Under the pieces are notes generated by a model. The model searched no databases, was not told the DNA's origin, and saw only the letters and a program-made list of their open reading frames with translations. A DNA stretch of 64,000 nucleotides from Spirochaetae bacterium HGW-Spirochaetae-3 (GTDB lineage Bacteria > Spirochaetota > Spirochaetia > Treponematales > UBA12059). The translations under genes and the position numbers were made by a program. Shown piece after piece: positions 1-64,000 of the stretch. Location: contig PGXV01000007.1 of NCBI GenBank assembly GCA_002839315.1, forward strand, positions 65,934 through 129,933, read 5' to 3'. The first letter of the stretch is position 1; every line of letters begins with the position of its first letter.

Positions 1-1469
1 CCCGTCTTCGCAAATGATATCCACGCGTCGCTCACGGCGTCGGCTACTCGAGCGGCCTCATCTATTTCGGCGTCTGACCTCGCGCTATTCCCGGCTATCG
101 GAGACGCGACGCTAACATTGTTGAAGACGTATGGGATTTCCGCCGTATGGAAGGCAAAAGGAGAACCATAGGTGAAAACGTATGCGTATACGGGAGCGCC
201 TGCCTGGTCGGCCTTATGGGTCATGATCTTAAGAATCGGCAGGCGGAGGAAGGTATCGAAGTAAAGGGCGTCGCGCCTCGTCTTCGCGGGATAGGCCTTG
301 AGGAATTCCTCCACTACCACGTCTTTATTCGCGCCATACGTACTCTGCAGGCGCGACTCGATCTCCGCATCGGAAAAGGTCTTTCCCCTATCCGCTCCCA
401 TGAGCAGGCTCATAGAGGTCCATTCATTCAGGTTCGTTCCGATTAGCAGGGTTATATCTTTTCCGGCCGTGGCGAACGAATCGGCAGTTACTGGATTCGT
501 CGGTATGAAATCGCCGTCCACTACCGGCTCCCAGTCTATGGATACCTGGCGGCTCAACGCCGCGACGAGGCCGAATTCCCCGGCGGTCGTCATTTTGGCC
601 TTTTGCGTTTCTTCAACCAGCCTCTCGTAGGGGACGTCCTGGATAGCCTCGACGGTATCGCCGGCGATACCGAGGTTGGCGAGGGTCAGTTCTCCCAGGC
701 GGCGGCTTGCCTCAAGGGTAGTAAAATTCACACCCATCGACTCCGTAGCGCCGCTCTGGACGATGCCCCTATGGAACAGCCCCTTAGCGTAAGGGCTAGT
801 CATCAGCGCCAGAATCTTCGCGCCGCCGCCCGACTCTCCGAATACGGTCACGTTCTTCGGATCGCCCCCGAAGCGCCCGATGTTCTCCTGGATCCATTCC
901 AAGGAATCGACGATGTCCATCACGCCGATGTTCGCTGAGTACTTATACTTGTCCCCATACGCGGAAAGGTCGAGATGCCCCATGATATTCAACCGATGGT
1001 TTACCGACACTACGACCACGTCGCCTTTCCTGCTCAGGTTTTCTCCGTTATACGCCGGTGATTCCTGAGCCGAGCCGGAAGAGAACCCGCCTCCGTGTAG
1101 CCACACCATGACGGCGCGTTTCTTACCGTCGATGCCGGGCGTCCAGATATTAAGGTTCTGGCAATCATTGTCCATATCTCCGGACGGAGCGGGGAAGCCC
1201 GATGAGGACGACTGCAATGAGATGGCGCCGTACTCGGTGGCGCTACGTACGCCGCTCCAGGGCTTTACCTTCCCTGCGGGAACGAACCGTTCAGTCGCTT
1301 GCGCGTAAGGCACTCCGAAATACGTGTAGATACCGTCGCTTTCGCCGCCTTGAAGGACGCCCTGCTTTGTCTTTACCAGTGCGTCCCCGCCTGAATTCGC
1401 AACCGAGGACGCGCAGCCCGCAAGGATCAAGACCGCGATCGTCAAACAATTGAATACGAATCTTCTCAT
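1..1469 (-). CDS. Carboxylesterase/lipase type B family lipoprotein (3' end outside window)
   Basis: Absent from the ORF track because it runs off the window edge. My own minus-strand translation from ATG 1469-1467 (GGAGG upstream) stays open to position 1. It reads MRRFVFNCLTIAVLILAGC (lipobox), VMVWLHGGGFSSGS and VTVFGESGGGAKI (GESxG nucleophile elbow), typical of type B carboxylesterases. Confidence 0.85.
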   Translation of the reverse strand, partial: MRRFVFNCLTIAVLILAGCASSVANSGGDALVKTKQGVLQGGESDGIYTYFGVPYAQATERFVPAGKVKPWSGVRSATEYGAISLQSSSSGFPAPSGDMDNDCQNLNIWTPGIDGKKRAVMVWLHGGGFSSGSAQESPAYNGENLSRKGDVVVVSVNHRLNIMGHLDLSAYGDKYKYSANIGVMDIVDSLEWIQENIGRFGGDPKNVTVFGESGGGAKILALMTSPYAKGLFHRGIVQSGATESMGVNFTTLEASRRLGELTLANLGIAGDTVEAIQDVPYERLVEETQKAKMTTAGEFGLVAALSRQVSIDWEPVVDGDFIPTNPVTADSFATAGKDITLLIGTNLNEWTSMSLLMGADRGKTFSDAEIESRLQSTYGANKDVVVEEFLKAYPAKTRRDALYFDTFLRLPILKIMTHKADQAGAPVYAYVFTYGSPFAFHTAEIPYVFNNVSVASPIAGNSARSDAEIDEAARVADAVSDAWISFAKT

Positions 1470-1508
1470 TGCATTTCCTCCGTGACTAAATCATAGCCTG
1501 ACCGATGG

Positions 1509-2165
1509 CTAGTTAAGCTTGAGCCCGGTGACCCATCGTGCTACGTCCGTATCCGCCGAATTAATCTGCCTGATGCTGACGGCGAAACCATCGGCGCTGA
1601 CGTTAGCGCGCGGTTCAAGCTCGGAGATCGTCTCGATCGTCGAGGAGAACCTGCTGCCATTGTGGACGCAGAACGGGATAACGCGCTTGCCGGCGAGGTC
1701 GTAGCGCTCGAAGAAGCTGTACATGACCATCGGCAGGTCATACCACCATACGGGATAACCTATGAAGACCACGTCGTAGTCGGCTATCTCGCGATGGTCG
1801 GAGATAAGCGGAGGCCGGGCTTTCTTCTTCTGCTCATCCGCGGCGTAGTCGATCAGCCGGTCTATATTGGACTGGTACTTCACCGACGTACGGATGGGAA
1901 CCAGGTCGCCGCCGGTGTTCTCCTGGATCATCTCGGCGAGGGCCCGGACCATGCCGACGCTTCGTCCCTTGCGCTTCGTGACGCTGGCCGATGACACGAC
2001 GTCGGTCTCGCTGTTCTCGCCGGGGGCGAAGTACAGGATGAGGATCTTGCCTGTTCCCTTCCCGGGGGCGATCGTCGCCGTCGGGACCGCGGTCGCGGTT
2101 ATCCCGCTGGCCAGTAGCATCGCTACGGTTATCGCCGCGATACTAAAAGAATTGTTGCTTCTCAC
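1509..2165 (-). CDS. Exported flavodoxin-like protein (signal peptide + flavodoxin fold)
   Basis: 218-aa track ORF with a GTG start 6 nt after the upstream stop. It has a hydrophobic N-terminal signal, then ILILYFAPG...DYDVVFIGYPVWWYDLPMVMYSFFE...GKRVIPFCVHNGS, a flavodoxin-like motif set. It is a paralog of 9802-10443. Confidence 0.7.
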   Translation of the reverse strand: MRSNNSFSIAAITVAMLLASGITATAVPTATIAPGKGTGKILILYFAPGENSETDVVSSASVTKRKGRSVGMVRALAEMIQENTGGDLVPIRTSVKYQSNIDRLIDYAADEQKKKARPPLISDHREIADYDVVFIGYPVWWYDLPMVMYSFFERYDLAGKRVIPFCVHNGSRFSSTIETISELEPRANVSADGFAVSIRQINSADTDVARWVTGLKLN

Positions 2166-2171
2166 TGCTGA

Positions 2172-2858
2172 TTATCCTTTCTTGGGTAAGCGGCTTTCTA
2201 TGCCGCGGATAGAACGCCGCGACGAGACGCCGATGATAATAGACATGGAAAGAATCGCCGCGTGGTCCACTAAGAAGGCGGCGACTGGCTCTTCGGGGTC
2301 GGAGAACCGCATCAGATTCGATGACAGGTCGAACAGGAAGTAGCCGCGACGTACGGCCGCCGCCAGCCCGAAGGCTACCGCTAGGCTGCAGGCCAGGTAT
2401 CCGGCGAACCGCAGGAATCGGGGAGTGGCCGATCGTTGTCGGCGGACTCCGACCAAGGCGAGGAAACTGGGCAAGCGAAGGCCGATATGGACTCCGACGA
2501 GCAGGAATCCCGTATGCGCGAGGATCCTGTGAAGCGGCCTCGCCAACGAAGGACGGAACGGGGAATACGCCAGGACGAATAGGTGCCTGGCGAGGGATAG
2601 GCCCGTCGCGGCTAATAGCAGTATGTTCGCGGCAAGGAGAATCTCTATCAGGCGCTGCGAGGCTCGGGTCCATGAATACGGCGCACGTCCGGCTCCGCGA
2701 GACTTGCGTAGGCTCAGCCGTAGATGCCAGCCTACGGTCGCCAGGAATCCCAGTCCGACGGCTTCGTGGAAAGTGCCTGGTAGGAAGGTATGGGCGATCA
2801 GCGTCAGCAAGAGCCCCATCATGAAGCTATCGATGATCGGTCGTGTCGTCTTGTTCAT
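2172..2858 (-). CDS. Polytopic membrane protein, DUF4405-like (possible cytochrome b-like)
   Basis: 228-aa ORF with several hydrophobic helices and conserved His (TLIAHTF, VGWHL, ILAHTGFLLVGVHIG). It sits immediately upstream of the exported flavodoxin in the same operon. The family call is from memory. Confidence 0.55.
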   Translation of the reverse strand: MNKTTRPIIDSFMMGLLLTLIAHTFLPGTFHEAVGLGFLATVGWHLRLSLRKSRGAGRAPYSWTRASQRLIEILLAANILLLAATGLSLARHLFVLAYSPFRPSLARPLHRILAHTGFLLVGVHIGLRLPSFLALVGVRRQRSATPRFLRFAGYLACSLAVAFGLAAAVRRGYFLFDLSSNLMRFSDPEEPVAAFLVDHAAILSMSIIIGVSSRRSIRGIESRLPKKG

Positions 2859-3196
2859 CGAGCGCCCTTTCGTCGACTTTTACCGCTCGCGCGCGAGGAT
2901 AAAGTCAGCTTGGAAGCGAAATCGTTTGAAAGTGAGATTTGGGCGATCACCTGGGCAATCCTCCTCACGTTCAACCTAGCACCGTTGTTTTTCTTGAAAT
3001 AGTCTAAATATGGGAGATCGTTGCCCGATCCTCTCGACGCTTGACGTTTTTTCCGCATAGTCGGTAACGGATGGTCGGAGATATGAATTGCTATCGCGTT
3101 TTTTTTATAATCTGCGACAGGATTAGGCAAAAAGTAAGGCTGTTTGTTGTATTGTTTTTGACGCCTGAATATAGACTGGATAGTCGCGGAGGACCA

Positions 3197-4204
3197 ATGG
3201 AACTTGGCGTTACTATGAAAGGCGGAAAGATCATTGTTCGACTTATTCTAATCGGCGTAGTCTGCCTTGCTTGCGGCAAGAGCCTCGCCGCGGAACCCGC
3301 GTCGGCGCCGGGCGAAAAATCTAGAGGCGGTGATTTCACGGAAGACACGAGGATTTGGGATGTCGTCTATGATCCGGCTTTTGTGGGATATGGACGGCTG
3401 ATTTTCCCCGCCGACAAGACTATCGGCAGGGATATGAAGCTATCGGATACCGGCGATATCCTTACATGGTATACCTACGTCAATCCGGTTCGTACCGTTG
3501 AGATCGTAAACTACATGAAGGCCAAAGCCGATTCGGGCGAAAAAATATTCTACGATATCTATACTGACGAAGAGAAGACCGCCGATCCGGCGAAGCGCTA
3601 TACGGGGCTTTTCCTGTTCCGCGGCGTTCGTAATGGGAAACTGGCCATCGTCAACGCCGGCGGAGGGTTCTCGTACGTCGGCGCCATGCATGACAGCTTT
3701 CCGCACGCGTTGGAGTTATCAAAGAAAGGGTATAACGCTTTCGCGCTGATCTATAGGCCGGGCGCCCGTACGGCGTGCGAGGACCTGGCTCGCGCTATCG
3801 CCTTTATCCATGATAAGGCTCGTGAGCTCGAGGTCGATACGGCGGACTATTCCTTATGGGGCGGATCCGCGGGCGCTCGGATGGCGGCGTGGCTCGGCTC
3901 TCACGGAACGGAAGCTTTCGGTGAATCGGCGTATCCGAGACCCGGAGCCGTTATAATGCAGTACACGGGTCTATCTGAAGTGTCCGGAAGCGAGCCGCCT
4001 ACATACGCCTGCGTAGGGACATCCGACGGCATCGCGGACTTCCGTACGATGGATGATCGTATAAGGTGGATAATGGCGAACGGGACGGACGCGGAGATAG
4101 AGGTTTTCAAGGGGCTGCCGCACGGGTTCGGGCTCGGCGAGGGAACGATTGCCGAAGGCTGGATCGAGCGTGCCGCGCTGTTCTGGGAAAAGCAGATGGA
4201 CTGA
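3197..4204 (+). CDS. Secreted alpha/beta hydrolase (esterase)
   Basis: Track ORF 3071-4204 trimmed to ATG 3197, which is preceded by GGAGG. It has a signal-like N-terminus (KIIVRLILIGVVCLACG) and an LWGGSAGARMAAW GxSxG elbow with a downstream HGFG. Confidence 0.75.
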   Translation: MELGVTMKGGKIIVRLILIGVVCLACGKSLAAEPASAPGEKSRGGDFTEDTRIWDVVYDPAFVGYGRLIFPADKTIGRDMKLSDTGDILTWYTYVNPVRTVEIVNYMKAKADSGEKIFYDIYTDEEKTADPAKRYTGLFLFRGVRNGKLAIVNAGGGFSYVGAMHDSFPHALELSKKGYNAFALIYRPGARTACEDLARAIAFIHDKARELEVDTADYSLWGGSAGARMAAWLGSHGTEAFGESAYPRPGAVIMQYTGLSEVSGSEPPTYACVGTSDGIADFRTMDDRIRWIMANGTDAEIEVFKGLPHGFGLGEGTIAEGWIERAALFWEKQMD

Positions 4205-4220
4205 AGCGGAGGCGGGATAC

Positions 4221-5255
4221 ATGAGAGCAAGACGAGGATCAACGAGCTTCGCGCTGATACTGCTATCTAACGTTTTATCAGCGGCGTGTAGTAGCCAGGA
4301 CAACTCCGAACTGCCGTCGGAGCATAAACCGGCCGTCGAGGCTAGCGGGAGCAAGGAACTCGGAGTGGGGCGTATGGTACCGACGGAGCTGAGTACTATT
4401 CCATCGAGCTATTTCCAGGCGGCGGCCAGTCAAGGGCGCTTGGTAGAACTTGTCTATCGAACCTACGAATCTAGGACTTACAGCCTAATGACGAAGCCGA
4501 TCGAGAAGAGGGCTATCGTATATCTGCCCTTTGGCTATTCGGATGAAAGCCGGTACAATGTCGTTTACCTGATGCACGGCGGATGGAGCAATGAGACGAC
4601 GACCCTGGGCAGTCCGGATCGACCGAGTCCGTTCAAGAACGTCGTCGATCATGCGATAGAGAATGGCGATTTTAAGCCGATCATAATCGTATGCCCTACT
4701 TACAACAATGAAAGTCCCGAGGATAGCGCCGACTACACGTTGGCGTTCCATACCCTAACCGTCAACTACCATAGAGAGTTGATCAACGACCTGATTCCCG
4801 CCGTAGAGGGTACGTACGCGACCTACGCCGGGGGCGCGTCTCATGAGGACATCAAGGCTTCAAGGGACCACAGGGCCTTCGGCGGGTTCTCGATGGGATC
4901 CGTAACCACATGGTACACGTTTATAAACTGCCTGGACGAATTCCGTTATTTCCTGCCTATGAGCGGCGCCATGGACTACGAGGGCGACGATGTCGACCGC
5001 GCGGTTACGGCTTCGGGCCATGGGCCTGACGATTACTTTATTTATGCTATCACGGGAACGGACGACTTCGAGCGCGGGCATTTTGCTAGTCAGGTCGAAG
5101 GGATGCTCGGTATGCCGAGCGGTAATTTTATCTCGGTAGATACGTCGGATGCCGGGAACACGGCGTTCCGGGTAGGGGACGGGTATTCGCACGACGGCCG
5201 CGCGGCGATGGAATACACTTATAATGGTTTGCTCCTATTCTGGAACCGGCGATGA
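4221..5255 (+). CDS. Lipoprotein esterase (putative esterase / feruloyl-esterase-like family)
   Basis: Track ORF 4149-5255 trimmed to ATG 4221, which follows a GGAGG-type RBS. It has a lipobox (LSAAC), VVYLMHGGW and AFGGFSMGSVTTWY (GxSxG). Confidence 0.8.
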   Translation: MRARRGSTSFALILLSNVLSAACSSQDNSELPSEHKPAVEASGSKELGVGRMVPTELSTIPSSYFQAAASQGRLVELVYRTYESRTYSLMTKPIEKRAIVYLPFGYSDESRYNVVYLMHGGWSNETTTLGSPDRPSPFKNVVDHAIENGDFKPIIIVCPTYNNESPEDSADYTLAFHTLTVNYHRELINDLIPAVEGTYATYAGGASHEDIKASRDHRAFGGFSMGSVTTWYTFINCLDEFRYFLPMSGAMDYEGDDVDRAVTASGHGPDDYFIYAITGTDDFERGHFASQVEGMLGMPSGNFISVDTSDAGNTAFRVGDGYSHDGRAAMEYTYNGLLLFWNRR

Positions 5256-5324
5256 CGGGCGCGCGCCCGCGAATATGCTTTCGAAATAGTAAGGACCGTC
5301 GAACCGGTCGTAGCGTAGGATGAA

Positions 5325-5870
5325 ATGAGGGAACAAGTGAGTAAGAAGATCTTGGTATTATCTGGTAGCCCGCGTAGTGGCGGCAACTCGGACACGCTCT
5401 GCGATCGCTTCATTGATGGCGCGGCGGGAGCCGGGAACAGTATCGAGAAAATAAACATTCAGGGCAAATCGATTCGTTGCTGTACGGCATGCTATGCGTG
5501 CAAGGGGAAAGGCGCGTGCGTGCAGGAAGACGATATGGCCGAGATCCTCGACAGGATGGTCCATGCCGATGTGATCGTCCTGGCGACGCCCGTCTACTTC
5601 TACTCCATGGACGGTCAGATGAAGACCTTGATCGACCGTACGCTTCCCCGTTATACGGAGATCAAGGATAAGGACCTGTATTTCATCGTTACGGCGGCGG
5701 CGGAGAAGGAATCCATGGAACGAACCGTCGATGGCTTGCGTGGCTTTTCGGATTGCCTGCCGGGATCGAAGGTAAAGGGAGTCGTCTACGGCGCGGGCGC
5801 ATGGCAACTGGGCGATATTCAGGGGAACGAGGCCTTACGGGAAGCCTATGAGCTCGGGGTAAGAGCCTGA
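5325..5870 (+). CDS. NAD(P)H-dependent FMN reductase / iron-sulfur flavoprotein family
   Basis: The 181-aa ORF shows KILVLSGSPRSGGNS, a CCTACYACKGKGACV cysteine cluster and VLATPVYFYSMDGQMKTLIDR. Confidence 0.8.
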   Translation: MREQVSKKILVLSGSPRSGGNSDTLCDRFIDGAAGAGNSIEKINIQGKSIRCCTACYACKGKGACVQEDDMAEILDRMVHADVIVLATPVYFYSMDGQMKTLIDRTLPRYTEIKDKDLYFIVTAAAEKESMERTVDGLRGFSDCLPGSKVKGVVYGAGAWQLGDIQGNEALREAYELGVRA

Positions 5871-5927
5871 TATCCTAGGCCGCACCGTTCGGGAGTAGGC
5901 CTGGGCGGGCGGTCGGCGACGGCGCGT

Positions 5928-5956
5928 TTGCGTCGCTTTCCTACCTGCCTTACAAT
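5928..5956 (+). promoter_or_regulatory. Sigma70-like promoter TTGCGT-N17-TACAAT, 11 nt before the ATG (near-leaderless)
   Basis: Read directly: ttgcgt at 5928-5933, tacaat at 5951-5956 and the ATG at 5968. There is no convincing RBS between them. Confidence 0.4.
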
Positions 5957-5967
5957 ATACCTCAGCT

Positions 5968-7776
5968 ATGCAATCGATAACGATACGCTGCGGGATAGAT
6001 GAGCGCCTCGACTGTAGCCTCCTCGAATCGGCGCGCGAGGAGGTCGCGGCCTATCCGCCTGAACGGGTTTTGATACAGGTATACTACTGCGTTCCCGATA
6101 CCGGCGCGATAGAGACCGTCCTGGGTAGATTAAGCGGCATGTTCCCCGGCTGTCCCGTCATCGGGGCCAACGCTAACGGCGGTATACTGAACGGGCAGTC
6201 ATTCGACGGAGCGATCATCGTCAATTTCAGCCTATTTGAAAGCACCGCTGTGAAGACCGTCCTCATAACCCAGAATAAGGATATGGGGAAGGCGGGCCTT
6301 GAGACGGCCGCGGCGCTAGCCGATCCGAGCTTAAGGGCGGTCATAGCGTTCGGTTGCGGGATACGCGATCAAGTCTACCTGGACAACGGCCTTTACCTTA
6401 AGTCCCTGTCGGGAGCCTTGAACGGGGTTCCCGTGTCGGGCGGCTTGGCCGGAGCGGAATCGGGCGGCCGTTTCTCATCGTTCGTGTTCAGCGAGCGGGG
6501 CCTTACGCAATCCGGTTTCGCGGCTGCCGCGCTGTCCGGCCCCGAGCTCAGGGTCTTCGGCGATTTCGACATCGACTGGATTCCCGTCGGCAAGCGGATG
6601 ACCATTACGGGAATGCGCGGTAGGCGGGTATTCTCAATCGACGATAGACCGGTGACCGATCTCTATAGGCAGTATCTGGGTATCGCCTCGAACCTCGTGT
6701 CGGTCGACCTTATAAACCGGTTCCCGCTCATGAGGAACAGGCACGGCGTCGATCTGACCGATCTCGTATCCGTAGTCCACGAAGACGGGTCGGTAGACTT
6801 TATCCAGAAGCTGAACATAGGGGAGCAAGTCCGATTCGGTATATGCGACGCCGGTCTCCAGGAGGACGGGGTCCGTAGGGTGAACCGGTCCCTTCGCGCG
6901 TTCCGGCCTGACGGCGTCTTCTACTTCGCCTGTCCATCAAGGAGAATGGTGTTCGGGGAGACTATAGACGCTGATATGGCGACGCTTATCGACATGCCCG
7001 CCTCGTGCGGCATATACACCTTCGGCGAATTCCACGCGGACGGTTCGGGAGAGCCGCTATTCTTCCACCAGGCCATGTCCGTCCTAGCGGTCGCCGAGGG
7101 AACCGTTGCCCCCGATCCTGGCTCGCCGGCCAGCTCGGCCGCTATCACCGCAGGGATCGGTGATAGCGATAAGTACGTGCAATCAAAGGCGCTCATCCAT
7201 TTGACGATGAGCATCACGAGGGAGCTCGAGGAGACGAACCGGCGCTTGACCGAGATGGCCCACACCGACGGCCTGACGGGCCTGGGCAACCGGCGAAAAT
7301 TCGACGACAACCTGGATAGGGCGATTAAGACGCACGCTCGTTCCGGGACTTCGTTCGCCCTTATCATGCTCGACGTGGACCATTTTAAGCTGTTTAACGA
7401 TCTTTACGGACACGTCGACGGCGACGATTGCCTGAGGAGCCTCGGGCACGTACTGCGGGAAGCCCTGCACCGCGCGGGAGATTTCGCGTTCCGTTACGGA
7501 GGAGAGGAATTCGCCTGTATCCTGTCGCCCGCTAGCGCGTCCGACGCCGCCGTCGTCGCGGAGCGCATCCGTAGCCGGGTAGAGACGGTCGGCATACCGC
7601 ACCGGGGCTCCCCCACGCGCGAAGTCGTGACGATCAGCATCGGTGCGCTCCTCGTAGACGCCGGGAAGGGCACGCTTCCGAGCCGCGTCGTAGAGGAATG
7701 CGACGCCCTTCTCTATGAGGCCAAGAAAGCAGGTCGAAATCGCGTCGTCTGCCGCGGGACGAAGCGTACAGGCTAG
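5968..7776 (+). CDS. FIST-domain sensor diguanylate cyclase (FIST_N/FIST_C + GGDEF)
   Basis: The 602-aa C-terminus reads TDGLTGLGNRRKFD...RAGDFAFRYGGEEFACIL, with a GGEEF active site and an RxxD I-site at canonical spacing. The long N-terminal region resembles FIST domains. Confidence 0.9.
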   Translation: MQSITIRCGIDERLDCSLLESAREEVAAYPPERVLIQVYYCVPDTGAIETVLGRLSGMFPGCPVIGANANGGILNGQSFDGAIIVNFSLFESTAVKTVLITQNKDMGKAGLETAAALADPSLRAVIAFGCGIRDQVYLDNGLYLKSLSGALNGVPVSGGLAGAESGGRFSSFVFSERGLTQSGFAAAALSGPELRVFGDFDIDWIPVGKRMTITGMRGRRVFSIDDRPVTDLYRQYLGIASNLVSVDLINRFPLMRNRHGVDLTDLVSVVHEDGSVDFIQKLNIGEQVRFGICDAGLQEDGVRRVNRSLRAFRPDGVFYFACPSRRMVFGETIDADMATLIDMPASCGIYTFGEFHADGSGEPLFFHQAMSVLAVAEGTVAPDPGSPASSAAITAGIGDSDKYVQSKALIHLTMSITRELEETNRRLTEMAHTDGLTGLGNRRKFDDNLDRAIKTHARSGTSFALIMLDVDHFKLFNDLYGHVDGDDCLRSLGHVLREALHRAGDFAFRYGGEEFACILSPASASDAAVVAERIRSRVETVGIPHRGSPTREVVTISIGALLVDAGKGTLPSRVVEECDALLYEAKKAGRNRVVCRGTKRTG

Positions 7777-8735
7777 CCGGCTAACGAGGCGGTTGCCCTG
7801 GGTACGTCGCTCGACAGCCGTAGCTTGCGAACGTCCTTGGCGGGGGAGACTCCGAAAAGTCGACTGTACTCTCTGCAGAACTGAGACGAGCTCTCATAGC
7901 CTACACCGAAGGCGGCTCTCGTGACATCGTAGTCTGCGGTCAGCATCAGCCGGCGCGCGTCCTGGAGGCGTAGCCATTTCTGGTACTGTAGCGGGCTCAT
8001 CGCGGTGATCTCGCGGAAGTGGTGGTGGAAGGCGGAGAGGCTCATCTGCGAATACGTAGCGAGTTCCTCCACCGAAAGCCGCTGGGTGAAATTCGATTTC
8101 AGCCAGTCGACGGCTCGAAGGATCCGCGAATTCTGGCTTCCTCTCATGCCTATCCGCCTGAGGTGTATGCCCGCCTCGCCCGTCAACACGCGGTAGAGGA
8201 CTTCCCTGTGGATAGCCGGCGCCAGGAACGGAATAGCCTCGGGTTCGTCCAGGAGGTCTATGAGGCGTATAAGGGCGTCGACCAAGGGGGCCGTGAGGGA
8301 GCCGACCGTCATAGCCCTGCTCGATTCGCTGGGAGAAGGTTCCGGTAGGTTCCCCTCTACGAGCATCTGGGCTATGTCTTTCTGGTCGAGCTTCAACGCG
8401 AAGCCCATGTACGGTCTCTCGGGGCTCGCGTCCACGATTTGGGCGACGATAGGGAGGTCTATCGAGGTGGCGAGATAGCTATCGCGGCCGTAGGAATACT
8501 CGTCGGTACCGAGTATGATCCGCTTCGATCCCTGCACGATGAAGCAGAGACTCGGTTGGTGCGTATACCTGGTCAACCCGGAAGGCTCGCGGCGCTTATA
8601 TATCCGCATTCCGGGAATAGATATCTTAGGATCGTCGCTTTCATCGGTCCATCGGGCGATACGTTCGAAGAGTCTCAGCTTGCGATCCTCGAGACCCCCG
8701 TCGTCTGGGCGTTCCTGCGTATTCATCGTTTCCAT
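7773..8735 (-). CDS. AraC family transcriptional regulator (AraC_N-type ligand domain + HTH)
   Basis: The C-terminus reads SVEELATYSQMSLSAFHHHFREITAMSPLQYQKWLRLQDARRLM...FGVGYESSSQFCREYSRLFGVSP. The gene is divergent from the aldo/keto reductase. Confidence 0.9.
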   Translation of the reverse strand: METMNTQERPDDGGLEDRKLRLFERIARWTDESDDPKISIPGMRIYKRREPSGLTRYTHQPSLCFIVQGSKRIILGTDEYSYGRDSYLATSIDLPIVAQIVDASPERPYMGFALKLDQKDIAQMLVEGNLPEPSPSESSRAMTVGSLTAPLVDALIRLIDLLDEPEAIPFLAPAIHREVLYRVLTGEAGIHLRRIGMRGSQNSRILRAVDWLKSNFTQRLSVEELATYSQMSLSAFHHHFREITAMSPLQYQKWLRLQDARRLMLTADYDVTRAAFGVGYESSSQFCREYSRLFGVSPAKDVRKLRLSSDVPRATASLAG

Positions 8736-8868
8736 CCCCGTATTGTTATCCAGGATTATCGATTTATCAACTGCTTATACACTCTGCTGGAATATTAGGC
8801 AATAACATGGCATGAACGATATATTCCTTTACCGTCTCCGACCGTTAGCTTTATGGCGAGGAGAAATC

Positions 8869-9717
8869 ATGGAGTTCGTGAAGTTGAATAATGGAGTAGG
8901 GATGCCAGCCCTGGGTTTCGGCGTATTCCAGATATCCGATATGGGGCAGTGCGAAAGGAGCGTTGCCGCCGCGGTCGATATAGGGTATAGGCTGATCGAT
9001 ACCGCCGCTTCGTACGGGAACGAGGAAGCGGTAGGGCGCGCCTTGGCGTCGAGCGGGGTCGATCGATCTGAGCTCTTCGTTACCACCAAGGTATGGGTTC
9101 AGGACGTAGGCTATGAGAAGACCAGAAAAGCCTTCGGGAAGTCCCTCGAGAACCTGAGGCTCGATTACCTGGACCTGTATCTCATCCATCAGCCATACGG
9201 CGACATCTTCGGCGCGTGGCGGGCCATGGAAGAGCTGTACAGGGAAGGCAAGGTAAGGGCGATAGGCGTCAGCAATTTCCCCGATTACCGGTTAATGGAC
9301 CTCATCGTCAACTCGGAGATCAAGCCCGCGGTCAACCAAGTCGAGACGCACCCGTTCAACCAGCAGCTACGGAGCGCCGAGTTCCTGAAGCAGAACGATA
9401 TTCAGATCGAGTCCTGGGGGCCCTTCGCCGAAGGCCGTAACAACCTGTTCGCGAACGATACGCTCGTCTCGATCGCGGCCGCCCATGGTAAGTCGGTGGC
9501 TCAGGTCGTCCTCCGCTGGCTGATCCAGCGAGGCGTCGTGGCGATTCCGAAATCCGTCAACCCGGATCGCATGGAGCAGAATTTCAACGTCTTCGATTTT
9601 TGCCTGACCGACGCGGAGATGGAGGCCGTCAAGAGCCTGGATACGTCCGCTAGCCTCTTCTTCAGCCACCAAGATCCAGAAATGGTAAAGCTGCTTTGTA
9701 CGCGGAGACTCGATTAG
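8869..9717 (+). CDS. Aldo/keto reductase
   Basis: Track ORF trimmed to ATG 8869 ([21 protein letters not shown]), which follows GAGGAG. It carries [18 protein letters not shown] and LDLYLIHQP. Confidence 0.9.
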
Positions 9718-9801
9718 CGCGGGGGCCCGCTAAGCAGGATCGGTAGATAACGCGTAGACGCGGCGGGGCGGTCGGCCCCAGTCTTGAAAGGAGTACTAAA
9801 G

Positions 9802-10443
9802 ATGCTACGAATACTAGGTTTTTGTATGTTCAATCTGGTTATCGTTTCGTTCGCGGCTTGTGAGGGGACGGGCGCTAAGACCGCGTCGGCGGAGCCGACC
9901 GGATCGAGAATACTGGTCGCCTATTTTAGCATGCCGGAAAGCGCCGGTGTGGATGCGGTGGCCGGGGCGAGCCGCGTGGTCGCGGACGGAAAAGTATACG
10001 GCAATACCCAGTGGGTAGCGGACCGTATACTGGAGGCTACGGGCGGCGATCGCTTCGTTATCGAGACGGCGCAGGAGTACCCGGGCGAGCACGCGGCGCT
10101 AGTGGACCGCGGGGCTGACGAGAAGGAGCGAAACGCCCGTCCGAGACTGAAGACCAGCATCGGTACCCTGGACGCGTACGACGTCGTCTTCATCGGGTAC
10201 CCCATCTGGTGGGCCGACCTGCCGATGCCGCTGTATAGCTTCTTCGACGAGCACGATTTCAGCGGCAAGATGATCATACCCTTCTCTACGCATGGAGGTA
10301 GCGGCTTCGCGGATACCATAAGTACGATAGCCGCCTTGGAACCGAAAGCCGCGGTTGCGAGGAACGGCTTTACGGTTTCAAGAAACAGCGTCTCAAGGTC
10401 CGGCGGCGACGTGGCGGCCTGGGTTAGGGCGCAGAGGCTTTGA
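9802..10443 (+). CDS. Flavodoxin-like lipoprotein (paralog of 1509-2165)
   Basis: ATG 9802 follows AAAGGAG. It has a lipobox (VSFAAC), then ILVAYFSMPE...AYDVVFIGYPIWWADLPMPLYSFFDEHDFSGKMIIPFSTHGGS. Confidence 0.75.
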   Translation: MLRILGFCMFNLVIVSFAACEGTGAKTASAEPTGSRILVAYFSMPESAGVDAVAGASRVVADGKVYGNTQWVADRILEATGGDRFVIETAQEYPGEHAALVDRGADEKERNARPRLKTSIGTLDAYDVVFIGYPIWWADLPMPLYSFFDEHDFSGKMIIPFSTHGGSGFADTISTIAALEPKAAVARNGFTVSRNSVSRSGGDVAAWVRAQRL

Positions 10444-10489
10444 TAGCGCTTCTCGTCGCTGCGACTGCCGCCCTATCCGTCAATCCGCG

Positions 10490-11134
10490 TCAGCAATCCC
10501 GGCCTTCCGCCGTGCGTATGTCGGCGTCGGTCTCGACTATAGCCTCGATCGCGGCGCCTATCGCCGTGGCTATGCTATCCAGCGACATGGTAGGCGTGTT
10601 GACCGGCTTGCCGATGGCCTGCGACGTCATGAAGGGGACGTGTATGAAGCCCGAGCGCATGCCCGGATGGCGCGTGGCTATAGAGTGGAGCACGCAGTAC
10701 ATGATGTAGTTGCAGACGTAGGACCCGGCGGTGTACGAGACGCTCGACGGTATTCCCTTGCCGCGTATCTTCTCTACCATCGCCTTGACCGGTACCGTGG
10801 CGAAATAGGCGTTTTCGCCGCCTTCGCGTATCGTCTGGTCTATCGGCTGGTTGCCCTCGTTGTCGGCGATCCTGCCGTCGGCTATGTTCACCGCGACGCG
10901 CTCGACGCTGATGTCGAAGCGGCCGCCGGCCTGCCCGATGGACAGGACGACGTCCGGCTTATGGGCCGCGATGGCCGCCTCGACGACGGCGTCGCACTTG
11001 CCGAAGACGGTCGGGATCTCGACCTTGACGATGTCGGCCCCGGCGATGGTATCCGGGAGTAGCTTGACGGCTTCGAAGGCGGGGTTGACCGGCTCTCCGC
11101 CGAAGGGATCGAATCCGGTGACTAGGACGCGCAT
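10490..11134 (-). CDS. pcp: Pyroglutamyl-peptidase I
   Basis: MRVLVTGFDPFGGEPVNPAFEAV...SYTAGSYVCNYIMY...GFIHVP matches the peptidase C15 signature, including the catalytic Cys and His contexts. Confidence 0.92.
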   Translation of the reverse strand: MRVLVTGFDPFGGEPVNPAFEAVKLLPDTIAGADIVKVEIPTVFGKCDAVVEAAIAAHKPDVVLSIGQAGGRFDISVERVAVNIADGRIADNEGNQPIDQTIREGGENAYFATVPVKAMVEKIRGKGIPSSVSYTAGSYVCNYIMYCVLHSIATRHPGMRSGFIHVPFMTSQAIGKPVNTPTMSLDSIATAIGAAIEAIVETDADIRTAEGRDC

Positions 11135-11210
11135 TGGGTAGTTCTCCTCGTGGGTACGGTGGAAGCGACTCGCGCGGCCCCCGCCGGGGGCCGCGCGCTA
11201 GATAGATTCT

Positions 11211-12155
11211 CTATTTCGCTATGAGCATGTAGCAGATCTGGAAGGTCAGGACGAGGCCCGCGATGAGCAGCTGGTTCTTGATGACGTTGTACTTGCCCTT
11301 CATGTCGAGGATGGCGACGGGCACGATGTTGAAGTTGGCGGCCATCGGGGTGCATAGCGTGCCGCAGTAGCCGCAGGTCAGCGCGAGCATGCCTATGACC
11401 GTCGGGTTGGCGCCGTACGCGAGCACGAACGGCCCGCCGATGCCGACGGTAATGACCGTGATGGCGGCGAACGCGTTACCCATGATCATCGTGAACAGGG
11501 GCATGGCTATCGCGAATACGATGATGCCGACCGTCACGTTGCCCTCGGGGATGATCTTGCTGACGAGGCCGGCGATGACCTGCCCGACTCCCGCCTTCGT
11601 GAAGAGGGCTCCGAGCGCGGCCAGGAGCATCGGCAGCATGGACAGCGGTCCGACCATGTCGAGGAGGCGCTTGGAATCGTCGAAGAATACCTTGGGGGTA
11701 TTCTCCTTCGAGAAGAACATCAGCATGATCATCGCTACGATGACGCCTACGCCTACGCCGACGAGCGGGCTGATCTTCGTGAATACCGCGAAGAGTATGG
11801 CGAAGGTACCCATGGAAAGGGTAGGCAGGAATATCTTGTAGCCGATCTTGTCGGCCATAGCCTTGCTGAAGGCCTTGGGTACGCCGCCGGCGGGACCCGC
11901 CAGCACCTTCTTGAAGACGGCCGGTAACGCCATGATGACGACGAGGACGCCGGTGACGACGGTGGGCAACCAGCGGCCGAAGGTCAGGATGACGGCGAGC
12001 GCGATCCAGAAGACGGCCGTCGGATAGCGCGATTTGTGCTCCTTCTCGAAGAGCGTCTTGATACCGGTATATCCGGCCACTATGCCCATGAGTATATAGA
12101 GGCCCTCGAGGAGCTTGACCTTGAGCAGGATCTCGGGATTCGTGAAGAATGACAT
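11211..12155 (-). CDS. DUF979 family membrane protein
   Basis: A 314-aa polytopic membrane protein. The DUF969-DUF979-pcp gene order is a recurrent arrangement as I recall it. Confidence 0.75.
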   Translation of the reverse strand: MSFFTNPEILLKVKLLEGLYILMGIVAGYTGIKTLFEKEHKSRYPTAVFWIALAVILTFGRWLPTVVTGVLVVIMALPAVFKKVLAGPAGGVPKAFSKAMADKIGYKIFLPTLSMGTFAILFAVFTKISPLVGVGVGVIVAMIMLMFFSKENTPKVFFDDSKRLLDMVGPLSMLPMLLAALGALFTKAGVGQVIAGLVSKIIPEGNVTVGIIVFAIAMPLFTMIMGNAFAAITVITVGIGGPFVLAYGANPTVIGMLALTCGYCGTLCTPMAANFNIVPVAILDMKGKYNVIKNQLLIAGLVLTFQICYMLIAK

Positions 12156-12170
12156 GGTAGGTTCCTCCCC

Positions 12171-12845
12171 TTACTTCTTCTGGCCGTACAGCGTCTTGCT
12201 GAGCCGCTTGTCCTTGAGGTAGTACAGGACGCTGGCGACGACGAGGGCGAAGATCGCGACCGGTATCTCGACCTTCGCGAGGTCGACGAGGTTGGTCTCG
12301 TAGCCGAGGCCCTTGAGCGTGGACTGCACGAGGAGGGCGCCGGAACCGCCGATAAAGAGTACCTGGCCGAAGAACCACGTGGTGTTCTCCATGCCGGCGC
12401 TCATGCCCTTGATCTCCTCGAGGTGATCCTCGTTGGGCTCTCCGTGCTTGGTTTCTATGGCTCCCGTGGCCATCGGCATAACGACCGGCCTGACGAATCC
12501 CGCGGTTCCGCCGAGGCTTACGTTGAACGCGCCGAGGATGAGCCTCAGGACGCCGTAGGCGCCTATGACCATGCCGGCGGTGGCGTTCTTGATCTTGCCT
12601 ATCAGCTTGGCGGCCATCTCGCGGAGTCCGTTGCGCTCAAGCGTGCCCGTGACGAGCATGATGATGATGAATATGCACATACCGCGGTTGGCGACGAAGC
12701 TGGAGCCTATCGTCTGAAGTATCGCGACGAGGTCCATGCCTCCCACGAGCCCGGTTGCGAATCCGGCCACCAGGATGATCGCGATGTTGTCGAGCTTCAG
12801 GGCGAAGCCCAGAATCACGATCGCGACGCCGATTAGTTTGATCAT
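12171..12845 (-). CDS. DUF969 family membrane protein
   Basis: A 224-aa polytopic membrane protein (MIKLIGVAIVILGFALKLD...), with a strong AGGAGG RBS and its own promoter upstream. Confidence 0.75.
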   Translation of the reverse strand: MIKLIGVAIVILGFALKLDNIAIILVAGFATGLVGGMDLVAILQTIGSSFVANRGMCIFIIIMLVTGTLERNGLREMAAKLIGKIKNATAGMVIGAYGVLRLILGAFNVSLGGTAGFVRPVVMPMATGAIETKHGEPNEDHLEEIKGMSAGMENTTWFFGQVLFIGGSGALLVQSTLKGLGYETNLVDLAKVEIPVAIFALVVASVLYYLKDKRLSKTLYGQKK

Positions 12846-12887
12846 TGCTGCCTCCTAGATATCCACAAGAAATTTCAGGACAGCGGA

Positions 12888-12915
12888 ATCATACCATACT
12901 AAAATGCTTTGTCAA
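12888..12915 (-). promoter_or_regulatory. Sigma70-like promoter TTGACA-N16-TATGAT for DUF969-DUF979-pcp
   Basis: In the AT-rich 102-nt gap the minus strand reads ttgaca (12915-12910) and tatgat (12893-12888). A leader with AGGAGG follows before ATG 12845. Confidence 0.5.
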
Positions 12916-12947
12916 ATCATTGTAATCTTTTAATAAGCATCATCATC

Positions 12948-15900
12948 TCATTTGCCCTCGAGGGTCGCAGGCGGGCGCGTCCTTGTTTTCCTCGCGCTTA
13001 AACCGGCCCGGCCGACGGCCATCGACGAGCCGATACGCGGATCGGCGTCCGCGAGCAACTTGATAACGGCGAGGTCGTTCAATACGTGGGTGCGCGCGCA
13101 CAGGCCGAGGTACGCTCCCGTCGCCGTCTCGTCGGAGACCTCCGTCACGAAGCTCGACGCGGTGATCCACGGGAACCTTACCGCCGCGTAGTAGTAATCG
13201 GGCTTGTACGCGTAGGGAACCCAGTAGAAGATCATGCCCTTGTGGTATTCCGCCGGGAAGAGCCTGGGCATCCACGCGTGGGCGTACTTCTCGAAGCGCT
13301 CCCTCCATTCGGCGTTGAGCGCGCCGCACTCTCGATCGGCTCCGACGAGGTCGGCGACGGCCTCCTGGACGCCTTCGGCCAATACCCTGTTGTCGGCGTA
13401 GAGGCTATCGGTAACGTACCAGAAATAGCCGTAGAGGAGGGCCCTCGGCATCCAGAAGCCCTTGAACCACGGCGATGTATAGCCGGAGAACTGTTGGCAC
13501 CACTCGTGGCTGGGCACCCCGTGGTTGTCGGTGACGACGTCGGGGAGCCAGTCCCGCCAGACCCGCGTGAAGGCCTTCGCCTCGCCGTGTATGGTCGAAT
13601 CGTTCCAGTAGTCCTGCGCGATCTCCTTTCCCAGAGAATTGTAGCGGGCGATATGCAGTATCCATTCGGGATTGTCACCGGCCAGCTCCTGGTGGATGGC
13701 CGCTCCGTCGGGGTTCTCGAAGGGCACGACGACGATATTGACGCGGTCGGCGATTCCCGCGTACGCGGGATCGACGAGCAGGGCGCGTATCAGCGCGAAG
13801 GCCGCGTTGGTGCCCGACACCTCGTTCGCGTGATGCCTGGCGTTGACGTAATACACGGGTCGGGCCGCGATGAGCTTCGTCCTGGAAACGTAGCCGGGTA
13901 GGGACGGCAGGATCTCGATAGCGTGGATGGCCCGGCCCAGACGGCTCTCGGCTACCTGCCTTACCCGTAGTCCAGGAACCCCGGCTATCTCGTCGATGAT
14001 GCGCGCGTACTCGCCGCAGCCTATGAGGGTGTCCTCGAGGAGATCGATCGAGCGTATATCAATGGGTTCCCGTTCGGGCGGCGCGGCCGGCGGCGTAGCC
14101 TCGATCAGGCTCTCCCCGACGCGGAAGCGGATCGTCGGCAGGCCGGCCGACTTCTCCGATATCGCGAGCGCCCTCGACGATAGCAGCCGCGCGTACGAGC
14201 GTATGAACGCTTCGATCCCGCTTCCCTCCGTGCCCGTAGCCTCGACGGCGAAGCGGGGCGTGAAGGCAGACGAATCGCCGTCGTACTCGAGCGTGTCGAT
14301 CCATACGCCGACGTCGCCTTCGGCCACCGGGGCCGTGAGGCGCCTTCCCCCCGATTCTATGGCCGGTTCCGCCGAAAGCTCCCCGAGAAGCCGGAAACGC
14401 ATACGGGGAGGCCCGCTACGCTTCCGTATGACCGGCAATATGAGACCGGGCGCGTCGATGCCCTTGCCGCATGACGTAAGCCCGAGCGTCTGGAAATAAT
14501 CGAGGCCCGCGAAATATATATCCTCGTGCAACGATTCGAGCGACGAGATCCTGTCCTGCCTGATAGGCAGGGTCTCGTCGGGTTCGCTCGCGTCGATATC
14601 GAGCCTGAGCCGCGCGAAGAAAGGTTGGGCCCCAGCGTCCGCCTCGCCTCCGCAGGCGTCCTCGATGAAGCGCCTGCACGCGGGTAGTACCGACGACTGA
14701 TAGGCGGCCCATACGCTCTCCATGTCGGTACTGAATGATCCTTGCCAGGGCTCCGTACCCGGCCCTCGTACCGCGACGCGCCCGGTGCCCGGATGGGCCT
14801 TGCCTATTCCAGGGAAATCGTCCAGGTACGGGCGCTCGGAGAACGACGCCTCGTATTCGGCCTCGTAGACGGGCGTCCCGTCCGCGTTCCTCGCCGTGAG
14901 CGCATACCGTGGGCCCGCGGCCTTCTCGTATAGCGAGAAGCGCACGCTCGCCGCCGGTATGCCGAGCTCGGAGGCTATGACGTCGTCTATAGGGTAGAGC
15001 TCCTGGAGGAGCCGTACCGGCGGATCGAGCCAGGCTTCGGGGTCGTCCTTCCGTTGGGCTCCGATCTTCGGCGTCGCGCCGTCCTCGTCGGTCCAGGCCT
15101 CGCGCCCGTCCGGCAGGAACGCCGCGAAACGTATATCGACTGACGCTACGCCCCCGATGCTCGCGATCGCCGGAAGGGCGTAGTCCCGTATCCAGCTGAA
15201 TCCCTGCTTGAAGGCGCAGACGACCCGGACCTCGGGGGCGACGGCTCCCCTGGCCTCGGCTTCCCGCCGTATCTCGCGCTCCAGCTCCGAACGAGCCTCG
15301 CGGTCCTCGCCTACGACCACGTCTATTCCCGTGCCGGTCCCGGGCGCTATCCGCGGGTAGACCTCGCGGGCGAGGAGACCTCGGCAGATATCCAGTTCCC
15401 ACGGGAATTCGTACGATTCATCCTTGAGAACGACGAGATCGTGCCTGTTCTTGAAGGTCGTCGAAGGGAACGCTTCGGTTATAGCCTCTTCGCGCGTCGC
15501 GATGTCGGGTTCGCCATGGACGATCGCCTCGTCGCCGATCTCCGAACTCATCGCGCCGAGCCAGGCAAGCTGGCCATCGAGGCTTTCCATCGCGACGGCC
15601 TTGGCGATGTCGTCGCGTAGCTCGGGCCAGGAGGACCGGTCGCCGGCTTCGGGGAATCGCCGGCATAGCGTCGACGCCATATTCGCAAGGTCGGGGCCGC
15701 GGCCCGAGACGCGCACGATCCTCCGGTCCTGCCGTTTGTCTAAGGACAGGCCGCATCGGTCCGATCCCCCGATAGCGATGACGGTTCCGCAGGACCTGCC
15801 TTTTCCGTCGAGGATGGGTAGCTCGAGCCCGAGGCTCTCGATACCGAGCCGAGCCGCTATGTCGCAGGCAGCCGACAACTCGCTCTCGTCGCATGCTTCC

Positions 15901-16385
15901 GGAAGGGCGATGGTCGCGTCGATAACGTCCGGCAGGAAATCGAAGTCGGTATCCTTCAGGATGAATTCCCGCTCGAATAACGACTCGAGGCCTCGCTTCG
16001 CGGGGTAGCGCGGATACCCGCTGTCCATGATACCCGGGGGCGTCTCGCGGGCGCTCGTTTCCCCGTCACGCCTCTTGTGCTCTCCCGAGCGACGGTCCAG
16101 GCAGGAGTAGAGGGCCGCGAGCGCGTCTCGCGTCCCGTCTTCGTCCCGTAGGCGCAGCGCTATGGAAGAACCGGTCTCCGCGATGGTAAAGCCGCTATCG
16201 AGCGATTCGTCGATCGATATTCCGACGACCGTAGACCCGTCGGACGCGTCCGCCTCCGCGCCGTCGCGGAAGGACAGGACGGGGAATTCCAGCGAAAGCG
16301 AGTGGAAGCCGATGATCGCCGCGGCTTCTACCGCGCATTCCGATCCGAAACGAGGCGCATGACTGGTAATGGTTAATCTGAGCAT
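12948..16385 (-). CDS. Large cytoplasmic protein with a C-terminal M14-like zinc carboxypeptidase domain
   Basis: 1145 aa with no signal peptide. The C-terminal third shows YYVNARHHANEVSG (HxxE zinc site), VVVPFENPDGAA and VVTDNHGVPSHE (third zinc ligand context). I recognise no motifs in the first ~830 aa. Confidence 0.8.
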   Translation of the reverse strand: MLRLTITSHAPRFGSECAVEAAAIIGFHSLSLEFPVLSFRDGAEADASDGSTVVGISIDESLDSGFTIAETGSSIALRLRDEDGTRDALAALYSCLDRRSGEHKRRDGETSARETPPGIMDSGYPRYPAKRGLESLFEREFILKDTDFDFLPDVIDATIALPEACDESELSAACDIAARLGIESLGLELPILDGKGRSCGTVIAIGGSDRCGLSLDKRQDRRIVRVSGRGPDLANMASTLCRRFPEAGDRSSWPELRDDIAKAVAMESLDGQLAWLGAMSSEIGDEAIVHGEPDIATREEAITEAFPSTTFKNRHDLVVLKDESYEFPWELDICRGLLAREVYPRIAPGTGTGIDVVVGEDREARSELEREIRREAEARGAVAPEVRVVCAFKQGFSWIRDYALPAIASIGGVASVDIRFAAFLPDGREAWTDEDGATPKIGAQRKDDPEAWLDPPVRLLQELYPIDDVIASELGIPAASVRFSLYEKAAGPRYALTARNADGTPVYEAEYEASFSERPYLDDFPGIGKAHPGTGRVAVRGPGTEPWQGSFSTDMESVWAAYQSSVLPACRRFIEDACGGEADAGAQPFFARLRLDIDASEPDETLPIRQDRISSLESLHEDIYFAGLDYFQTLGLTSCGKGIDAPGLILPVIRKRSGPPRMRFRLLGELSAEPAIESGGRRLTAPVAEGDVGVWIDTLEYDGDSSAFTPRFAVEATGTEGSGIEAFIRSYARLLSSRALAISEKSAGLPTIRFRVGESLIEATPPAAPPEREPIDIRSIDLLEDTLIGCGEYARIIDEIAGVPGLRVRQVAESRLGRAIHAIEILPSLPGYVSRTKLIAARPVYYVNARHHANEVSGTNAAFALIRALLVDPAYAGIADRVNIVVVPFENPDGAAIHQELAGDNPEWILHIARYNSLGKEIAQDYWNDSTIHGEAKAFTRVWRDWLPDVVTDNHGVPSHEWCQQFSGYTSPWFKGFWMPRALLYGYFWYVTDSLYADNRVLAEGVQEAVADLVGADRECGALNAEWRERFEKYAHAWMPRLFPAEYHKGMIFYWVPYAYKPDYYYAAVRFPWITASSFVTEVSDETATGAYLGLCARTHVLNDLAVIKLLADADPRIGSSMAVGRAGLSARKTRTRPPATLEGK

Positions 16386-16390
16386 GCGCT

Positions 16391-16399
16391 ATTCTAGCA
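16391..16399 (-). promoter_or_regulatory. Extended -10 box (TGcTAGAAT) 5 nt upstream of the M14 gene ATG (leaderless candidate)
   Basis: The minus strand reads gtgctagaat agcgc ATG. Confidence 0.35.
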
Positions 16400-16586
16400 C
16401 GAGAAGGCCGGAGGGCGACCCGGCTAGTTGACATGTGTATCCGCGCTCGAACGCGAAGAGCGGTATCCGTCGTGCCGTCGCCGCTCGCCTATTCGTTCTC
16501 GCGCTATGTACGCATCGGCTTCCTCGGGTTATCCTCCTGACCCTGGGAAGCGTTTCTAAATACGTGCCGTCGTTACGAGGTGGAAT

Positions 16587-16817
16587 ATGAAAAGCGTCTA
16601 CGACGAACTCGGCGAGAGGCTCGCGCGCGAGCCGAGCGTGACGAAGCGAAGCGGGCCGAGGCAGGATATCGGCATCCTCTTGTTCGCGGAGCGCGACGCC
16701 ATCGCCGACCTCTGGAAGGCCGCGGCGCGCCGAGTCGACTCGGGCGGAGGATCGCAGGACGAGGATCTGCGCGACGCGGTCGAGCGGCTACGACCGCTCT
16801 TCGGAGAGCGGGCCTGA
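16587..16817 (+). CDS. Small hypothetical protein (76 aa)
   Basis: The ATG is preceded by GAGGTGG, and the translated composition is acidic and plausible. I recognise no family. The overlapping 299-aa ORF 16580-17479 is antisense to the SDR gene and Arg-rich. Confidence 0.35.
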   Translation: MKSVYDELGERLAREPSVTKRSGPRQDIGILLFAERDAIADLWKAAARRVDSGGGSQDEDLRDAVERLRPLFGERA

Positions 16818-16819
16818 GC

Positions 16820-17659
16820 TCAGTCCGCGTCGCCCGACTTGGCGCTCGGGCGCTTCATGAAGCGGTACGCGAACGCGGCCGACAGCTCGGGGCCGAAGAG
16901 CCAGCCGGCGAAGCGGCGGAAACGCCACAGCGGCCGCGGCATCGATATCCACTTGCCCCGGCCCGCGTCGCGGAGGCAGAGCGCCGCGGTACGGTCGGCG
17001 GACCATCCGTGCCTCACTTCAGTCCTGGCTCCCGCCGACGCGACGAGGGAGAATTCCGTGGCCACCGGTCCGGGGCACAGCGCGCATACCGATATGCCCC
17101 GCGCCTTCCATTCGGCGGCGAGCCCGACCGAGAGGCTGAGCGCGTAGGCCTTGCTGGCCGCGTATACCGCGAACCCGCCGAGCGGCGCGAACGCGGCGAG
17201 GCTCGCGACGTTCACGACGACCGATCCGTCGCCGAGCAGCGGCGAGAAGCGCGCGCACGATTCGGTCAGCGCGCGGCAGTTGAGGTCGACCTGGCCGAGC
17301 TGCCGTTCGACGCCCGCGTCGTCGAAGTCGCCGTACGTGCCGTAGCCGGCGTTGTTGACGAGGACCGACACCGTCTCGCCCGCGGCGCGTATCGCGTCGG
17401 CGATCGCCGCGACGGCCCCGGGCGCTACGAGGTCCGCGACGACGGCCTTCACCGCGAGCCCGGGCGCAGCGTCCCGTAATTCGTCGGCGAGCGCTTCCAG
17501 CCTGTCCGCCCGTCTCGCGACGAGCCACAGCCCGCCTATCTCGGGGATGCCCCTGTACCGCTCGGTTCCCGCCCGCGACGCGGCGAGAGCGCGCGCGAAC
17601 GCGGCGCCTATGCCGGAGGAAGCGCCTGTGACGAGCGCGATGCCGTGTTTTCCGTTCAT
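16820..17659 (-). CDS. SDR family oxidoreductase
   Basis: MNGKHGIALVTGASSGIGAAFARALA (TGxxxGIG), NNAG and YAASKAY (YxxxK). I trimmed from the TTG at 17695 to ATG 17659 because the TTG forms part of a TTGACA -35 box. Confidence 0.85.
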   Translation of the reverse strand: MNGKHGIALVTGASSGIGAAFARALAASRAGTERYRGIPEIGGLWLVARRADRLEALADELRDAAPGLAVKAVVADLVAPGAVAAIADAIRAAGETVSVLVNNAGYGTYGDFDDAGVERQLGQVDLNCRALTESCARFSPLLGDGSVVVNVASLAAFAPLGGFAVYAASKAYALSLSVGLAAEWKARGISVCALCPGPVATEFSLVASAGARTEVRHGWSADRTAALCLRDAGRGKWISMPRPLWRFRRFAGWLFGPELSAAFAYRFMKRPSAKSGDAD

Positions 17660-17666
17660 AGGGCCG

Positions 17667-17695
17667 ATGCTACTCGTTGGCCGGTTTTCTGTCAA
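17667..17695 (-). promoter_or_regulatory. Promoter TTGACA-N17-TAGCAT, 7 nt upstream of the SDR ATG (leaderless candidate)
   Basis: The minus strand reads ttgaca gaaaaccggccaacgag tagcat cggccct ATG. Confidence 0.45.
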
Positions 17696-17706
17696 AGGCC
17701 GCCGCG

Positions 17707-19386
17707 CTAGCCGCGACCGCCCGCGATCTCCGCGGCCCGCTCAAGCGCCGAGTCGATGTTCTCGAAGATATTGTCGGGCCCGATGCGCTCGGTAAGCCCT
17801 ATTGAATCGAGCGCCTTGCGCGGCTGCTCGAGGACGCCCGACAGGATAAGCGTCGTACCGTGCTTGGAGCAATGCGTCCTGAACGTCGCGAGCGCGTTGA
17901 TGCCGGTCGCGTCGATGGACGGCACCCGCCGCAACCTGAGTATGAAGGCCTTGGGAGCCTTCTGTACCTGTTCGAGGGCTTCCTGCAGGAGATCGGCGGT
18001 GCCGAAGAAGAAGGGACCGGATATTTCGTAGGCCTCGACGCCTTTCGGTAGCCGTAGCGGCGCCTCGCCGGCAGAGTCCGCGTCCTGCAGGTCGATAACC
18101 GGCCCGAACGCGGAGGTCTCCGATACCCGCCTGATGAACAGGAATACAGCGAGCAGGACTCCGACCTCCACGGCTACGGTCAGGTCTATGGCGACCGTCA
18201 GGCCGAAGGTGACGAGCATGACGATCAGGTCGCTCTTGGGAGCGTAGCGCATGTGGAGGAAGTGCCTTAGCTCGCTCATATCCCAGGCGACGACGAGGAG
18301 TATCGCGGACAAGGCCGTCAGCGGTATCGCGGAGGCGAGCCCCGACAGGAAGAGCGTGAAGACGAATAGGACGATCGCATGGATCATGCCCGATATGGGG
18401 GACGCGGACCCGTTCTTTATATTTGCCGCGGTCCTGGCGATGGCTCCCGTCGCCGGAATGCCTCCGAATAGCGAGGAGAGGACGTTGCCCGCGCCCTGGG
18501 CCACGAGTTCCATGTTGGCGTTGTGCCTGTCCCCTGTCATTCCGTCGGCGACGACCGCCGACAGGAGCGACTCGATGGAGCCTAATAGCGCTATGGTGAC
18601 CGCCGACGGGAATACGGCCCTTATGGTAGCCCAATCGGCGATGGGTAGTCGCATCGTCGGCAAGCCCTTGGGGATGGCGCCGTAACGCGATCCGATGGTC
18701 TCTACGGGTATCTTGAATAGATAGGTGGCGGCCGAGACCAAGGCGACGGCGACGATGGCCCCGGGTATCTTCGGCGCAAATTTTCTTAGAAGCAGTATGC
18801 ACGCGACGGTAGCCGCCCCGAGCCCGAAGGTCGGAAGGTCCAGCGTTCCGGAATACCGCGCCGCCTCGGCGATGCGGGCGAAGAACTCGGCCGGGTATAC
18901 GGGTATACTCAAGCCGAAGAAATCCTTGATCTGCCCGCCGGCTATTATGACGCCGATTCCCGTCGTGAAGCCTATCGTGACCGGATACGGTATGAACTTG
19001 ATCAGCTTGCCGAGTCCCGACGCGCCCATTATGACGAGAAGGACTCCCGCCATGGCCGTGGCGGCGATGAGTCCGTCCATACCGTGGTCGGCTATCACGC
19101 CGGCGATGATGACGACGAAGGCGCCGGTAGGTCCGGCTACCTGGTAACGGCTTCCGCCAAGCGCCGAGATGGCGAATCCGGCGATTATCGCCGTCCAGAG
19201 GCCCTGGGCCGGCGTGGCGCCGGCTCCTATCGCGAAGGCGATCGCCAAGGGAAGGGCGATGACCCCGACGGTAATCCCGGCAAAGATATCCTTGGTCAGC
19301 ATCGAGCGGGAATAGCCCGACCTGAGGATCTGGACGGACTTCGGGATGAAATCATTGATCGTGACGAACGGATTGGCTTTACTCAT
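17707..19386 (-). CDS. SulP family anion (sulfate/bicarbonate) permease with C-terminal STAS domain
   Basis: 559 aa. It carries DIFAGITVGVIALPLAIAFAIGAG, a polytopic core and a C-terminal STAS-like region (ILRLRRVPSIDATGINAL). Confidence 0.92.
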   Translation of the reverse strand: MSKANPFVTINDFIPKSVQILRSGYSRSMLTKDIFAGITVGVIALPLAIAFAIGAGATPAQGLWTAIIAGFAISALGGSRYQVAGPTGAFVVIIAGVIADHGMDGLIAATAMAGVLLVIMGASGLGKLIKFIPYPVTIGFTTGIGVIIAGGQIKDFFGLSIPVYPAEFFARIAEAARYSGTLDLPTFGLGAATVACILLLRKFAPKIPGAIVAVALVSAATYLFKIPVETIGSRYGAIPKGLPTMRLPIADWATIRAVFPSAVTIALLGSIESLLSAVVADGMTGDRHNANMELVAQGAGNVLSSLFGGIPATGAIARTAANIKNGSASPISGMIHAIVLFVFTLFLSGLASAIPLTALSAILLVVAWDMSELRHFLHMRYAPKSDLIVMLVTFGLTVAIDLTVAVEVGVLLAVFLFIRRVSETSAFGPVIDLQDADSAGEAPLRLPKGVEAYEISGPFFFGTADLLQEALEQVQKAPKAFILRLRRVPSIDATGINALATFRTHCSKHGTTLILSGVLEQPRKALDSIGLTERIGPDNIFENIDSALERAAEIAGGRG

Positions 19387-19396
19387 TGTGAAAAAT

Positions 19397-19426
19397 ACTA
19401 TACATCCCGCGCATATGGCTCTTCAA
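19397..19426 (-). promoter_or_regulatory. Promoter TTGAAG-N18-TATAGT, 10 nt upstream of the SulP ATG
   Basis: The minus strand reads cttgaag agccatatgcgcgggatg tatagt atttttcaca ATG. Confidence 0.45.
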
Positions 19427-19440
19427 GGGGAGCGGCGCGG

Positions 19441-19866
19441 TTACTTTTCTATTCCAAGCTCCCTGGCCGCCTCCGCCGCGGCCGCCGCTATCAGGACAGC
19501 CATCGGGACCTTCTCTACGCCGACGAGCGTGAAATGGGATTGCGCTACCGGTACCAGTATCAGCCGCCCGCGCGCGCCGAATACCGCGCCCGCTATGACC
19601 GGCGTTATCTCCCCCATCATGCTGTCGGGGACGACGATGCCCATCGGCCCGAGTACGACGTCGCCGAGCGGCGCCGATACGCGGATGGCGTTCTCTCCGC
19701 TGGCTCCCCGGTCGGCGCCCGCCTTGAGCATGCGCTCGGTAGCGCAGGAGTTCGCGCCGAGGGCTATGATCTCCGCCTCGCCGCCGATCAGTTCCCTGGT
19801 CCTGGAGACCAGTTGCGCGCCTATGCCGCCTCCCATGCCGTCCACGACGATGATCGTCTTCTTCAT
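19441..19866 (-). CDS. DUF3842-like small protein
   Basis: 141 aa. MKKTIIVVDGMGGGIGAQLV...IIALGANSCATERMLKAGADRGASGENAI...GPMGIVVPDSMMGEITP resembles the DUF3842 family as I remember it. Confidence 0.65.
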   Translation of the reverse strand: MKKTIIVVDGMGGGIGAQLVSRTRELIGGEAEIIALGANSCATERMLKAGADRGASGENAIRVSAPLGDVVLGPMGIVVPDSMMGEITPVIAGAVFGARGRLILVPVAQSHFTLVGVEKVPMAVLIAAAAAEAARELGIEK

Positions 19867-19970
19867 GCGGACGAGGTTAGCCGCGTCCCGAGGCCGGGGT
19901 CAAGCGGTGGAACGTAAAAAGGCCAGGACGCCCTTCCATTAGCGAGGAAGAGCCGTATAATTGGTAGCGT

Positions 19971-22292
19971 ATGAAAAGCCTCTTGAAGAAAGCCGGTGAG
20001 ATACGCGTCGCCGCCGGATCGGAACTCCGGGCCAACGGAGATTTTACGTTCGACGCGGCTTCGGGCATATCGGCCGAAGACCAGAAAGTCATTCTCCTCC
20101 ATATAGACCGCGTGTCTCGTTCCAGCCGCATACTGGCCGGGCCCGATACCTGGAAGGTAAAGCCCCGGAAGCGCGGTATCGCGCTGCCGCTTGTCGTCAA
20201 CCTCGCGGGGCTGCTTATACTCGCCGGCGGGCTGTACGGCATCACGCTGGTCTTCCGGACCAGCGGGGAGGCTACGGCCTCGGGCTCCGAGCTGTTGTCG
20301 TCCGCGGAGGGCCGATTACTACAGGAGATAAAGCGCGAAGCCGAGGGGCGGATACTGGAGAAGGACCGGGAGATCGCGACGATACAACAACGCATGGCCT
20401 CGCTCGACAAGGAGCGCGATCAGTTGCTCGCGAGCGTCGAGTCCCGCGTCAAGGCGAAGGAGGAGGAACTCCGGAGCCAGCTCCAGGTCGAACTCGAAAG
20501 AGAACGCGAGCGCCTCGTCGCCGAAGGGCTATCGGACGCCGTAATCCAGGAAAGGCTACGCGAATTCGAGAGGCGCAAGACCGAGGAGTTCAGGACCCAG
20601 CTGGACGTCTTCGCGAAGAAGGCCGAGGCGGATCGGGTGGCGCTCCAGGCCAATCTGGACAGGGCGCGCGACGAGTACCGCAAGGAGCTATCGGACCTGA
20701 CCGTGGAACGGCAGCGGATACAGGACGAATCGCGCTTGCGCGAGCAACAACTGAGGGTCCAGCTCGACGACAGGAACAAGGCCCTGGAAGCGGAGCGCGC
20801 CAAGACCGCCGACAGTCTTCGTAGCGCTCAGGCCGAGCTGGCTCGCTGGAACGAGGACTCGTCCCGGGCCAAGTCGGCCGAGGACCGGCTCGTAGGCCTG
20901 TATGCCGCCATTCGGCAGTCCTTGCGCGACGGCAGGCTGGACGACGCCCAGGCGACCCTCGCGTCGTTGCGTGCGTACCTCGCCGATCCCCAGGTCGCCG
21001 TCATAGCTGGCCTCCAGCCCAGGCGCGAGCTCGACCTGTTCGCCGTCGACCTCATAGAGCGGACCATCTCCCAGGAGCGGACCAAGTCGTCGGTAGACAC
21101 GACGCGCGTAACCGCGTCGATGGACGCCCTGGCCGTCGTCCGCGACGAGACCGGGAAGGCGCGCGCGGCGCTGGCCGCCGGAGACGCGGCCGGGGCTGGC
21201 GCGGCGTATCGGAGGGCGCTCTCGGCGACCCGTGAGCTCGAGGAGGCGGGCGCCTTTATCGAGGGTTCGTGGAAGGCGAGGCTGGCGGAGCAGGCGTCCG
21301 AGCTCGGTATAGACGAGGCCTCGGTCAAGGCCGCCCTGGGCGGCGTGGAAGCCTCCGCCGAGGACGGGGCGGCGCTCGAGACGGCCTTTTCGCGGCTCCT
21401 GTCCAACCTGCCGATCGGTCCCGGCGACGCGTCGCTCGTCTACGGCTACGTCAAGTCGGCCGGGGCGAGGGACGCGGAAGCCGCGAGGCGCTCGGCCGAT
21501 ACGACGGCGGCGACGGTTCCCCTGCGGCGCGCCGCGGCCGCCTACTCCGACGGTCGCCTGCTCGAGGCCATCCGCGGCTACTCGTCGGTGCTGTCGCGGT
21601 ATCCGTCCGCTAGTCAGTCGGCGCGCGCGGCCGAAGGCGTCAACCTGTCCGCGACCCGGCTAGCGACCGCCCTGGAGGATTCCGAGAAGCGGGCCGCGGC
21701 TCGCGTCGCCGAGCTGGAAACGAGCCTCGCCGCCGCCCGGCGGGACATCGCGGCCCTGAACGAGAAGGCGCCCGGCGCTTCCTCCGGCGCCGCCGCCGCC
21801 GGTACGCCGTCCGCTGCTCCCCCGGCCGCCGCGACGGCCGGCGGTACCGCTGACGGGGCGACCCGCGCCGAGATAAGCGCGCTGCAGGAGGAGAAGGCCA
21901 GGACCGAGGCGGCGCTCGCCGAGGCCACGGCCAGGTACGAGGCCGTGGCCTCGGCGTACCGCGCTTACTCGGCCGAGGAGGACGCTATACTCGGGCGGGG
22001 CGGCGACCTGGCCATCGTCGAGGCGCGCTCGAAGCTTGACGCGTTCCTGTCGAGCGCCGACGTGTCCGAGGCCATGCCCGGTATGCGCGACCGCATAGCC
22101 CGCTACCTGGAGTCGTTCCAGGCGGCCGGGCAGAGGGAAGTGCTCTTCAACGCGGCCGATATCGTCGACGGCGCCTCACGTATCCGCGACGCGGCGACGA
22201 GGGACCGCTACTTCCGCGACCTGGAAGGCCGATACGCAGGCAACGAGTCCATGCTGGAGTTCCTGGCTACCGTGAGGGCCGGCTTCAGGTAG
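19971..22292 (+). CDS. Membrane-anchored coiled-coil / Ala-rich repeat protein, function unknown
   Basis: 773 aa. It has one TM segment (ALPLVVNLAGLLILAGGLYGITLVF), then about 250 aa of heptad-like charged sequence (ELRSQLQVELERERERL...), and then an Ala-rich helical region. A TATAAT box lies 9 nt upstream of the ATG. Confidence 0.75.
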   Translation: MKSLLKKAGEIRVAAGSELRANGDFTFDAASGISAEDQKVILLHIDRVSRSSRILAGPDTWKVKPRKRGIALPLVVNLAGLLILAGGLYGITLVFRTSGEATASGSELLSSAEGRLLQEIKREAEGRILEKDREIATIQQRMASLDKERDQLLASVESRVKAKEEELRSQLQVELERERERLVAEGLSDAVIQERLREFERRKTEEFRTQLDVFAKKAEADRVALQANLDRARDEYRKELSDLTVERQRIQDESRLREQQLRVQLDDRNKALEAERAKTADSLRSAQAELARWNEDSSRAKSAEDRLVGLYAAIRQSLRDGRLDDAQATLASLRAYLADPQVAVIAGLQPRRELDLFAVDLIERTISQERTKSSVDTTRVTASMDALAVVRDETGKARAALAAGDAAGAGAAYRRALSATRELEEAGAFIEGSWKARLAEQASELGIDEASVKAALGGVEASAEDGAALETAFSRLLSNLPIGPGDASLVYGYVKSAGARDAEAARRSADTTAATVPLRRAAAAYSDGRLLEAIRGYSSVLSRYPSASQSARAAEGVNLSATRLATALEDSEKRAAARVAELETSLAAARRDIAALNEKAPGASSGAAAAGTPSAAPPAAATAGGTADGATRAEISALQEEKARTEAALAEATARYEAVASAYRAYSAEEDAILGRGGDLAIVEARSKLDAFLSSADVSEAMPGMRDRIARYLESFQAAGQREVLFNAADIVDGASRIRDAATRDRYFRDLEGRYAGNESMLEFLATVRAGFR

Positions 22293-22313
22293 GGGCGTGG
22301 CCGGGGCGCGCTA

Positions 22314-23354
22314 TCAGTCGGCCAGGTCCGCGAGGCTCGCCGTAGGTATCTCGTATATCTCTACCAGGAGCTCGCCGTCGTCGTCGTGGTTGCTGGTCCG
22401 GACGAAGACGCTGCGCGTGAATACGGCCTTCATCAAGAGCGCCGTCGCATCGTATCGCTCGTGCACGAAGCGTAACCGTCCGGCCGGGAACGAGAATAGG
22501 CGGTTTAGGTCGAGGCCGAGGACGCTGACGATGCCGTCCTTCTCCGCCAGCAGGCGCCCGTCGGACAGCGCGCCGATCAGGGGGCCGTAGTCCTCGGGGT
22601 ACCGGGTCGGCTGCAGGATCGTCGGGGCCGACCATCGATACGCTGCTCGGGAACCGTCCGCCAACCCGCAGGACAGATAGTAATATCCGCCCGCGGACAG
22701 GAATCTGCCTGGTGACGATACCGCTGGAGCGTTCGCGAAGAGCATGCTCGTCGTTCCCGATAAGTCAGGCGCTCCGGAGGACCATGATACCGTCGAGAAC
22801 TGCGGATCGCTGACGTTCGGGTACGTATAGCAGGTCAGCGCCGCCTGGTTGGCCCCTGTCAGCGCGACAGAGCCAATGCCGAACGGGCCCAGCGTCGTCG
22901 CCATCGTCGCGTCGGTAGGGGTCCATGTCGTCAGATCGAGGTATCGGCCGGTGCCAGAGTCCGTAACGATGAATGCCGCGGCGGTTCCGTCCGGCGCGGC
23001 CTGGACCAGGTACGCGTCGCCCAGGGAATTGCTTCGCTCGTCGTAGTAGTAGGTGCTTCCCGTATGGTAGGCCGCGTCGATGCTGACGTTCCTGAGCCCG
23101 AGCTTCGCTCCGATATCGAGCACGAGCAGGCCGGCGGTCGGGATATCGGTTAGCTGGGGCGCGAACCAGGCGTCCTCCATGCCGTAGCTGTTCACGCCGT
23201 AGACGGTAAAATATAGGACGGGGTCGCCCAGCTTCCCTATCGTCAGCTCGGACGCCGAGATGGACGGGTCGAAGGTCGGGTGCCAGCACGAGGCCGTTAA
23301 CGCCGTCGCGGCCGCGATCGCCGTCGCGGCCAAGATCCGAATGAGTCGCCTCAT
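22314..23354 (-). CDS. Hypothetical lipoprotein (gene 5 of the cyclase operon)
   Basis: Track ORF trimmed to ATG 23354, which overlaps the upstream stop (ATGA). MRRLIRILAATAIAAATALTASC is a signal peptide plus lipobox. The Gly/Ser/Thr/Tyr-rich composition looks beta-rich. It shares an (A/I)(A/R)YRW(S/G) motif and overall character with 24574-25581. Confidence 0.7.
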   Translation of the reverse strand: MRRLIRILAATAIAAATALTASCWHPTFDPSISASELTIGKLGDPVLYFTVYGVNSYGMEDAWFAPQLTDIPTAGLLVLDIGAKLGLRNVSIDAAYHTGSTYYYDERSNSLGDAYLVQAAPDGTAAAFIVTDSGTGRYLDLTTWTPTDATMATTLGPFGIGSVALTGANQAALTCYTYPNVSDPQFSTVSWSSGAPDLSGTTSMLFANAPAVSSPGRFLSAGGYYYLSCGLADGSRAAYRWSAPTILQPTRYPEDYGPLIGALSDGRLLAEKDGIVSVLGLDLNRLFSFPAGRLRFVHERYDATALLMKAVFTRSVFVRTSNHDDDGELLVEIYEIPTASLADLAD

Positions 23355-24577
23355 AGCGTTAACCTCGCGCCGAAGCGCAGGATCGGCGCCTCGAGGAACC
23401 ATCCGTCGCCGAAGGCGGTGCCCACGGGGCCGCTCCTGTCAGTGCCCGCGCTGGCCGCCATCAGGAAACCGTCGCAGAACGGGTAGAACGCGGCGCCCAG
23501 CTCCAGGAACACGGCGACCCGCGGCGTCACGCCCCATTCGGCGCCGAGCATCCCGCTCGTGCCGATCGGCGCCACGGGATCGAACCTGAGCGGCGCCCAT
23601 GACGCGACGAGGACGCGCGCGAAGAACGTTCCGGTAGCGTACGGCCTTACGTACGCGTCGGGAGCGAGGAAGTATCCGCCGAAGCCTATCCCGGGCTGCA
23701 CGAGGGGCAGGGAGATGATGGCCGACGGCGTCTCGACTCCGTATTCCTCGCCGACGAGGTAGAGCCCCGCGAGGAACTGCGTCAGTCCGAAGCGGACGTA
23801 CAGGTAATCCTCCGCGAAGCGCCACGCGCCCCAGACGTCGAGGAATTGCGTCATATACAGCCCCGCCTCGACGGTCCAACGGCGTAGCGGCGAGCGCGGG
23901 ATGGTCAGCGACACGCCCTGCTCGAGCGCGCCGAAGTAGCCGCGTTCCGGGTAGGCGCCCTTCGACGTGGCGCGCCAGGGGTAGGTGCCGGGCACGCGTA
24001 GGGGAACCTCGAGGAAGCCTTCCTCGGGTATGACCAGGTCTGTCTCGCCCAGGCCGCCGCGGTCCTTCCCCGCCTGTCCCGTGATACGGGTGCCCGGGGC
24101 GCCTTCGATGCGGACGAGGGTCTTCTTTACCCTCGGCAGAGCCGCCTCGGCGGCGTCGGCCACCGCTATCCACCAGAATTCCGCGAGGTCGCGTTCCGTC
24201 GGCTCCGGGCCCTCGACGACGCCGGACGAGAGCGTCTCCCCGGTCAGCGGGTCGAGCACGCGCCAGGACGAGCGCGCGTCTCCGGACGGCAGGGTCTCGC
24301 TCGTCGCCTCGATAGCCAGCGCGCAGGACGCCTTGGAAGCGGCCTCGACGATGTCGACGCCGTCCGGAGCGAGGAGTATCGCGTCAAGCGACGCTGTCCG
24401 CGCTAATGCGGCGGCGAACGACGACTGGTCGGCCGCCTTGCCCGTGCCGCCTGAGCGCGCCATCGCGCGTATACCTTCGTCGTCGGCGCGCGCGGTCCCC
24501 GGAGCGGCCGCCGCGAGCGACGCTACGATGCAGAAGGCAATGGGTAATGTCGGGAAGCGCGCTCTGCGTACCGTCAT
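23351..24577 (-). CDS. Hypothetical secreted protein, PEGA-like middle region + beta-barrel-like C-terminus (gene 4)
   Basis: Trimmed to ATG 24577 (ATGA overlap). It has a signal peptide (PIAFCIVASLAAAAPGTARA). The C-terminal ~200 aa are rich in alternating aromatic and Gly residues (GLYMTQFLDVWGAWRFAEDYLYVRFG...GAEWGV...FLELGAAF). The architecture parallels 25578-26882. Confidence 0.7.
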   Translation of the reverse strand: MTVRRARFPTLPIAFCIVASLAAAAPGTARADDEGIRAMARSGGTGKAADQSSFAAALARTASLDAILLAPDGVDIVEAASKASCALAIEATSETLPSGDARSSWRVLDPLTGETLSSGVVEGPEPTERDLAEFWWIAVADAAEAALPRVKKTLVRIEGAPGTRITGQAGKDRGGLGETDLVIPEEGFLEVPLRVPGTYPWRATSKGAYPERGYFGALEQGVSLTIPRSPLRRWTVEAGLYMTQFLDVWGAWRFAEDYLYVRFGLTQFLAGLYLVGEEYGVETPSAIISLPLVQPGIGFGGYFLAPDAYVRPYATGTFFARVLVASWAPLRFDPVAPIGTSGMLGAEWGVTPRVAVFLELGAAFYPFCDGFLMAASAGTDRSGPVGTAFGDGWFLEAPILRFGARLTL

Positions 24578-25581
24578 TCCCACCACGTCCTCAGCTTGTA
24601 CATCCGCCCGCTTAAGCGGTCGAATACGAACCACCAGGTACCGCTCGGGTCGAACGACAGTATGCGAATATCGTCGTCCTCGAAGAGCAGCGAGTCCAGT
24701 TCCTCGGCCCCGGCTCCCGTCGCGAAGTCTCCGGTGCCCCATCTGTATCGGATGAGCCTGTTCCTGCCGTTGTCTCCCCGGTAATACGCGACCGGGCCGC
24801 CCTCGGTCAGCCACGCCATCTGGTCGGCGACGGGGAAGGGCCCGGTCCGGGTAGCGGACGCCGAGTCGAAAACGGTGTCCGCCGTCGTGAAGAGCAGGGC
24901 CGTGGCGAACGACGCAGCGTAGCCGTAGCCTGAATACTGAAGCTGCGCGAGCACGCTATAGCCGTTGGCGTAGTCGGCGTCGAGTAAGTTGTACATCGAT
25001 GCCGAGCCGTCGTAATCGCGGATGGCGCTACCGCCAGGGCTCCATGCGGCGTCGTATTCCTCGAAACTAGCCTGTTGCGAAGAATTTTGGTCGATGGCGT
25101 AGGTAGAACCAGAGCCCGGGTCCCCGACTCGGAAGGCGCGTACGTTCGACGAGTCGTTCCAGACGATGGGAGTGCCGGTTGAATTATCGATCGGGTCAAT
25201 TATAGCTCCGCCGCATAGGAATCCGCCGGCCGTGTTGCCGAGGGCCCGCCTAAAACCTGCGTCGGTCAACGCGACCTCCCCGCCAAGCCCGCCGGCGTTG
25301 AACAAGAGAAGCCGGGACGCCGAATTACCCGAGGCGAATACCAGCGCCTTCGAGTAGTCCGTTCCACCGGTGACGAACGGCGCGTACTCGAGGTTCTCGA
25401 TCGAAGGGTCGTCCCCCAGGCCGTTAGCCTCCGCTATGGATCGGAAGTCGACGCTCGCCTCGACGTACGACAGCCAGCGGGGGAAGGCGTCGTCGGTGAG
25501 GAACGCGCAGGTCGACGACAGCGCCGCGGAGAGGAGCAGTATCGTCGCGCGGAAGGCGCGGGGCGCGAAAGACGGTTTCAT
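24574..25581 (-). CDS. Hypothetical lipoprotein (gene 3)
   Basis: Trimmed to ATG 25581 (ATGA overlap); ATG 25587 is an alternative. MKPSFAPRAFRATILLLSAALSSTC is a signal peptide plus lipobox. The composition looks beta-rich and the protein ends in WWFVFDRLSGRMYKLRTWWE. Confidence 0.7.
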   Translation of the reverse strand: MKPSFAPRAFRATILLLSAALSSTCAFLTDDAFPRWLSYVEASVDFRSIAEANGLGDDPSIENLEYAPFVTGGTDYSKALVFASGNSASRLLLFNAGGLGGEVALTDAGFRRALGNTAGGFLCGGAIIDPIDNSTGTPIVWNDSSNVRAFRVGDPGSGSTYAIDQNSSQQASFEEYDAAWSPGGSAIRDYDGSASMYNLLDADYANGYSVLAQLQYSGYGYAASFATALLFTTADTVFDSASATRTGPFPVADQMAWLTEGGPVAYYRGDNGRNRLIRYRWGTGDFATGAGAEELDSLLFEDDDIRILSFDPSGTWWFVFDRLSGRMYKLRTWWE

Positions 25582-26882
25582 GGCCATTTCAGCATCACCC
25601 CGGCCGCGAAGGTCATAGGCCCCGTCGCGGTCTCCCACCAGCCGCGCCTCAGGAGGCCGGAGCCCAAGCCGAACGAGTACGACAGGCGCTGTTCCAGGAA
25701 CGCGGCCCAGGTCGGCTCGTGCCACTCGAACGAAAGGCACGCCGCGTCCAGTGAAAGGTCGAAATAGAACTTACGCTCCAGGTCGGACGGGAACAGGATC
25801 GTCGCTATCCCCGACAGGCCGGCGCCCGCGGCGAAGCGGAATTTGGAATGGGGCGGCAGGAAAAGGTACGCTCCGGCGCCAATGCGCAGCTCGTCGTGCA
25901 GTACCGGCACCGAGCCCGTGGTAAAGGCCGACTGGAGCCATAGCGAGTCGCCCGCCCGGAGGAACACGGAGTCGGGCATCAGGTGGTAGCGGTAGTCCGC
26001 CGATACCCCGAAGAGCCGGGAGGTAGTCAGGCCGGCCGATAGCGCGTGGCGCGTCCTGGGCATAAGCGCGGGCAAGGGTATAGGCGCGTCCGCTTCCGCC
26101 GGCCGGAACACGGCCGTCCTGGGCCAGTACCCGTCCCTGGCCATAGAGACGACGACGGGATCCCCGGCGCGGAACGCCACGAACGGCGCGACGAGGCCAC
26201 CGTCGGCGACGACGCCGGCCGGCCTGGCGTCGTTGCCGGTGCCGAAGGCGACGGTCGCGCCGTCGTCGTCGGAAAGGAACCTGAGACGGTACTCGATGGG
26301 CGGCCCCGGCGCGACGCGGTTCCGGAGCGCCCCGGCCTCCTTCGCGACCCCGGCGGCGCTCTCGTCGATCAGCGTGAAAGCCGACAGGCCCGCGAAAGCG
26401 CCCTGGGTATCGGCCGCGACCATCGCGCCGTCTATGAAGTCGAATACGGATATACGCCAGATGGCCCTTTTACGCTCTATCGAGCAGGCTACTATCGCTA
26501 CCCACCTGGCGCCCGAGTCGCCGTGGACGGCGGCCGCCAGGTTCGCGTCCCCGGCCGCGCCGCCCTCCGTGGCGGGCCCGGCGTACGGCTCGGGCGCGCG
26601 GAACCCGGCCGAGGCGAGTTCCCGCACGAGCGCTACCGACAGGGCGTCGGCGAACGTCGCCGCTTCGTCGACGGAACCGACGACGGCGACCGTTATAGCG
26701 TCCCGCATTACCGATCGTCGTGCGGGAATAGCCGTCGTCGCGGGAGTCGCCGGCGCCGTAGCGCCTTCCGCCGTTTCCTGCGAGAACGCCGGCCACGCCG
26801 CCATGGCCGCGGTCACGGCTATCGCCGCCAGAGCGCGAAGCGAGGCGGTTGATAGAACCCGGAGCGCTACGTTCGGCCTCAT
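25578..26882 (-). CDS. Hypothetical secreted protein, PEGA-like middle region + beta-barrel-like C-terminus (gene 2)
   Basis: Trimmed to ATG 26882 (ATGA overlap with the cyclase stop). It has a signal peptide (LAAIAVTAAMAAWPAFS), and its C-terminal part has alternating hydrophobic and aromatic strands (FGVSADYRYHL...LRIGAGAYLFL...RFAAGAGLSG...). Confidence 0.7.
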   Translation of the reverse strand: MRPNVALRVLSTASLRALAAIAVTAAMAAWPAFSQETAEGATAPATPATTAIPARRSVMRDAITVAVVGSVDEAATFADALSVALVRELASAGFRAPEPYAGPATEGGAAGDANLAAAVHGDSGARWVAIVACSIERKRAIWRISVFDFIDGAMVAADTQGAFAGLSAFTLIDESAAGVAKEAGALRNRVAPGPPIEYRLRFLSDDDGATVAFGTGNDARPAGVVADGGLVAPFVAFRAGDPVVVSMARDGYWPRTAVFRPAEADAPIPLPALMPRTRHALSAGLTTSRLFGVSADYRYHLMPDSVFLRAGDSLWLQSAFTTGSVPVLHDELRIGAGAYLFLPPHSKFRFAAGAGLSGIATILFPSDLERKFYFDLSLDAACLSFEWHEPTWAAFLEQRLSYSFGLGSGLLRRGWWETATGPMTFAAGVMLKWP

Positions 26883-28543
26883 TTCTCGTGCAGGACCTCG
26901 ACCCCGTCCCAGTCCGCCGGAGGCGGATCGGCCGCGTAGCGGTCGCAGCGCTCCGACATCATCGTCGACGCGTAGTCGTCCGGCCCGAGCTCGTCGGTGA
27001 CCGAGCGGAACATGATCGACGCCTCGCGGAAGCGCCTGGCGCCGTACATCGCCATCGCCTCGTCGTGGACCGCCCAGGCCTTGGCCTCGAGCTCGGAAAT
27101 CGCGCGCCTGGCGGTGTATATGCGGACGCCCTTGGTCTTGCCCTTGACCGCCACCGTGTCGAGGAGCCTGCACGGGAATTCCCCCCGCACCTTCTCATAG
27201 AGGAATTCGGAGAATACCAGCGGCTGCCTGTACGGTTTCGTCAGGCCTTCCAGCCTGGACGCGAGGTTGACCATGTCGCCTATCACCGTATAGTCCATCT
27301 TCTTGTCGCAGCCTATGTTACCGACGGTGACGATGCCGTAGTTGATGCCTATGCCTATCTTGAACTCCGGCTTGCCCGCCGCTACCTGATTGCGGTTGAA
27401 CGTGTCGAGCGCCTCGGTCATCTCGAGCGCCGCGAGCACCGACGAGACCGCGTCGTCGTCGTGCTTCACGGGAGCGCCGAAGAACGCCATGATAGCGTCG
27501 CCTATGTACTTGTCGATGACGCCGTGGCGCTCCATGAGGATGTCGACCATCGTCGAGAAGTAGCGGTTGAGCGAGTTGACGAGGTCGTCCGGCCGCATAG
27601 CCTCGGAGATCGTCGTGAACGACCTGATATCCGAGAATAATACGGCCAGCTCCCTGTTCTCTCCGACGAGCATCGCCTCCGGGTTCTTGAAGAACCGGTC
27701 GATCAGCTCCTGCGGCACGAACTTCTGGAAGATATGGCGTATCTTCTCTTCCTTCTTCTGGGCCAGCACCGCCTCGAAGGCGTACTTCTTTATCTGGTCG
27801 TAGGCCTTCTGGAGCTCGTCGAGCATGATGTTGAAGGTATGGGACAGCGTGCCTATCTCGTCGGCGAACTCCACGGGCACGCGCTCCGACATGTCGCCGG
27901 AATCGATGATGCGCCGCATCGCGACCACCATGGTCGACAGCGGGCCGGTCATGTACCTGACGAAGAGCAACACGAGCAGCGTGGCGATGACGATGGACGC
28001 CGCCAGTATCGCGAGCGTGCCGCGGGTAATCGCGTCGACGTCGCCGAAGAACGCGCTGCGTTCCTCGGTCACGATCGCGTACCAGCCGAAGGGCCCGAAC
28101 GGGAAGCCGGACGCCGCTCGCTCCACGCCTCCTAGCCGTATCGACTGGAATCCACGCGCCCCCGCCTCGAACAGCCCGGCGAGGGCCTCGGACTCCTCCG
28201 GGAGCGCGTCGACGGCGGCCGTCCGCATTACGATGGTCCCGTCACGCCTTATAGCGACTATCGTCTCGGTGGAGCTCCTGACGATGCTACGGGCGAACGA
28301 CTCCACGCCGGCTTGAGCCGCCGCGACCATGTCCGGGCGATCCGCGACGTCGTTCTCCACGAGGAGGTTCCATTGCCCTTCGGCGTACTTCTCGAGCTCC
28401 GACGCCTTGAAGTCCAGGAATTCGGTGGCTATCCGCGTTACTGCGCCCGTAGCGGCCACCTGGCTGGACATGCCGGCCAGGACGACCGCGACGACGAGGA
28501 TGGGTAGGACGACGAGTACTATCTTCAGGCGTATGCTCACCAC
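26879..28543 (-). CDS. Membrane sensor adenylate/guanylate cyclase (2 TM + periplasmic Cache-like domain + HAMP + class III cyclase + TPR-like tail)
   Basis: 554 aa. The two TM segments are LPILVVAVVLAGM and LAILAASIVIATLLVLLFV. It also shows a HAMP-like segment, LAVLFSDIRSFTTISE, KYIGDAIMAFFGAP and DYTVIGDMVNLASRLEG. The GTG start lies just after a TATAGT box. Confidence 0.9.
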   Translation of the reverse strand: MVSIRLKIVLVVLPILVVAVVLAGMSSQVAATGAVTRIATEFLDFKASELEKYAEGQWNLLVENDVADRPDMVAAAQAGVESFARSIVRSSTETIVAIRRDGTIVMRTAAVDALPEESEALAGLFEAGARGFQSIRLGGVERAASGFPFGPFGWYAIVTEERSAFFGDVDAITRGTLAILAASIVIATLLVLLFVRYMTGPLSTMVVAMRRIIDSGDMSERVPVEFADEIGTLSHTFNIMLDELQKAYDQIKKYAFEAVLAQKKEEKIRHIFQKFVPQELIDRFFKNPEAMLVGENRELAVLFSDIRSFTTISEAMRPDDLVNSLNRYFSTMVDILMERHGVIDKYIGDAIMAFFGAPVKHDDDAVSSVLAALEMTEALDTFNRNQVAAGKPEFKIGIGINYGIVTVGNIGCDKKMDYTVIGDMVNLASRLEGLTKPYRQPLVFSEFLYEKVRGEFPCRLLDTVAVKGKTKGVRIYTARRAISELEAKAWAVHDEAMAMYGARRFREASIMFRSVTDELGPDDYASTMMSERCDRYAADPPPADWDGVEVLHEK

Positions 28544-28546
28544 TTA

Positions 28547-28574
28547 ACTATACACGACGTCCGCCTCTATTCAA
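28547..28574 (-). promoter_or_regulatory. Promoter TTGAAT-N16-TATAGT of the cyclase operon
   Basis: The minus strand reads cttgaat agaggcggacgtcgtg tatagt taa GTGGTG. The predicted start site falls at or inside the first codons, so the exact start codon is uncertain. Confidence 0.5.
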
Positions 28575-28709
28575 GCCTAGCCGGATCATATTCTCCGATT
28601 ACTGCGGCGACGTCGCTTGGGGCCGAAGCCGGATCAGCGCGCCGAGTGACAATCCCGACGGGCTTGGGATATAGTTGCCGGGCGGAAGCCGGTCTTAGAG
28701 CGAGGCGAC

Positions 28710-29732
28710 ATGAAGAGGATATCGATAATACATACGGGCGGCACTTTTTCCATGCAACCGGACGACGAGGGCCTGCTGGCGCCGGGGAATTACGCCCTCG
28801 ACTATATCCAGAAGACCGTGCCCCCGCTGTTCAACGCGGAATTGCGCCAGAAACAGCTCTTCAACCTGGACTCGTCGCTTTTCAGGCCGGAGCACTGGGT
28901 AGCCATCGCCCGCGAGATATGCGAGACCTACGACGACTATGACGGGTTCGTCGTGGTCCATGGCACCGATACCATGGCGTATACCGCGAGCGCGTTGTCG
29001 TTCTTCCTCAAGAACCTCGAGAAGCCGGTCGTCCTGACCGGTTCCCAGATCCCGCTGACCATGAAGCGTAGCGACGCCCTCGGCAACCTCATCGCCGCCG
29101 TCGAGGTCGCCCACTCGAGCGATATAAAGGAAGTCGCCGTCCAGTTCAACAATACCGTCTTCAGGGGTAATCGAACCAAGAAGAAGACCGCCTCCGATTT
29201 CGACGCGTTCTATAGCCCCAATTACCGGCCGCTCATCCAGCTCGGTATAGTCATGGAGCAGTTCCATAACAGGTTCTTCCATTCGCCGGCAGGCGTGTTC
29301 GAGATAGATACGAGGCTCGACCCGCACGTCCTCCTCGTCCCGATCTTCCCCGGATTCGATTTCTCCACCATCATACCGACGGTTCAGGAGGGGAGGACGA
29401 AAGGCCTGGTCGTGGAGGCCTACGGCAGCGGTAACGTTCCGAGCGACGACCCCGGCCTCGAAGAATTCTTCAAGGCGGCCGCCGACATGAAGGTGCCCGT
29501 AGCCGTATGTAGCCAGTCGCCTATGGGCAAGGTCAACCTGAAGCTGTACAAGGTAGCCTCGAGGGCGGATTACTACGGCCTCATCTCCGCCGTCGACATG
29601 ACGCGGGAGGCTACTATAGTCAAGCTCATGGTAGCCCTGGGGCGGTTCTCGGACCTGAAGAAGATAAAGCAGTTCATGCAGCTCAATATCGCCGGCGAGA
29701 AAGAGGACGAGGGCCCGGCCGAACGGGCCTGA
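28710..29732 (+). CDS. ansA: L-asparaginase, type I (cytoplasmic)
   Basis: ISIIHTGGTFSM (catalytic Thr motif), FVVVHGTDTMAYTASALSF and the GSQIP context. Confidence 0.92.
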   Translation: MKRISIIHTGGTFSMQPDDEGLLAPGNYALDYIQKTVPPLFNAELRQKQLFNLDSSLFRPEHWVAIAREICETYDDYDGFVVVHGTDTMAYTASALSFFLKNLEKPVVLTGSQIPLTMKRSDALGNLIAAVEVAHSSDIKEVAVQFNNTVFRGNRTKKKTASDFDAFYSPNYRPLIQLGIVMEQFHNRFFHSPAGVFEIDTRLDPHVLLVPIFPGFDFSTIIPTVQEGRTKGLVVEAYGSGNVPSDDPGLEEFFKAAADMKVPVAVCSQSPMGKVNLKLYKVASRADYYGLISAVDMTREATIVKLMVALGRFSDLKKIKQFMQLNIAGEKEDEGPAERA

Positions 29733-29859
29733 GCCCGCGGCGCGTAGAGCCCCGCGGCACGACGCGCCGCTCCGCGCATCCCCGCGCTGCCGGGCGGGAA
29801 TACGTTCTTTCCTGCTCGGCGTGCCTCGGAAGAAAGTCCCGAACGCTCAGCTCGTGAAA

Positions 29860-31230
29860 TCATCCGTTCGTATACCCCGGCGCGTCCCTCGCGCCGACGA
29901 GCGGTAGAACGTCGATGAGCTTCCTGTATTTCGTCTCGCTGGCTATCAGGTTCCGTTGGGCCAACGCGCGCTCGGTAATATCCTGTACCACCCCCGTTAC
30001 CAAGGTGGGCTCGCCGCGCTCGCTCCTGTGGAGCTCGGCGACCGACCAGATAATCCTCGTACGCTCCTGGCCCTTCGGACGTATCTCGAATTCTAGGTTA
30101 TACACGGCGTCGTGCTCTATCAGGTCGATCAGCGCCTGGTGCACACGATCGCGCTCCAGGATGCGCGATTCGACCTCGTCGGGAGAGAATCCCTCCTCGT
30201 CAGGATCGAAGCCGTAGATTCGCTTCGCCTCGTCCGATCCCCAGAACGAGTCCGTTCTCAGGTCGTATTCCCAATTCCCGACACGGCCGATACGCTGGGC
30301 CTTCAGGTAGCGCTCCTCCGAGGTCCGTAACCTTTCCAAGGCCAGGTGACGCTCGGTTATATCGACGGCTAAGCCCTCGAACCCTATTACTGAGCCCGAT
30401 TCGTCCCTCAGGGGACCCGCGCTCGACGAATGCCGACGCCACGAGCCGTCGAGGTGCCTCGCCCGATATTCTATATCCTCGATTCTCCTGCCCGACTCTA
30501 TCGCCTCGCTAAGACACGCCCTGCAGGCGGGGACGTCGTCCGGGTGCACGAAAAGCTCGAACGGCTGGCCTATCACGCTCGATAGGGGGTGCCCGAGCAC
30601 GCGCGTCCAGGCCGGGGATACGAAGGTGAAGATCCCGTCGGGGCTGAGGATGTAGATGATGTCGTGGCTGCTCTCTACGAGCTCCCGGTATTTCTTCTCG
30701 CTAAGGGATAGTAGTCTGCTGGATTCATCTACCATTGCGTTGGCGGCGTTAAGCTCTTCGATCGTCTGCAGCAGATCATCGTTGGCGACCTGCATCTCTT
30801 CGTATGCCGCCTCCATGTCATCGCTCTGCGCCTGTATTTTCTTCTTGGCCTCGAATAGCTTGAACGCCATCCTTATTCCTGCAACGAGTACCGTCTCTCC
30901 TGAATTCTTGACGATATAGCCGTAGGACGTTATGCCCTCGGTTTTTTCTACTGTCTCTCTTTCCGTATACGAGGACAGGAATACCAGCGGGAGTTCGCGT
31001 TCGCGCAGAATGCGGGCAGCCGCCTCGGTACCGTCGATCCCGTCGCCGAGGTTGATGTCCATGAGGACGAGGTCTATCCGGCTATCTCCGGCGGCGGCGA
31101 TTACCGCCTTCTCGCCAGACGACGCGCTTACGACCGCGTATCCGTATGCTTCGAGCGTCCGCTTGCCCGCCAAGGCTATGATGGCCTCGTCTTCGACCAG
31201 GAGTATAGTCTTCCCGTTGTCGTCGCGCAT
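29860..31230 (-). CDS. Response-regulator receiver + two PAS domains, no output domain (apparently C-terminally truncated)
   Basis: I trimmed from the TTG at 31284 to ATG 31230, which is preceded by GGGGAGGG. KTILLVEDEAIIAL...DLVLMDINLGDGIDG is a REC domain. Two PAS units follow, each introduced by SE(K/E)(K/R)Y. A third SETKYRKLIDVLP linker starts and then stops after about 20 aa. Confidence 0.85.
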   Translation of the reverse strand: MRDDNGKTILLVEDEAIIALAGKRTLEAYGYAVVSASSGEKAVIAAAGDSRIDLVLMDINLGDGIDGTEAAARILRERELPLVFLSSYTERETVEKTEGITSYGYIVKNSGETVLVAGIRMAFKLFEAKKKIQAQSDDMEAAYEEMQVANDDLLQTIEELNAANAMVDESSRLLSLSEKKYRELVESSHDIIYILSPDGIFTFVSPAWTRVLGHPLSSVIGQPFELFVHPDDVPACRACLSEAIESGRRIEDIEYRARHLDGSWRRHSSSAGPLRDESGSVIGFEGLAVDITERHLALERLRTSEERYLKAQRIGRVGNWEYDLRTDSFWGSDEAKRIYGFDPDEEGFSPDEVESRILERDRVHQALIDLIEHDAVYNLEFEIRPKGQERTRIIWSVAELHRSERGEPTLVTGVVQDITERALAQRNLIASETKYRKLIDVLPLVGARDAPGYTNG

Positions 31231-31314
31231 GCCGCCCTCCCCAGCGTCAAGTATCGTTGACGCGGAGGAGTCTGTCGACGGCAATCTATCAGTAGCGAGC
31301 TGTTTCCACGGCGC

Positions 31315-33330
31315 CTACCGGAGCGCCCGCGACGAGTTGAGCACCGCGAGTAGGGCCACGCCGACGTCGGCGATCACGGCTTCCCACATGGCCGCCATGC
31401 CGAACGCGCCGAGACCGAGGAACGCCAGCTTGACGCCGAGCGCGAATACGATGTTCTGCTTGACGATGCGCCTCGTGCGCTTGGCCCGCTCTATGGCCTC
31501 GGCGACGCGCGAAGGCTCCCCGCTCATCAGCACGACGTCGGCGCTCTCCACGGCGGCGTCCGATCCGCCGCCCATCGCTATGCCGGCGTCCGCCCTGGCT
31601 AGCACCGGCGCGTCGTTGACGCCGTCGCCGACGAATATGACCGAGCCTCGGCCGCGCTCCTGCCCGAGTATCTCCTCGAGACGCTGGAGCTTGCCCTCTG
31701 GCAGGAGGCCGTGGTGGACCTCGTCTATCCCGGCCTCGCGGGCCGCGCGCTGTGCCGACGCTCCCGAGTCTCCCGTCAGCATGGCGACGCGGCGAATGCC
31801 GAGCCCGCGGAGGCTATCCAGCGCGGCCCTGCCGTCGGCCTTCAGCGCGTCGCCGACGCCGATGCGCCCGGCGTAGCGTCCCGCGATGGCGACGTGTATC
31901 TCGGTTCCCGACGCGGGCCTGCAATCGTGCGGCACGCCCTTGAGGTGCAATAGCCTGTCGCCGCCCGCGAGCACCTCGTGGCCGCCCATCATCGCCACGG
32001 CGCCGTGGCCGGGTATCTCCGCGTACGAGCCGTCGTCGCATCGCGGCCGGGGCTTTCCCGTGCTTTCCCACGCCTCCCTGATCGCTACCGCGAGCGGGTG
32101 GTTCGAATGGGTCTCCGCCGCTACCGCGCCGCCGAGCAGGGCTTCCTCGTCGAAACCGTCCTCCGGGGCTATCTCCCGGACGCTGAAGCTGCCGTCGGTA
32201 AGCGTGCCCGTCTTGTCGAACACCACTGTTCTCGCGTCGGCGAGCGCGTCGAGGACCGAGGCGCCCTTTATCAGGATGCCGCGCTTGGCCGCCCCGCCCA
32301 GGCCGCCGAAGTAGCCGAGCGGCACGCTTATGACGAACGCGCAGGGGCACGATATGACGAGCATGACGAGGGCGCGGTAGGCCCAGTCCGCGAAGGACTG
32401 CCCCGGAACCAACAGCGGAGGGATCAGGGCGACGAGCAGGGCCGCGACGACGACCGCCGGCGTGTACCATTTCGCGAAACGCGCGATGAACAGCTCGGTC
32501 CTGGCCTTCGCCTTCGACGCGTTCTCGACAAGCTCGACGATGCGGGCGGCCGACGACTCCGCGGCGACGCGCTCCGCCCGTATCGTGACGGCGGCGTCCG
32601 TCGCTATGAAGCCCGACAGCGCCTCGGCGCCCGCCTCTATCGGCCTCGGCGCGCTCTCGCCGGTCATCGCCGACGTATCGAAGGATCCGGAGCCCTCGAC
32701 GACGGTACCGTCGACCGGTACGCGCTCGCCGGGGCGGACGAGCACGAGGTCGCCCGGTTCGACGTCCTCGGGACCGCAGTCGACCCATTCGTCGCCGCGG
32801 CGGACCCGCGCCTTGTCGGGCCGCATCGCCAGTAGCGACCGAATGGAGCGCCGGCTCTTGTCGGCCGCGCCCTCCTGCATCATCTCGCCGATTTTATAGA
32901 AGACCATGACGCCTATGGCCTCTTCCATCGCGCCTATCGCGAAGGCGCCGAGCGACGCTATCGCCATCAGGAACAGCTCGTCGAAGACCTTGCCGCGGGC
33001 TATGTTCCTGGCCGCCGAAAAGAGTACGTCGCGGCCTGCCAGGAGATACGCCGTCGCGAAGACGAGCGTCGACGCTACCGGCAGCCAGGCGGCGGCGCCT
33101 GGCCGGTTCGCGGCCGCCTGCGCGAAGAATCCGCCTATCGCTATCGCGGCGGCCGCCGCCAGCGTCGCGATCTCCCGCTTCGTCCCTCGGGAAAGACCCG
33201 CGGGATCGTCCGCTGGCGCCGGCTTGAAGGCGTCTACCCGCGCCTGTTCGTGTACAGAGCAGGAGGCGCAGCAGGCCGTCTCGGGTACGGTCTCATCGTA
33301 TGAGTGTGTGTCTGGCGAGTAGTCGCGCAT
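31315..33330 (-). CDS. Heavy-metal translocating P1B-type ATPase (Zn/Cd/Pb-type CPC motif)
   Basis: VISCPCAFVIS (CPC), FDKTGTLT, GDGVNDAP and TGES. The N-terminus has CCASCSVHE instead of a canonical GMxCxxC HMA domain. Confidence 0.92.
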   Translation of the reverse strand: MRDYSPDTHSYDETVPETACCASCSVHEQARVDAFKPAPADDPAGLSRGTKREIATLAAAAAIAIGGFFAQAAANRPGAAAWLPVASTLVFATAYLLAGRDVLFSAARNIARGKVFDELFLMAIASLGAFAIGAMEEAIGVMVFYKIGEMMQEGAADKSRRSIRSLLAMRPDKARVRRGDEWVDCGPEDVEPGDLVLVRPGERVPVDGTVVEGSGSFDTSAMTGESAPRPIEAGAEALSGFIATDAAVTIRAERVAAESSAARIVELVENASKAKARTELFIARFAKWYTPAVVVAALLVALIPPLLVPGQSFADWAYRALVMLVISCPCAFVISVPLGYFGGLGGAAKRGILIKGASVLDALADARTVVFDKTGTLTDGSFSVREIAPEDGFDEEALLGGAVAAETHSNHPLAVAIREAWESTGKPRPRCDDGSYAEIPGHGAVAMMGGHEVLAGGDRLLHLKGVPHDCRPASGTEIHVAIAGRYAGRIGVGDALKADGRAALDSLRGLGIRRVAMLTGDSGASAQRAAREAGIDEVHHGLLPEGKLQRLEEILGQERGRGSVIFVGDGVNDAPVLARADAGIAMGGGSDAAVESADVVLMSGEPSRVAEAIERAKRTRRIVKQNIVFALGVKLAFLGLGAFGMAAMWEAVIADVGVALLAVLNSSRALR

Positions 33331-33332
33331 TC

Positions 33333-33704
33333 CTATCCTTTCCTTTCATCCAGGTGAGTAGTCGCGATGCCGACGATCTCTCTGACGTGGTCGTCGTCAA
33401 GCGCATAGAACATAGACTTGCCGTCGCGCCTGGCCCTGACGAGGCGGGCGCCGCGCAGCACGGCCAGCTGGTGGCTAACGGCGGACTGGCTCATGTCGAG
33501 CGCGACGGACAGGTCGCAGACGCACAGCTCCGCGGCGCCGAGCGCGTTCAGGATGCGCAGGCGGCTCGGGTCTCCGAGTACCTTGAACAGCTCTGCGAGG
33601 TCGAGTAGCCTTGAGACCGGCGCTTCCGCAGCCCTGGCGGAAGCAACCGGGCCTTCATGCACTATCGAGCACGAGCAGCGGTCCTGTTCGGGTTCGTCTT
33701 TCAT
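33333..33704 (-). CDS. ArsR/SmtB family metalloregulator (CadC-like)
   Basis: ELCVCDLSVALDMSQSAVSHQLAVLRGARLV is a winged HTH with a CVC metal site. An N-terminal CSCS is also present. The stop lies 2 nt before the ATPase start. Confidence 0.9.
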   Translation of the reverse strand: MKDEPEQDRCSCSIVHEGPVASARAAEAPVSRLLDLAELFKVLGDPSRLRILNALGAAELCVCDLSVALDMSQSAVSHQLAVLRGARLVRARRDGKSMFYALDDDHVREIVGIATTHLDERKG

Positions 33705-33727
33705 CGTCGTCTCCGATTATAAGTGAA

Positions 33728-33749
33728 CATATGAACAAATGATCATATG
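33728..33749. promoter_or_regulatory. Imperfect inverted repeat CATATGAaCA-aa-TGaTCATATG, candidate ArsR/SmtB operator next to a TATAAT box
   Basis: Read directly in the AT-rich leader of the cadC-like gene. The TATAAT box (33721-33716, minus strand) lies 11 nt upstream of ATG 33704. Confidence 0.55.
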
Positions 33750-33806
33750 TAATAATATCGAACCCCGCGCGTCGTGGCAAGCCCTCCTGGCCGGCTCCTT
33801 CCTTCC

Positions 33807-35054
33807 CTAATTCTCGAGGATCGTTATCTCCACCCGCCTGTTGCGTGCCTTGCCGGCCTCGGTCGAGTTGTCGGCGACCGGCTTCTCCGCGCCGTAGCCG
33901 AGTACTGTTATCGCCTCGGCCTCGCGGACGCCTAGCCGGATCAGCTCGTCGGCTACGGCTCGGGCGCGTTCGACTGACAGCTGTTGCCTGGCTACCGCGG
34001 TGCCGGCGAGCGCCGTGTGCCCGCTGACCTGGATGTCGCGCCCCTTTATCCCGGCGAGCAGCGACGCGATCTTCTCTATCTTGGCGAGTTCAGGCGGCGA
34101 CAGCCGCGCCGAGTCCGCCTCGAACTGGATATTCTCGAGGCTAATCGTGACGCCGCGCTCGTCGCTCGTCACCGTGACGTCGTCGAGGCCGGAGACCGCG
34201 TCGCGCATCTCCTCCTCCAGCCCGGCGCGGTCCATCAGCTTCGCCTCGACGACGTCGGCGCCCGCCTCGCCGCGGTACTCCACCGTGCGGCCGTCCGACA
34301 GCTCGAAGACGAACTTGAAGCGCTCCTCGTACGCCGCGAGCCCGCCGCGCTCCTGGTCCCAGTACAGAAGCTGGTCCGAGTAGCCGGCGATCTGCGTGGG
34401 CCAGGCGATCGTCCACGAGCGCGGCCTGGGCGGCTGGACGAAGACGGTGTAGGCGGCGCGCACGAGCCTGACCGGCTTGCCTTCCAGCGTGCCCGGGCCC
34501 TCGTAGGTATAGCGGACGTCTATCGGTATGAGGTATGGATCGGGTATGCCGAAGTCCTCGCGGAAGTCGTGGCGCTCCTCGCCGGGGGCGTTCCAGGTGT
34601 CGCCGGGCTTGAGGTCCCGGGCCGGGAAGGTAGGGACGTGCCTGACCGTCGGCATGTAGTACTCGGGCGCTATATCGTAGCGGCCGTCGGGCGCCTGCCA
34701 GTACTCGGAGCGGTATATCCTGTCGGCGACGTAGGAGAAGCCGCCGGCGTACTGCACGCTCGTGGAGAAGTCGCCGCGCAGGAGGCCCGACCCGTCGGCG
34801 CGCGTATCGGCGACCTCGAAGGCTATACGGTTGACGATCCTGGCCGAGTGCGAATAGCGGCGGTTGACGTAGACGTCCTCGTCCACCGTGGAGACGACGC
34901 GGTACTTGTCGCCGGTCTCGTACTGGAATCGGAATTCGTCGGCGCCGGCCGGCGCCGCCGCCGCCGCGGCCGAGAGCGCGGCGAGGGCCGCGATGGCGAA
35001 CGCCGAATGTCTCGCCCCGGTACCTCCCGCCGATCGTCGTGCTTGTCGCGTCAT
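33807..35054 (-). CDS. OmpA-domain protein with an uncharacterised N-terminal domain
   Basis: It has a signal peptide (AIAALAALSAAAAAAPAGA). The C-terminus shows FEADSARLSP...VSGHT...LSVERARAVADEL...GYGAEKPVADNSTEAGKARNRRVEITI, an OmpA/MotB peptidoglycan-binding motif. Confidence 0.85.
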   Translation of the reverse strand: MTRQARRSAGGTGARHSAFAIAALAALSAAAAAAPAGADEFRFQYETGDKYRVVSTVDEDVYVNRRYSHSARIVNRIAFEVADTRADGSGLLRGDFSTSVQYAGGFSYVADRIYRSEYWQAPDGRYDIAPEYYMPTVRHVPTFPARDLKPGDTWNAPGEERHDFREDFGIPDPYLIPIDVRYTYEGPGTLEGKPVRLVRAAYTVFVQPPRPRSWTIAWPTQIAGYSDQLLYWDQERGGLAAYEERFKFVFELSDGRTVEYRGEAGADVVEAKLMDRAGLEEEMRDAVSGLDDVTVTSDERGVTISLENIQFEADSARLSPPELAKIEKIASLLAGIKGRDIQVSGHTALAGTAVARQQLSVERARAVADELIRLGVREAEAITVLGYGAEKPVADNSTEAGKARNRRVEITILEN

Positions 35055-35118
35055 GCTTCGCCGCCTTTCCCGTCCTCTATAGTGTCGGTACTAGTATAGC
35101 GCGGGAAGAGAGCCGGGC

Positions 35119-35904
35119 TCAGGCCTCGGGCGGCTTCCGGCAGAAGTCGACCGTCCGCTCCGCGTATCCGAAGCCGACGGATTCGTAGATGCGCCTGACC
35201 GAGCCGTCCTCGGGCACTATGACGAAGCGGAGGCCGCCACGGCGCCGTCGCTCGGCGTCGCAGGCCGCGAACAGCAGCGACCTGCAGATTCCCCTGCGCC
35301 TATAATCGGGATGCGTCTCGACGTTCCTGAATCGCGCGAGGCCGTCGCGGATGAACAGCCCCATCTGGCCCACCGCAATGTCGCCGTCCCACGCGCCCCA
35401 CCAGAGGCCGTCTCCCCGTTCCACCGCCCTGCGGGCGGCCGAGAAGCTCCGTTCTACGTAGCCGCGCGAGTAGCCGGGACTGCCCGCGTTCACGGTCCGG
35501 CTCGTCTCCACGCCGGCCGCCCAGTCCGAGTCGGATATGAACGGCCTGTATTCGACGCCCTCGGCGGGAGGCCCGGCCGGCCGCGGGGCTTCCGCGCTCA
35601 GCACGTCGTAGGCGCGCGCCTCGTATCCCGCCGCCTCGAAGCGCCCCGCGGCGCCCATGTCGCCGTCGATCCCGTCCACGAGGAAGACGCGATGGGCGCA
35701 TCCCGGTAGCTCGGCTCTGAACAGGCGCTCCCACGCGTCGAGGTCGCCGTCGGCCGGCGGCCCGGGCATGGCGATGCAGTTCCCGTACCAGTAGTCGGGC
35801 ACGGAAGGCGTCCGGAGGACGATATAATCGCCCTTGTCCTCGACGAGCCCGAAGGAACGCTGTATATCGAGCGTCGTCCTGAGCGCTAGCGACGCTACGC
35901 GCAT
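35119..35904 (-). CDS. GNAT family N-acetyltransferase
   Basis: VETHPDYRRRGICRSLLFAACD is an acetyl-CoA binding (R/Q)xxGxG/A-like motif. The start lies 3 nt after the pyk stop. Confidence 0.75.
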   Translation of the reverse strand: MRVASLALRTTLDIQRSFGLVEDKGDYIVLRTPSVPDYWYGNCIAMPGPPADGDLDAWERLFRAELPGCAHRVFLVDGIDGDMGAAGRFEAAGYEARAYDVLSAEAPRPAGPPAEGVEYRPFISDSDWAAGVETSRTVNAGSPGYSRGYVERSFSAARRAVERGDGLWWGAWDGDIAVGQMGLFIRDGLARFRNVETHPDYRRRGICRSLLFAACDAERRRRGGLRFVIVPEDGSVRRIYESVGFGYAERTVDFCRKPPEA

Positions 35905-35907
35905 GCC

Positions 35908-37323
35908 CTAGCGCGACTCTCTCAGGCACGAGGCCGCGGTGTTTATCTCGAGGAAGTTGGTCGTCTCGCTCTGGCCGGGCGTACCGCCTATGATCGCTAC
36001 GAGGTCCTCGGTCTCGATAGCGCCGCGCGCTACGAGACGCTCGAGCGACCGGGAAACGAGCTGGTCCGTGGTATTGGGCGCGTCGGACTGCTCGGAGAAG
36101 ACGCCGAAGCTCAGGCTGAGCGCCCGGACCGTAGCCATCTGCGGGCTGAAGGCGTATATCGGTACGTGGCTTCGGTAGCTCGATATCAGCCTGGCTATGC
36201 GGCCCGACTCGGTGTCGGCGATTACGGCCTTGATGGGTAGCCGCAGGGCGCTCAAGGCCGCGCTCCTGGCCATGTAGTCTCGTACGCGGTTAGGCGTAGC
36301 CTCGCTGACCATCGTCTCGCTCTTCGGCTTCTGGCTCTCCGCCTGCGTCGCAATCCTGGCCATCGTGCTGACGGCCTCAAGCGGGTACTTGCCGAAGGCC
36401 GTCTCGCCCGACAGCATCAGCGCGTCGGTGCCGTCGAATACGGCGTTGGCCACGTCGGATACCTCGGCCCGCGTCGGCCGCGGGTTCTCTATCATCGTAT
36501 GGAGCATCTGCGTCGCGGTTATCACCGGCTTGCCCTTGCGCACGCAGGCCGCGATGATAGTCTTCTGTATGCCGGGCAGGCGCTCGAATGGTATCTCCAC
36601 GCCCAGGTCGCCGCGCGCTACCATCGCGCCGTCGGCGAAGTCGAGTATCTCCGGCAGGTTGGTCACGCCCTGTATGTTCTCTATCTTGGCTATGATCCGC
36701 GCCTTGCTACCGTAGCCGTCCAGTATGCGCCTGACCTCGAGCACGTCCTCCTTGTTGCGGACGAAGGAGTGGGCGACGAAGTCTATGTCGTTGTCGGCGA
36801 CGAATTTCAGGTATTCCCGGTCCTTCTCGGAAAGGGCGGGTATCCTGAGCGGCACGCCCGGCACGTTGACGCTCTTGCGGTCCTTCAGGAGGCCGTCGTT
36901 CATCACCTCGCACAGCAGCATGCCGTTGGCGACGTTCTTGACGGCCAGCTCGATGGCCCCGTCGTCCATCAGTATGCGCGAGCCGACGGGCACCTCCGCG
37001 GTGAATCCTCCGTAGGATACCGAGAAGCCTTTGCGCACCTCGTCTACCTTGGGGATGGTCACCGTCTCGCCGGCCTTCAGCTCGAGCGGCGCCGGTAACC
37101 CCTTCACGCGCACTTCCGGGCCCTTGGTGTCGACCAGTATGCCTATCGTGGCGGAGACGGCCCTGATGTTGGCCACGACCTTGGCGGAGGCCTCGGGCGT
37201 CTGGTGCGCCGTGTTCAGCCGTACCACGTTCATGCCCGCCTCGTGCAGAGACCGGAGGAATTCCGGGTCGCACTGGGAATCCGATATCGTCGCTACGATC
37301 TTGGTCAGTTTCTGGGTGTTCAT
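35908..37323 (-). CDS. pyk: Pyruvate kinase
   Basis: TKIVATISD...GMNVVRLNTAHQ...MVARGDLGVEIP...ATQMLHTMI are classic PK motifs. Confidence 0.95.
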   Translation of the reverse strand: MNTQKLTKIVATISDSQCDPEFLRSLHEAGMNVVRLNTAHQTPEASAKVVANIRAVSATIGILVDTKGPEVRVKGLPAPLELKAGETVTIPKVDEVRKGFSVSYGGFTAEVPVGSRILMDDGAIELAVKNVANGMLLCEVMNDGLLKDRKSVNVPGVPLRIPALSEKDREYLKFVADNDIDFVAHSFVRNKEDVLEVRRILDGYGSKARIIAKIENIQGVTNLPEILDFADGAMVARGDLGVEIPFERLPGIQKTIIAACVRKGKPVITATQMLHTMIENPRPTRAEVSDVANAVFDGTDALMLSGETAFGKYPLEAVSTMARIATQAESQKPKSETMVSEATPNRVRDYMARSAALSALRLPIKAVIADTESGRIARLISSYRSHVPIYAFSPQMATVRALSLSFGVFSEQSDAPNTTDQLVSRSLERLVARGAIETEDLVAIIGGTPGQSETTNFLEINTAASCLRESR

Positions 37324-37459
37324 GCGATAAGTATGGCGGAAAAAAGTCGGGAATGGAATATGCGGGTCTTAAAACTTGATATTTAACGGGCCAGAAGATT
37401 CTGGCGTATACTCGCTCGCGATGAACCGGGACGGCGAGCTCATCCGGACTCAGTCCATG

Positions 37460-37711
37460 GGCATCTCCATACTGCTGCCTTGGACGACGTTCAAGGAGAG
37501 GCTTATCGGGTTCGAGAACGCGATCGTCCCGCTCCTGATGCCCGCCGTCGGCATTGGCACGGACCCGATATGTTTCGGTATCGCGATGGCGCTTCCCTTT
37601 AATATAGCGCTTATGACGCCGCCGGTCGGCGCCCGCTCGTTCGTGGCCTGCCAGATCTCCAGGATATCGCCGGCGCGACTGTCCAAGGCCATGTGGCCGT
37701 ACATCTATTTC
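37460..37711 (+). pseudogene. Remnant of the C-terminus of a TRAP transporter large permease (DctM)
   Basis: The translation LLMPAVGIGTDPICFGIAMALPFNIALMTPPVGARSFVACQISRISPARLSKAMWPY matches the conserved DctM C-terminal motif (GIDPIHFGI...N..IG.ITPPVG.NLFV...I......S.A..PF). It has no N-terminal body, no DctP or DctQ nearby, and lies in an otherwise non-coding 500-nt gap. Confidence 0.6.
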
Positions 37712-37827
37712 GATGAGCAGAGTGATCGTAGGTCGCCTGTGACCCGGACGGTATGCTATATTCCATACTGGTAAGGCTCTCGTCAGCGGAACCCGCATCC
37801 ATCTTCTGTCTTCGGGAAGGTAGGCTT

Positions 37828-39639
37828 ATGAAACATCGGCTGTTATCGAACATGACTATCCTCGTAAAGCTCGCCATGCTTACGCTCGTTGTCGTGGTAG
37901 CGTTCATCGTATTTTTCATGTTCAGCCGTTCCACGTTCGCGCATCTTTCTGAATCGATACGGGATATGCAGGCTACCAACTCGGCCCTCACGCAGATCGC
38001 CAAGCAGCAGTCGACGCTCGCCTACGAGGCGCAGGTATCGCTGTACAAGGCTATCAACTATGGCGCCCAGCACTATTCCAGGGCCGAGACGTCGGCGTTG
38101 GTCGAGCTGGTCAAGGCGTCGCTTAAGAGCGGGGTAGCCATGTCCAAGGATATGGCTACGTTCCCCGGGTTGAGCGAGGACGAGGTTTCCGCGGCGCTCG
38201 CCGCTCAGGCCGCGTTCGACGAATACTATAAGTACGCCCGAAACGCCTTGGGGTTCATACTGGACGATCCGGCGCTGGCGCTTTCGGCTATGCCCGAGGT
38301 CGAGTCGACCTTCTCTACGGTTTCCAGCTCGCTTTCGATGCTCGACCTGACCATCGCCACGGCGACTTCGAGATCGTTCGATACGGTACAGGCCGAAGCG
38401 GACCGCCTGGTCGGAGTGCTGCTGGCCGTCGGCTTGGCCGCGATCGCCATAGTCGTGGGGTTCTCGGTCGTCATCGTCCGGTCCATCACGGTGCCGATAA
38501 AGACGCTCGTCCGGGTGCTCGGCATAGCCGGCACGGGCGATTTCATGGTATCGACGCAGCTCGCCGGGAACGACGAGATGGGCAGGATGGGCTCTGGCAT
38601 CGACGAGTTGATAAAAGAGATGCGGTCGCTCATCGGAACCGTCAAGGAAAAGGTGGCCGCCCTCGAGAAGACGGGGCGCGACCTGTCGGCGAACATGGAG
38701 GAGACGGCCTCGGCGGTCATCCAGATCAACTCGAACATATCGAGCACCAAGGGTCAGCTCGCCGAGCAGTCGGACTCCGTCGGCGAGGTGTCGGCCGCGA
38801 TGGAGCAGCTGGCGCGGGGCGTGGAGTCGCTGTCGTCGCTGATTTCGACGCAGTCGCAGGTCGTCGTCCAGTCGTCGGCCTCGGTCGAGCAGATGATAGC
38901 CAACGTGGAATCGGTAGCGCAGTCGTCGGCGACAGCCGCGGCCGCCAGCGACGAGCTGGTCGGGGCGAGCACGGAAGGCAAGCAGCGGATCGACCAGGTC
39001 GGGGATTCGGTCCGGGACATCGTCCACGACTCGGAGGCGCTGAACGAGGCCGCTGACGTGATAGCGCAGATCGCGAGCCGCACCAACCTCCTGGCGATGA
39101 ACGCGGCGATCGAGGCCGCGCACGCGGGCGACTCGGGCCGCGGCTTCGCGGTCGTGGCAGACGAGATACGCAAGCTGGCCGAGCAGTCGACGGAGCAGGC
39201 GAAGGACATATCCGCCGGGCTCGGCAAGGTCGCCGCCGCGATAGGGACGGTGCGAATCGCGGCCGACTATGCCGTCGACGCGTTCGGTACGGTGCTGTCG
39301 CGCTCCGAGTCGCTCGGCGGCGAGGTGCGGCGTATCAGCGCCTCCATGTCGGAGCAGCGAGAGGGCGGCCGCCAGCTACTCGAGGGTCTGTCGCGGCTCA
39401 AGGACATAACCGGGCAGATAGCGGCGGGATCCGACGAGATGACGGGCGGCAACGGCGCCATCCTGACGCAGATATCCCGCCTCAACGCGGTAAACGGGTC
39501 GGTAGTACGCAATAACGACGAGATCAACACGGGCACCCGGGAGATAAACGAGGCGATCATGGCGACGACGGAGCTGTCGTCGAGGACGGCCGAGCTGATC
39601 GCCGACGTCAAGGAGGCGGCCGACCGGTTCGCCGTATAG
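37828..39639 (+). CDS. Methyl-accepting chemotaxis protein
   Basis: Trimmed to ATG 37828, which follows GGAAGGTAGG. It has two TM segments and a HAMP domain. [37 protein letters not shown] is the highly conserved signalling hairpin. Confidence 0.92.
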
Positions 39640-39659
39640 GCGTCGCCGGCCGGCGTCCG

Positions 39660-40202
39660 TCAGCTCTTCCGCTTCGTGAAGCCCATGATCAGCCCGAGCG
39701 CGACGGACCAGAGCGCCGCGAGCCCTATCTGATACTCGTAGGGCAGGGCGAAGGTAATCGTATGCGCCGGCGCCCAGAACCAGGCCAGGGTCGCGAGGCT
39801 CCTCTCTATGCCCTTGTAGCCGTGGGTCCGCGAGATGAGGTTGTCCGTCGTCCGGTGCAGGAACATGAGGAGCGGGCCGAACATGGAGTTCGTCAGGACG
39901 GAGAGCGATAGCGCCCTCAGAATCGTAATCTCCTCGAAGGCCTCGGGCAGGAATCCCTTGTCGACCAGAGCGGCGAGGAAACCCTTGTAACCCGTGAAGC
40001 TGTACTTTACCAGTATTCCCAGGATACCCCAGACGACGGCCTTGGCCAGCCACGCGAAGGCGTTGGCCGAGGAGCGCCGCCCGGACGCGCGCTTTCCTGA
40101 AGCGACGACGCCCAGGGCCTCGCCGAGGCTACCGAGTACGGCGAACTGTATGAACGCCGAGAGTAGCAGGTTGTTCGACACCCAAGAGACGTACCACTCC
40201 AT
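39660..40202 (-). CDS. Small polytopic membrane protein, unknown function
   Basis: 180 aa with about 4 hydrophobic helices and a GGGGAGG RBS. I recognise no family. Confidence 0.6.
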   Translation of the reverse strand: MEWYVSWVSNNLLLSAFIQFAVLGSLGEALGVVASGKRASGRRSSANAFAWLAKAVVWGILGILVKYSFTGYKGFLAALVDKGFLPEAFEEITILRALSLSVLTNSMFGPLLMFLHRTTDNLISRTHGYKGIERSLATLAWFWAPAHTITFALPYEYQIGLAALWSVALGLIMGFTKRKS

Positions 40203-40251
40203 AGAAGGCCTCCCCGAAGACCTGAGTATAGCCGTCGCCGGCCGCGCGATG

Positions 40252-40878
40252 CTAGGTAACCGGGCGTTTCTGCTCGCCGAGGCGCGATTCCGTCCCTGCC
40301 GCCAGCCTCCCTATGTTCTTCCGGTGCATGACGACGACCAGGGCCGCCGCCGCCACGAAGAACCAGAAGAGCCTCGCGGAGAACGCCTCTCCTCGGTATA
40401 GCCCGGCGTACGCCGCGGGCAGCGCGATCGCCGCGGCTATGGAGCCCAGCGATACGTACCTGGCGAGGACTACCGCGACGATGAAGAGAGCGAGGCACGC
40501 GACGGCGGCCTTCGGAGCCAGCGCGGCGACGACGGCGGCGCCCGTGGCCACGCCCTTCCCTCCCTTGAAACGCAGCCACGCGGGGAATACATGCCCGAGG
40601 ATGCATGCCGTGCCGGCTACGATCCTGGCGGTGGGGAGAGCGTCCGGGGCTCTCGCCGCGAGCGGCGCCAGCGCGAGTACGGATAGCGCGCCCTTGCCGG
40701 CGTCGACGGCGAGGACGGCGATCGCTACGGCCGGTCCGAGTACGCGCAGCGCGTTAGTCGCTCCCGAATTCCCCGATCCGACCTGCCTGATATCGAGGCC
40801 TCGGACCTTGCCGGCGAGGAACGCCGTAGGAATCGATCCGATAAGGTAGGCTAGTACCGCTATGACGATGAATTCCAT
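40252..40878 (-). CDS. plsY: Acyl-phosphate:glycerol-3-phosphate acyltransferase
   Basis: AYLIGSIPTAFLAGKVRGLDIRQVGSGNSGATNALRVLG and FKGGKGVAT are PlsY signature motifs. Confidence 0.92.
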   Translation of the reverse strand: MEFIVIAVLAYLIGSIPTAFLAGKVRGLDIRQVGSGNSGATNALRVLGPAVAIAVLAVDAGKGALSVLALAPLAARAPDALPTARIVAGTACILGHVFPAWLRFKGGKGVATGAAVVAALAPKAAVACLALFIVAVVLARYVSLGSIAAAIALPAAYAGLYRGEAFSARLFWFFVAAAALVVVMHRKNIGRLAAGTESRLGEQKRPVT

Positions 40879-41004
40879 GGCGCCTCCGTTCCTTATCGAC
40901 TATACCTTAATAATACGGCGCGGGCTAATCGACTATGTCGGGGCATAGTAATATCCGTATATTAGATCTTCGATAGACGAGACGGAGAAGGAGGGCGCTT
41001 GTCG

Positions 41005-42795
41005 ATGACGGTACTCGACGGATACCAGCTGTACGGCTTCTTCCGAGCCGGCTCGCGGAGAGTGGGCGAGTCAAGGAAACGCCTCGACGAGATCAACGTC
41101 TTTCCCGTTCCCGACGGGGATACCGGAACCAATCTTTCGTCCACCCTCGCGGCGGCGCTCGCGTCTACCGTGCCCGAGGCTTCCGTTTCCTCGACGCTCG
41201 GGGCGCTGGCGGACGCCGTCATGATATCCGCGCGTGGTAATTCCGGCGTTATCTTCGCTCAGTTCGTTTCGGGATTGAGCGAGGGAGTGGCTTCCACGGA
41301 GCTCCGAACCCGTGATTTCGCCGCCGCGGTACGGCGCGCGTACGAACGGGCCAAGGCCGCGATCACCGATCCGCGGGATGGCACGATGCTGTCGGTCATC
41401 GAGGATTGGGCGATATCGCTAGCGCGTAGCGCCCATGAGTTACCTAATTTCATCGAGCTGATAGGCGCCACCCGCGAGGATCTACGCCGGTCCCTGTACT
41501 CAACGACGGAGCGTCTCGCGGAGCTGAAGGCCGCGGGCGTGGTAGACGCCGGCGCCGCTGGTTTCGTCGAGTTCGTCGAGGGCGGCCACGATTTCCTTAC
41601 TACGGGAGGAGCCTGGGACGACGAAGGATACGAACTCCCGGCCGTAGGGGAACGTGCCGCGGCCGAGGCGTCTCCCGATCATTGCGCTTCGTCGCCGCCA
41701 CGATTGCGCTATTGCGCCGAGGCCATGGTCGAAGGCTCGGCCCTGGACGTCGAGGCCGTCCGGGGCGCGCTGGCCGGAGCGGGCGACAGCCTGATAGTCG
41801 CCCGCGGCAGGAGCCGCGTAAGGATCCACGTGCATACCGACGATCCCGAGGACGTCATGGCCGACCTATCCCGTTTCGGCGCGGTGTCGGGACAGAAGGT
41901 CGACGATATGCGCCTGCAATACGCCGACGCGCACGACCGCGTCTCCCGGACGGCCATCGTAACCGACACCGCCTGCGACCTGCCGGATGAATTGATGGAA
42001 CGCCATCGCGTCCACGCCGTGCCATTGTTGCTGTCCGCCGGAGGTAGCGAATACCTCGACAAGCTGACGCTATCGTCCGAGAGCCTCGGTCGCGTCGCCG
42101 AGGGCGAGGGCGCGTTCCCGAAGACCTCCCAGCCCCCCGCCCACTTCTTCTCGAGGCTGTACGCGTATCTCGGCGGATACTACGACGACGTCATCGCGCT
42201 ACACCTGCCCGCCGCCCTGTCGGGCACCTGCGAGGCCAGCAGGCGGGAGGCGAGCTCGGCGAATCGGGCGGGCGGGCACGTGCGCGTCATCGATTCCAGG
42301 CACTTGTCCGGTTCCCTCGGCCTCGTCGTGCTGCGCGCGGCCGAGGCGGCCGAGGCCGGAGCCTCCGCCGACGAGATAGCGGAGGCCGCGCCGCTATGGT
42401 CGGCCAAGGCCCGTATCCTCGTATCGGTGACCAGCCTGCGGTACATGGTGAAGGGCGGGCGGGTCAGCCCGCTCAAGGGGCTCCTCGCCAAGGCGCTCAA
42501 CCTCAAGCCTATCGTATCGGTGGACGGAGCGGGCAAGTCGTCGCTGTACGGGAAGTCGTTCTCCGAGAAGGCTAACCTGCGCAAGCTCGTCGTGATGGCC
42601 GCCGAGATCCATCGCCGCGAGCCGCTACGCTACTACGCGGTCGGCCATTCAGCCGCGCCCGAAAAGGCGGCGGCGCTCGCCGCGGAACTCGAGAGGACGC
42701 TGGGTTTCCCGCCGCTGTTCATTACCGGTATATCGTCGGTCGTCGCGCTCAACGCGGGGCCGGGCGCGGTGTCCGTCGTTACGATGAGCGAATAG
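41005..42795 (+). CDS. Dak2 (FakA-like N-terminal + middle region) fused to a DegV (FakB-like) fatty-acid-binding domain
   Basis: ATG 41005 follows GAAGGAGG. The N-terminus FPVPDGDTGTNLSSTL is a Dak2/DhaL motif. The middle region RYCAEAMVEG...GDSLIVARGRSRVRIHVHTDDP resembles the YloV/FakA central region. The C-terminus AIVTDTACDLP...KTSQP...LSGTCEAS...VIDSRHLSGSLG...RYMVKGGRVSP...LNLKPIV...GPGAVSV carries full DegV signatures. Confidence 0.85.
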   Translation: MTVLDGYQLYGFFRAGSRRVGESRKRLDEINVFPVPDGDTGTNLSSTLAAALASTVPEASVSSTLGALADAVMISARGNSGVIFAQFVSGLSEGVASTELRTRDFAAAVRRAYERAKAAITDPRDGTMLSVIEDWAISLARSAHELPNFIELIGATREDLRRSLYSTTERLAELKAAGVVDAGAAGFVEFVEGGHDFLTTGGAWDDEGYELPAVGERAAAEASPDHCASSPPRLRYCAEAMVEGSALDVEAVRGALAGAGDSLIVARGRSRVRIHVHTDDPEDVMADLSRFGAVSGQKVDDMRLQYADAHDRVSRTAIVTDTACDLPDELMERHRVHAVPLLLSAGGSEYLDKLTLSSESLGRVAEGEGAFPKTSQPPAHFFSRLYAYLGGYYDDVIALHLPAALSGTCEASRREASSANRAGGHVRVIDSRHLSGSLGLVVLRAAEAAEAGASADEIAEAAPLWSAKARILVSVTSLRYMVKGGRVSPLKGLLAKALNLKPIVSVDGAGKSSLYGKSFSEKANLRKLVVMAAEIHRREPLRYYAVGHSAAPEKAAALAAELERTLGFPPLFITGISSVVALNAGPGAVSVVTMSE

Positions 42796-43561
42796 CGGGC
42801 CTGCGGGGCAAGGGAACGAAGACGCTGGTCTGGCGCTTGTATTCGACATAGGCCGGATCGGCGCCGTACTTCGCGTCGGCTGATTTCTCCAGGAGCGGTA
42901 TGCCGCTGATGAAGAGGAGCAGGACGGTGATGAAGGCGGGCCCGAGCGCGGCCAGCCAGAGCGCGCCCCTCAGGGTAGGCGCCACGTAGACGAACAGCCC
43001 CCACCAGAGCAGCGATTCGCCGAAATAGTTAGGATGGCGCGAGTACTTCCAGAGGCCGCTCGCGATGAAGCCGGCGTTCCCCGCCTTCTTGAACGCCGAC
43101 TTCTGCGCGTCGGCGACCACTTCGAAGGCGAAGCCGGCGAGCCACACGGCCGCTCCCGTCAGCTGGAACGCACCGAAGACGCGGAGCCTCTCGGCGGCCG
43201 CTACCGCGGACGAGACCGGTAGCAGGATGACCGCCACGGCGACCGCCTGTAGTATCCAGAACCTGGCGAATTTTAACGGGTTCTCCCGCATGCCGTCGAA
43301 TCGATGGTCTACCTTGGTAGCGCGTATGCGGCCGAACAGGTACGCGCCGAGCCTGACCGCCCAGACGACCGTGAGCGCCGCCGGCACCAGCGCGACGATT
43401 CCCGACGCCCGGCCCGACGCCAGGAAGGTCGCCGCCACGAGGGCGAACGACAGGCTGTACGACAGGTCGGTGACGACGTCCGTCTTCTTGGCCGCGGCGT
43501 ACGCGAAGAACGCTCCGTTGACCGCGACCGCCGCGACCGCCGATAGCAGGAATGGGTTCAT
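42779..43561 (-). CDS. DUF1295 / steroid 5-alpha-reductase-like membrane protein
   Basis: SGLWKYSRHPNYFGESLLWWGLFV. The protein is polytopic, and its 3' end overlaps the convergent DegV-fusion gene by 17 nt. Confidence 0.8.
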   Translation of the reverse strand: MNPFLLSAVAAVAVNGAFFAYAAAKKTDVVTDLSYSLSFALVAATFLASGRASGIVALVPAALTVVWAVRLGAYLFGRIRATKVDHRFDGMRENPLKFARFWILQAVAVAVILLPVSSAVAAAERLRVFGAFQLTGAAVWLAGFAFEVVADAQKSAFKKAGNAGFIASGLWKYSRHPNYFGESLLWWGLFVYVAPTLRGALWLAALGPAFITVLLLFISGIPLLEKSADAKYGADPAYVEYKRQTSVFVPLPRRPAIRSS

Positions 43562-43624
43562 GGCGCCTCCTTGCGGGTTACGCTATAAGGATCGTCGATG
43601 CGGGTCGCCGGGTCAAACCGCGTC

Positions 43625-43651
43625 GCCGTCTTCGGCATGGGCGAAGACGGC
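43625..43651 (-). terminator. Perfect 10-bp GC-rich hairpin 23 nt downstream of the fdhA stop (weak U-tract)
   Basis: GCCGTCTTCG-gcatggg-CGAAGACGGC, read directly. Only TTT follows on the transcribed strand. Confidence 0.45.
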
Positions 43652-43673
43652 CATACGGTATGATCGGCCTCGT

Positions 43674-46463
43674 CTAGGCTGGCTCCACCCGCACCGCGCT
43701 CAGCTTCAGGGGCGCGATGCGGCTGGACGGGTCGAGCACGTCGCGCGTCAGCCTGTTGACGAGCGCGTCGGGGAAATGGAACGGCATGAAGCATTCTCCG
43801 GGCGTCACGCCGTCGTCCACCCTGAGCGTCGTCTTAAGCTCGCCGCGGCGGGAGCGTACGCGGACGCGCGAGCCGTCGGTTAGCCCGTAGCGCAGCGCGT
43901 CGTCCGTATGCACGAGGATGTACGAGTCCTTCGCGTACGCGGACAAGGGCGCGCTGCGGAGGCTCATCGTCGACGAATGGTACTGGTACAGGATGCGCCC
44001 GGTATTGAGCAGCAGCGGGTACTCGCCGTCGGTCTCCTCGGCGCCCGACGCGTAGGCGACCGGCGTTATCCTGGCCAGGCCGTCGGGCGTGTTGAAGCGC
44101 TCCAGGAACAGCGTCCGCTGCCCGGGGCTCTTCGAGTCCGGGCAGGGCCACTGGATGCCGCCCGATTCGAGGCGTCCGTACGATACGCCCGCGACGATCG
44201 GCGCCGCCGCGGCTATCTCGTCCCATATCGACGACGCCGAGGGGTAGGGCGCCGACGAGCCGTACGGGCCTATCGGCCGGCGCATGCGCCTGGCTATCTC
44301 CTGGATTATCCACGCGTCGTCGCGCGCCAGGCCCGGGGCCGTCACGGCCTCGCGTACCCTGAGTACCCTCCGGTCGGAGTTGGTGAACGTCCCGTCCTTC
44401 TCCGCGAAGCAGGCCGCGGGCAGCACGACGTCGGCCCTCATCGCCGTCGGCGTCATGAAGATGTCCTGGACCACCAGGAAGTCGAGCGCCCGGACAGACT
44501 CCTCGACGTGGTTGAGGTTGGGGTCGGTATGCAGCGGGTTCTCCCCCATGACGTAGAGCCCGCGGATCCCGCCTTCGCCGGCGGCGTGCATGATCTCTAC
44601 CGTCGACAGGCCCTTGGCCCCGGGGAGCTCGGCGACCGGGTAGCCCCAGAGCGCCGCTACGCGCGTCCGATTGGCGAGGTCGGAGGCGGGGACGTATCCG
44701 GGGTAGAATATGGGGGAGGCGCCGACGTCGGTGGCGCCCTGCACGTTGTTCTGTCCGCGCGGCGGGCTGATGCCGGCGCCTTCCCTGCCGACCTGGCCCG
44801 TGACCAGCATCAGGTTGATGAGCGCGAATACGTTGTTGGTGCCGATAGACTGCTGGCTCATGCCCATGCCGGTCGCGATGATCGAGGAGTCGGCCGTAGC
44901 GTAGAGCCGCGTCGCCTCGAGCAGCGGATCGCCGGGAACGCCGCATATACGCTCCACTTCGGCCCGATCGTACGGCTCGACCGCCCGCTTGAGCGTCTCG
45001 AGGCTCTCGAGCCCGCCGGAGACTCGCCGGGCTATGAAGTCCTTGTCGATCCATCCCTCCTCTATGGCTATCCTCGCCATGCCGTTGAGCAGGGCCACGT
45101 CGGTGCCGAGCCTGGGTTGGAGCCATACGTCCGCGAGGTTCGCGAGCGGGGTCCAGCGAGGGTCGACGACGACCAGTCGGCCGCCTCGGGACAGGCCGCG
45201 CTTCAGGTAGGTAGCGGTAACTGGATGCGTCTCTATCATGTTGTTGCCGATTACGAGCGCGCAGCCGACGCTCTCGTAATCCTCTATGGAGTTCGTCGCG
45301 GCTCCGTCGCCGAGCGCCTTGAGCATGGCCGTCACCGTGGACGCGTGGCACAGTCGCGTGCAGTAGTCCAGGTTGTTCGTCCCGAAGGCCACGCGGACGA
45401 ATTTCTGGAACAGGTAGTTCTCCTCGTTGGTGCATTTCGCCGACGAGTATCCGGCGAGCGCGTCCGGTCCGTACCGTTCCTTGATCGACAGGAACCCGGC
45501 GGCGGCCGCGTCGAGGGCCTCGTCCCAGCTCGCCTCGCGGAAGGCGCCGCCCTCCCTTATAAGCGGCGCCGTCAGGCGCTCGGCGCTGTCGACGAAATCA
45601 TAGCCGAAGCGTCCCTTGACGCAGAGCCGGCCGTCGTTCGGCAGGACGCCCTCGACGCCGTCCGCGCGTACGATGCGGCCGTCCAGCACGGTAAGCGAAA
45701 GCTGGCATCCGACGCCGCAGTACGCGCAGGTGGTTCGAACCTTCGATCGGGCGTCGGGGGGGCTCGAGTATAGCCCCGCTCCGGCTATGGCGGCCCTGTT
45801 GGGCCTCTCCACGAGGGCCCCGGTGGGGCAGAGCTGGACGCATTCCCCGCAGCCGTCGCATTCGGAACCGCCCCAGCCGTCCATACCGGCCGCGATATAC
45901 GAATGTATTCCCCGTTCCATCACGCCGATGACGCCCTTGCCCTGCACCTCGTCGCAGGCCCGCACGCAGCGGAAGCACTTGACGCACTTGGACGGGTCGA
46001 AGCTGAGGACGGGCGAGCTGTCGTCGACGCGGCATGGACCCGTCGACGTCAACGGAAGTCCCATCGTCTCTGCGGGCGGTCGGGGCGGCGCGACGGCATC
46101 CGCCAGGCCGTAGCGGACGCATAGCTCGGCGAATTCGTCTCGATGCGACCCGTCCGTGCCGAATCCCGTCTCGGTCATCAGCGAAGCGAGGATGAAGCGG
46201 CGCTCTTCCTCCAGCTCGTCGTCGAACGCGGTGACGTTCATCCCGTCCTCGACCCTGGTCGAGCACGACGTGACGAGGCCGCGCATGCCCTCTACCTTGA
46301 CGATGCACAGGCGGCACGCGCCGGTCGGGCTCAGCTTGCGGTGCCAGCACAGGCTCGGCACGTCGAAGCCCGCGCCCCTGGCGACCTCGAGGAGTATCAT
46401 GCCGGGCTCGGCGCTGACCGCCTCGCCGTCTATGGTAACGCGGATCCTGTCGTTCGCCATCAT
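43674..46463 (-). CDS. fdhA: NAD-linked formate dehydrogenase alpha subunit (2Fe-2S + 4Fe-4S clusters + molybdopterin domain), Cys type
   Basis: 929 aa. The N-terminus TIDGEAV...SLCWHRKLSPTGACRLCIVKVEG carries the ferredoxin cluster, followed by CVKCFRCVRAC and CDGCGECVQLCPTGAL. The MopB region has TTCAYCGVGC and YCTRLCHAST, with Cys where Sec-type enzymes have U. There is no in-frame TGA. Confidence 0.92.
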   Translation of the reverse strand: MMANDRIRVTIDGEAVSAEPGMILLEVARGAGFDVPSLCWHRKLSPTGACRLCIVKVEGMRGLVTSCSTRVEDGMNVTAFDDELEEERRFILASLMTETGFGTDGSHRDEFAELCVRYGLADAVAPPRPPAETMGLPLTSTGPCRVDDSSPVLSFDPSKCVKCFRCVRACDEVQGKGVIGVMERGIHSYIAAGMDGWGGSECDGCGECVQLCPTGALVERPNRAAIAGAGLYSSPPDARSKVRTTCAYCGVGCQLSLTVLDGRIVRADGVEGVLPNDGRLCVKGRFGYDFVDSAERLTAPLIREGGAFREASWDEALDAAAAGFLSIKERYGPDALAGYSSAKCTNEENYLFQKFVRVAFGTNNLDYCTRLCHASTVTAMLKALGDGAATNSIEDYESVGCALVIGNNMIETHPVTATYLKRGLSRGGRLVVVDPRWTPLANLADVWLQPRLGTDVALLNGMARIAIEEGWIDKDFIARRVSGGLESLETLKRAVEPYDRAEVERICGVPGDPLLEATRLYATADSSIIATGMGMSQQSIGTNNVFALINLMLVTGQVGREGAGISPPRGQNNVQGATDVGASPIFYPGYVPASDLANRTRVAALWGYPVAELPGAKGLSTVEIMHAAGEGGIRGLYVMGENPLHTDPNLNHVEESVRALDFLVVQDIFMTPTAMRADVVLPAACFAEKDGTFTNSDRRVLRVREAVTAPGLARDDAWIIQEIARRMRRPIGPYGSSAPYPSASSIWDEIAAAAPIVAGVSYGRLESGGIQWPCPDSKSPGQRTLFLERFNTPDGLARITPVAYASGAEETDGEYPLLLNTGRILYQYHSSTMSLRSAPLSAYAKDSYILVHTDDALRYGLTDGSRVRVRSRRGELKTTLRVDDGVTPGECFMPFHFPDALVNRLTRDVLDPSSRIAPLKLSAVRVEPA

Positions 46464-46473
46464 TCCGTCCCCT

Positions 46474-48264
46474 TCAGCATAGTATTCCCGGATTGCGGGC
46501 GGCGCTACGGAGCGCCAGTACGGGTGACTGCCCTAGCGGGCAGAGGGAGGCCTTGGCTATTCGCTCGGCGTCCAGCGCCATCGCCTCGATAGCCGGCCGA
46601 AGCGACGCGTCGAGCCTTCGCCCGTCGCCGCCGACGCTGCCGGGCGCCTCGGGCGCTAGCGCCTTGGCGGCGAGCGACCTCGCGATCGAGGCGAGCCTGG
46701 CCGTGCCGACCCGGCACGGTACGCACTTGCCGCACGACTCGTGGGCGAAGAAGTCCATGATGGCGGACAGGGTCGCGATGATCGACCGCCCCGGCCCGAG
46801 CACGATGACCGCGCCGGAGCCGAGCGTGGCGCCCGCCGCCTTGAGCGAATCGTAGTCCATACGGAGGTCGAGGGCGTCGCCGGGGACGAAGGTGCCGGCC
46901 GCGCCGCCGAGCAGCACCGCGAGCGGTTTCGCGGCCGGGTCGCCCGAGGCGTCCAGCGCGCCGCCGGCGGCCGCTATGAGTTCTCCGAGGCTGACGCCCG
47001 TCTCCCATTCGCCGTAGCCCGGCCGGGCGACGTCGCCGGAAACGCAGAACATCTTGGTGCCCGGAGACGAGGCCGCGCCGATGGACAGGTAGGCGTCGGC
47101 TCCGTGCTCCGCGACCCAGGGCAGGGAGGCCAGGGTCTCGACGTTGTTGACGAGGGTCGGCTTGTCCCAGAGCCCGTGATCCGCCGGGTATGGAGGCTTG
47201 ATACGCGGGTAGCCGCGCTTGCCCTCGAGCGATTCTATGAGCGTCAGTTCCTCTCCGCAGAGATACGAACCGGCGCCCAGGCGCAGTTCCAGATCGAACG
47301 AGAAATCGGTGCCCGCGATGCCGGCTCCCAGGAAGCCCGCGTCGTACGCCGACCGTATGGCGGCGCGGATCGTCGCGATGGCCTCGGTATACTCTCCCCT
47401 AAGGTAGATGAAGCCGCGCCTGGCTCCTATGGCGTACGCGGAGACGACCATGCCCTCTATGAGGAGCTGCGGCGTCCGTTCGATGATGATGCGATCCTTG
47501 AAGGTCCCGGGTTCGCCCTCGTCCGCGTTGCATATGACAAATCGTTCGCAGCCCGTCTCGTCGGAGCATGCCGAACCGGCGGCCGCGCGTCCCTTGACGC
47601 CCGTAGGGAATCCCGCGCCGCCGCGTCCTCTCACTTTGGCCTTCGTGAGCGCCTCTACCGCCGCATCCGGCGCCATGGCCAGGGCCGCCCTCAGGCCCGC
47701 CCACCCCCCGGAGCGTTCATAGAGCCGCGCGTCCGTCGGGTCCGCGGCCTTGGGGTAACGGAGCGAGAGGCGCGGCCCGGCGGACGGGCCTATGTCGGCG
47801 GCCATCGCCGACGAGGAGGCTTCCGAATTCTGCTCCGCGCCGCCCCGGCGCGTCCGCTCGACGATGGCCCCGACTCTGTCGGCGTCGAGCCCGGTAAATA
47901 TCCTGTCGTCAACCATCATGGCCGGCGCGCCCGCGCAACGGCCGAGGCATTGGCAGGTTTCCAGCGTGAATTCTCCCGTCGGATCGGTTCCGCCCACTGG
48001 CGCGCCGCTGGCCTCGGCGACGACGTCCAGCAAGTCGAGCGAACCCGCCATGCGGCATACGGGAGACTCGCACAGGCGTATGACGTGCCGACCGCGAGGT
48101 TCCAGGCTGAGCATCGAATAGTACGTGACTACTCCCTTGACCGCCGCGACGGAAAGGCCGTAGCGGGTCGCTATCCGGGAGACGTCGGCTGGAGAGATCC
48201 AGTTGTTGCCAGAACCCGATTGCGCCTCTCCCAGAGATCCGAGCAAGGTGTCTCGAAGTATCAT
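46474..48264 (-). CDS. Fused NuoE-like (2Fe-2S) + NuoF-like (FMN/NAD/4Fe-4S) diaphorase subunit of formate dehydrogenase
   Basis: The NuoE part reads IRLCESPVCRMAGS...CQCLGRCAGAPAMMVD. The NuoF part reads RGRGGAGFPTG, NADEGEPGTFKDR and ESCGKCVPCRVG. The track start at 48300 is a TTG. I prefer ATG 48264 because a TATACT box lies 7 nt upstream, but the start remains uncertain. Confidence 0.85.
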   Translation of the reverse strand: MILRDTLLGSLGEAQSGSGNNWISPADVSRIATRYGLSVAAVKGVVTYYSMLSLEPRGRHVIRLCESPVCRMAGSLDLLDVVAEASGAPVGGTDPTGEFTLETCQCLGRCAGAPAMMVDDRIFTGLDADRVGAIVERTRRGGAEQNSEASSSAMAADIGPSAGPRLSLRYPKAADPTDARLYERSGGWAGLRAALAMAPDAAVEALTKAKVRGRGGAGFPTGVKGRAAAGSACSDETGCERFVICNADEGEPGTFKDRIIIERTPQLLIEGMVVSAYAIGARRGFIYLRGEYTEAIATIRAAIRSAYDAGFLGAGIAGTDFSFDLELRLGAGSYLCGEELTLIESLEGKRGYPRIKPPYPADHGLWDKPTLVNNVETLASLPWVAEHGADAYLSIGAASSPGTKMFCVSGDVARPGYGEWETGVSLGELIAAAGGALDASGDPAAKPLAVLLGGAAGTFVPGDALDLRMDYDSLKAAGATLGSGAVIVLGPGRSIIATLSAIMDFFAHESCGKCVPCRVGTARLASIARSLAAKALAPEAPGSVGGDGRRLDASLRPAIEAMALDAERIAKASLCPLGQSPVLALRSAARNPGILC

Positions 48265-48441
48265 GATGTACAGTATAGGACCGGCCGATAGCGCCGTCAA
48301 AAACTTACCGCGTTACCGGCCGGAGGAGAGGGGCTGGCCGAGCGACTACCAGGCGAAGTCCCGCAGGGCCGGCACATCCTCCATGGTTTATGCTCACGTT
48401 AGCCATCGACGTCCTTCTAAATCGTCTTGGCGTCCGTCCGA

Positions 48442-49632
48442 CTATATCTTGGCCGCGAAGGCCTCGCCGTATTCATAAGCCTCCTTGAGCGCGGCCTCGT
48501 CCGGATTCCACATGGCCTTGAATCCGTCGTCTACCATAGCGAAGCCGGCCGCCTCGAGGCTGTCCCCTATGATCTTGATCGACTCGCCCGACCAGCCGTA
48601 ACTGCCGAAGGCCGCCGCCTTCTTGCCTGTGAACCTGAGTCCCTTGATCTCTTCCAGTATTCCGGCGATGGCGGTCAGCACGCCCTTGCCTATCGTCGGG
48701 GAACCTATGAGGATGGCCTTGGAGCGGAAGACGTCGGTCAGGGCATCGTTCTTGTCGAATTTGGACATGCAGTGGGATACGACCGTCGTCGACGGCGAGA
48801 CATCGCTAATGGCTCGGGCGAAGGTGTCAGCCAGGGCGCGGGTGCCCTCCCACATCGTATCGTACAGGATGGTGACGCGGTCTTCCTGGTACTTCTGGCA
48901 CCACTCCAGGTATTTGAGTACGATCTGGGTCGGATTGTCCCGCCAGATGACGCCGTGGCTGGTGGCGATCATGTTTACGGGCAGCTTGAGGGAGAGGACG
49001 AACTCTATCTTGGCCTTAACGAGGGGCGAGAACGGCGTGAGTATGTTCGCGTAGTACTTGATGGCCTCGACCCACAACTCGTCCTGGTCGACGAGGTCGT
49101 TGTACAGGCGCTCGGTGGCGAGATGCTGGCCGAAGGCGTCGTTGGAGAACAGGATGGCGTCGCTCGTCATATACGAGAACATGCTGTCCGGCCAGTGGAG
49201 CATCGGGGCCTCGATGAATATCAGCTTCTTGCCGTTGCCCAGATCGAACTCGTCGCCGGTCTTGACTACGTGGAAGTCCCAATCCTGGTGATAGTGACCC
49301 TTGAGAGATTTTACCCCGTTGGCTGTGCAGTACACGGGCAGGTCGGGGCGCCGCCTCATGAGCTCGGGCATGGCGCCCGAGTGGTCGCTCTCCGCGTGCT
49401 GGGCGATGACGGCGTCGAGCCTGTCGATGAGGCCCTCGGCTTCGAGGTTGTCCACGAACTCCTTGGCGTATGGTTTCCATACGGTGTCGACGAGGACGGT
49501 CTTGCCCTCCTCGACGACATAGCTGTTGTAGCTTGAACCCTTGTGGGTGGAGTACTCGTCGCCATGGAAGCGCGCGAGATTCCAGTCGACCTTCCCGATC
49601 CACGATACCGTCGCCGTTAGAGGCTTCTTCAT
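48442..49632 (-). CDS. Flavodiiron protein (FprA-type O2/NO reductase)
   Basis: SYNSYVV...AQHAESDHSG is the HxExDH diiron site in a metallo-beta-lactamase fold. The C-terminal flavodoxin domain reads ILIGSPTIGKGVL...AAAFGSYGWSGE. Confidence 0.9.
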   Translation of the reverse strand: MKKPLTATVSWIGKVDWNLARFHGDEYSTHKGSSYNSYVVEEGKTVLVDTVWKPYAKEFVDNLEAEGLIDRLDAVIAQHAESDHSGAMPELMRRRPDLPVYCTANGVKSLKGHYHQDWDFHVVKTGDEFDLGNGKKLIFIEAPMLHWPDSMFSYMTSDAILFSNDAFGQHLATERLYNDLVDQDELWVEAIKYYANILTPFSPLVKAKIEFVLSLKLPVNMIATSHGVIWRDNPTQIVLKYLEWCQKYQEDRVTILYDTMWEGTRALADTFARAISDVSPSTTVVSHCMSKFDKNDALTDVFRSKAILIGSPTIGKGVLTAIAGILEEIKGLRFTGKKAAAFGSYGWSGESIKIIGDSLEAAGFAMVDDGFKAMWNPDEAALKEAYEYGEAFAAKI

Positions 49633-49733
49633 ATCTGGCTCCTTCCGGCCGTCGCCTTGATTCGAGGAAGGGCGGCAAGGCCTGTATGATTCCTTGCTGA
49701 GGCAGTACGAGCCCCTTTTCCGCCGAGGCTCGG

Positions 49734-50987
49734 CTACCAGTCCAGGAGCCTTCGCTGACCCTGCAGGGCTCTCGTGTCGGTTGCGTCCCAGCTCATCTCC
49801 AGCGTCCCCAAGTAGACGCCGTCGTCGTCGTAGATGGGCTTGTAGGAGATGACGATGAAGCGGCCGTTCATCTCTATCCAGAACTCCGCCTTGTCCTTCT
49901 CCTTCTTCCTGAACGCCTCCAGTATGCTCGTGACCACGGCGACGCTCTTGGGCGGATGACAGTTCTCCACCGAGCGGCCGATAATGCCCGGGCTACGCGG
50001 GAAGACTCGGTGCGGCGAGTCGGAGTAGTACATGACCTTGTCGTCGGCGTCTACGAACGAGACGTCTATTGGCAGGCTCTTGAGGACGCGATCGAGTACG
50101 TCCAGGGGCAAGGCTCCGACCGACAGCGGAATGGAGCTTCCGGGACCGAGCGCGGTTGGAACGACCCCGGCCTTGGCCCCCTCGATGGCCGCAGCCAAGT
50201 TGGCGTAAGCGCCGCCCGAGGCCCCGGCACGTTGCGAGCCGACGAGGGCGGGATCCCACGCCGCCCCTGGCTCGATCCAGGCGAAGCCTATCGCGTCCTC
50301 TCCGACGCGGACCGCGGCCCAGTCCGCGTCGGAGAGGCGCTTGAGCGCGTTGGGAAAGAGTATCTTCTCCTCCATGAAGGCCATCATCCGCACGCGCTTG
50401 CCCAGGTCGCGCCCTTTTCTACGGGCCGCCCTGACATCCTCGCGCGCTATAACTTCGGCCAGTTCCTTGAAAAGCGCCCGGATCTCGTCGTGCTTCCCCC
50501 ACATTACCTTGGACGGGCCGGTGAACCCGGTCCTCTCCAGGTAGGGGAATAGCTGGTTCTCTTTGCGAGTGAAATGGACGATTATGGGCTTCAGCCCGGC
50601 GACTGCATCCGCTATCGATTCCAGGCCGCCCGCGACGCACGCGATTCGGAGCGTCCGGACGCGCCTCCTGGCCTCGGCGTTCTCCGCCATATAGGTGTGC
50701 ACGGGATGACCGGGCATTCGCTCCGCCTTCTCGCCCCGCTCTAGCCCTGCCTTGAAGACGTCGGCGTGCACCTCGCATAGCCGCTGTACCTCCTCGACCG
50801 GCAGGCCGCCCTCTATGAGCGACTGCTCCAGCTCCGCCACCTCAGCGGCGTCCGCGTCCTTGATAAGGTCGTGGAATTCCTTCTTGACCTTCGAGGGCGA
50901 AGAACCGGCGGCCAGCTTGTCTATGATGGCCTTGAGACGCCTGGCCCGTTCGGCCTTGTCAGGATTTTTAGTCAGGTATTCGCTCAT
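49734..50987 (-). CDS. DUF438 / hemerythrin-like / PAS-domain protein (paralog A)
   Basis: Trimmed from 51131 to ATG 50987 (MSEYLTKNPDK...). The N-terminus is DUF438-like, followed by a hemerythrin-like HxxxE region (MWGKHDEIR). The C-terminus reads FVDADDKVMYYSDSPHRVFPRSPGIIGRSVENCHPPKS. Confidence 0.8.
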   Translation of the reverse strand: MSEYLTKNPDKAERARRLKAIIDKLAAGSSPSKVKKEFHDLIKDADAAEVAELEQSLIEGGLPVEEVQRLCEVHADVFKAGLERGEKAERMPGHPVHTYMAENAEARRRVRTLRIACVAGGLESIADAVAGLKPIIVHFTRKENQLFPYLERTGFTGPSKVMWGKHDEIRALFKELAEVIAREDVRAARRKGRDLGKRVRMMAFMEEKILFPNALKRLSDADWAAVRVGEDAIGFAWIEPGAAWDPALVGSQRAGASGGAYANLAAAIEGAKAGVVPTALGPGSSIPLSVGALPLDVLDRVLKSLPIDVSFVDADDKVMYYSDSPHRVFPRSPGIIGRSVENCHPPKSVAVVTSILEAFRKKEKDKAEFWIEMNGRFIVISYKPIYDDDGVYLGTLEMSWDATDTRALQGQRRLLDW

Positions 50988-51130
50988 GCGCGCCTCTTCT
51001 GGAAGGGATACCTCAAGTCTTGTGCCCTCATGGGAGAAATGCAAGCCGCGCGTCATCAACGCCGGGTTCCCTCGCGATGAGGCTTGCGCGACGGTCGCGG
51101 GGGCTGGTACAACGAAGCCGGAGGTCGTCA

Positions 51131-52135
51131 ATGAAACCGGTCGCTATAGCCTTCTTTACGATCATGTCGCCCTTTGCCCTGTACGGACTCTGGAAGGCCG
51201 TCCTCGGCGCGCAGAAGGCCATCGTCGGTCGGCGAGTCGCCGCCGTCGAGGCGCGCCGGACGTACGATCCTGTGCTTCGCTATCATCGCGACGGCGGAGA
51301 ACCGCTGTTCCTCGTCTCCCCGAAGCACGATACGACGCTCTTCTTCCTGGAAGGCTTCAGGACCCAGAGCCCCGCGGGCATGTACCGGGAACGCTTCCAG
51401 AAGCTGTTCGAGACCGGCGTCAACGTCATCGTGCCTGTCTACGGACTTCAGAGCTCGCCGTTCGACCTGCGCAACAGGGATTGGCGCCTGGAGGAGGATC
51501 TCAGGCTCGTCGGCCAGGTGTACGACGCCTATGCCGCGACCCTGGCGCCCGGGCACCGTATCATCGTGTGCGCTCAGAGCTTCGGCGCGATTCCCGCCTC
51601 GAGCGTCGCCGCCTTCTCGTCCCGCAGGCCGGACGCGCTGGTCTTCCTGTCGCCCCACAACGCCGAGCTCGATTTCAGGGTATCGGGGCCGATGATACGG
51701 TGGCTGTCGCGACAGTCGGCGTGGCTGCGGCATCTGGTACGCTTCTCGTGGGCCGCCCCCGCTCCCGGCCGGGCGTCGGTATGGGATATCGTCGATACGG
51801 ATCGTAACCTGGCGACGGCCGCCCGCGGCGACGCCAACCCGGAGGACGCGACCGAATACGGCTACCGCAACGAGCTCGCCGCCCGCCTGATGGAGGCGTC
51901 GATACTCCCGGCCGTCTCCGGTTACGACGCCTGGGTCGTCTGCGGCGAACGGGATTTGTACTTCGCGCAGTCCGGATTCGACCGTTTCGCCTCGGCGTTG
52001 CGTTCGGGCGGCAATCGCGTCGTCTTCGATCGCCTCGCCGGCTCCGGCCATATGGTTCTCCTCGACGCCGATGCCGACAGGGCCTGGGCGGCTATCTTCG
52101 CCGCTATCGGTAAACCCGTTCCCGATTCTTTCTAG
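51131..52135 (+). CDS. Membrane-anchored alpha/beta hydrolase
   Basis: Trimmed to ATG 51131, which follows GGAGG. It has an N-terminal TM segment (VAIAFFTIMSPFALYGLW), a VCAQSFGA (xSxG) elbow and a late GHM. Confidence 0.7.
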   Translation: MKPVAIAFFTIMSPFALYGLWKAVLGAQKAIVGRRVAAVEARRTYDPVLRYHRDGGEPLFLVSPKHDTTLFFLEGFRTQSPAGMYRERFQKLFETGVNVIVPVYGLQSSPFDLRNRDWRLEEDLRLVGQVYDAYAATLAPGHRIIVCAQSFGAIPASSVAAFSSRRPDALVFLSPHNAELDFRVSGPMIRWLSRQSAWLRHLVRFSWAAPAPGRASVWDIVDTDRNLATAARGDANPEDATEYGYRNELAARLMEASILPAVSGYDAWVVCGERDLYFAQSGFDRFASALRSGGNRVVFDRLAGSGHMVLLDADADRAWAAIFAAIGKPVPDSF

Positions 52136-52144
52136 CGATTTTCG

Positions 52145-52172
52145 TTGACAGTCCCGTCTGAACTGGTAGACT
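52145..52172 (+). promoter_or_regulatory. Promoter TTGACA-N16-TAGACT upstream of the MFS-TetR-GT-like operon
   Basis: Read directly: ttgaca at 52145-52150 and tagact at 52167-52172. Confidence 0.45.
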
Positions 52173-52192
52173 GCCTCTTGGTTAACAGGAAA

Positions 52193-52217
52193 CCAAGGAA
52201 ACGAAAATAGTTTCCTT
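52193..52217. promoter_or_regulatory. Perfect 9-bp inverted repeat CAAGGAAAC-N7-GTTTCCTTG, candidate TetR operator
   Basis: Read directly between the -10 box and the RBS of the MFS gene. An extra GGAAAC half-site copy lies immediately upstream (52187-52192). Confidence 0.55.
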
Positions 52218-52235
52218 GTCTATCCAGGAGGAAAT

Positions 52236-53588
52236 ATGAACATGAAGGCCGGAACGCCTGCGCTAAGGCTGCCGACGAGGATTAAAGTGGCGTACAGTAT
52301 CGGTCAGCTGGGATGGTCCATACTGTCGGGCATCATCCAGGTATGGCTCGTATGGTTCTATAATCCTCCGGCCAGCGTCGATATCCCGGCGCTTATACCC
52401 GGCGGGGCCGTGCTCGGCTTCTTCACGATCATAGGGCTTATAACGATGAGCGGCCGCTTCCTGGACGCCGTCACCGATCCGTGGATAGCCAACCTGAGCG
52501 ACCGTAGCCGCAATCCCCGAGGACGCCGTATACCGTTCATGGCCAAGGCTTCCGTGCCGTTCGCCGCGCTGACGGTCATGATATTCATGCCGCCCACCCC
52601 GGGAAGCTCGGCCGTCAACGTCGTATGGCTTGCCGTCACGCTGCTCGCGTACTACGTGTTCTATACCATGTACGTCGCGCCCTACTTCGCGCTGACCCCC
52701 GAGCTGTCGTCGAACGCCGACGATAGGCTGGACCTGTCCACCTATATCGCGCTCACGTGGTTCGTGGGCTATATAATCGCCAGCGGCGCGTCGTTCATCT
52801 GGCCGATGTTCCAGTCGGCCGGATTCTCCCTCGTCGCCTCGATACGCATCACCCTGGGCATTCTCGCCGGGCTCGGCTTCGTCTTGCTTCTGGTTCCCGT
52901 GCTGACCATCGACGAGAGGAAGTACGTGCGTTCCGAGCCGACGAGCCTGCCTCCCGTCGCTTCCATAAAGGCTATGCTGTCCAACAGGAATTTCCTGCTC
53001 TTCGAGATATTCTTCCTCGCCTACGGAATAGCCATCACCGTGTTCCAGACCGGTAACGTCTACTACGTCACGGTGTTGCTCGGCTTTACGGAATCGGCCG
53101 TGCTGTACATCACGGCGGCGACGGGTATACTGGCGTTCATGCTGTACCCCCTCGTCAACATGCTCTCGAAGCGCGTCGGCAAGAAGCCGCTGTGCTTCGG
53201 CGCCATGGGGCTCCTGATACTCGCCTACCTGTACTGCGCGTTCCTCGGCAGGATGGCGCTGCCGGCGGCGCTGCAGGCGGCGATCTTCGTGCTGCTCGCC
53301 GGCATAGGCTTCGCCGTGTTCGGCATACTGCCCAACGCCATCGTCGCCGACCTGGCGGAGGTCGACGGCCGGCGTTCCGGCGAACGCAAGGAGGGCATGT
53401 TCTACGCGGTGCATACCTTCATGAGCAAGATAGGCCAGATGGTCGCGATGCTGATATTCAGCTCGCTCCTGCTCCTGGGCAAGGATCCCGGTAACGACCT
53501 CGGCATACGCCTGACCGGCGTCGTCGCGGCGGGCATAGGCTTCGCGTCCCTCGTCATCTTCTCGTTCTACAGGGAAGAGCGCGCTTGA
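52236..53588 (+). CDS. MFS transporter, glycoside-pentoside-hexuronide (GPH/MelB-like) family
   Basis: 450 aa with about 12 TM segments. FLDAVTDPWIANLSDRSRNPRGRRIPFM matches the GPH signature D-x-x-x-D-P-x-x-G-x-x-x-D-R. Confidence 0.88.
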   Translation: MNMKAGTPALRLPTRIKVAYSIGQLGWSILSGIIQVWLVWFYNPPASVDIPALIPGGAVLGFFTIIGLITMSGRFLDAVTDPWIANLSDRSRNPRGRRIPFMAKASVPFAALTVMIFMPPTPGSSAVNVVWLAVTLLAYYVFYTMYVAPYFALTPELSSNADDRLDLSTYIALTWFVGYIIASGASFIWPMFQSAGFSLVASIRITLGILAGLGFVLLLVPVLTIDERKYVRSEPTSLPPVASIKAMLSNRNFLLFEIFFLAYGIAITVFQTGNVYYVTVLLGFTESAVLYITAATGILAFMLYPLVNMLSKRVGKKPLCFGAMGLLILAYLYCAFLGRMALPAALQAAIFVLLAGIGFAVFGILPNAIVADLAEVDGRRSGERKEGMFYAVHTFMSKIGQMVAMLIFSSLLLLGKDPGNDLGIRLTGVVAAGIGFASLVIFSFYREERA

Positions 53589-54148
53589 ATTCGGCGGAGA
53601 AGATACTCGCCGGCGCCGTACGGCTCTTCAAGAACCAGGGGCCCGGGTTCACCGTCGACGAGCTAGCCAAGGAGACCGGTACCAGCAAGAAGACCATATA
53701 CGTCCATTTTAACGGCAAGGAAGGCGTCATACGGACCATCGCCGACCGTACCTTCGACGATATCCACGGCAGGCAGAGGGCTATCGCGGCCGACTCCTCG
53801 CGGTCGTGCTCGGACCGCCTGCGCGCCCTGTTGACGCTCCGGCCGACGGCCGAGCCCCGGATCGACTATCGCTGGATACGGTACCTGGCGCGGGATTTCC
53901 CCGAGTTGCACGCGCATATCCTTGGTCGCGTGGCCGACGGTTGGGAGCCTACGGTCGCCGTCATCGAGGAGGGCATCTCGAACGGCGAATTCCGCGCCGT
54001 CAACGTCGACGTGCTCAAGGAGACGCTGTTGGCCACGATGAGGGCCGTCATGTCGGATACCTTCCTGATCGAGCACGGGCTCAGCTACGAGGAGGCGTTC
54101 GGGAACGTCATGGATATCATACTGAACGGAATAGGAGCGACGAGATGA
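53585..54148 (+). CDS. TetR/AcrR family transcriptional regulator
   Basis: ILAGAVRLFKNQGPGFTVDELAKETGTSKKTIYVHFNGKEGVI is the HTH. The TTG start overlaps the MFS stop (TTGA). Confidence 0.88.
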   Translation: MNSAEKILAGAVRLFKNQGPGFTVDELAKETGTSKKTIYVHFNGKEGVIRTIADRTFDDIHGRQRAIAADSSRSCSDRLRALLTLRPTAEPRIDYRWIRYLARDFPELHAHILGRVADGWEPTVAVIEEGISNGEFRAVNVDVLKETLLATMRAVMSDTFLIEHGLSYEEAFGNVMDIILNGIGATR

Positions 54149-55644
54149 TCGACAGATCGGGTGAAGTATTCGGCAACGAGATAGCCCGCTCGACAGGGGC
54201 CAAGGCCGGCCGGGCCAAGGCCGGCTACCTGCGCAAGTTCGGAGCCGGCGCGCGAGACGCCGGGTCGGAGCGGATACGGATAGGAGCGGTCCCCAACGCG
54301 ACGATAGGGCGGGCGCTCGGCGTCCAGGGCCTCGCCATAGACGGCTCCGGCGAGCTCCTGGACGCGGATCGCGGGATCGTTATAGGCAACATCCGCATGG
54401 GCTACGGCCATTACCGCATCGCGATGGCGATGGCGTCGGTCATAAAGCATCGCGGCTTCGTCCCGTACTGGTTCGACCTGAACGGCTACGACGATACGGT
54501 GACGGGCAGGGTCGTGTCGCACCTCGACGACCTGTACTCGTTCGGTTCCCGGCTGTCCCAGAAGAGCCGCCTGTTCAACCGCTTCTTCTGGGAGCCGCTC
54601 AACTACGAGGGCTTCAAGAAGCTGTCGTACAACGCGGCCGACCAGAAGGTAGCCGAGCTGTACGCGCCCCTGTGCGCCGCCTTCCCGCCCGGCATGCCGA
54701 TGATAACCACCCACGGCTGGCCCGCCCAGGCCGCTCTGCACGCCGGGATGACCGACGTCGTCAACGCGGTCGTCGACAACTGGCCGATGGCGCTGCACCT
54801 GGCCGAGGGCGCGCTGCACGCCGTACAGGGCCCGTCGGCGTACCTGGGGTACCGCCTGCTCCGCGAGATGCGCGACGACGGCGCTCCGTCAGTCCCTATG
54901 CCCGCGTCCGATATCCGGCTCGTCGGCCATTACGTCGACCACGAGATCGTGTCCAACCTCGAGTCCGACTGCGCCGCGCGGATCCGGCGCATCGAGTCCG
55001 GGGCGCCCAGGCGCGTCCTCATGTCCATCGGCGGCGCCGGCGCCCAGCTCGGGCTGACCATAGGGCTCGCCAAGCGCGTCGTGCCGCTCGTGAAAGACGG
55101 CAGGGCCGCCCTGTACCTGAATTTCGGCGACCATGCGGATGCCAAGGAACGCTTCGACGCGGCCATGAGCGCCTTCGATCCGTCATACGGCTCCCTCGTC
55201 GCCGAGCACGTCGGGAACTGGGCCGAGGCGTCGGCATTCGCCGCGGGCGCGATAGACGGGTCGGTATCCGGCGTCCACGCGTTCCTGGATACGGATAAAT
55301 TCGCCGCGGTCTACTGTACGAACCTGCTGATGCGGAGCTGCGACGTCCTCGTCACCAAGCCGAGCGAGCTGGCCTACTACCCGGTGCCCAAGCTGATGAC
55401 CAGGCGCGTCGGCGGCCACGAGCGCTGGGGCGCGATACGGGCGGCCGAGCTCGGCGACGGCACCTACGAGGTGGACACGGAGGAAGCCGCGGCCCAGGCG
55501 CTTACGCTGATGCTGCTCGAGGACGACATCCTGCGCATGCAGAACGAGGCTATCCTGCGCAACGCGAAGATAGGCCTGTACGACGGCTGTTACCGCGTCG
55601 TCGACCTGGCCCTGGAGCGCCGGGTCAATCCGACCCGGGCTTGA
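54145..55644 (+). CDS. Uncharacterised 499-aa protein, distant GT-B / MGDG-synthase (UgtP, GT28)-like
   Basis: Track ORF 53806-55644 trimmed to ATG 54145, which overlaps the TetR stop (ATGA). Motif-level resemblance to UgtP-type glycosyltransferases: GNIRMGYGHYRIAMAMA (cf. NYGNGHVQVAKTL), SIGGAGAQ and DVLVTKPSELAYYPVPKL (cf. MITKPGGITLTE). The functional call has low confidence. Confidence 0.6.
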   Translation: MIDRSGEVFGNEIARSTGAKAGRAKAGYLRKFGAGARDAGSERIRIGAVPNATIGRALGVQGLAIDGSGELLDADRGIVIGNIRMGYGHYRIAMAMASVIKHRGFVPYWFDLNGYDDTVTGRVVSHLDDLYSFGSRLSQKSRLFNRFFWEPLNYEGFKKLSYNAADQKVAELYAPLCAAFPPGMPMITTHGWPAQAALHAGMTDVVNAVVDNWPMALHLAEGALHAVQGPSAYLGYRLLREMRDDGAPSVPMPASDIRLVGHYVDHEIVSNLESDCAARIRRIESGAPRRVLMSIGGAGAQLGLTIGLAKRVVPLVKDGRAALYLNFGDHADAKERFDAAMSAFDPSYGSLVAEHVGNWAEASAFAAGAIDGSVSGVHAFLDTDKFAAVYCTNLLMRSCDVLVTKPSELAYYPVPKLMTRRVGGHERWGAIRAAELGDGTYEVDTEEAAAQALTLMLLEDDILRMQNEAILRNAKIGLYDGCYRVVDLALERRVNPTRA

Positions 55645-56680
55645 AGCCCGGCGCCAGGTAGCGCTCGAAGCGTCTCGTATAGCTGGCCGTGAAGAGCCGC
55701 CTGAGCGCGGGCGCCCGCTCCATGGCCCGGACGAGCGCGTCCAGGGGCCCTAGCTGCAACGCGGTGACGGCCGCGTACAGGGCGACGCCCAGTACGAAGG
55801 CCGCCGCGCCTCGCGCCGCCCCGGAGAGCGCCGGCGCGAGGCCGTCGAGGACGCCCCTCGCGCCGGGCCCGGCGGCGAATATCGCGGCGACGTTGACGAC
55901 GGCGAAGAGCGCGAGCCGGGCCGTCGACGTCTGGATCGCGGCGGCGGGGCAGGCGTTGATGCAACGATTGCAGGCCGAGCATCGGGTCGTCCAGGACGGC
56001 GAGCCGTCCTTCATGACGATGGCTGACGACGGGCAGACCCTCGCGCAGAGACCGCAGGCGGTGCACCCGTCGTCCGCTATGTATATCCGTCCGAGCATCC
56101 TGCGCGCGACGAGCCTGAATACGAACCCCACGAACCGACCCAGGCTCCGCGTGACGATGGAACGCCGCAGGAATGCGCGGCCGCCCGCGGCGATCGACCG
56201 GGCGAATTCCCTCGCCTCGCCGTCGCCGCTCTCGAGTATCGCGTCCCGGGCGTCGCCCCTCGCCGCCTGAGAGACCTGGGTCCAGTTCTCCGGGTAGGAG
56301 ACGTCGGCCGAGCCGATAGGCTCGAAGCCCTTCCGCGCGAGGGCGGAGAACGCGGTCATGGACGCCGCCCCGCTCCAGCCGCTCAGTATCCTGCCCCTCG
56401 ATCCCGTCGCTCCGCAGACGCACGCGTAGGCGGCGGCCGCGCCGTCGGAGCGCGGCGCGGACCGTATGCGCTCCATGACCGTCGACGGCGGGGAGAATCC
56501 CAGCGTCGACGAGCAGACGACCAGGAGGTCCCCCTCGCCGAGCGCCGGGATGGCCGACCCGGCCGCCAGGTCCAGCGTCTCGACGCTCTTCCCGGCCTTC
56601 TCGAGCTCGCCCGCTACGATGCCGGCCGCGCGCATCGCGTTGCCCGTGCCGGAGAATACCGCTATGACCGTCCTGTCCAT
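55625..56680 (-). CDS. EFR1-type ferredoxin: flavodoxin-like domain + 2x[4Fe-4S] + C-terminal membrane segments
   Basis: VIAVFSGTGNAMRAAG is flavodoxin-like. CTACGLCARVCPSSAI and CSACNRCINACPAAAI are the two cluster motifs. The C-terminal tail is hydrophobic. Confidence 0.8.
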   Translation of the reverse strand: MDRTVIAVFSGTGNAMRAAGIVAGELEKAGKSVETLDLAAGSAIPALGEGDLLVVCSSTLGFSPPSTVMERIRSAPRSDGAAAAYACVCGATGSRGRILSGWSGAASMTAFSALARKGFEPIGSADVSYPENWTQVSQAARGDARDAILESGDGEAREFARSIAAGGRAFLRRSIVTRSLGRFVGFVFRLVARRMLGRIYIADDGCTACGLCARVCPSSAIVMKDGSPSWTTRCSACNRCINACPAAAIQTSTARLALFAVVNVAAIFAAGPGARGVLDGLAPALSGAARGAAAFVLGVALYAAVTALQLGPLDALVRAMERAPALRRLFTASYTRRFERYLAPGFKPGSD

Positions 56681-56699
56681 GTTTCCCCTTCCGCGCGGG

Positions 56700-57989
56700 C
56701 TAGTCCGCCAGCCGCCTCTCGCCGGAGAGCGCGCGTAGCTCCGTTAGGTCCTGGCTGGCCTCGAGCACGCCCAGGTACTCGCCGCCGGGGCCCCGTAGCG
56801 CGAAGTATTCTATATGGATGAATCGGTCTTTCATAGTGATCCAGAACGCCTCTCGGTCCTTCTCGCCTCGCCGGAACGCGTCGACTATCGCGACGACCCG
56901 CCCGACGCTGGCGCCCGGATGGCAGTTGCGCACGTCGCGCCCTATGATGGCCGGGCTCCGCGGAAAGATCCGATGCGGGGAATCCGAGAACCAGCGGACC
57001 TCGTCGTTAGCGTCGACGTAGGTCATGTCCACCGGCAATGCGGCGAACATGGCCGCGAGCGCCTCTCCCGGGATGGAACCGGTCCTGCCCGAGAACCCGA
57101 GCGCGCCCGCGTCCGTTCCTGCGTCCGCGGTCCGGCGCAGAGGCGCGGGACCCGCCGCGACGAACGCCGTAGCCGCCGCGCCCGCCTCGGCGCCATGGAA
57201 CCGCGCTATCGAATCGTCGTCGAGCAGCGCCCAGCCGTACTCTAGCGTCTCGGCGAACAGGCGCTCGTCGTCCGCCGGGGACACGAGGTCCATCATCACC
57301 GGGAAGAGCGCGTAGTCCTCCCTGAAGGCGTTGGCGTTCAGGTCGAAATAGAGCCGCCCTATCGCCTTGTTGAGCGGCGCCGGATCGAGCGTCGCCCCGT
57401 CGCGTCCGGCCAGGGCGGCGTCGAGGAGCCGCGAAACGTCCTTCAGTCCCCGCCTGGCGTCGTCGTGTATCTCCCACATCAGCCGTACGCAGCGGAATTC
57501 CGGATAGCGCGCCTCGAACCACGGGAACAGTACGTTCTCCTTCTTGCGATAGTGCGTCTCGATGGCGCCTACTTCTTCTATAAGGTCCCTAAGGTCGACG
57601 ATGGTCCCGGTTCGTGTCGCGATCGGCGCCGTAGCATCGTTGATCGCCTTGGCCAGCGTCTTGCCTCTGTCCAGCGCGGCTAGCAGGGCCTCGTTCTCCG
57701 CCATGAGCGACGAGAAGAGGCGTTCCCCGGGGGGAGGCTCGCGGCGATGACGCTTGAGCGGCGTCGCCAGCAGGTTCACGAGCCTGGATACGGCCGGCTT
57801 GAGCGCGTCGAGCGGTACGCCCCTGGCCACGGCCGCGTCGACCGCCACTACCAGGTCCTCGGGCCGCGCGTCGTCTATCAGCGTCTTAGCGTCCCGTACC
57901 GCGTCGGCGTCTCCGCCCGACAGCATCGCGCCCAGGAGCGTATCGAAGCCGGCCGCCCGCCCGGCGGCGTTCATCATCGCTTCAGCCAT
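56700..57989 (-). CDS. DUF438 / hemerythrin-like / PAS-domain protein (paralog B)
   Basis: It is collinear with 49734-50987: MWEIHDDARR and YVDANDEVRWFSDSPHRIFPRSPAIIGRDVRNCHPGAS. It has a GGAGGTG RBS and lies 19 nt upstream of the EFR1 gene. Confidence 0.8.
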   Translation of the reverse strand: MAEAMMNAAGRAAGFDTLLGAMLSGGDADAVRDAKTLIDDARPEDLVVAVDAAVARGVPLDALKPAVSRLVNLLATPLKRHRREPPPGERLFSSLMAENEALLAALDRGKTLAKAINDATAPIATRTGTIVDLRDLIEEVGAIETHYRKKENVLFPWFEARYPEFRCVRLMWEIHDDARRGLKDVSRLLDAALAGRDGATLDPAPLNKAIGRLYFDLNANAFREDYALFPVMMDLVSPADDERLFAETLEYGWALLDDDSIARFHGAEAGAAATAFVAAGPAPLRRTADAGTDAGALGFSGRTGSIPGEALAAMFAALPVDMTYVDANDEVRWFSDSPHRIFPRSPAIIGRDVRNCHPGASVGRVVAIVDAFRRGEKDREAFWITMKDRFIHIEYFALRGPGGEYLGVLEASQDLTELRALSGERRLAD

Positions 57990-58072
57990 CCCGCACCTCC
58001 ACCCGCCTCCCGCGTATCGGTAAGCCGTGCTATAGTCTAACCGCTAAACGTCACGAAAGCGAGGATTCCCGC

Positions 58073-59290
58073 ATGCCGATAGCCGCCGCGATGAAGGCCG
58101 GACTGGAACGAGGCTCCTGGATACGGAAGATGTTCGAGGCCGGGATAGAGCTGAAGGCCAGGCTCGGAGCCGATGCAGTTTTCGACTTTTCCCTCGGCAA
58201 CCCCGATCTCGAGCCGCCGCGGGAGTTTTTGGATGCGCTGAAGGCCGCAGCCACCGCGGATGAGCCAGGAACGCACGCGTACATGACCAACGCCGGCTAC
58301 GCCTTCGCCCGAGCCGCGATGGCCCAGAAGGTCGCCTCCGAGCACGGCGTTCCGACGTCGACCGACGACGTCGTCATGACCGTAGGCGCGGCCGGCGCCC
58401 TCAACGTTATCCTGCATACGGTACTGAACCCCGGCGACGAGGTCGTCGTCGTCAGGCCGTACTTCGCCGAGTACTCGGCCTACGTCGAGAACCACGGCGG
58501 CGTCCTCGTGGTCGCCGACTCCGCGCCCGGCTTCTCCCTCGATCCGGCGGCCGTCGCGAGGGTACTGTCGCCGAGGACCGCGGCCATCATCGTAAACAGC
58601 CCCAATAACCCGACCGGCCGCGTCTACCCGCGGGCTGACATCGAGGCGCTCGCCGCCGTCCTGTCCGCCCACGCCTCCCGCTGCGGCCGCGCCCCGTACC
58701 TCGTCGTCGACGAACCGTACCGCGACATAGTCTACGACGGCGTCGCCGTGCCCCCCGTGCTGTCGGCCTATCCCGACAGCCTCGTCGCGTCGAGCTTCTC
58801 CAAGACCCTGTCCATACCCGGCGAGCGCCTCGGCTACATAGCCGTCAACCCCGCCTGCGCCGATAAGGCGCTGCTCGTCGCGGGCCTCGTCGCGTCCAAC
58901 CGGGTGCTCGGCTTCGTCAACGCGCCCGCCCTGATGCAGCGCGCCGTCACCGCCAGCTGGCGGGCCAAGGCGGACGTCTCGCGCTACGCCAGGCGCCGCG
59001 ACATGCTGTCGTCGGTCCTTGAAGGCGCCGGCATACGCTTCGCCCGCCCGGAAGGCGCGTTCTACCTGTTCTGCGAGGCGCCGACGAGCGCCACGCCCCT
59101 GAAGCCCGGCGAGACGGCCGACATCGCTTTCGCGATGGCCCTCAAGGACCGCGGAGTCCTGTCCGTACCCGGCGTCGGCTTCGGCTACCCCGGCTGGTTC
59201 CGCCTGTGCTACTGCGTCCCGGAGGCGACCATAGAAGGCTCCCGGGCGGCGTTCGCGTCTACGATGGAGTCTTTCGAGTATTGCGCATAG
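58073..59290 (+). CDS. Class I/II pyridoxal-phosphate-dependent aminotransferase
   Basis: FSLGNPDLEPP, NSPNNPTGRVY and SFSKTLSIPGERLGY, which contains the PLP-binding Lys. Confidence 0.9.
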   Translation: MPIAAAMKAGLERGSWIRKMFEAGIELKARLGADAVFDFSLGNPDLEPPREFLDALKAAATADEPGTHAYMTNAGYAFARAAMAQKVASEHGVPTSTDDVVMTVGAAGALNVILHTVLNPGDEVVVVRPYFAEYSAYVENHGGVLVVADSAPGFSLDPAAVARVLSPRTAAIIVNSPNNPTGRVYPRADIEALAAVLSAHASRCGRAPYLVVDEPYRDIVYDGVAVPPVLSAYPDSLVASSFSKTLSIPGERLGYIAVNPACADKALLVAGLVASNRVLGFVNAPALMQRAVTASWRAKADVSRYARRRDMLSSVLEGAGIRFARPEGAFYLFCEAPTSATPLKPGETADIAFAMALKDRGVLSVPGVGFGYPGWFRLCYCVPEATIEGSRAAFASTMESFEYCA

Positions 59291-59344
59291 ATATCAACGC
59301 TCGAGCCGGGCCGCTTCAGGTTTTTGCGTCGGGGCCTATTTCCG

Positions 59345-59374
59345 TTGACAGCCCGAACGGGCCGGGTGTATCGT
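59345..59374 (+). promoter_or_regulatory. Promoter TTGACA-N18-TATCGT of the MurNAc operon
   Basis: Read directly, about 30 nt upstream of the RAT element. Confidence 0.45.
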
Positions 59375-59402
59375 AGCCGCCGACATTATCAGCTAGACCG
59401 AC

Positions 59403-59431
59403 GGATTGTTACTGTTAAATCAGGCAAGACC
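59403..59431 (+). promoter_or_regulatory. RAT (ribonucleic antiterminator) element, binding site for a BglG/LicT/SacY-type antiterminator
   Basis: GGATTGTTACTGTTAAATCAGGCAAGACC nearly matches the Bacillus RAT consensus GGATTGTTACTG-N6-CAGGCAA(A/G)ACC. Its 3' half overlaps the left arm of the terminator. Confidence 0.85.
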
Positions 59432-59470
59432 ATTCTTCCGCGACGCGGGAGGAAGGTCTTGCCTTTTTTT
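59423..59470 (+). terminator. Intrinsic terminator overlapping the RAT element
   Basis: GGCAAGACC-a-TTCTTCC / loop gcgacgc / GGAGGAA-GGTCTTGCC, followed by TTTTTTT. This gives 9+7 bp with one G-U pair and one bulged A. Confidence 0.85.
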
Positions 59471-59505
59471 CGCCCGCGCGCGCGTCGCGGGACCAGGAGA
59501 CGTAC

Positions 59506-60405
59506 TTGATCGACCTTTCCAAGCTGACTACCGAGGGGCGAAACCCCGATACGATGGATCTTGACCGCATGACGCCCCTGGAGCTGGCGACGGCGATGAA
59601 CCGCGAGGACGCGAAAGTCGCGGGGGCCGTCGCGGAGGTCCTGCCCCAGGTCGCGCGCGCCATCGAATGGTGCGCCGAGGCCCTGCGCGAAGGCGGCCGC
59701 ATCGTCTACCTGGGCGCGGGGACGAGCGGCAGGCTCGGCGTGCTTGACGCGGTGGAGTGTCCGCCTACCTTCGGGGTGGAGCACGGCCGCGTGGTCGGGC
59801 TGATAGCCGGCGGGCCCGGCGCCTTCATGAAGGCGGTGGAAGGCGCGGAGGATAGCCAGACCCTGTGCGAGCAGGACCTGCGCGCCATCGGACTTACGAA
59901 GGCCGACGTCGTCATCGGCTTGGCCGCGAGCGGGAGGACTCCCTACGTTATCCACGGCCTGCGCTTCGCGCGGGGCTTCGGATGCAGGACCGTCGCGGTC
60001 GCCTGCAACTCGCCGTCCGCTATCGGCGCGGAGGCGGAGCTGGCGATAGAGCCCGTGGTCGGTCCCGAGGCCCTTACCGGATCGACGCGACTGAAGGCCG
60101 GCACGGCCCAGAAGATGATCCTGAACATGATATCCACGGGGAGCATGGTCTCCATCGGCAAGGCCTACGGTAACATGATGGTCGACCTGATGCAGACGAA
60201 CGCGAAGCTGAAGGTTCGCGCGGAGAATATAACCATGGAAGCGACCGGCTGCGGGCGCGAGGAGGCCAGAGAGGCGCTCGACGCCGGCGGCGGCAGCGTC
60301 AAGCTCGCCGTGGCGACCATCGCGCTCGGCTGTGGGGCCGAAGAGGCTAGGGAAAGGCTCGAACGAGCCGGGGGCCGCATACGCGGCGTCCTGACCAATC
60401 GATAA
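59506..60405 (+). CDS. murQ: N-acetylmuramic acid 6-phosphate etherase
   Basis: [14 protein letters not shown] and [23 protein letters not shown] (SIS domain). The TTG start lies 6 nt after AGGAG. Confidence 0.92.
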
Positions 60406-60418
60406 GGAGGAGCTCGAC

Positions 60419-61834
60419 ATGACGAACGAGGAACTGGCTAAGAAGATCGTAGAGCTGGCGGGCGGCAAGGGTAACGTGCTGAGGGCGCAGAACTGCATGA
60501 CCCGCTGCAGGATCGACCTGGCGGATAGCGCGAAGGCCGATGTCGCCGCGCTCAAGGCGACCGACGGGGTGCTCGGCGTGGTGGCCGACGGCGGCGCCAT
60601 CCAGGTGGTCCTGGGGCCGGGAAAGGCCAAGAAAGTGACGGACGCCGTCCAGGCCGAGCTCGGAGGGGGCGTCGTGACCGAGGACTGGAAGTCCAACAAG
60701 GAAGCCATCAAGCAGGGCCGGAAGCAGAACGCCTTCAAGGCCGTCATCAAGCTGATCGCCGACATCTTCATCCCGCTCATCCCCGCCATCATCGCGGCGG
60801 GCCTCTTCAACGGCCTCGGAAGCCTGATAAGCACGCTTATCGGCCAGCAGGTCCTTCCCGCGGCTGGCTTCTGGAAGGCCACGCAGCTCGTCTTCCAGCT
60901 TCTGGGCGGCGGCTTCCTTGGCTACTTCGCCATCTATACCGGCATCAACGCCGCCAAACAGTTCGGCGCTAACGAGGCCTTGGGCGGTATGCTGGGCGCG
61001 GCGTCCATCGGCGCTAACATCGTTCAGCTGTCTACCATGCTGGGGCTCTATAACAAGGACGTCCCCCTCAACTCGATCCTGACGACGGGCAAGGGCGGCA
61101 TCATCGGCGTCATCTTCGGCGTCTGGATCCTTTCCAAGGTGGAGAAGGCCATCCGCAAGCGCGTCCCCGACGTGCTGGACCTGGTCGTGACCCCCTTCCT
61201 GACGATGCTCGTCACGGGGCTCGTGTTCGTGTTCGCCATCATGCCCGCCGCCGGCTTCTTCTCCGACGGACTGGTCGCGATCCTGGGCGTAATAATCAAT
61301 TCCTCCAACCCCGTGGTCAGCGTGATCAGCGGTTACGTACTGTCGGCGCTCTTCCTCCCGATGGTCCTCATGGGCCTGCACCACGGCCTGATACCCATCT
61401 ACGCGGTCCAGCTCCAGAACATGGGCGGCGTCTCCCTCTTCCCCGTCCTGGCCATGGCCGGCGCGGGACAGGTCGGCGCGGCCATCGCCATCTACCTGAT
61501 GGCCAAGAAGGCCAAGAACGAGCGCATGATGAAGATCATCGCGGGCGCCCTTCCCGCCGGCTTCCTCGGCGTCGGGGAGCCCCTGATCTACGGCGTTACG
61601 CTCCCCCTGTTCAAGCCCTTCATCACGGCGGGGCTGGGCGCGGGCTTCGGCGGCGCCTACGTCATGCTGACCCACGTCATGGCCAGCGCCTGGGGCCCCT
61701 CCGGCCTGGTGGCCATCCCCATCATGCAGCCCCAGCACATGCTCAACTACTTCATCGGCCTCGTCATCTCGTATATCGGCGGCTTCGTCGTTACGAGCCT
61801 GGCCATGTCGGAGAAAGACCTCAGGAATGCATAG
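60419..61834 (+). CDS. murP: PTS EIIBC component, N-acetylmuramic acid-type
   Basis: The N-terminal EIIB reads GGKGNVLRAQNCMTRCRIDL and carries the phospho-Cys. A polytopic EIIC follows. The substrate call rests on context between murQ and mupG. Confidence 0.8.
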   Translation: MTNEELAKKIVELAGGKGNVLRAQNCMTRCRIDLADSAKADVAALKATDGVLGVVADGGAIQVVLGPGKAKKVTDAVQAELGGGVVTEDWKSNKEAIKQGRKQNAFKAVIKLIADIFIPLIPAIIAAGLFNGLGSLISTLIGQQVLPAAGFWKATQLVFQLLGGGFLGYFAIYTGINAAKQFGANEALGGMLGAASIGANIVQLSTMLGLYNKDVPLNSILTTGKGGIIGVIFGVWILSKVEKAIRKRVPDVLDLVVTPFLTMLVTGLVFVFAIMPAAGFFSDGLVAILGVIINSSNPVVSVISGYVLSALFLPMVLMGLHHGLIPIYAVQLQNMGGVSLFPVLAMAGAGQVGAAIAIYLMAKKAKNERMMKIIAGALPAGFLGVGEPLIYGVTLPLFKPFITAGLGAGFGGAYVMLTHVMASAWGPSGLVAIPIMQPQHMLNYFIGLVISYIGGFVVTSLAMSEKDLRNA

Positions 61835-62882
61835 AGGACTGGGCCGCTCCGTATTCGTATCCACCTTCCCGCGGGACGAGGCCGGTCTGGCCTCCCGCCC
61901 CGGCGGCGGGGACCCGGTCTTCACTTCCCTGCATATAGCGGAAGAGTTCGACGGGACCTTCGCCGCGCGGGCGAGGGCCATGTGCCTGCGCCTGGCCGAG
62001 CTGGGCTACGAGGTGGTCGCGGACGTATCGAAGCGAACGCTCGACGTCTTCGGCGAATCGGACGTCGCGGAGCTGGCCCTTTCTCTGCGCCTCTCGGCGC
62101 TACGCCTGGATTACGGCTTTTCCTTAGAGGAGACGGAGGCTGTCGCCCGGCGCGTCCCCGTCTGCCTCAACGCCTCCACCCTGCCGCCCGAGCACATCGC
62201 CCGCGTCGCTCGGTCGGGAGCAAGGGTCGTCGGCATGCATAACTACTACCCTCGCCCCGAGACGGGGCTCGACGACGATCGGCTCGCGGCGACCAACCGC
62301 GCCCTCGCGGGCCTTGGCGTCGAGGCCTGGTCCTTCGTAGCGGGGGACCTAGAGCTGCGCGGCCCCCTGCGCTTGGGGTTGCCCACGGCGGAGTCCCACC
62401 GCGGCGCCGCGCCCTACGCGGCCTACGTGGACTCGCTGCTGCGCCTCGGCGCGGTCGGCGTCATGGTCGGCGACGGGCCCCTCGGCGACTACGACGCCGG
62501 ACTGGCGCGATCCTTCGCCGAGACGGGAACGATAGCCCTTCCCGTCGACTTCCTCGACCCGTATCGCTATCTTGAAGGGACCGCCTTCACGGTCCGCGCC
62601 GATTCGCCCGCCCGCGTCTTGCGCCTGCAGGAATCGCGCGAGTACGCGACGGCGGGAGCGCGTATCGACCCGTACAACGCCCTGGAGCGCAAGACGGGAT
62701 CGGTAACGATGGACAACGCCGGCTATCTGCGCTATTCGGGGGAGATACAGGTGACGCGGGAGGACCTGCCCGCGGACCCGAGGGTGAACGTGATAGGACG
62801 CGTACCGCCGCGCTATTCGCTACTGCTACGGAACTGCGCTCCTGGCGCCAGGATTAAATTCGCGCCGCCGGAGGGACGATGA
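61827..62882 (+). CDS. mupG: DUF871 / MupG-like 6-phospho-N-acetylmuramidase
   Basis: GRSVFVS...FTSLHIAEEF at the N-terminus, a TIM-barrel-sized protein, and position within the murQ-murP operon. Confidence 0.7.
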   Translation: MHRGLGRSVFVSTFPRDEAGLASRPGGGDPVFTSLHIAEEFDGTFAARARAMCLRLAELGYEVVADVSKRTLDVFGESDVAELALSLRLSALRLDYGFSLEETEAVARRVPVCLNASTLPPEHIARVARSGARVVGMHNYYPRPETGLDDDRLAATNRALAGLGVEAWSFVAGDLELRGPLRLGLPTAESHRGAAPYAAYVDSLLRLGAVGVMVGDGPLGDYDAGLARSFAETGTIALPVDFLDPYRYLEGTAFTVRADSPARVLRLQESREYATAGARIDPYNALERKTGSVTMDNAGYLRYSGEIQVTREDLPADPRVNVIGRVPPRYSLLLRNCAPGARIKFAPPEGR

Positions 62883-63712
62883 GGATAGAGCGGGTCATCA
62901 ATAACAACGTCGTGGTAGCCCTCGACCCGCGCGGCCGCGAGGTCGTCGCCATGGGCAGGGGCCTGGGCTTCCAGCGTCGCCCGGGCGATACCGCTGCTGA
63001 CGAGGGCGTAGAGAAGGTCTTCGTCCTGAGCTCCGCCGAGATGGCTACCAAGTTCGAGCAGGCGGTCGCCGAGATCCCCCTGGAGCATATCCTGCTGGCC
63101 GAGCGCGTGATCGCCTACGCGCGGGAGAGGCTCGGCCGGAAGCTGCACGACAGTATCTACGTGACCCTGCCGGACCACATGAGTACCGCCTTGGAGCGGA
63201 AGGCGTCCGGAATGGCGCTCAAGAACCCGATGCTCTACGAAATAAAGCGCTTCTACCGCGACGAGTACGAGGTGGGGCTGCGCGCGCTTGAGTTCGTCGA
63301 GGAATCGACCGGGGTCGAGTTCGACGAGGACGAGGCGGGCTTTATCGCCATGCATTTCGTCAACGCGTCCCTCGACGGCGATATGGAAGGCTTCCAGGCC
63401 GTTACCCGCGTCATCGAAGGCATACTCGGCGTCGCGGAAGAGCACCTGGGGGAGCGGAAGGACGAGGATTCCATCTCCTGGTACCGCTTCGTCACCCACG
63501 TCCGTTTCTTCGCCCAGCGCGTCGTCGCGGGCAAGGACTACCCGGACGTCGACTTCGAATTGTACGACATAGTTAAAGAGAAGTACGCCGACTCCTTCTC
63601 CTGCGCCAGGCTCGCCGCCGACTTCGTCGCCGCCGAGCTAGGCCATAGGGTGAGCAAGGAAGAGATGGCGTACCTGACATTGCACATCCAGCGGCTCATG
63701 AGCCGAGTATAA
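62879..63712 (+). CDS. licT: BglG/LicT/SacY family transcription antiterminator (CAT + 2 PRD)
   Basis: MRIERVINNNVVVALDPRGREVVAMGRGLGFQRRPGD is the CAT RNA-binding domain. The PRD His contexts are AGFIAMHFVNA and AYLTLHIQR. The start overlaps the upstream stop (ATGA). Confidence 0.88.
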   Translation: MRIERVINNNVVVALDPRGREVVAMGRGLGFQRRPGDTAADEGVEKVFVLSSAEMATKFEQAVAEIPLEHILLAERVIAYARERLGRKLHDSIYVTLPDHMSTALERKASGMALKNPMLYEIKRFYRDEYEVGLRALEFVEESTGVEFDEDEAGFIAMHFVNASLDGDMEGFQAVTRVIEGILGVAEEHLGERKDEDSISWYRFVTHVRFFAQRVVAGKDYPDVDFELYDIVKEKYADSFSCARLAADFVAAELGHRVSKEEMAYLTLHIQRLMSRV

Positions 63713-63726
63713 GGGGTTTCCTCAAT

Positions 63727-64000
63727 ATGGCACGCATCGGTCTTTTCAAGAACCTCATCGGCAAGGGCCAACGCGGGTCCATTTCTATCGCTAGTCCCCT
63801 TTCGGGGGCGGTTATTCCCCTGGAATCGGTTCCCGACGAGGCCTTCGCCAAGAAGCTTATGGGCGACGGCGTCGCGGTGTTACCCGACGAGGGCATCGTA
63901 GTCGCGCCGTTCGACGGCGTCGTAGAGACCGTGCCGGAAAGCCTCCACGCGGTGGGGCTCGTCTCGGACGAGGGCGTCGAGCTGCTCGTCCACGTGGGCG
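63727..64000 (+). CDS. PTS EIIA (glucose-family) component, 3' end outside window
   Basis: My own translation from ATG 63727 reads MARIGLFKNL...PLSGAVIPLESVPDEAFAKKLMGDGVAVLPDEGIVVAPFDGVVETV...HAVGL...GVELLVHVG. These are EIIA-Glc signatures including the HxG His. Confidence 0.85.
   Translation, partial: MARIGLFKNLIGKGQRGSISIASPLSGAVIPLESVPDEAFAKKLMGDGVAVLPDEGIVVAPFDGVVETVPESLHAVGLVSDEGVELLVHVG

Follow-up and report, generated by a model that had tools for sequence, protein, structure and literature searches.

The Rcs (RcsF-OmpA/OmpC to IgaA) and Cpx (NlpE-OmpA to CpxA) pathways sense envelope stress in Enterobacteria, and in both of them an outer-membrane lipoprotein together with a beta-barrel protein reports the state of the envelope to a signalling protein of the inner membrane, by way of its periplasmic domain. 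Here we analysed a 64,000-nucleotide stretch of DNA (the window) from Spirochaetae bacterium HGW-Spirochaetae-3, in which positions 22314 to 28574 of the minus strand carry five genes, G1 to G5, joined by four ATGA start/stop overlaps, and a sixth conserved gene, G6, converges on them (Table 1). We tentatively read the locus as a six-gene trans-envelope sensor of Treponematales-like spirochaetes that controls cAMP synthesis, a reading to which we give a little less than even weight. The envelope-sensing role is one that we infer, and the module looks like a new way of reporting the state of the cell envelope.

Table 1. Features of the cyclase-led locus, in window positions
Feature	Position	Strand	Basis
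Operon promoter (-35 TTGAAT, 16-nt spacer, -10 TATAGT)	28547..28574	-	Consensus scan
G1, predicted membrane sensor adenylate cyclase, 554 aa from GTG 28543	26879..28543	-	Pfam, PDB relatives, alignment
G1 periplasmic sensor domain, residues 28-178 (about 150 aa)	28010..28462	-	Ortholog alignment
G1 HAMP domain, residues 193-245	27809..27967	-	Pfam PF00672, E 2.3e-11
G1 class III cyclase catalytic domain, residues 297-471	27131..27655	-	Pfam PF00211 Guanylate_cyc, E 8.2e-25
ATGA junction G1/G2	26882-26879	-	Read in sequence
G2, predicted secreted outer-membrane protein, 434 aa	25578..26882	-	AlphaFold2 model, Foldseek
ATGA junction G2/G3	25581-25578	-	Read in sequence
G3, predicted lipoprotein beta-propeller, 335 aa	24574..25581	-	AlphaFold2, Foldseek, Cys conservation
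ATGA junction G3/G4	24577-24574	-	Read in sequence
G4, putative paralog of G2, 408 aa	23351..24577	-	hhalign, BLASTP
ATGA junction G4/G5	23354-23351	-	Read in sequence
G5, predicted lipoprotein, 346 aa	22314..23354	-	Alignments
G6, convergent conserved partner, 773 aa	19971..22292	+	Synteny, alignment

The four overlaps were originally proposed in a sequence-only reading that trimmed over-extended open reading frames, and all of them are present in the DNA. The trimmed starts of G2, G3, and G5 agree with public gene calls of 434 aa (P0001, CVV47_10605), 335 aa (P0038), and 346 aa (P0074, CVV47_10590), each at 100% identity and 100% coverage, and that of G4 falls where its homologs begin; G3 could also start at an in-frame ATG 6 nt further upstream. 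Across 18 related loci, the G1 to G5 junctions are nearly everywhere start/stop overlaps of 4 to 10 nt (ATGA, GTGA, ATGGTAG/ATGGTGA, or a start codon placed 10 nt ahead of the stop), with two junctions lacking a call, so the overlaps are not a chance feature of one genome. The promoter proposed ahead of the first gene was recovered by the scan, and most orthologous loci have a TTGAC(c)-like -35 element and a TATAGT-like -10 element at equal spacing and equal distance to the start codon; of the four most distant loci, three have a -10-like hexamer 7 to 8 nt ahead of an ATG. The conserved start of G1 is probably GTG 28540 (N-terminal alignment of 16 orthologs), and because the -10 box ends 6 nt before this codon, the operon mRNA would be leaderless or nearly leaderless. 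Since the overlaps are combined with one conserved promoter, the G1 to G5 proteins are probably produced together. The junctions, the Pfam matches, and the overlaps in relatives uphold the view of the five genes as one translationally coupled unit led by a sensor class III cyclase.

G1 consists of a first transmembrane segment, a periplasmic domain, a second transmembrane segment, HAMP, the cyclase, and a C-terminal helical extension, and among PDB entries it is closest to the adenylate cyclases 6fht, 2w01, and CyaB (3r5g). Its metal-binding Asp residues (FSDIRSF, IGD), Lys (IDKYIGD), Thr (DYTVIGD), and Asn and Arg (VNLASRLE), whose roles we take to be those established for class III cyclases, align one by one to Pseudomonas aeruginosa CyaB 3r5g and to 2w01, a residue set that reads as a class IIIb adenylate cyclase signature. 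Thus, of the earlier description of G1 as a two-transmembrane, Cache-like/HAMP class III cyclase, the membrane segments, HAMP, and cyclase stand, and the Cache assignment is unconfirmed: the periplasmic domain matched no PDB profile at E<=10 and gave nothing of note against Pfam at E<=5. This domain has a mean column identity of 77% in the ortholog alignment, and the cyclase, periplasmic domain included, is the best-conserved part of the module (58 to 84% identity), which fits a fixed protein partner. The cyclase domain also scores against the PADLOC PycC models (best E 3e-27), as would be expected if the cluster were a Pycsar-like anti-phage system in which a cyclic nucleotide activates membrane effectors. 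We disfavour this as scarcely credible, because PycC models score any class III cyclase, none of the five partners matches a defence model or carries a cyclic-nucleotide-binding domain, G1 is a HAMP-coupled transmembrane sensor with the adenylate-type Lys/Thr, and ordinary chromosomal genes surround the block in all loci examined.

Searches of Pfam, NCBIfam, and PDB sequences returned no match for G2 to G6, in keeping with the initial impression that the four coupled partners, G2 to G5, belong to no named family. The AlphaFold2 model of G2 (pLDDT 81.3) has a signal peptide, a disordered linker (residues 30-56), an alpha/beta domain (60-184), a beta-sandwich (about 198-260), and an 8-stranded barrel (279-433) whose strands show alternating (dyad) hydrophobicity. 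Foldseek matched the barrel to the OmpA transmembrane domain (1bxw, E 6e-6; 1qjp, TMt 0.80), NspA, OprF-N, OmpX, and Ail, and the N-domain to PelC (5t10/5t11, E 8e-4 to 4e-3, TMt about 0.5), LpoB, and TolB. The model supports the signal peptide and the small outer-membrane barrel that had been claimed for G2; its C-terminal part is predicted to be an 8-stranded OmpA-like outer-membrane barrel, and in both G2 and G4 the PelC/LpoB/TolB-N-like N-domain and the beta-sandwich are predicted to lie on the periplasmic side of the barrel. The segment described as PEGA-like exists as a structural beta-sandwich but lacks a Pfam PEGA match, and the Pfam families OmpA_membrane and OMP_b-brl do not match G2 either. 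The G2 and G4 families align collinearly over 322 columns that run from the N-domain to the C terminus (hhalign probability 93%, E 3.5e-7; BLASTP of G2 against G4, E 0.017). By this profile alignment the two are true paralogs, as their proposed common architecture had implied, and G4 would share the order of signal peptide, N-domain, beta-sandwich, and barrel.

The match of the G2 N-domain to PelC, a lipoprotein of Pel export (E about 1e-3), and a lipoprotein gene directly after each barrel gene with stop and start codons overlapping, would also suit G2 and G4 as export or surface-display devices for which the cyclase is a checkpoint. PelC-like rings and barrels might move a polymer, or the barrels might bring the neighbouring lipoproteins G3 and G5 to the surface, as with Slam substrates or as OmpA-type barrels do for RcsF. 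We regard this as improbable, given that an 8-stranded barrel has no open pore, that G2 is not a lipoprotein whereas PelC is, that the conserved block contains no glycosyltransferase, polymerase, or inner-membrane export component, and that the G3 model has no long disordered tether behind its Cys that could thread a barrel.

G3 is modelled as an all-beta protein (pLDDT 90.8, pTM 0.84) whose Foldseek matches are beta-propellers only (Pizza6, NHL, neuraminidase, and BamB 4imm_B; TMq at most 0.48). Its Cys25, which follows the hydrophobic region of the signal peptide, is nearly invariant in the alignment, and G3 is predicted to be a lipoprotein beta-propeller. G5 appears beta-rich by eye, has no match in Pfam or PDB, and has an invariant Cys23 followed by a conserved CWHPxFDP motif. 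The lipobox-like cysteines bear out both lipoprotein calls, but a YRW motif that had been taken as a sign of common descent does not: hhalign gives G3 and G5 a probability of only 2 to 8%, with no significant similarity. Because G3 and G5 are not demonstrably paralogs, the proposed duplicated two-component module holds for the barrel half only. Lipoprotein sorting in spirochaetes follows other rules than in E. coli, and G3 and G5 could be located in the inner or the outer membrane or at the cell surface.

G6 is convergent after G5 in every locus whose contig reaches that far and is conserved along its full length; it was absent from the sequence-only reading. Its cytoplasmic part, of about 68 residues, includes a conserved SGISxEDQ motif and leads into one transmembrane segment (about 70-95) and then about 680 coiled-coil/helical residues, which are predicted to be periplasmic by the positive-inside rule (KVKPRKRG precedes the transmembrane segment). 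G6 has no Pfam family and nothing significant in PDB.

In 20 Spirochaetota metagenome loci the genes retain the order G1-G2-G3-G4-G5. The original idea had been staked beforehand on a linkage of the partners to a cyclase in other genomes, and it withstood this check; all loci come from uncultured metagenome bins. Gene order in the 18 related loci holds as far as each contig extends, at G2 identities down to 38%. L001, L002, and L054 (the last found through a G5 homolog of only 32% identity) have an identical G1-G5/G6 layout, and in L057 the contig ends after the cyclase and G2. Four-base overlaps are common in bacterial operons, ATGA overlaps being frequent in compact high-GC genomes, and the genes might on that ground be neighbours without a common function. 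This is very improbable in our estimation, since gene order and overlaps persist down to 32 to 38% protein identity, the flanking genes differ between more distant loci, and the linkage outlives a rearrangement.

That rearrangement is seen in a divergent branch, where G2, G4, G5, and convergent G6 remain linked but no cyclase precedes G2: none is present in nine loci that offer 2 to 10 kb of sequence ahead of this gene. Hard-wiring to the cyclase by translational coupling is therefore clade-specific, true of the main group and not of this branch. A single divergent locus, L053, shows the new location, directly upstream of G6; thus, the cyclase, G6, and the outer-membrane genes travel together despite the change in order. 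In the branch, the place of G3 is taken by another lipoprotein propeller, one that belongs to Pfam Lactonase, and in L035 a lone G2-like gene adjoins a Pfam PQQ_2/BamB-type propeller, which favours a recurrent pairing of barrel and propeller. In some lineages, the outer-membrane module may operate independently of the cyclase.

Divergent-branch outer-membrane genes without an upstream cyclase would also be expected if G2 to G6 formed an envelope complex with a role in structure or biogenesis, for instance one that anchors the outer membrane to peptidoglycan or to the inner membrane in the manner of Tol-Pal parts or BamA-BamB, with the cyclase a co-expressed regulator that senses something else and, through cAMP, adjusts how much of the module is present or how active it is. 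The parts themselves recall Tol-Pal and Bam: G2 combines a TolB-N-like domain with an OmpA-like barrel, G3 is a BamB-matching propeller, and G6 is TolA-like. We judge this unlikely, while giving it appreciable weight. The conserved block lacks a TolQ/TolR-like motor and a Pal-type OmpA_C protein, the cyclase bears a strongly conserved periplasmic domain of its own and is still physically linked to the set after rearrangement, and Pfam detects no cAMP-binding domain in any partner. The locus encodes no cAMP receptor, and cAMP might act on the module instead of being controlled by it.

In the trans-envelope sensor that we favour, G2-G3 and G4-G5 would be barrel-lipoprotein pairs at the outer membrane, and G6 would span the wide spirochaetal periplasm to reach them. 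Changes in this assembly, which might stem from damage to the envelope, a shift in membrane spacing, or ligand binding by the propellers, would be passed to the periplasmic domain and HAMP of the cyclase and switch cAMP synthesis. The signal could travel directly or by way of G6, which is the most plausible link from the outer-membrane proteins to the cyclase and may lie next to that enzyme in the inner membrane.

G1 shares the TM-sensor-TM-HAMP-cyclase layout of class IIIb HAMP cyclases such as P. aeruginosa CyaB, with which its catalytic residues align, and mycobacterial Rv3645, but its periplasmic domain differs in matching no Pfam or PDB profile. We know of no described member of this class with translational coupling to outer-membrane proteins, and literature searches uncovered neither such a case nor any paper on this system. 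The C-terminal 155 residues of G2, modelled as eight long antiparallel strands, superpose on the OmpA structures given above and resemble OmpA, OmpX, NspA, Ail, and OprF-N, except that the G2 barrel follows two periplasmic domains whereas that of OmpA is N-terminal and precedes OmpA_C. The modelled fold of G2 residues 60-184 is that of PelC, the Pel polysaccharide export lipoprotein, and of the LpoB C-terminal domain; unlike PelC, G2 has a signal peptidase I-type signal peptide without a lipobox, no Pel genes lie nearby, and sequence identity with the G2 N-domain is about 15%. Like BamB, G3 is a predicted lipoprotein propeller encoded beside a barrel protein, but it resembles propellers only generically and has no PQQ_2 match, and its partner is an 8-stranded barrel rather than a 16-stranded insertase with POTRA domains.

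At the level of whole systems, Tol-Pal (TolA, TolB, Pal, CpoB) offers a TolB-N/PelC/LpoB-type alpha/beta domain as in G2, a TolB C-terminal propeller comparable to G3, and, in TolA, one transmembrane pass and a long helical stretch in the periplasm, comparable to G6. The spirochaete module differs in having no sequence similarity to the Tol proteins, in placing the N-domain and the propeller on separate proteins, in fusing the N-domain to an integral outer-membrane barrel, and in lacking within its block the TolQ/TolR motor and the Pal-type OmpA_C peptidoglycan-binding lipoprotein. The likeness to Rcs and Cpx is one of analogy, in that a lipoprotein and a barrel would report to an inner-membrane periplasmic domain. 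The spirochaete module has no sequence or family relationship to either pathway; its output would be a class III adenylate cyclase instead of a phosphorelay, it has two putative barrel-lipoprotein pairs, at least one of its lipoproteins (G3) is predicted to be a large propeller, and it includes G6, with roughly 680 helical residues predicted to be periplasmic.

The cyclase gene G1 and its four downstream partners G2 to G5 form a tightly packed operon in a metagenome bin, Spirochaetae bacterium HGW-Spirochaetae-3, and they are followed by the convergent gene G6. All four junctions between G1 and G5 are ATGA start/stop overlaps when the sequence is read directly (26882-26879, 25581-25578, 24577-24574, and 23354-23351), as the sequence-only reading of this stretch had claimed, and the overlaps are kept in orthologous loci. 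The trimmed gene starts proposed in that reading agree with the publicly annotated G2, G3, and G5 proteins, which are 100% identical over their full length, and its promoter, TTGAAT-N16-TATAGT, is found at 28574-28547 on the minus strand. When 16 orthologous upstream regions are aligned, most show TATAGT together with a TTGAC-like -35 box. At about 12 of these 16 loci, the majority of which also carry the -35 box, the TATAGT -10 box ends exactly 6 nt 5' of a conserved GTG start with the context GTG AGC ATA CGC. Among the four most distant loci, three have TATGAT, TATAAT, or TATAGT 7 to 8 nt before an ATG. Given the fixed spacing between the -10 box and GTG in the orthologs, the true start of G1 in the window is probably the GTG at 28540 and not the one listed for the ORF a codon earlier (28543). 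The promoter-start spacing also suggests that the operon mRNA is GTG-initiated and leaderless or nearly so. A leaderless mRNA of this kind, if produced by the conserved promoter, would bear on spirochaetal gene expression. At the other end of the operon, the stop codons of G5 and G6 are just 21 nt apart and a scan of this gap (22293-22313) found no terminator-like hairpin, so the 3' ends of the G5 and G6 transcripts may overlap.

Gene models of the cluster and regions of the G2 structural model
Feature	Position	Strand	Basis or remark
G1	26879-28543	minus	trimmed gene model, sequence read directly
G2	25578-26882	minus	trimmed gene model, sequence read directly
G3	24574-25581	minus	trimmed gene model, sequence read directly
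G4	23351-24577	minus	trimmed gene model, sequence read directly
G5	22314-23354	minus	trimmed gene model, sequence read directly
G6	19971-22292	plus	773 residues, convergent to the operon
G2 signal-peptide helix	N-terminal		AlphaFold2 model
G2 disordered stretch	residues 30-56		AlphaFold2 model
G2 alpha/beta domain	residues 60-184		AlphaFold2 model
G2 small beta-sandwich	residues ~198-260		AlphaFold2 model
G2 eight long strands	residues 279-433		AlphaFold2 model

The gene order is a conserved property of a group of Spirochaetota. Using tblastn with the six window proteins, we found the order cyclase-G2-G3-G4-G5 in 18 of 18 loci, as far as the contigs extend. Two of these loci were reached through distant G2 homologs and 16 came from a species-representative genome collection, all 16 being Spirochaetota metagenome bins, and the identity of G2 falls as low as 38% among the 18. 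The full layout is also present in a related locus, L054, and its start, a cyclase followed by G2, in another, L057. The sequence-only reading had called for such a survey of whether homologs of G2 to G5 are linked to a cyclase, and the linkage holds in the 18 loci and L054 and, in part, in L057. G6 lies convergent after G5 in every related locus long enough to show it; the earlier reading did not list this conserved neighbor. Grouped at 50% identity, the matches of a full HMMER scan with the G2 profile form 280 clusters, of which 216 reach E<=1e-10, and the G2-family clusters listed are mostly of about 400 residues and score with the G2 profile, not with the G4 profile. The cluster is known from uncultured organisms only.

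The genes flanking the block vary among the more distant loci. Upstream of G1 and on the same strand, a protein with REC and PAS domains and no recognised output domain is encoded at 29860-31284 (minus), and an asparaginase gene (28710-29732, plus) lies between the two. We considered the REC-PAS gene as a seventh part of the module and rejected it; it adjoins the cyclase in L057 but is missing in L002. The upstream neighbors at 31315-37323 (minus) are syntenic with L002 and L057, two close relatives: by size, ORFs here correspond to the pyruvate kinase and 261-aa genes of these loci, and the region also encodes two proteins that Pfam confirms, one with OmpA_C and one a P-type ATPase. The synteny is of the ordinary kind and no part of the module. 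Elsewhere in the window, a 1145-aa ORF (12948-16385, minus) has Peptidase_M14 (zinc carboxypeptidase, residues 807-909) as its only recognised part.

G1 is the best-conserved protein of the set (58-84% identity), and the lipoproteins are the least conserved. Its residues 297-471 match PF00211 (E 8.2e-25; 87.9 bits, where 21.9 is the cutoff), residues 193-245 match the HAMP family PF00672 (E 2.3e-11), and a hydrophobic segment at residues ~175-197 immediately precedes HAMP. The nearest solved relatives are bacterial adenylate cyclases, and alignment to Pseudomonas aeruginosa CyaB (3r5g) and to 2w01 shows that the motifs FSDIRSF, IDKYIGD, DYTVIGD, and VNLASRLE are conserved. The two metal-binding Asp residues, the adenine-specifying Lys of IDKYIGD, the Thr of DYTVIGD, and, from VNLASRLE, the transition-state Asn and Arg are all in place. 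We take the roles of these residues from established family knowledge, by which the Lys/Thr pattern, with Thr replacing Asp, marks class IIIb adenylate cyclases. G1 belongs to the class III cyclases (Pfam PF00211) and is predicted from these residues to be of the class IIIb adenylate type in both activity and substrate. Anti-phage defense of the Pycsar type was considered and rejected: only the cyclase domain of G1 matches PycC, and no partner matches any PADLOC model or cNMP-binding Pfam family. The input side of G1 is a periplasmic domain of ~150 residues enclosed by two hydrophobic segments, with a mean column identity of 77% among orthologs. This domain had been labeled Cache-like, a label that sequence-level searches do not bear out, since none of 11 orthologous domains matched Cache in Pfam (E<=5) and the domain profile matched no PDB sequence at E<=10; at the level of fold, a remote PDC domain may still be present.

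The partners were described in the sequence-only reading as belonging to no named family, and indeed G2 to G5 gave no matches in Pfam and NCBIfam at E<=1; scanning all members of the G2 to G6 families still yielded no assignment, and profiles of G2 and G3 had no significant match among PDB sequences. Likewise, Pfam OmpA_membrane and OMP_b-brl were matched neither by G2 or G4 (E<=1) nor by 35 distant G2 relatives. The AlphaFold2 model of G2, built from a 32-sequence alignment, has a mean pLDDT of 81.3. Over its long strands the block-mean pLDDT is mostly >80, with low-confidence stretches at ~311-330, 361-370, and 401-420. Foldseek comparison of the strands with the PDB returned OmpA-type matches, namely 1bxw (E 6.3e-6), 1qjp (TMt 0.80, rmsd 3.4), NspA, OprF-N, OmpX, and Ail, and the strands show the dyad (alternating) hydrophobicity expected of a membrane barrel. 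The C-terminal part of G2 is thus modeled as an 8-stranded OmpA-like outer-membrane barrel, in agreement with the small barrel first suspected from its composition. Profile-profile alignment of the G2 family with the G4 family (probability 93%, E 3.5e-7) gave 322 collinear columns running from the N-domain to the C-terminus, and on this evidence G2 and G4 are paralogs with a single architecture.

The remaining domains of G2 have structural relatives of several kinds. For its beta-sandwich, Foldseek gave a weak match with 2nsm, a carboxypeptidase N entry (E 9.6e-3). This segment had been called PEGA-like; the model does contain the sandwich, but neither G2 nor G4 matches PEGA (PF08308) at E<=1 in Pfam, and membership in that family is not upheld. 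The alpha/beta domain resembles PelC, the C-terminal domain of LpoB, and TolB (Foldseek). We rejected G2 as a PelC-type export lipoprotein, since the fold is similar but the alignment contains no lipobox Cys in G2 and the block holds no pel genes. A role of G2 and G4 in export or surface display is improbable in our judgment, as an 8-stranded barrel offers no pore and export genes are absent.

G3 and G5 are predicted to be bacterial lipoproteins from their conserved lipobox Cys, as had been proposed. Cys25 of G3 is nearly invariant and follows LSTC-type boxes and a signal-peptide core, while Cys23 of G5 is invariant in 43 sequences, comes after A(A/S)SC, and is followed by CWHPxFDP. Both lipoboxes are non-canonical by Escherichia coli rules; non-canonical lipoboxes are common in spirochaetes. 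The model of G3, built from 31 sequences, is all-beta (pLDDT 90.8, pTM 0.84), and the Foldseek matches listed are all propellers (Pizza6, NHL, neuraminidase, and BamB), none of them close (TMq <=0.48). By this model, G3 is predicted to have a beta-propeller fold. G5 matched nothing among families and PDB. Comparison of G3 with G5 was not significant by BLASTP, and hhalign gave a probability of 1.9% with 10 G5 sequences and of 7.9% (E 0.0044, over 117 collinear C-terminal columns) with 43. We regard this signal as suggestive at most and do not call the two paralogs. Self-comparison by hhalign for propeller blades revealed nothing in G5, nor in G3, which served as the positive control. The idea of two tandem duplicated pairs is therefore limited to the barrels: the relation of G2 to G4 stands, but G3 and G5 have no detectable relation.

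The protein encoded by G6 has a conserved cytoplasmic N-terminus, a single TM segment, and ~680 residues of coiled-coil or helical character, and it gave no significant match to Pfam or, as a profile, to the PDB. The positive-inside rule predicts that the long helical region is periplasmic.

A divergent branch of the family separates the parts of the module. We retrieved 35 metagenome loci with a 10-sequence subgroup that is only ~25% identical to G2. G2, G4, and G5, together with convergent G6, are still linked in L020, L025, L026, and L053. In nine divergent loci whose sequence extends 2 to 10 kb upstream of G2, no cyclase was found there. In L053 (1-6523), G2, G4, and G5 lie on one strand, G4 coming after G2 with G3 absent, and G6 and a cyclase lie on the other, the cyclase directly upstream of G6. 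In L026, the G3 slot (7717-8835, plus) is occupied by a lipoprotein that Pfam assigns to the Lactonase 7-bladed propeller family and that has no similarity to G3 or G5. The G4 slot of L026 (8835-11696, plus) holds a 953-aa ORF with a signal peptide, an OMP_b-brl match (residues 11-163), ~400 unassigned residues, and a G4-like region (598-953); a similar ORF is present in L020 (2498-5356), and such a protein would carry two predicted barrels. A lone G2-like gene in L035 adjoins a propeller of the PQQ_2/BamB type (8097-9596, plus), and in L030 a propeller of a recognised family (12823-13929, plus) lies beside a G2-like gene. These loci indicate that the pairing of barrel and propeller is a repeated one, made with propellers of different families. 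The cyclase remains with the set in at least one rearranged locus, but its direct translational coupling is a feature of the window's clade only. The main rival explanation of the module, which we consider unlikely, is that G2 to G6 make up a complex for envelope structure or biogenesis and have no more than their regulation in common with the cyclase.

We tentatively favor a model in which the cluster is a trans-envelope sensor and the state of the barrel, lipoprotein, and G6 assembly sets the cAMP output of G1. The model builds on the folds, paralogy, coupling, and conserved linkage that our analyses established. In it, G2-G3 and G4-G5 would be barrel-lipoprotein pairs in the outer membrane, G6 would span the periplasm starting from the inner membrane, and the assembly state would be passed to the periplasmic domain and HAMP of G1, where cAMP output would be set. 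A more far-reaching version, which we hold to be possible but doubtful, would make this the first case of an outer-membrane complex that gates a second-messenger cyclase. Two barrel-lipoprotein pairs would then be connected through the coiled-coil protein G6 (with its ~680 periplasmic residues) to a class IIIb cyclase, and either the outer membrane's physical state or how wide the periplasm with its flagella is would be read out directly as cAMP, by way of five new partner families. The spirochaetal envelope is unusual in having flagella in the periplasm, and little is known of how spirochaetes monitor it. Class III cyclases are abundant in spirochaetes, and their input signals are mostly unknown. 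If the trans-envelope model is right, the cluster would define five protein families that are new and give class III cyclases an additional input route. The recurring barrel-plus-propeller pairing can be searched for elsewhere.

We found no described counterpart of this cluster in the literature. Envelope reporting by the Rcs, Cpx-NlpE, sigma-E, and Fec-type systems has phosphorelays or sigma factors as its outputs, and we know of no outer-membrane or envelope reporting system that ends in cAMP. Parts of the module echo Tol-Pal and BamA-BamB. The likeness to Tol-Pal is just at the level of folds (Foldseek), and the block in the window, L001, L002, and L054 contains no Pfam families of the TolQ/TolR motor, TolA, TolB, or Pal with OmpA_C. 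Membership in known families is limited to the cyclase, HAMP, and generic fold classes. In its logic, the module is similar to the routes from RcsF-OmpA to IgaA and from NlpE-OmpA to CpxA, and we place the cluster among the trans-envelope signaling modules as a coherent and conserved one that is built from five unnamed families.
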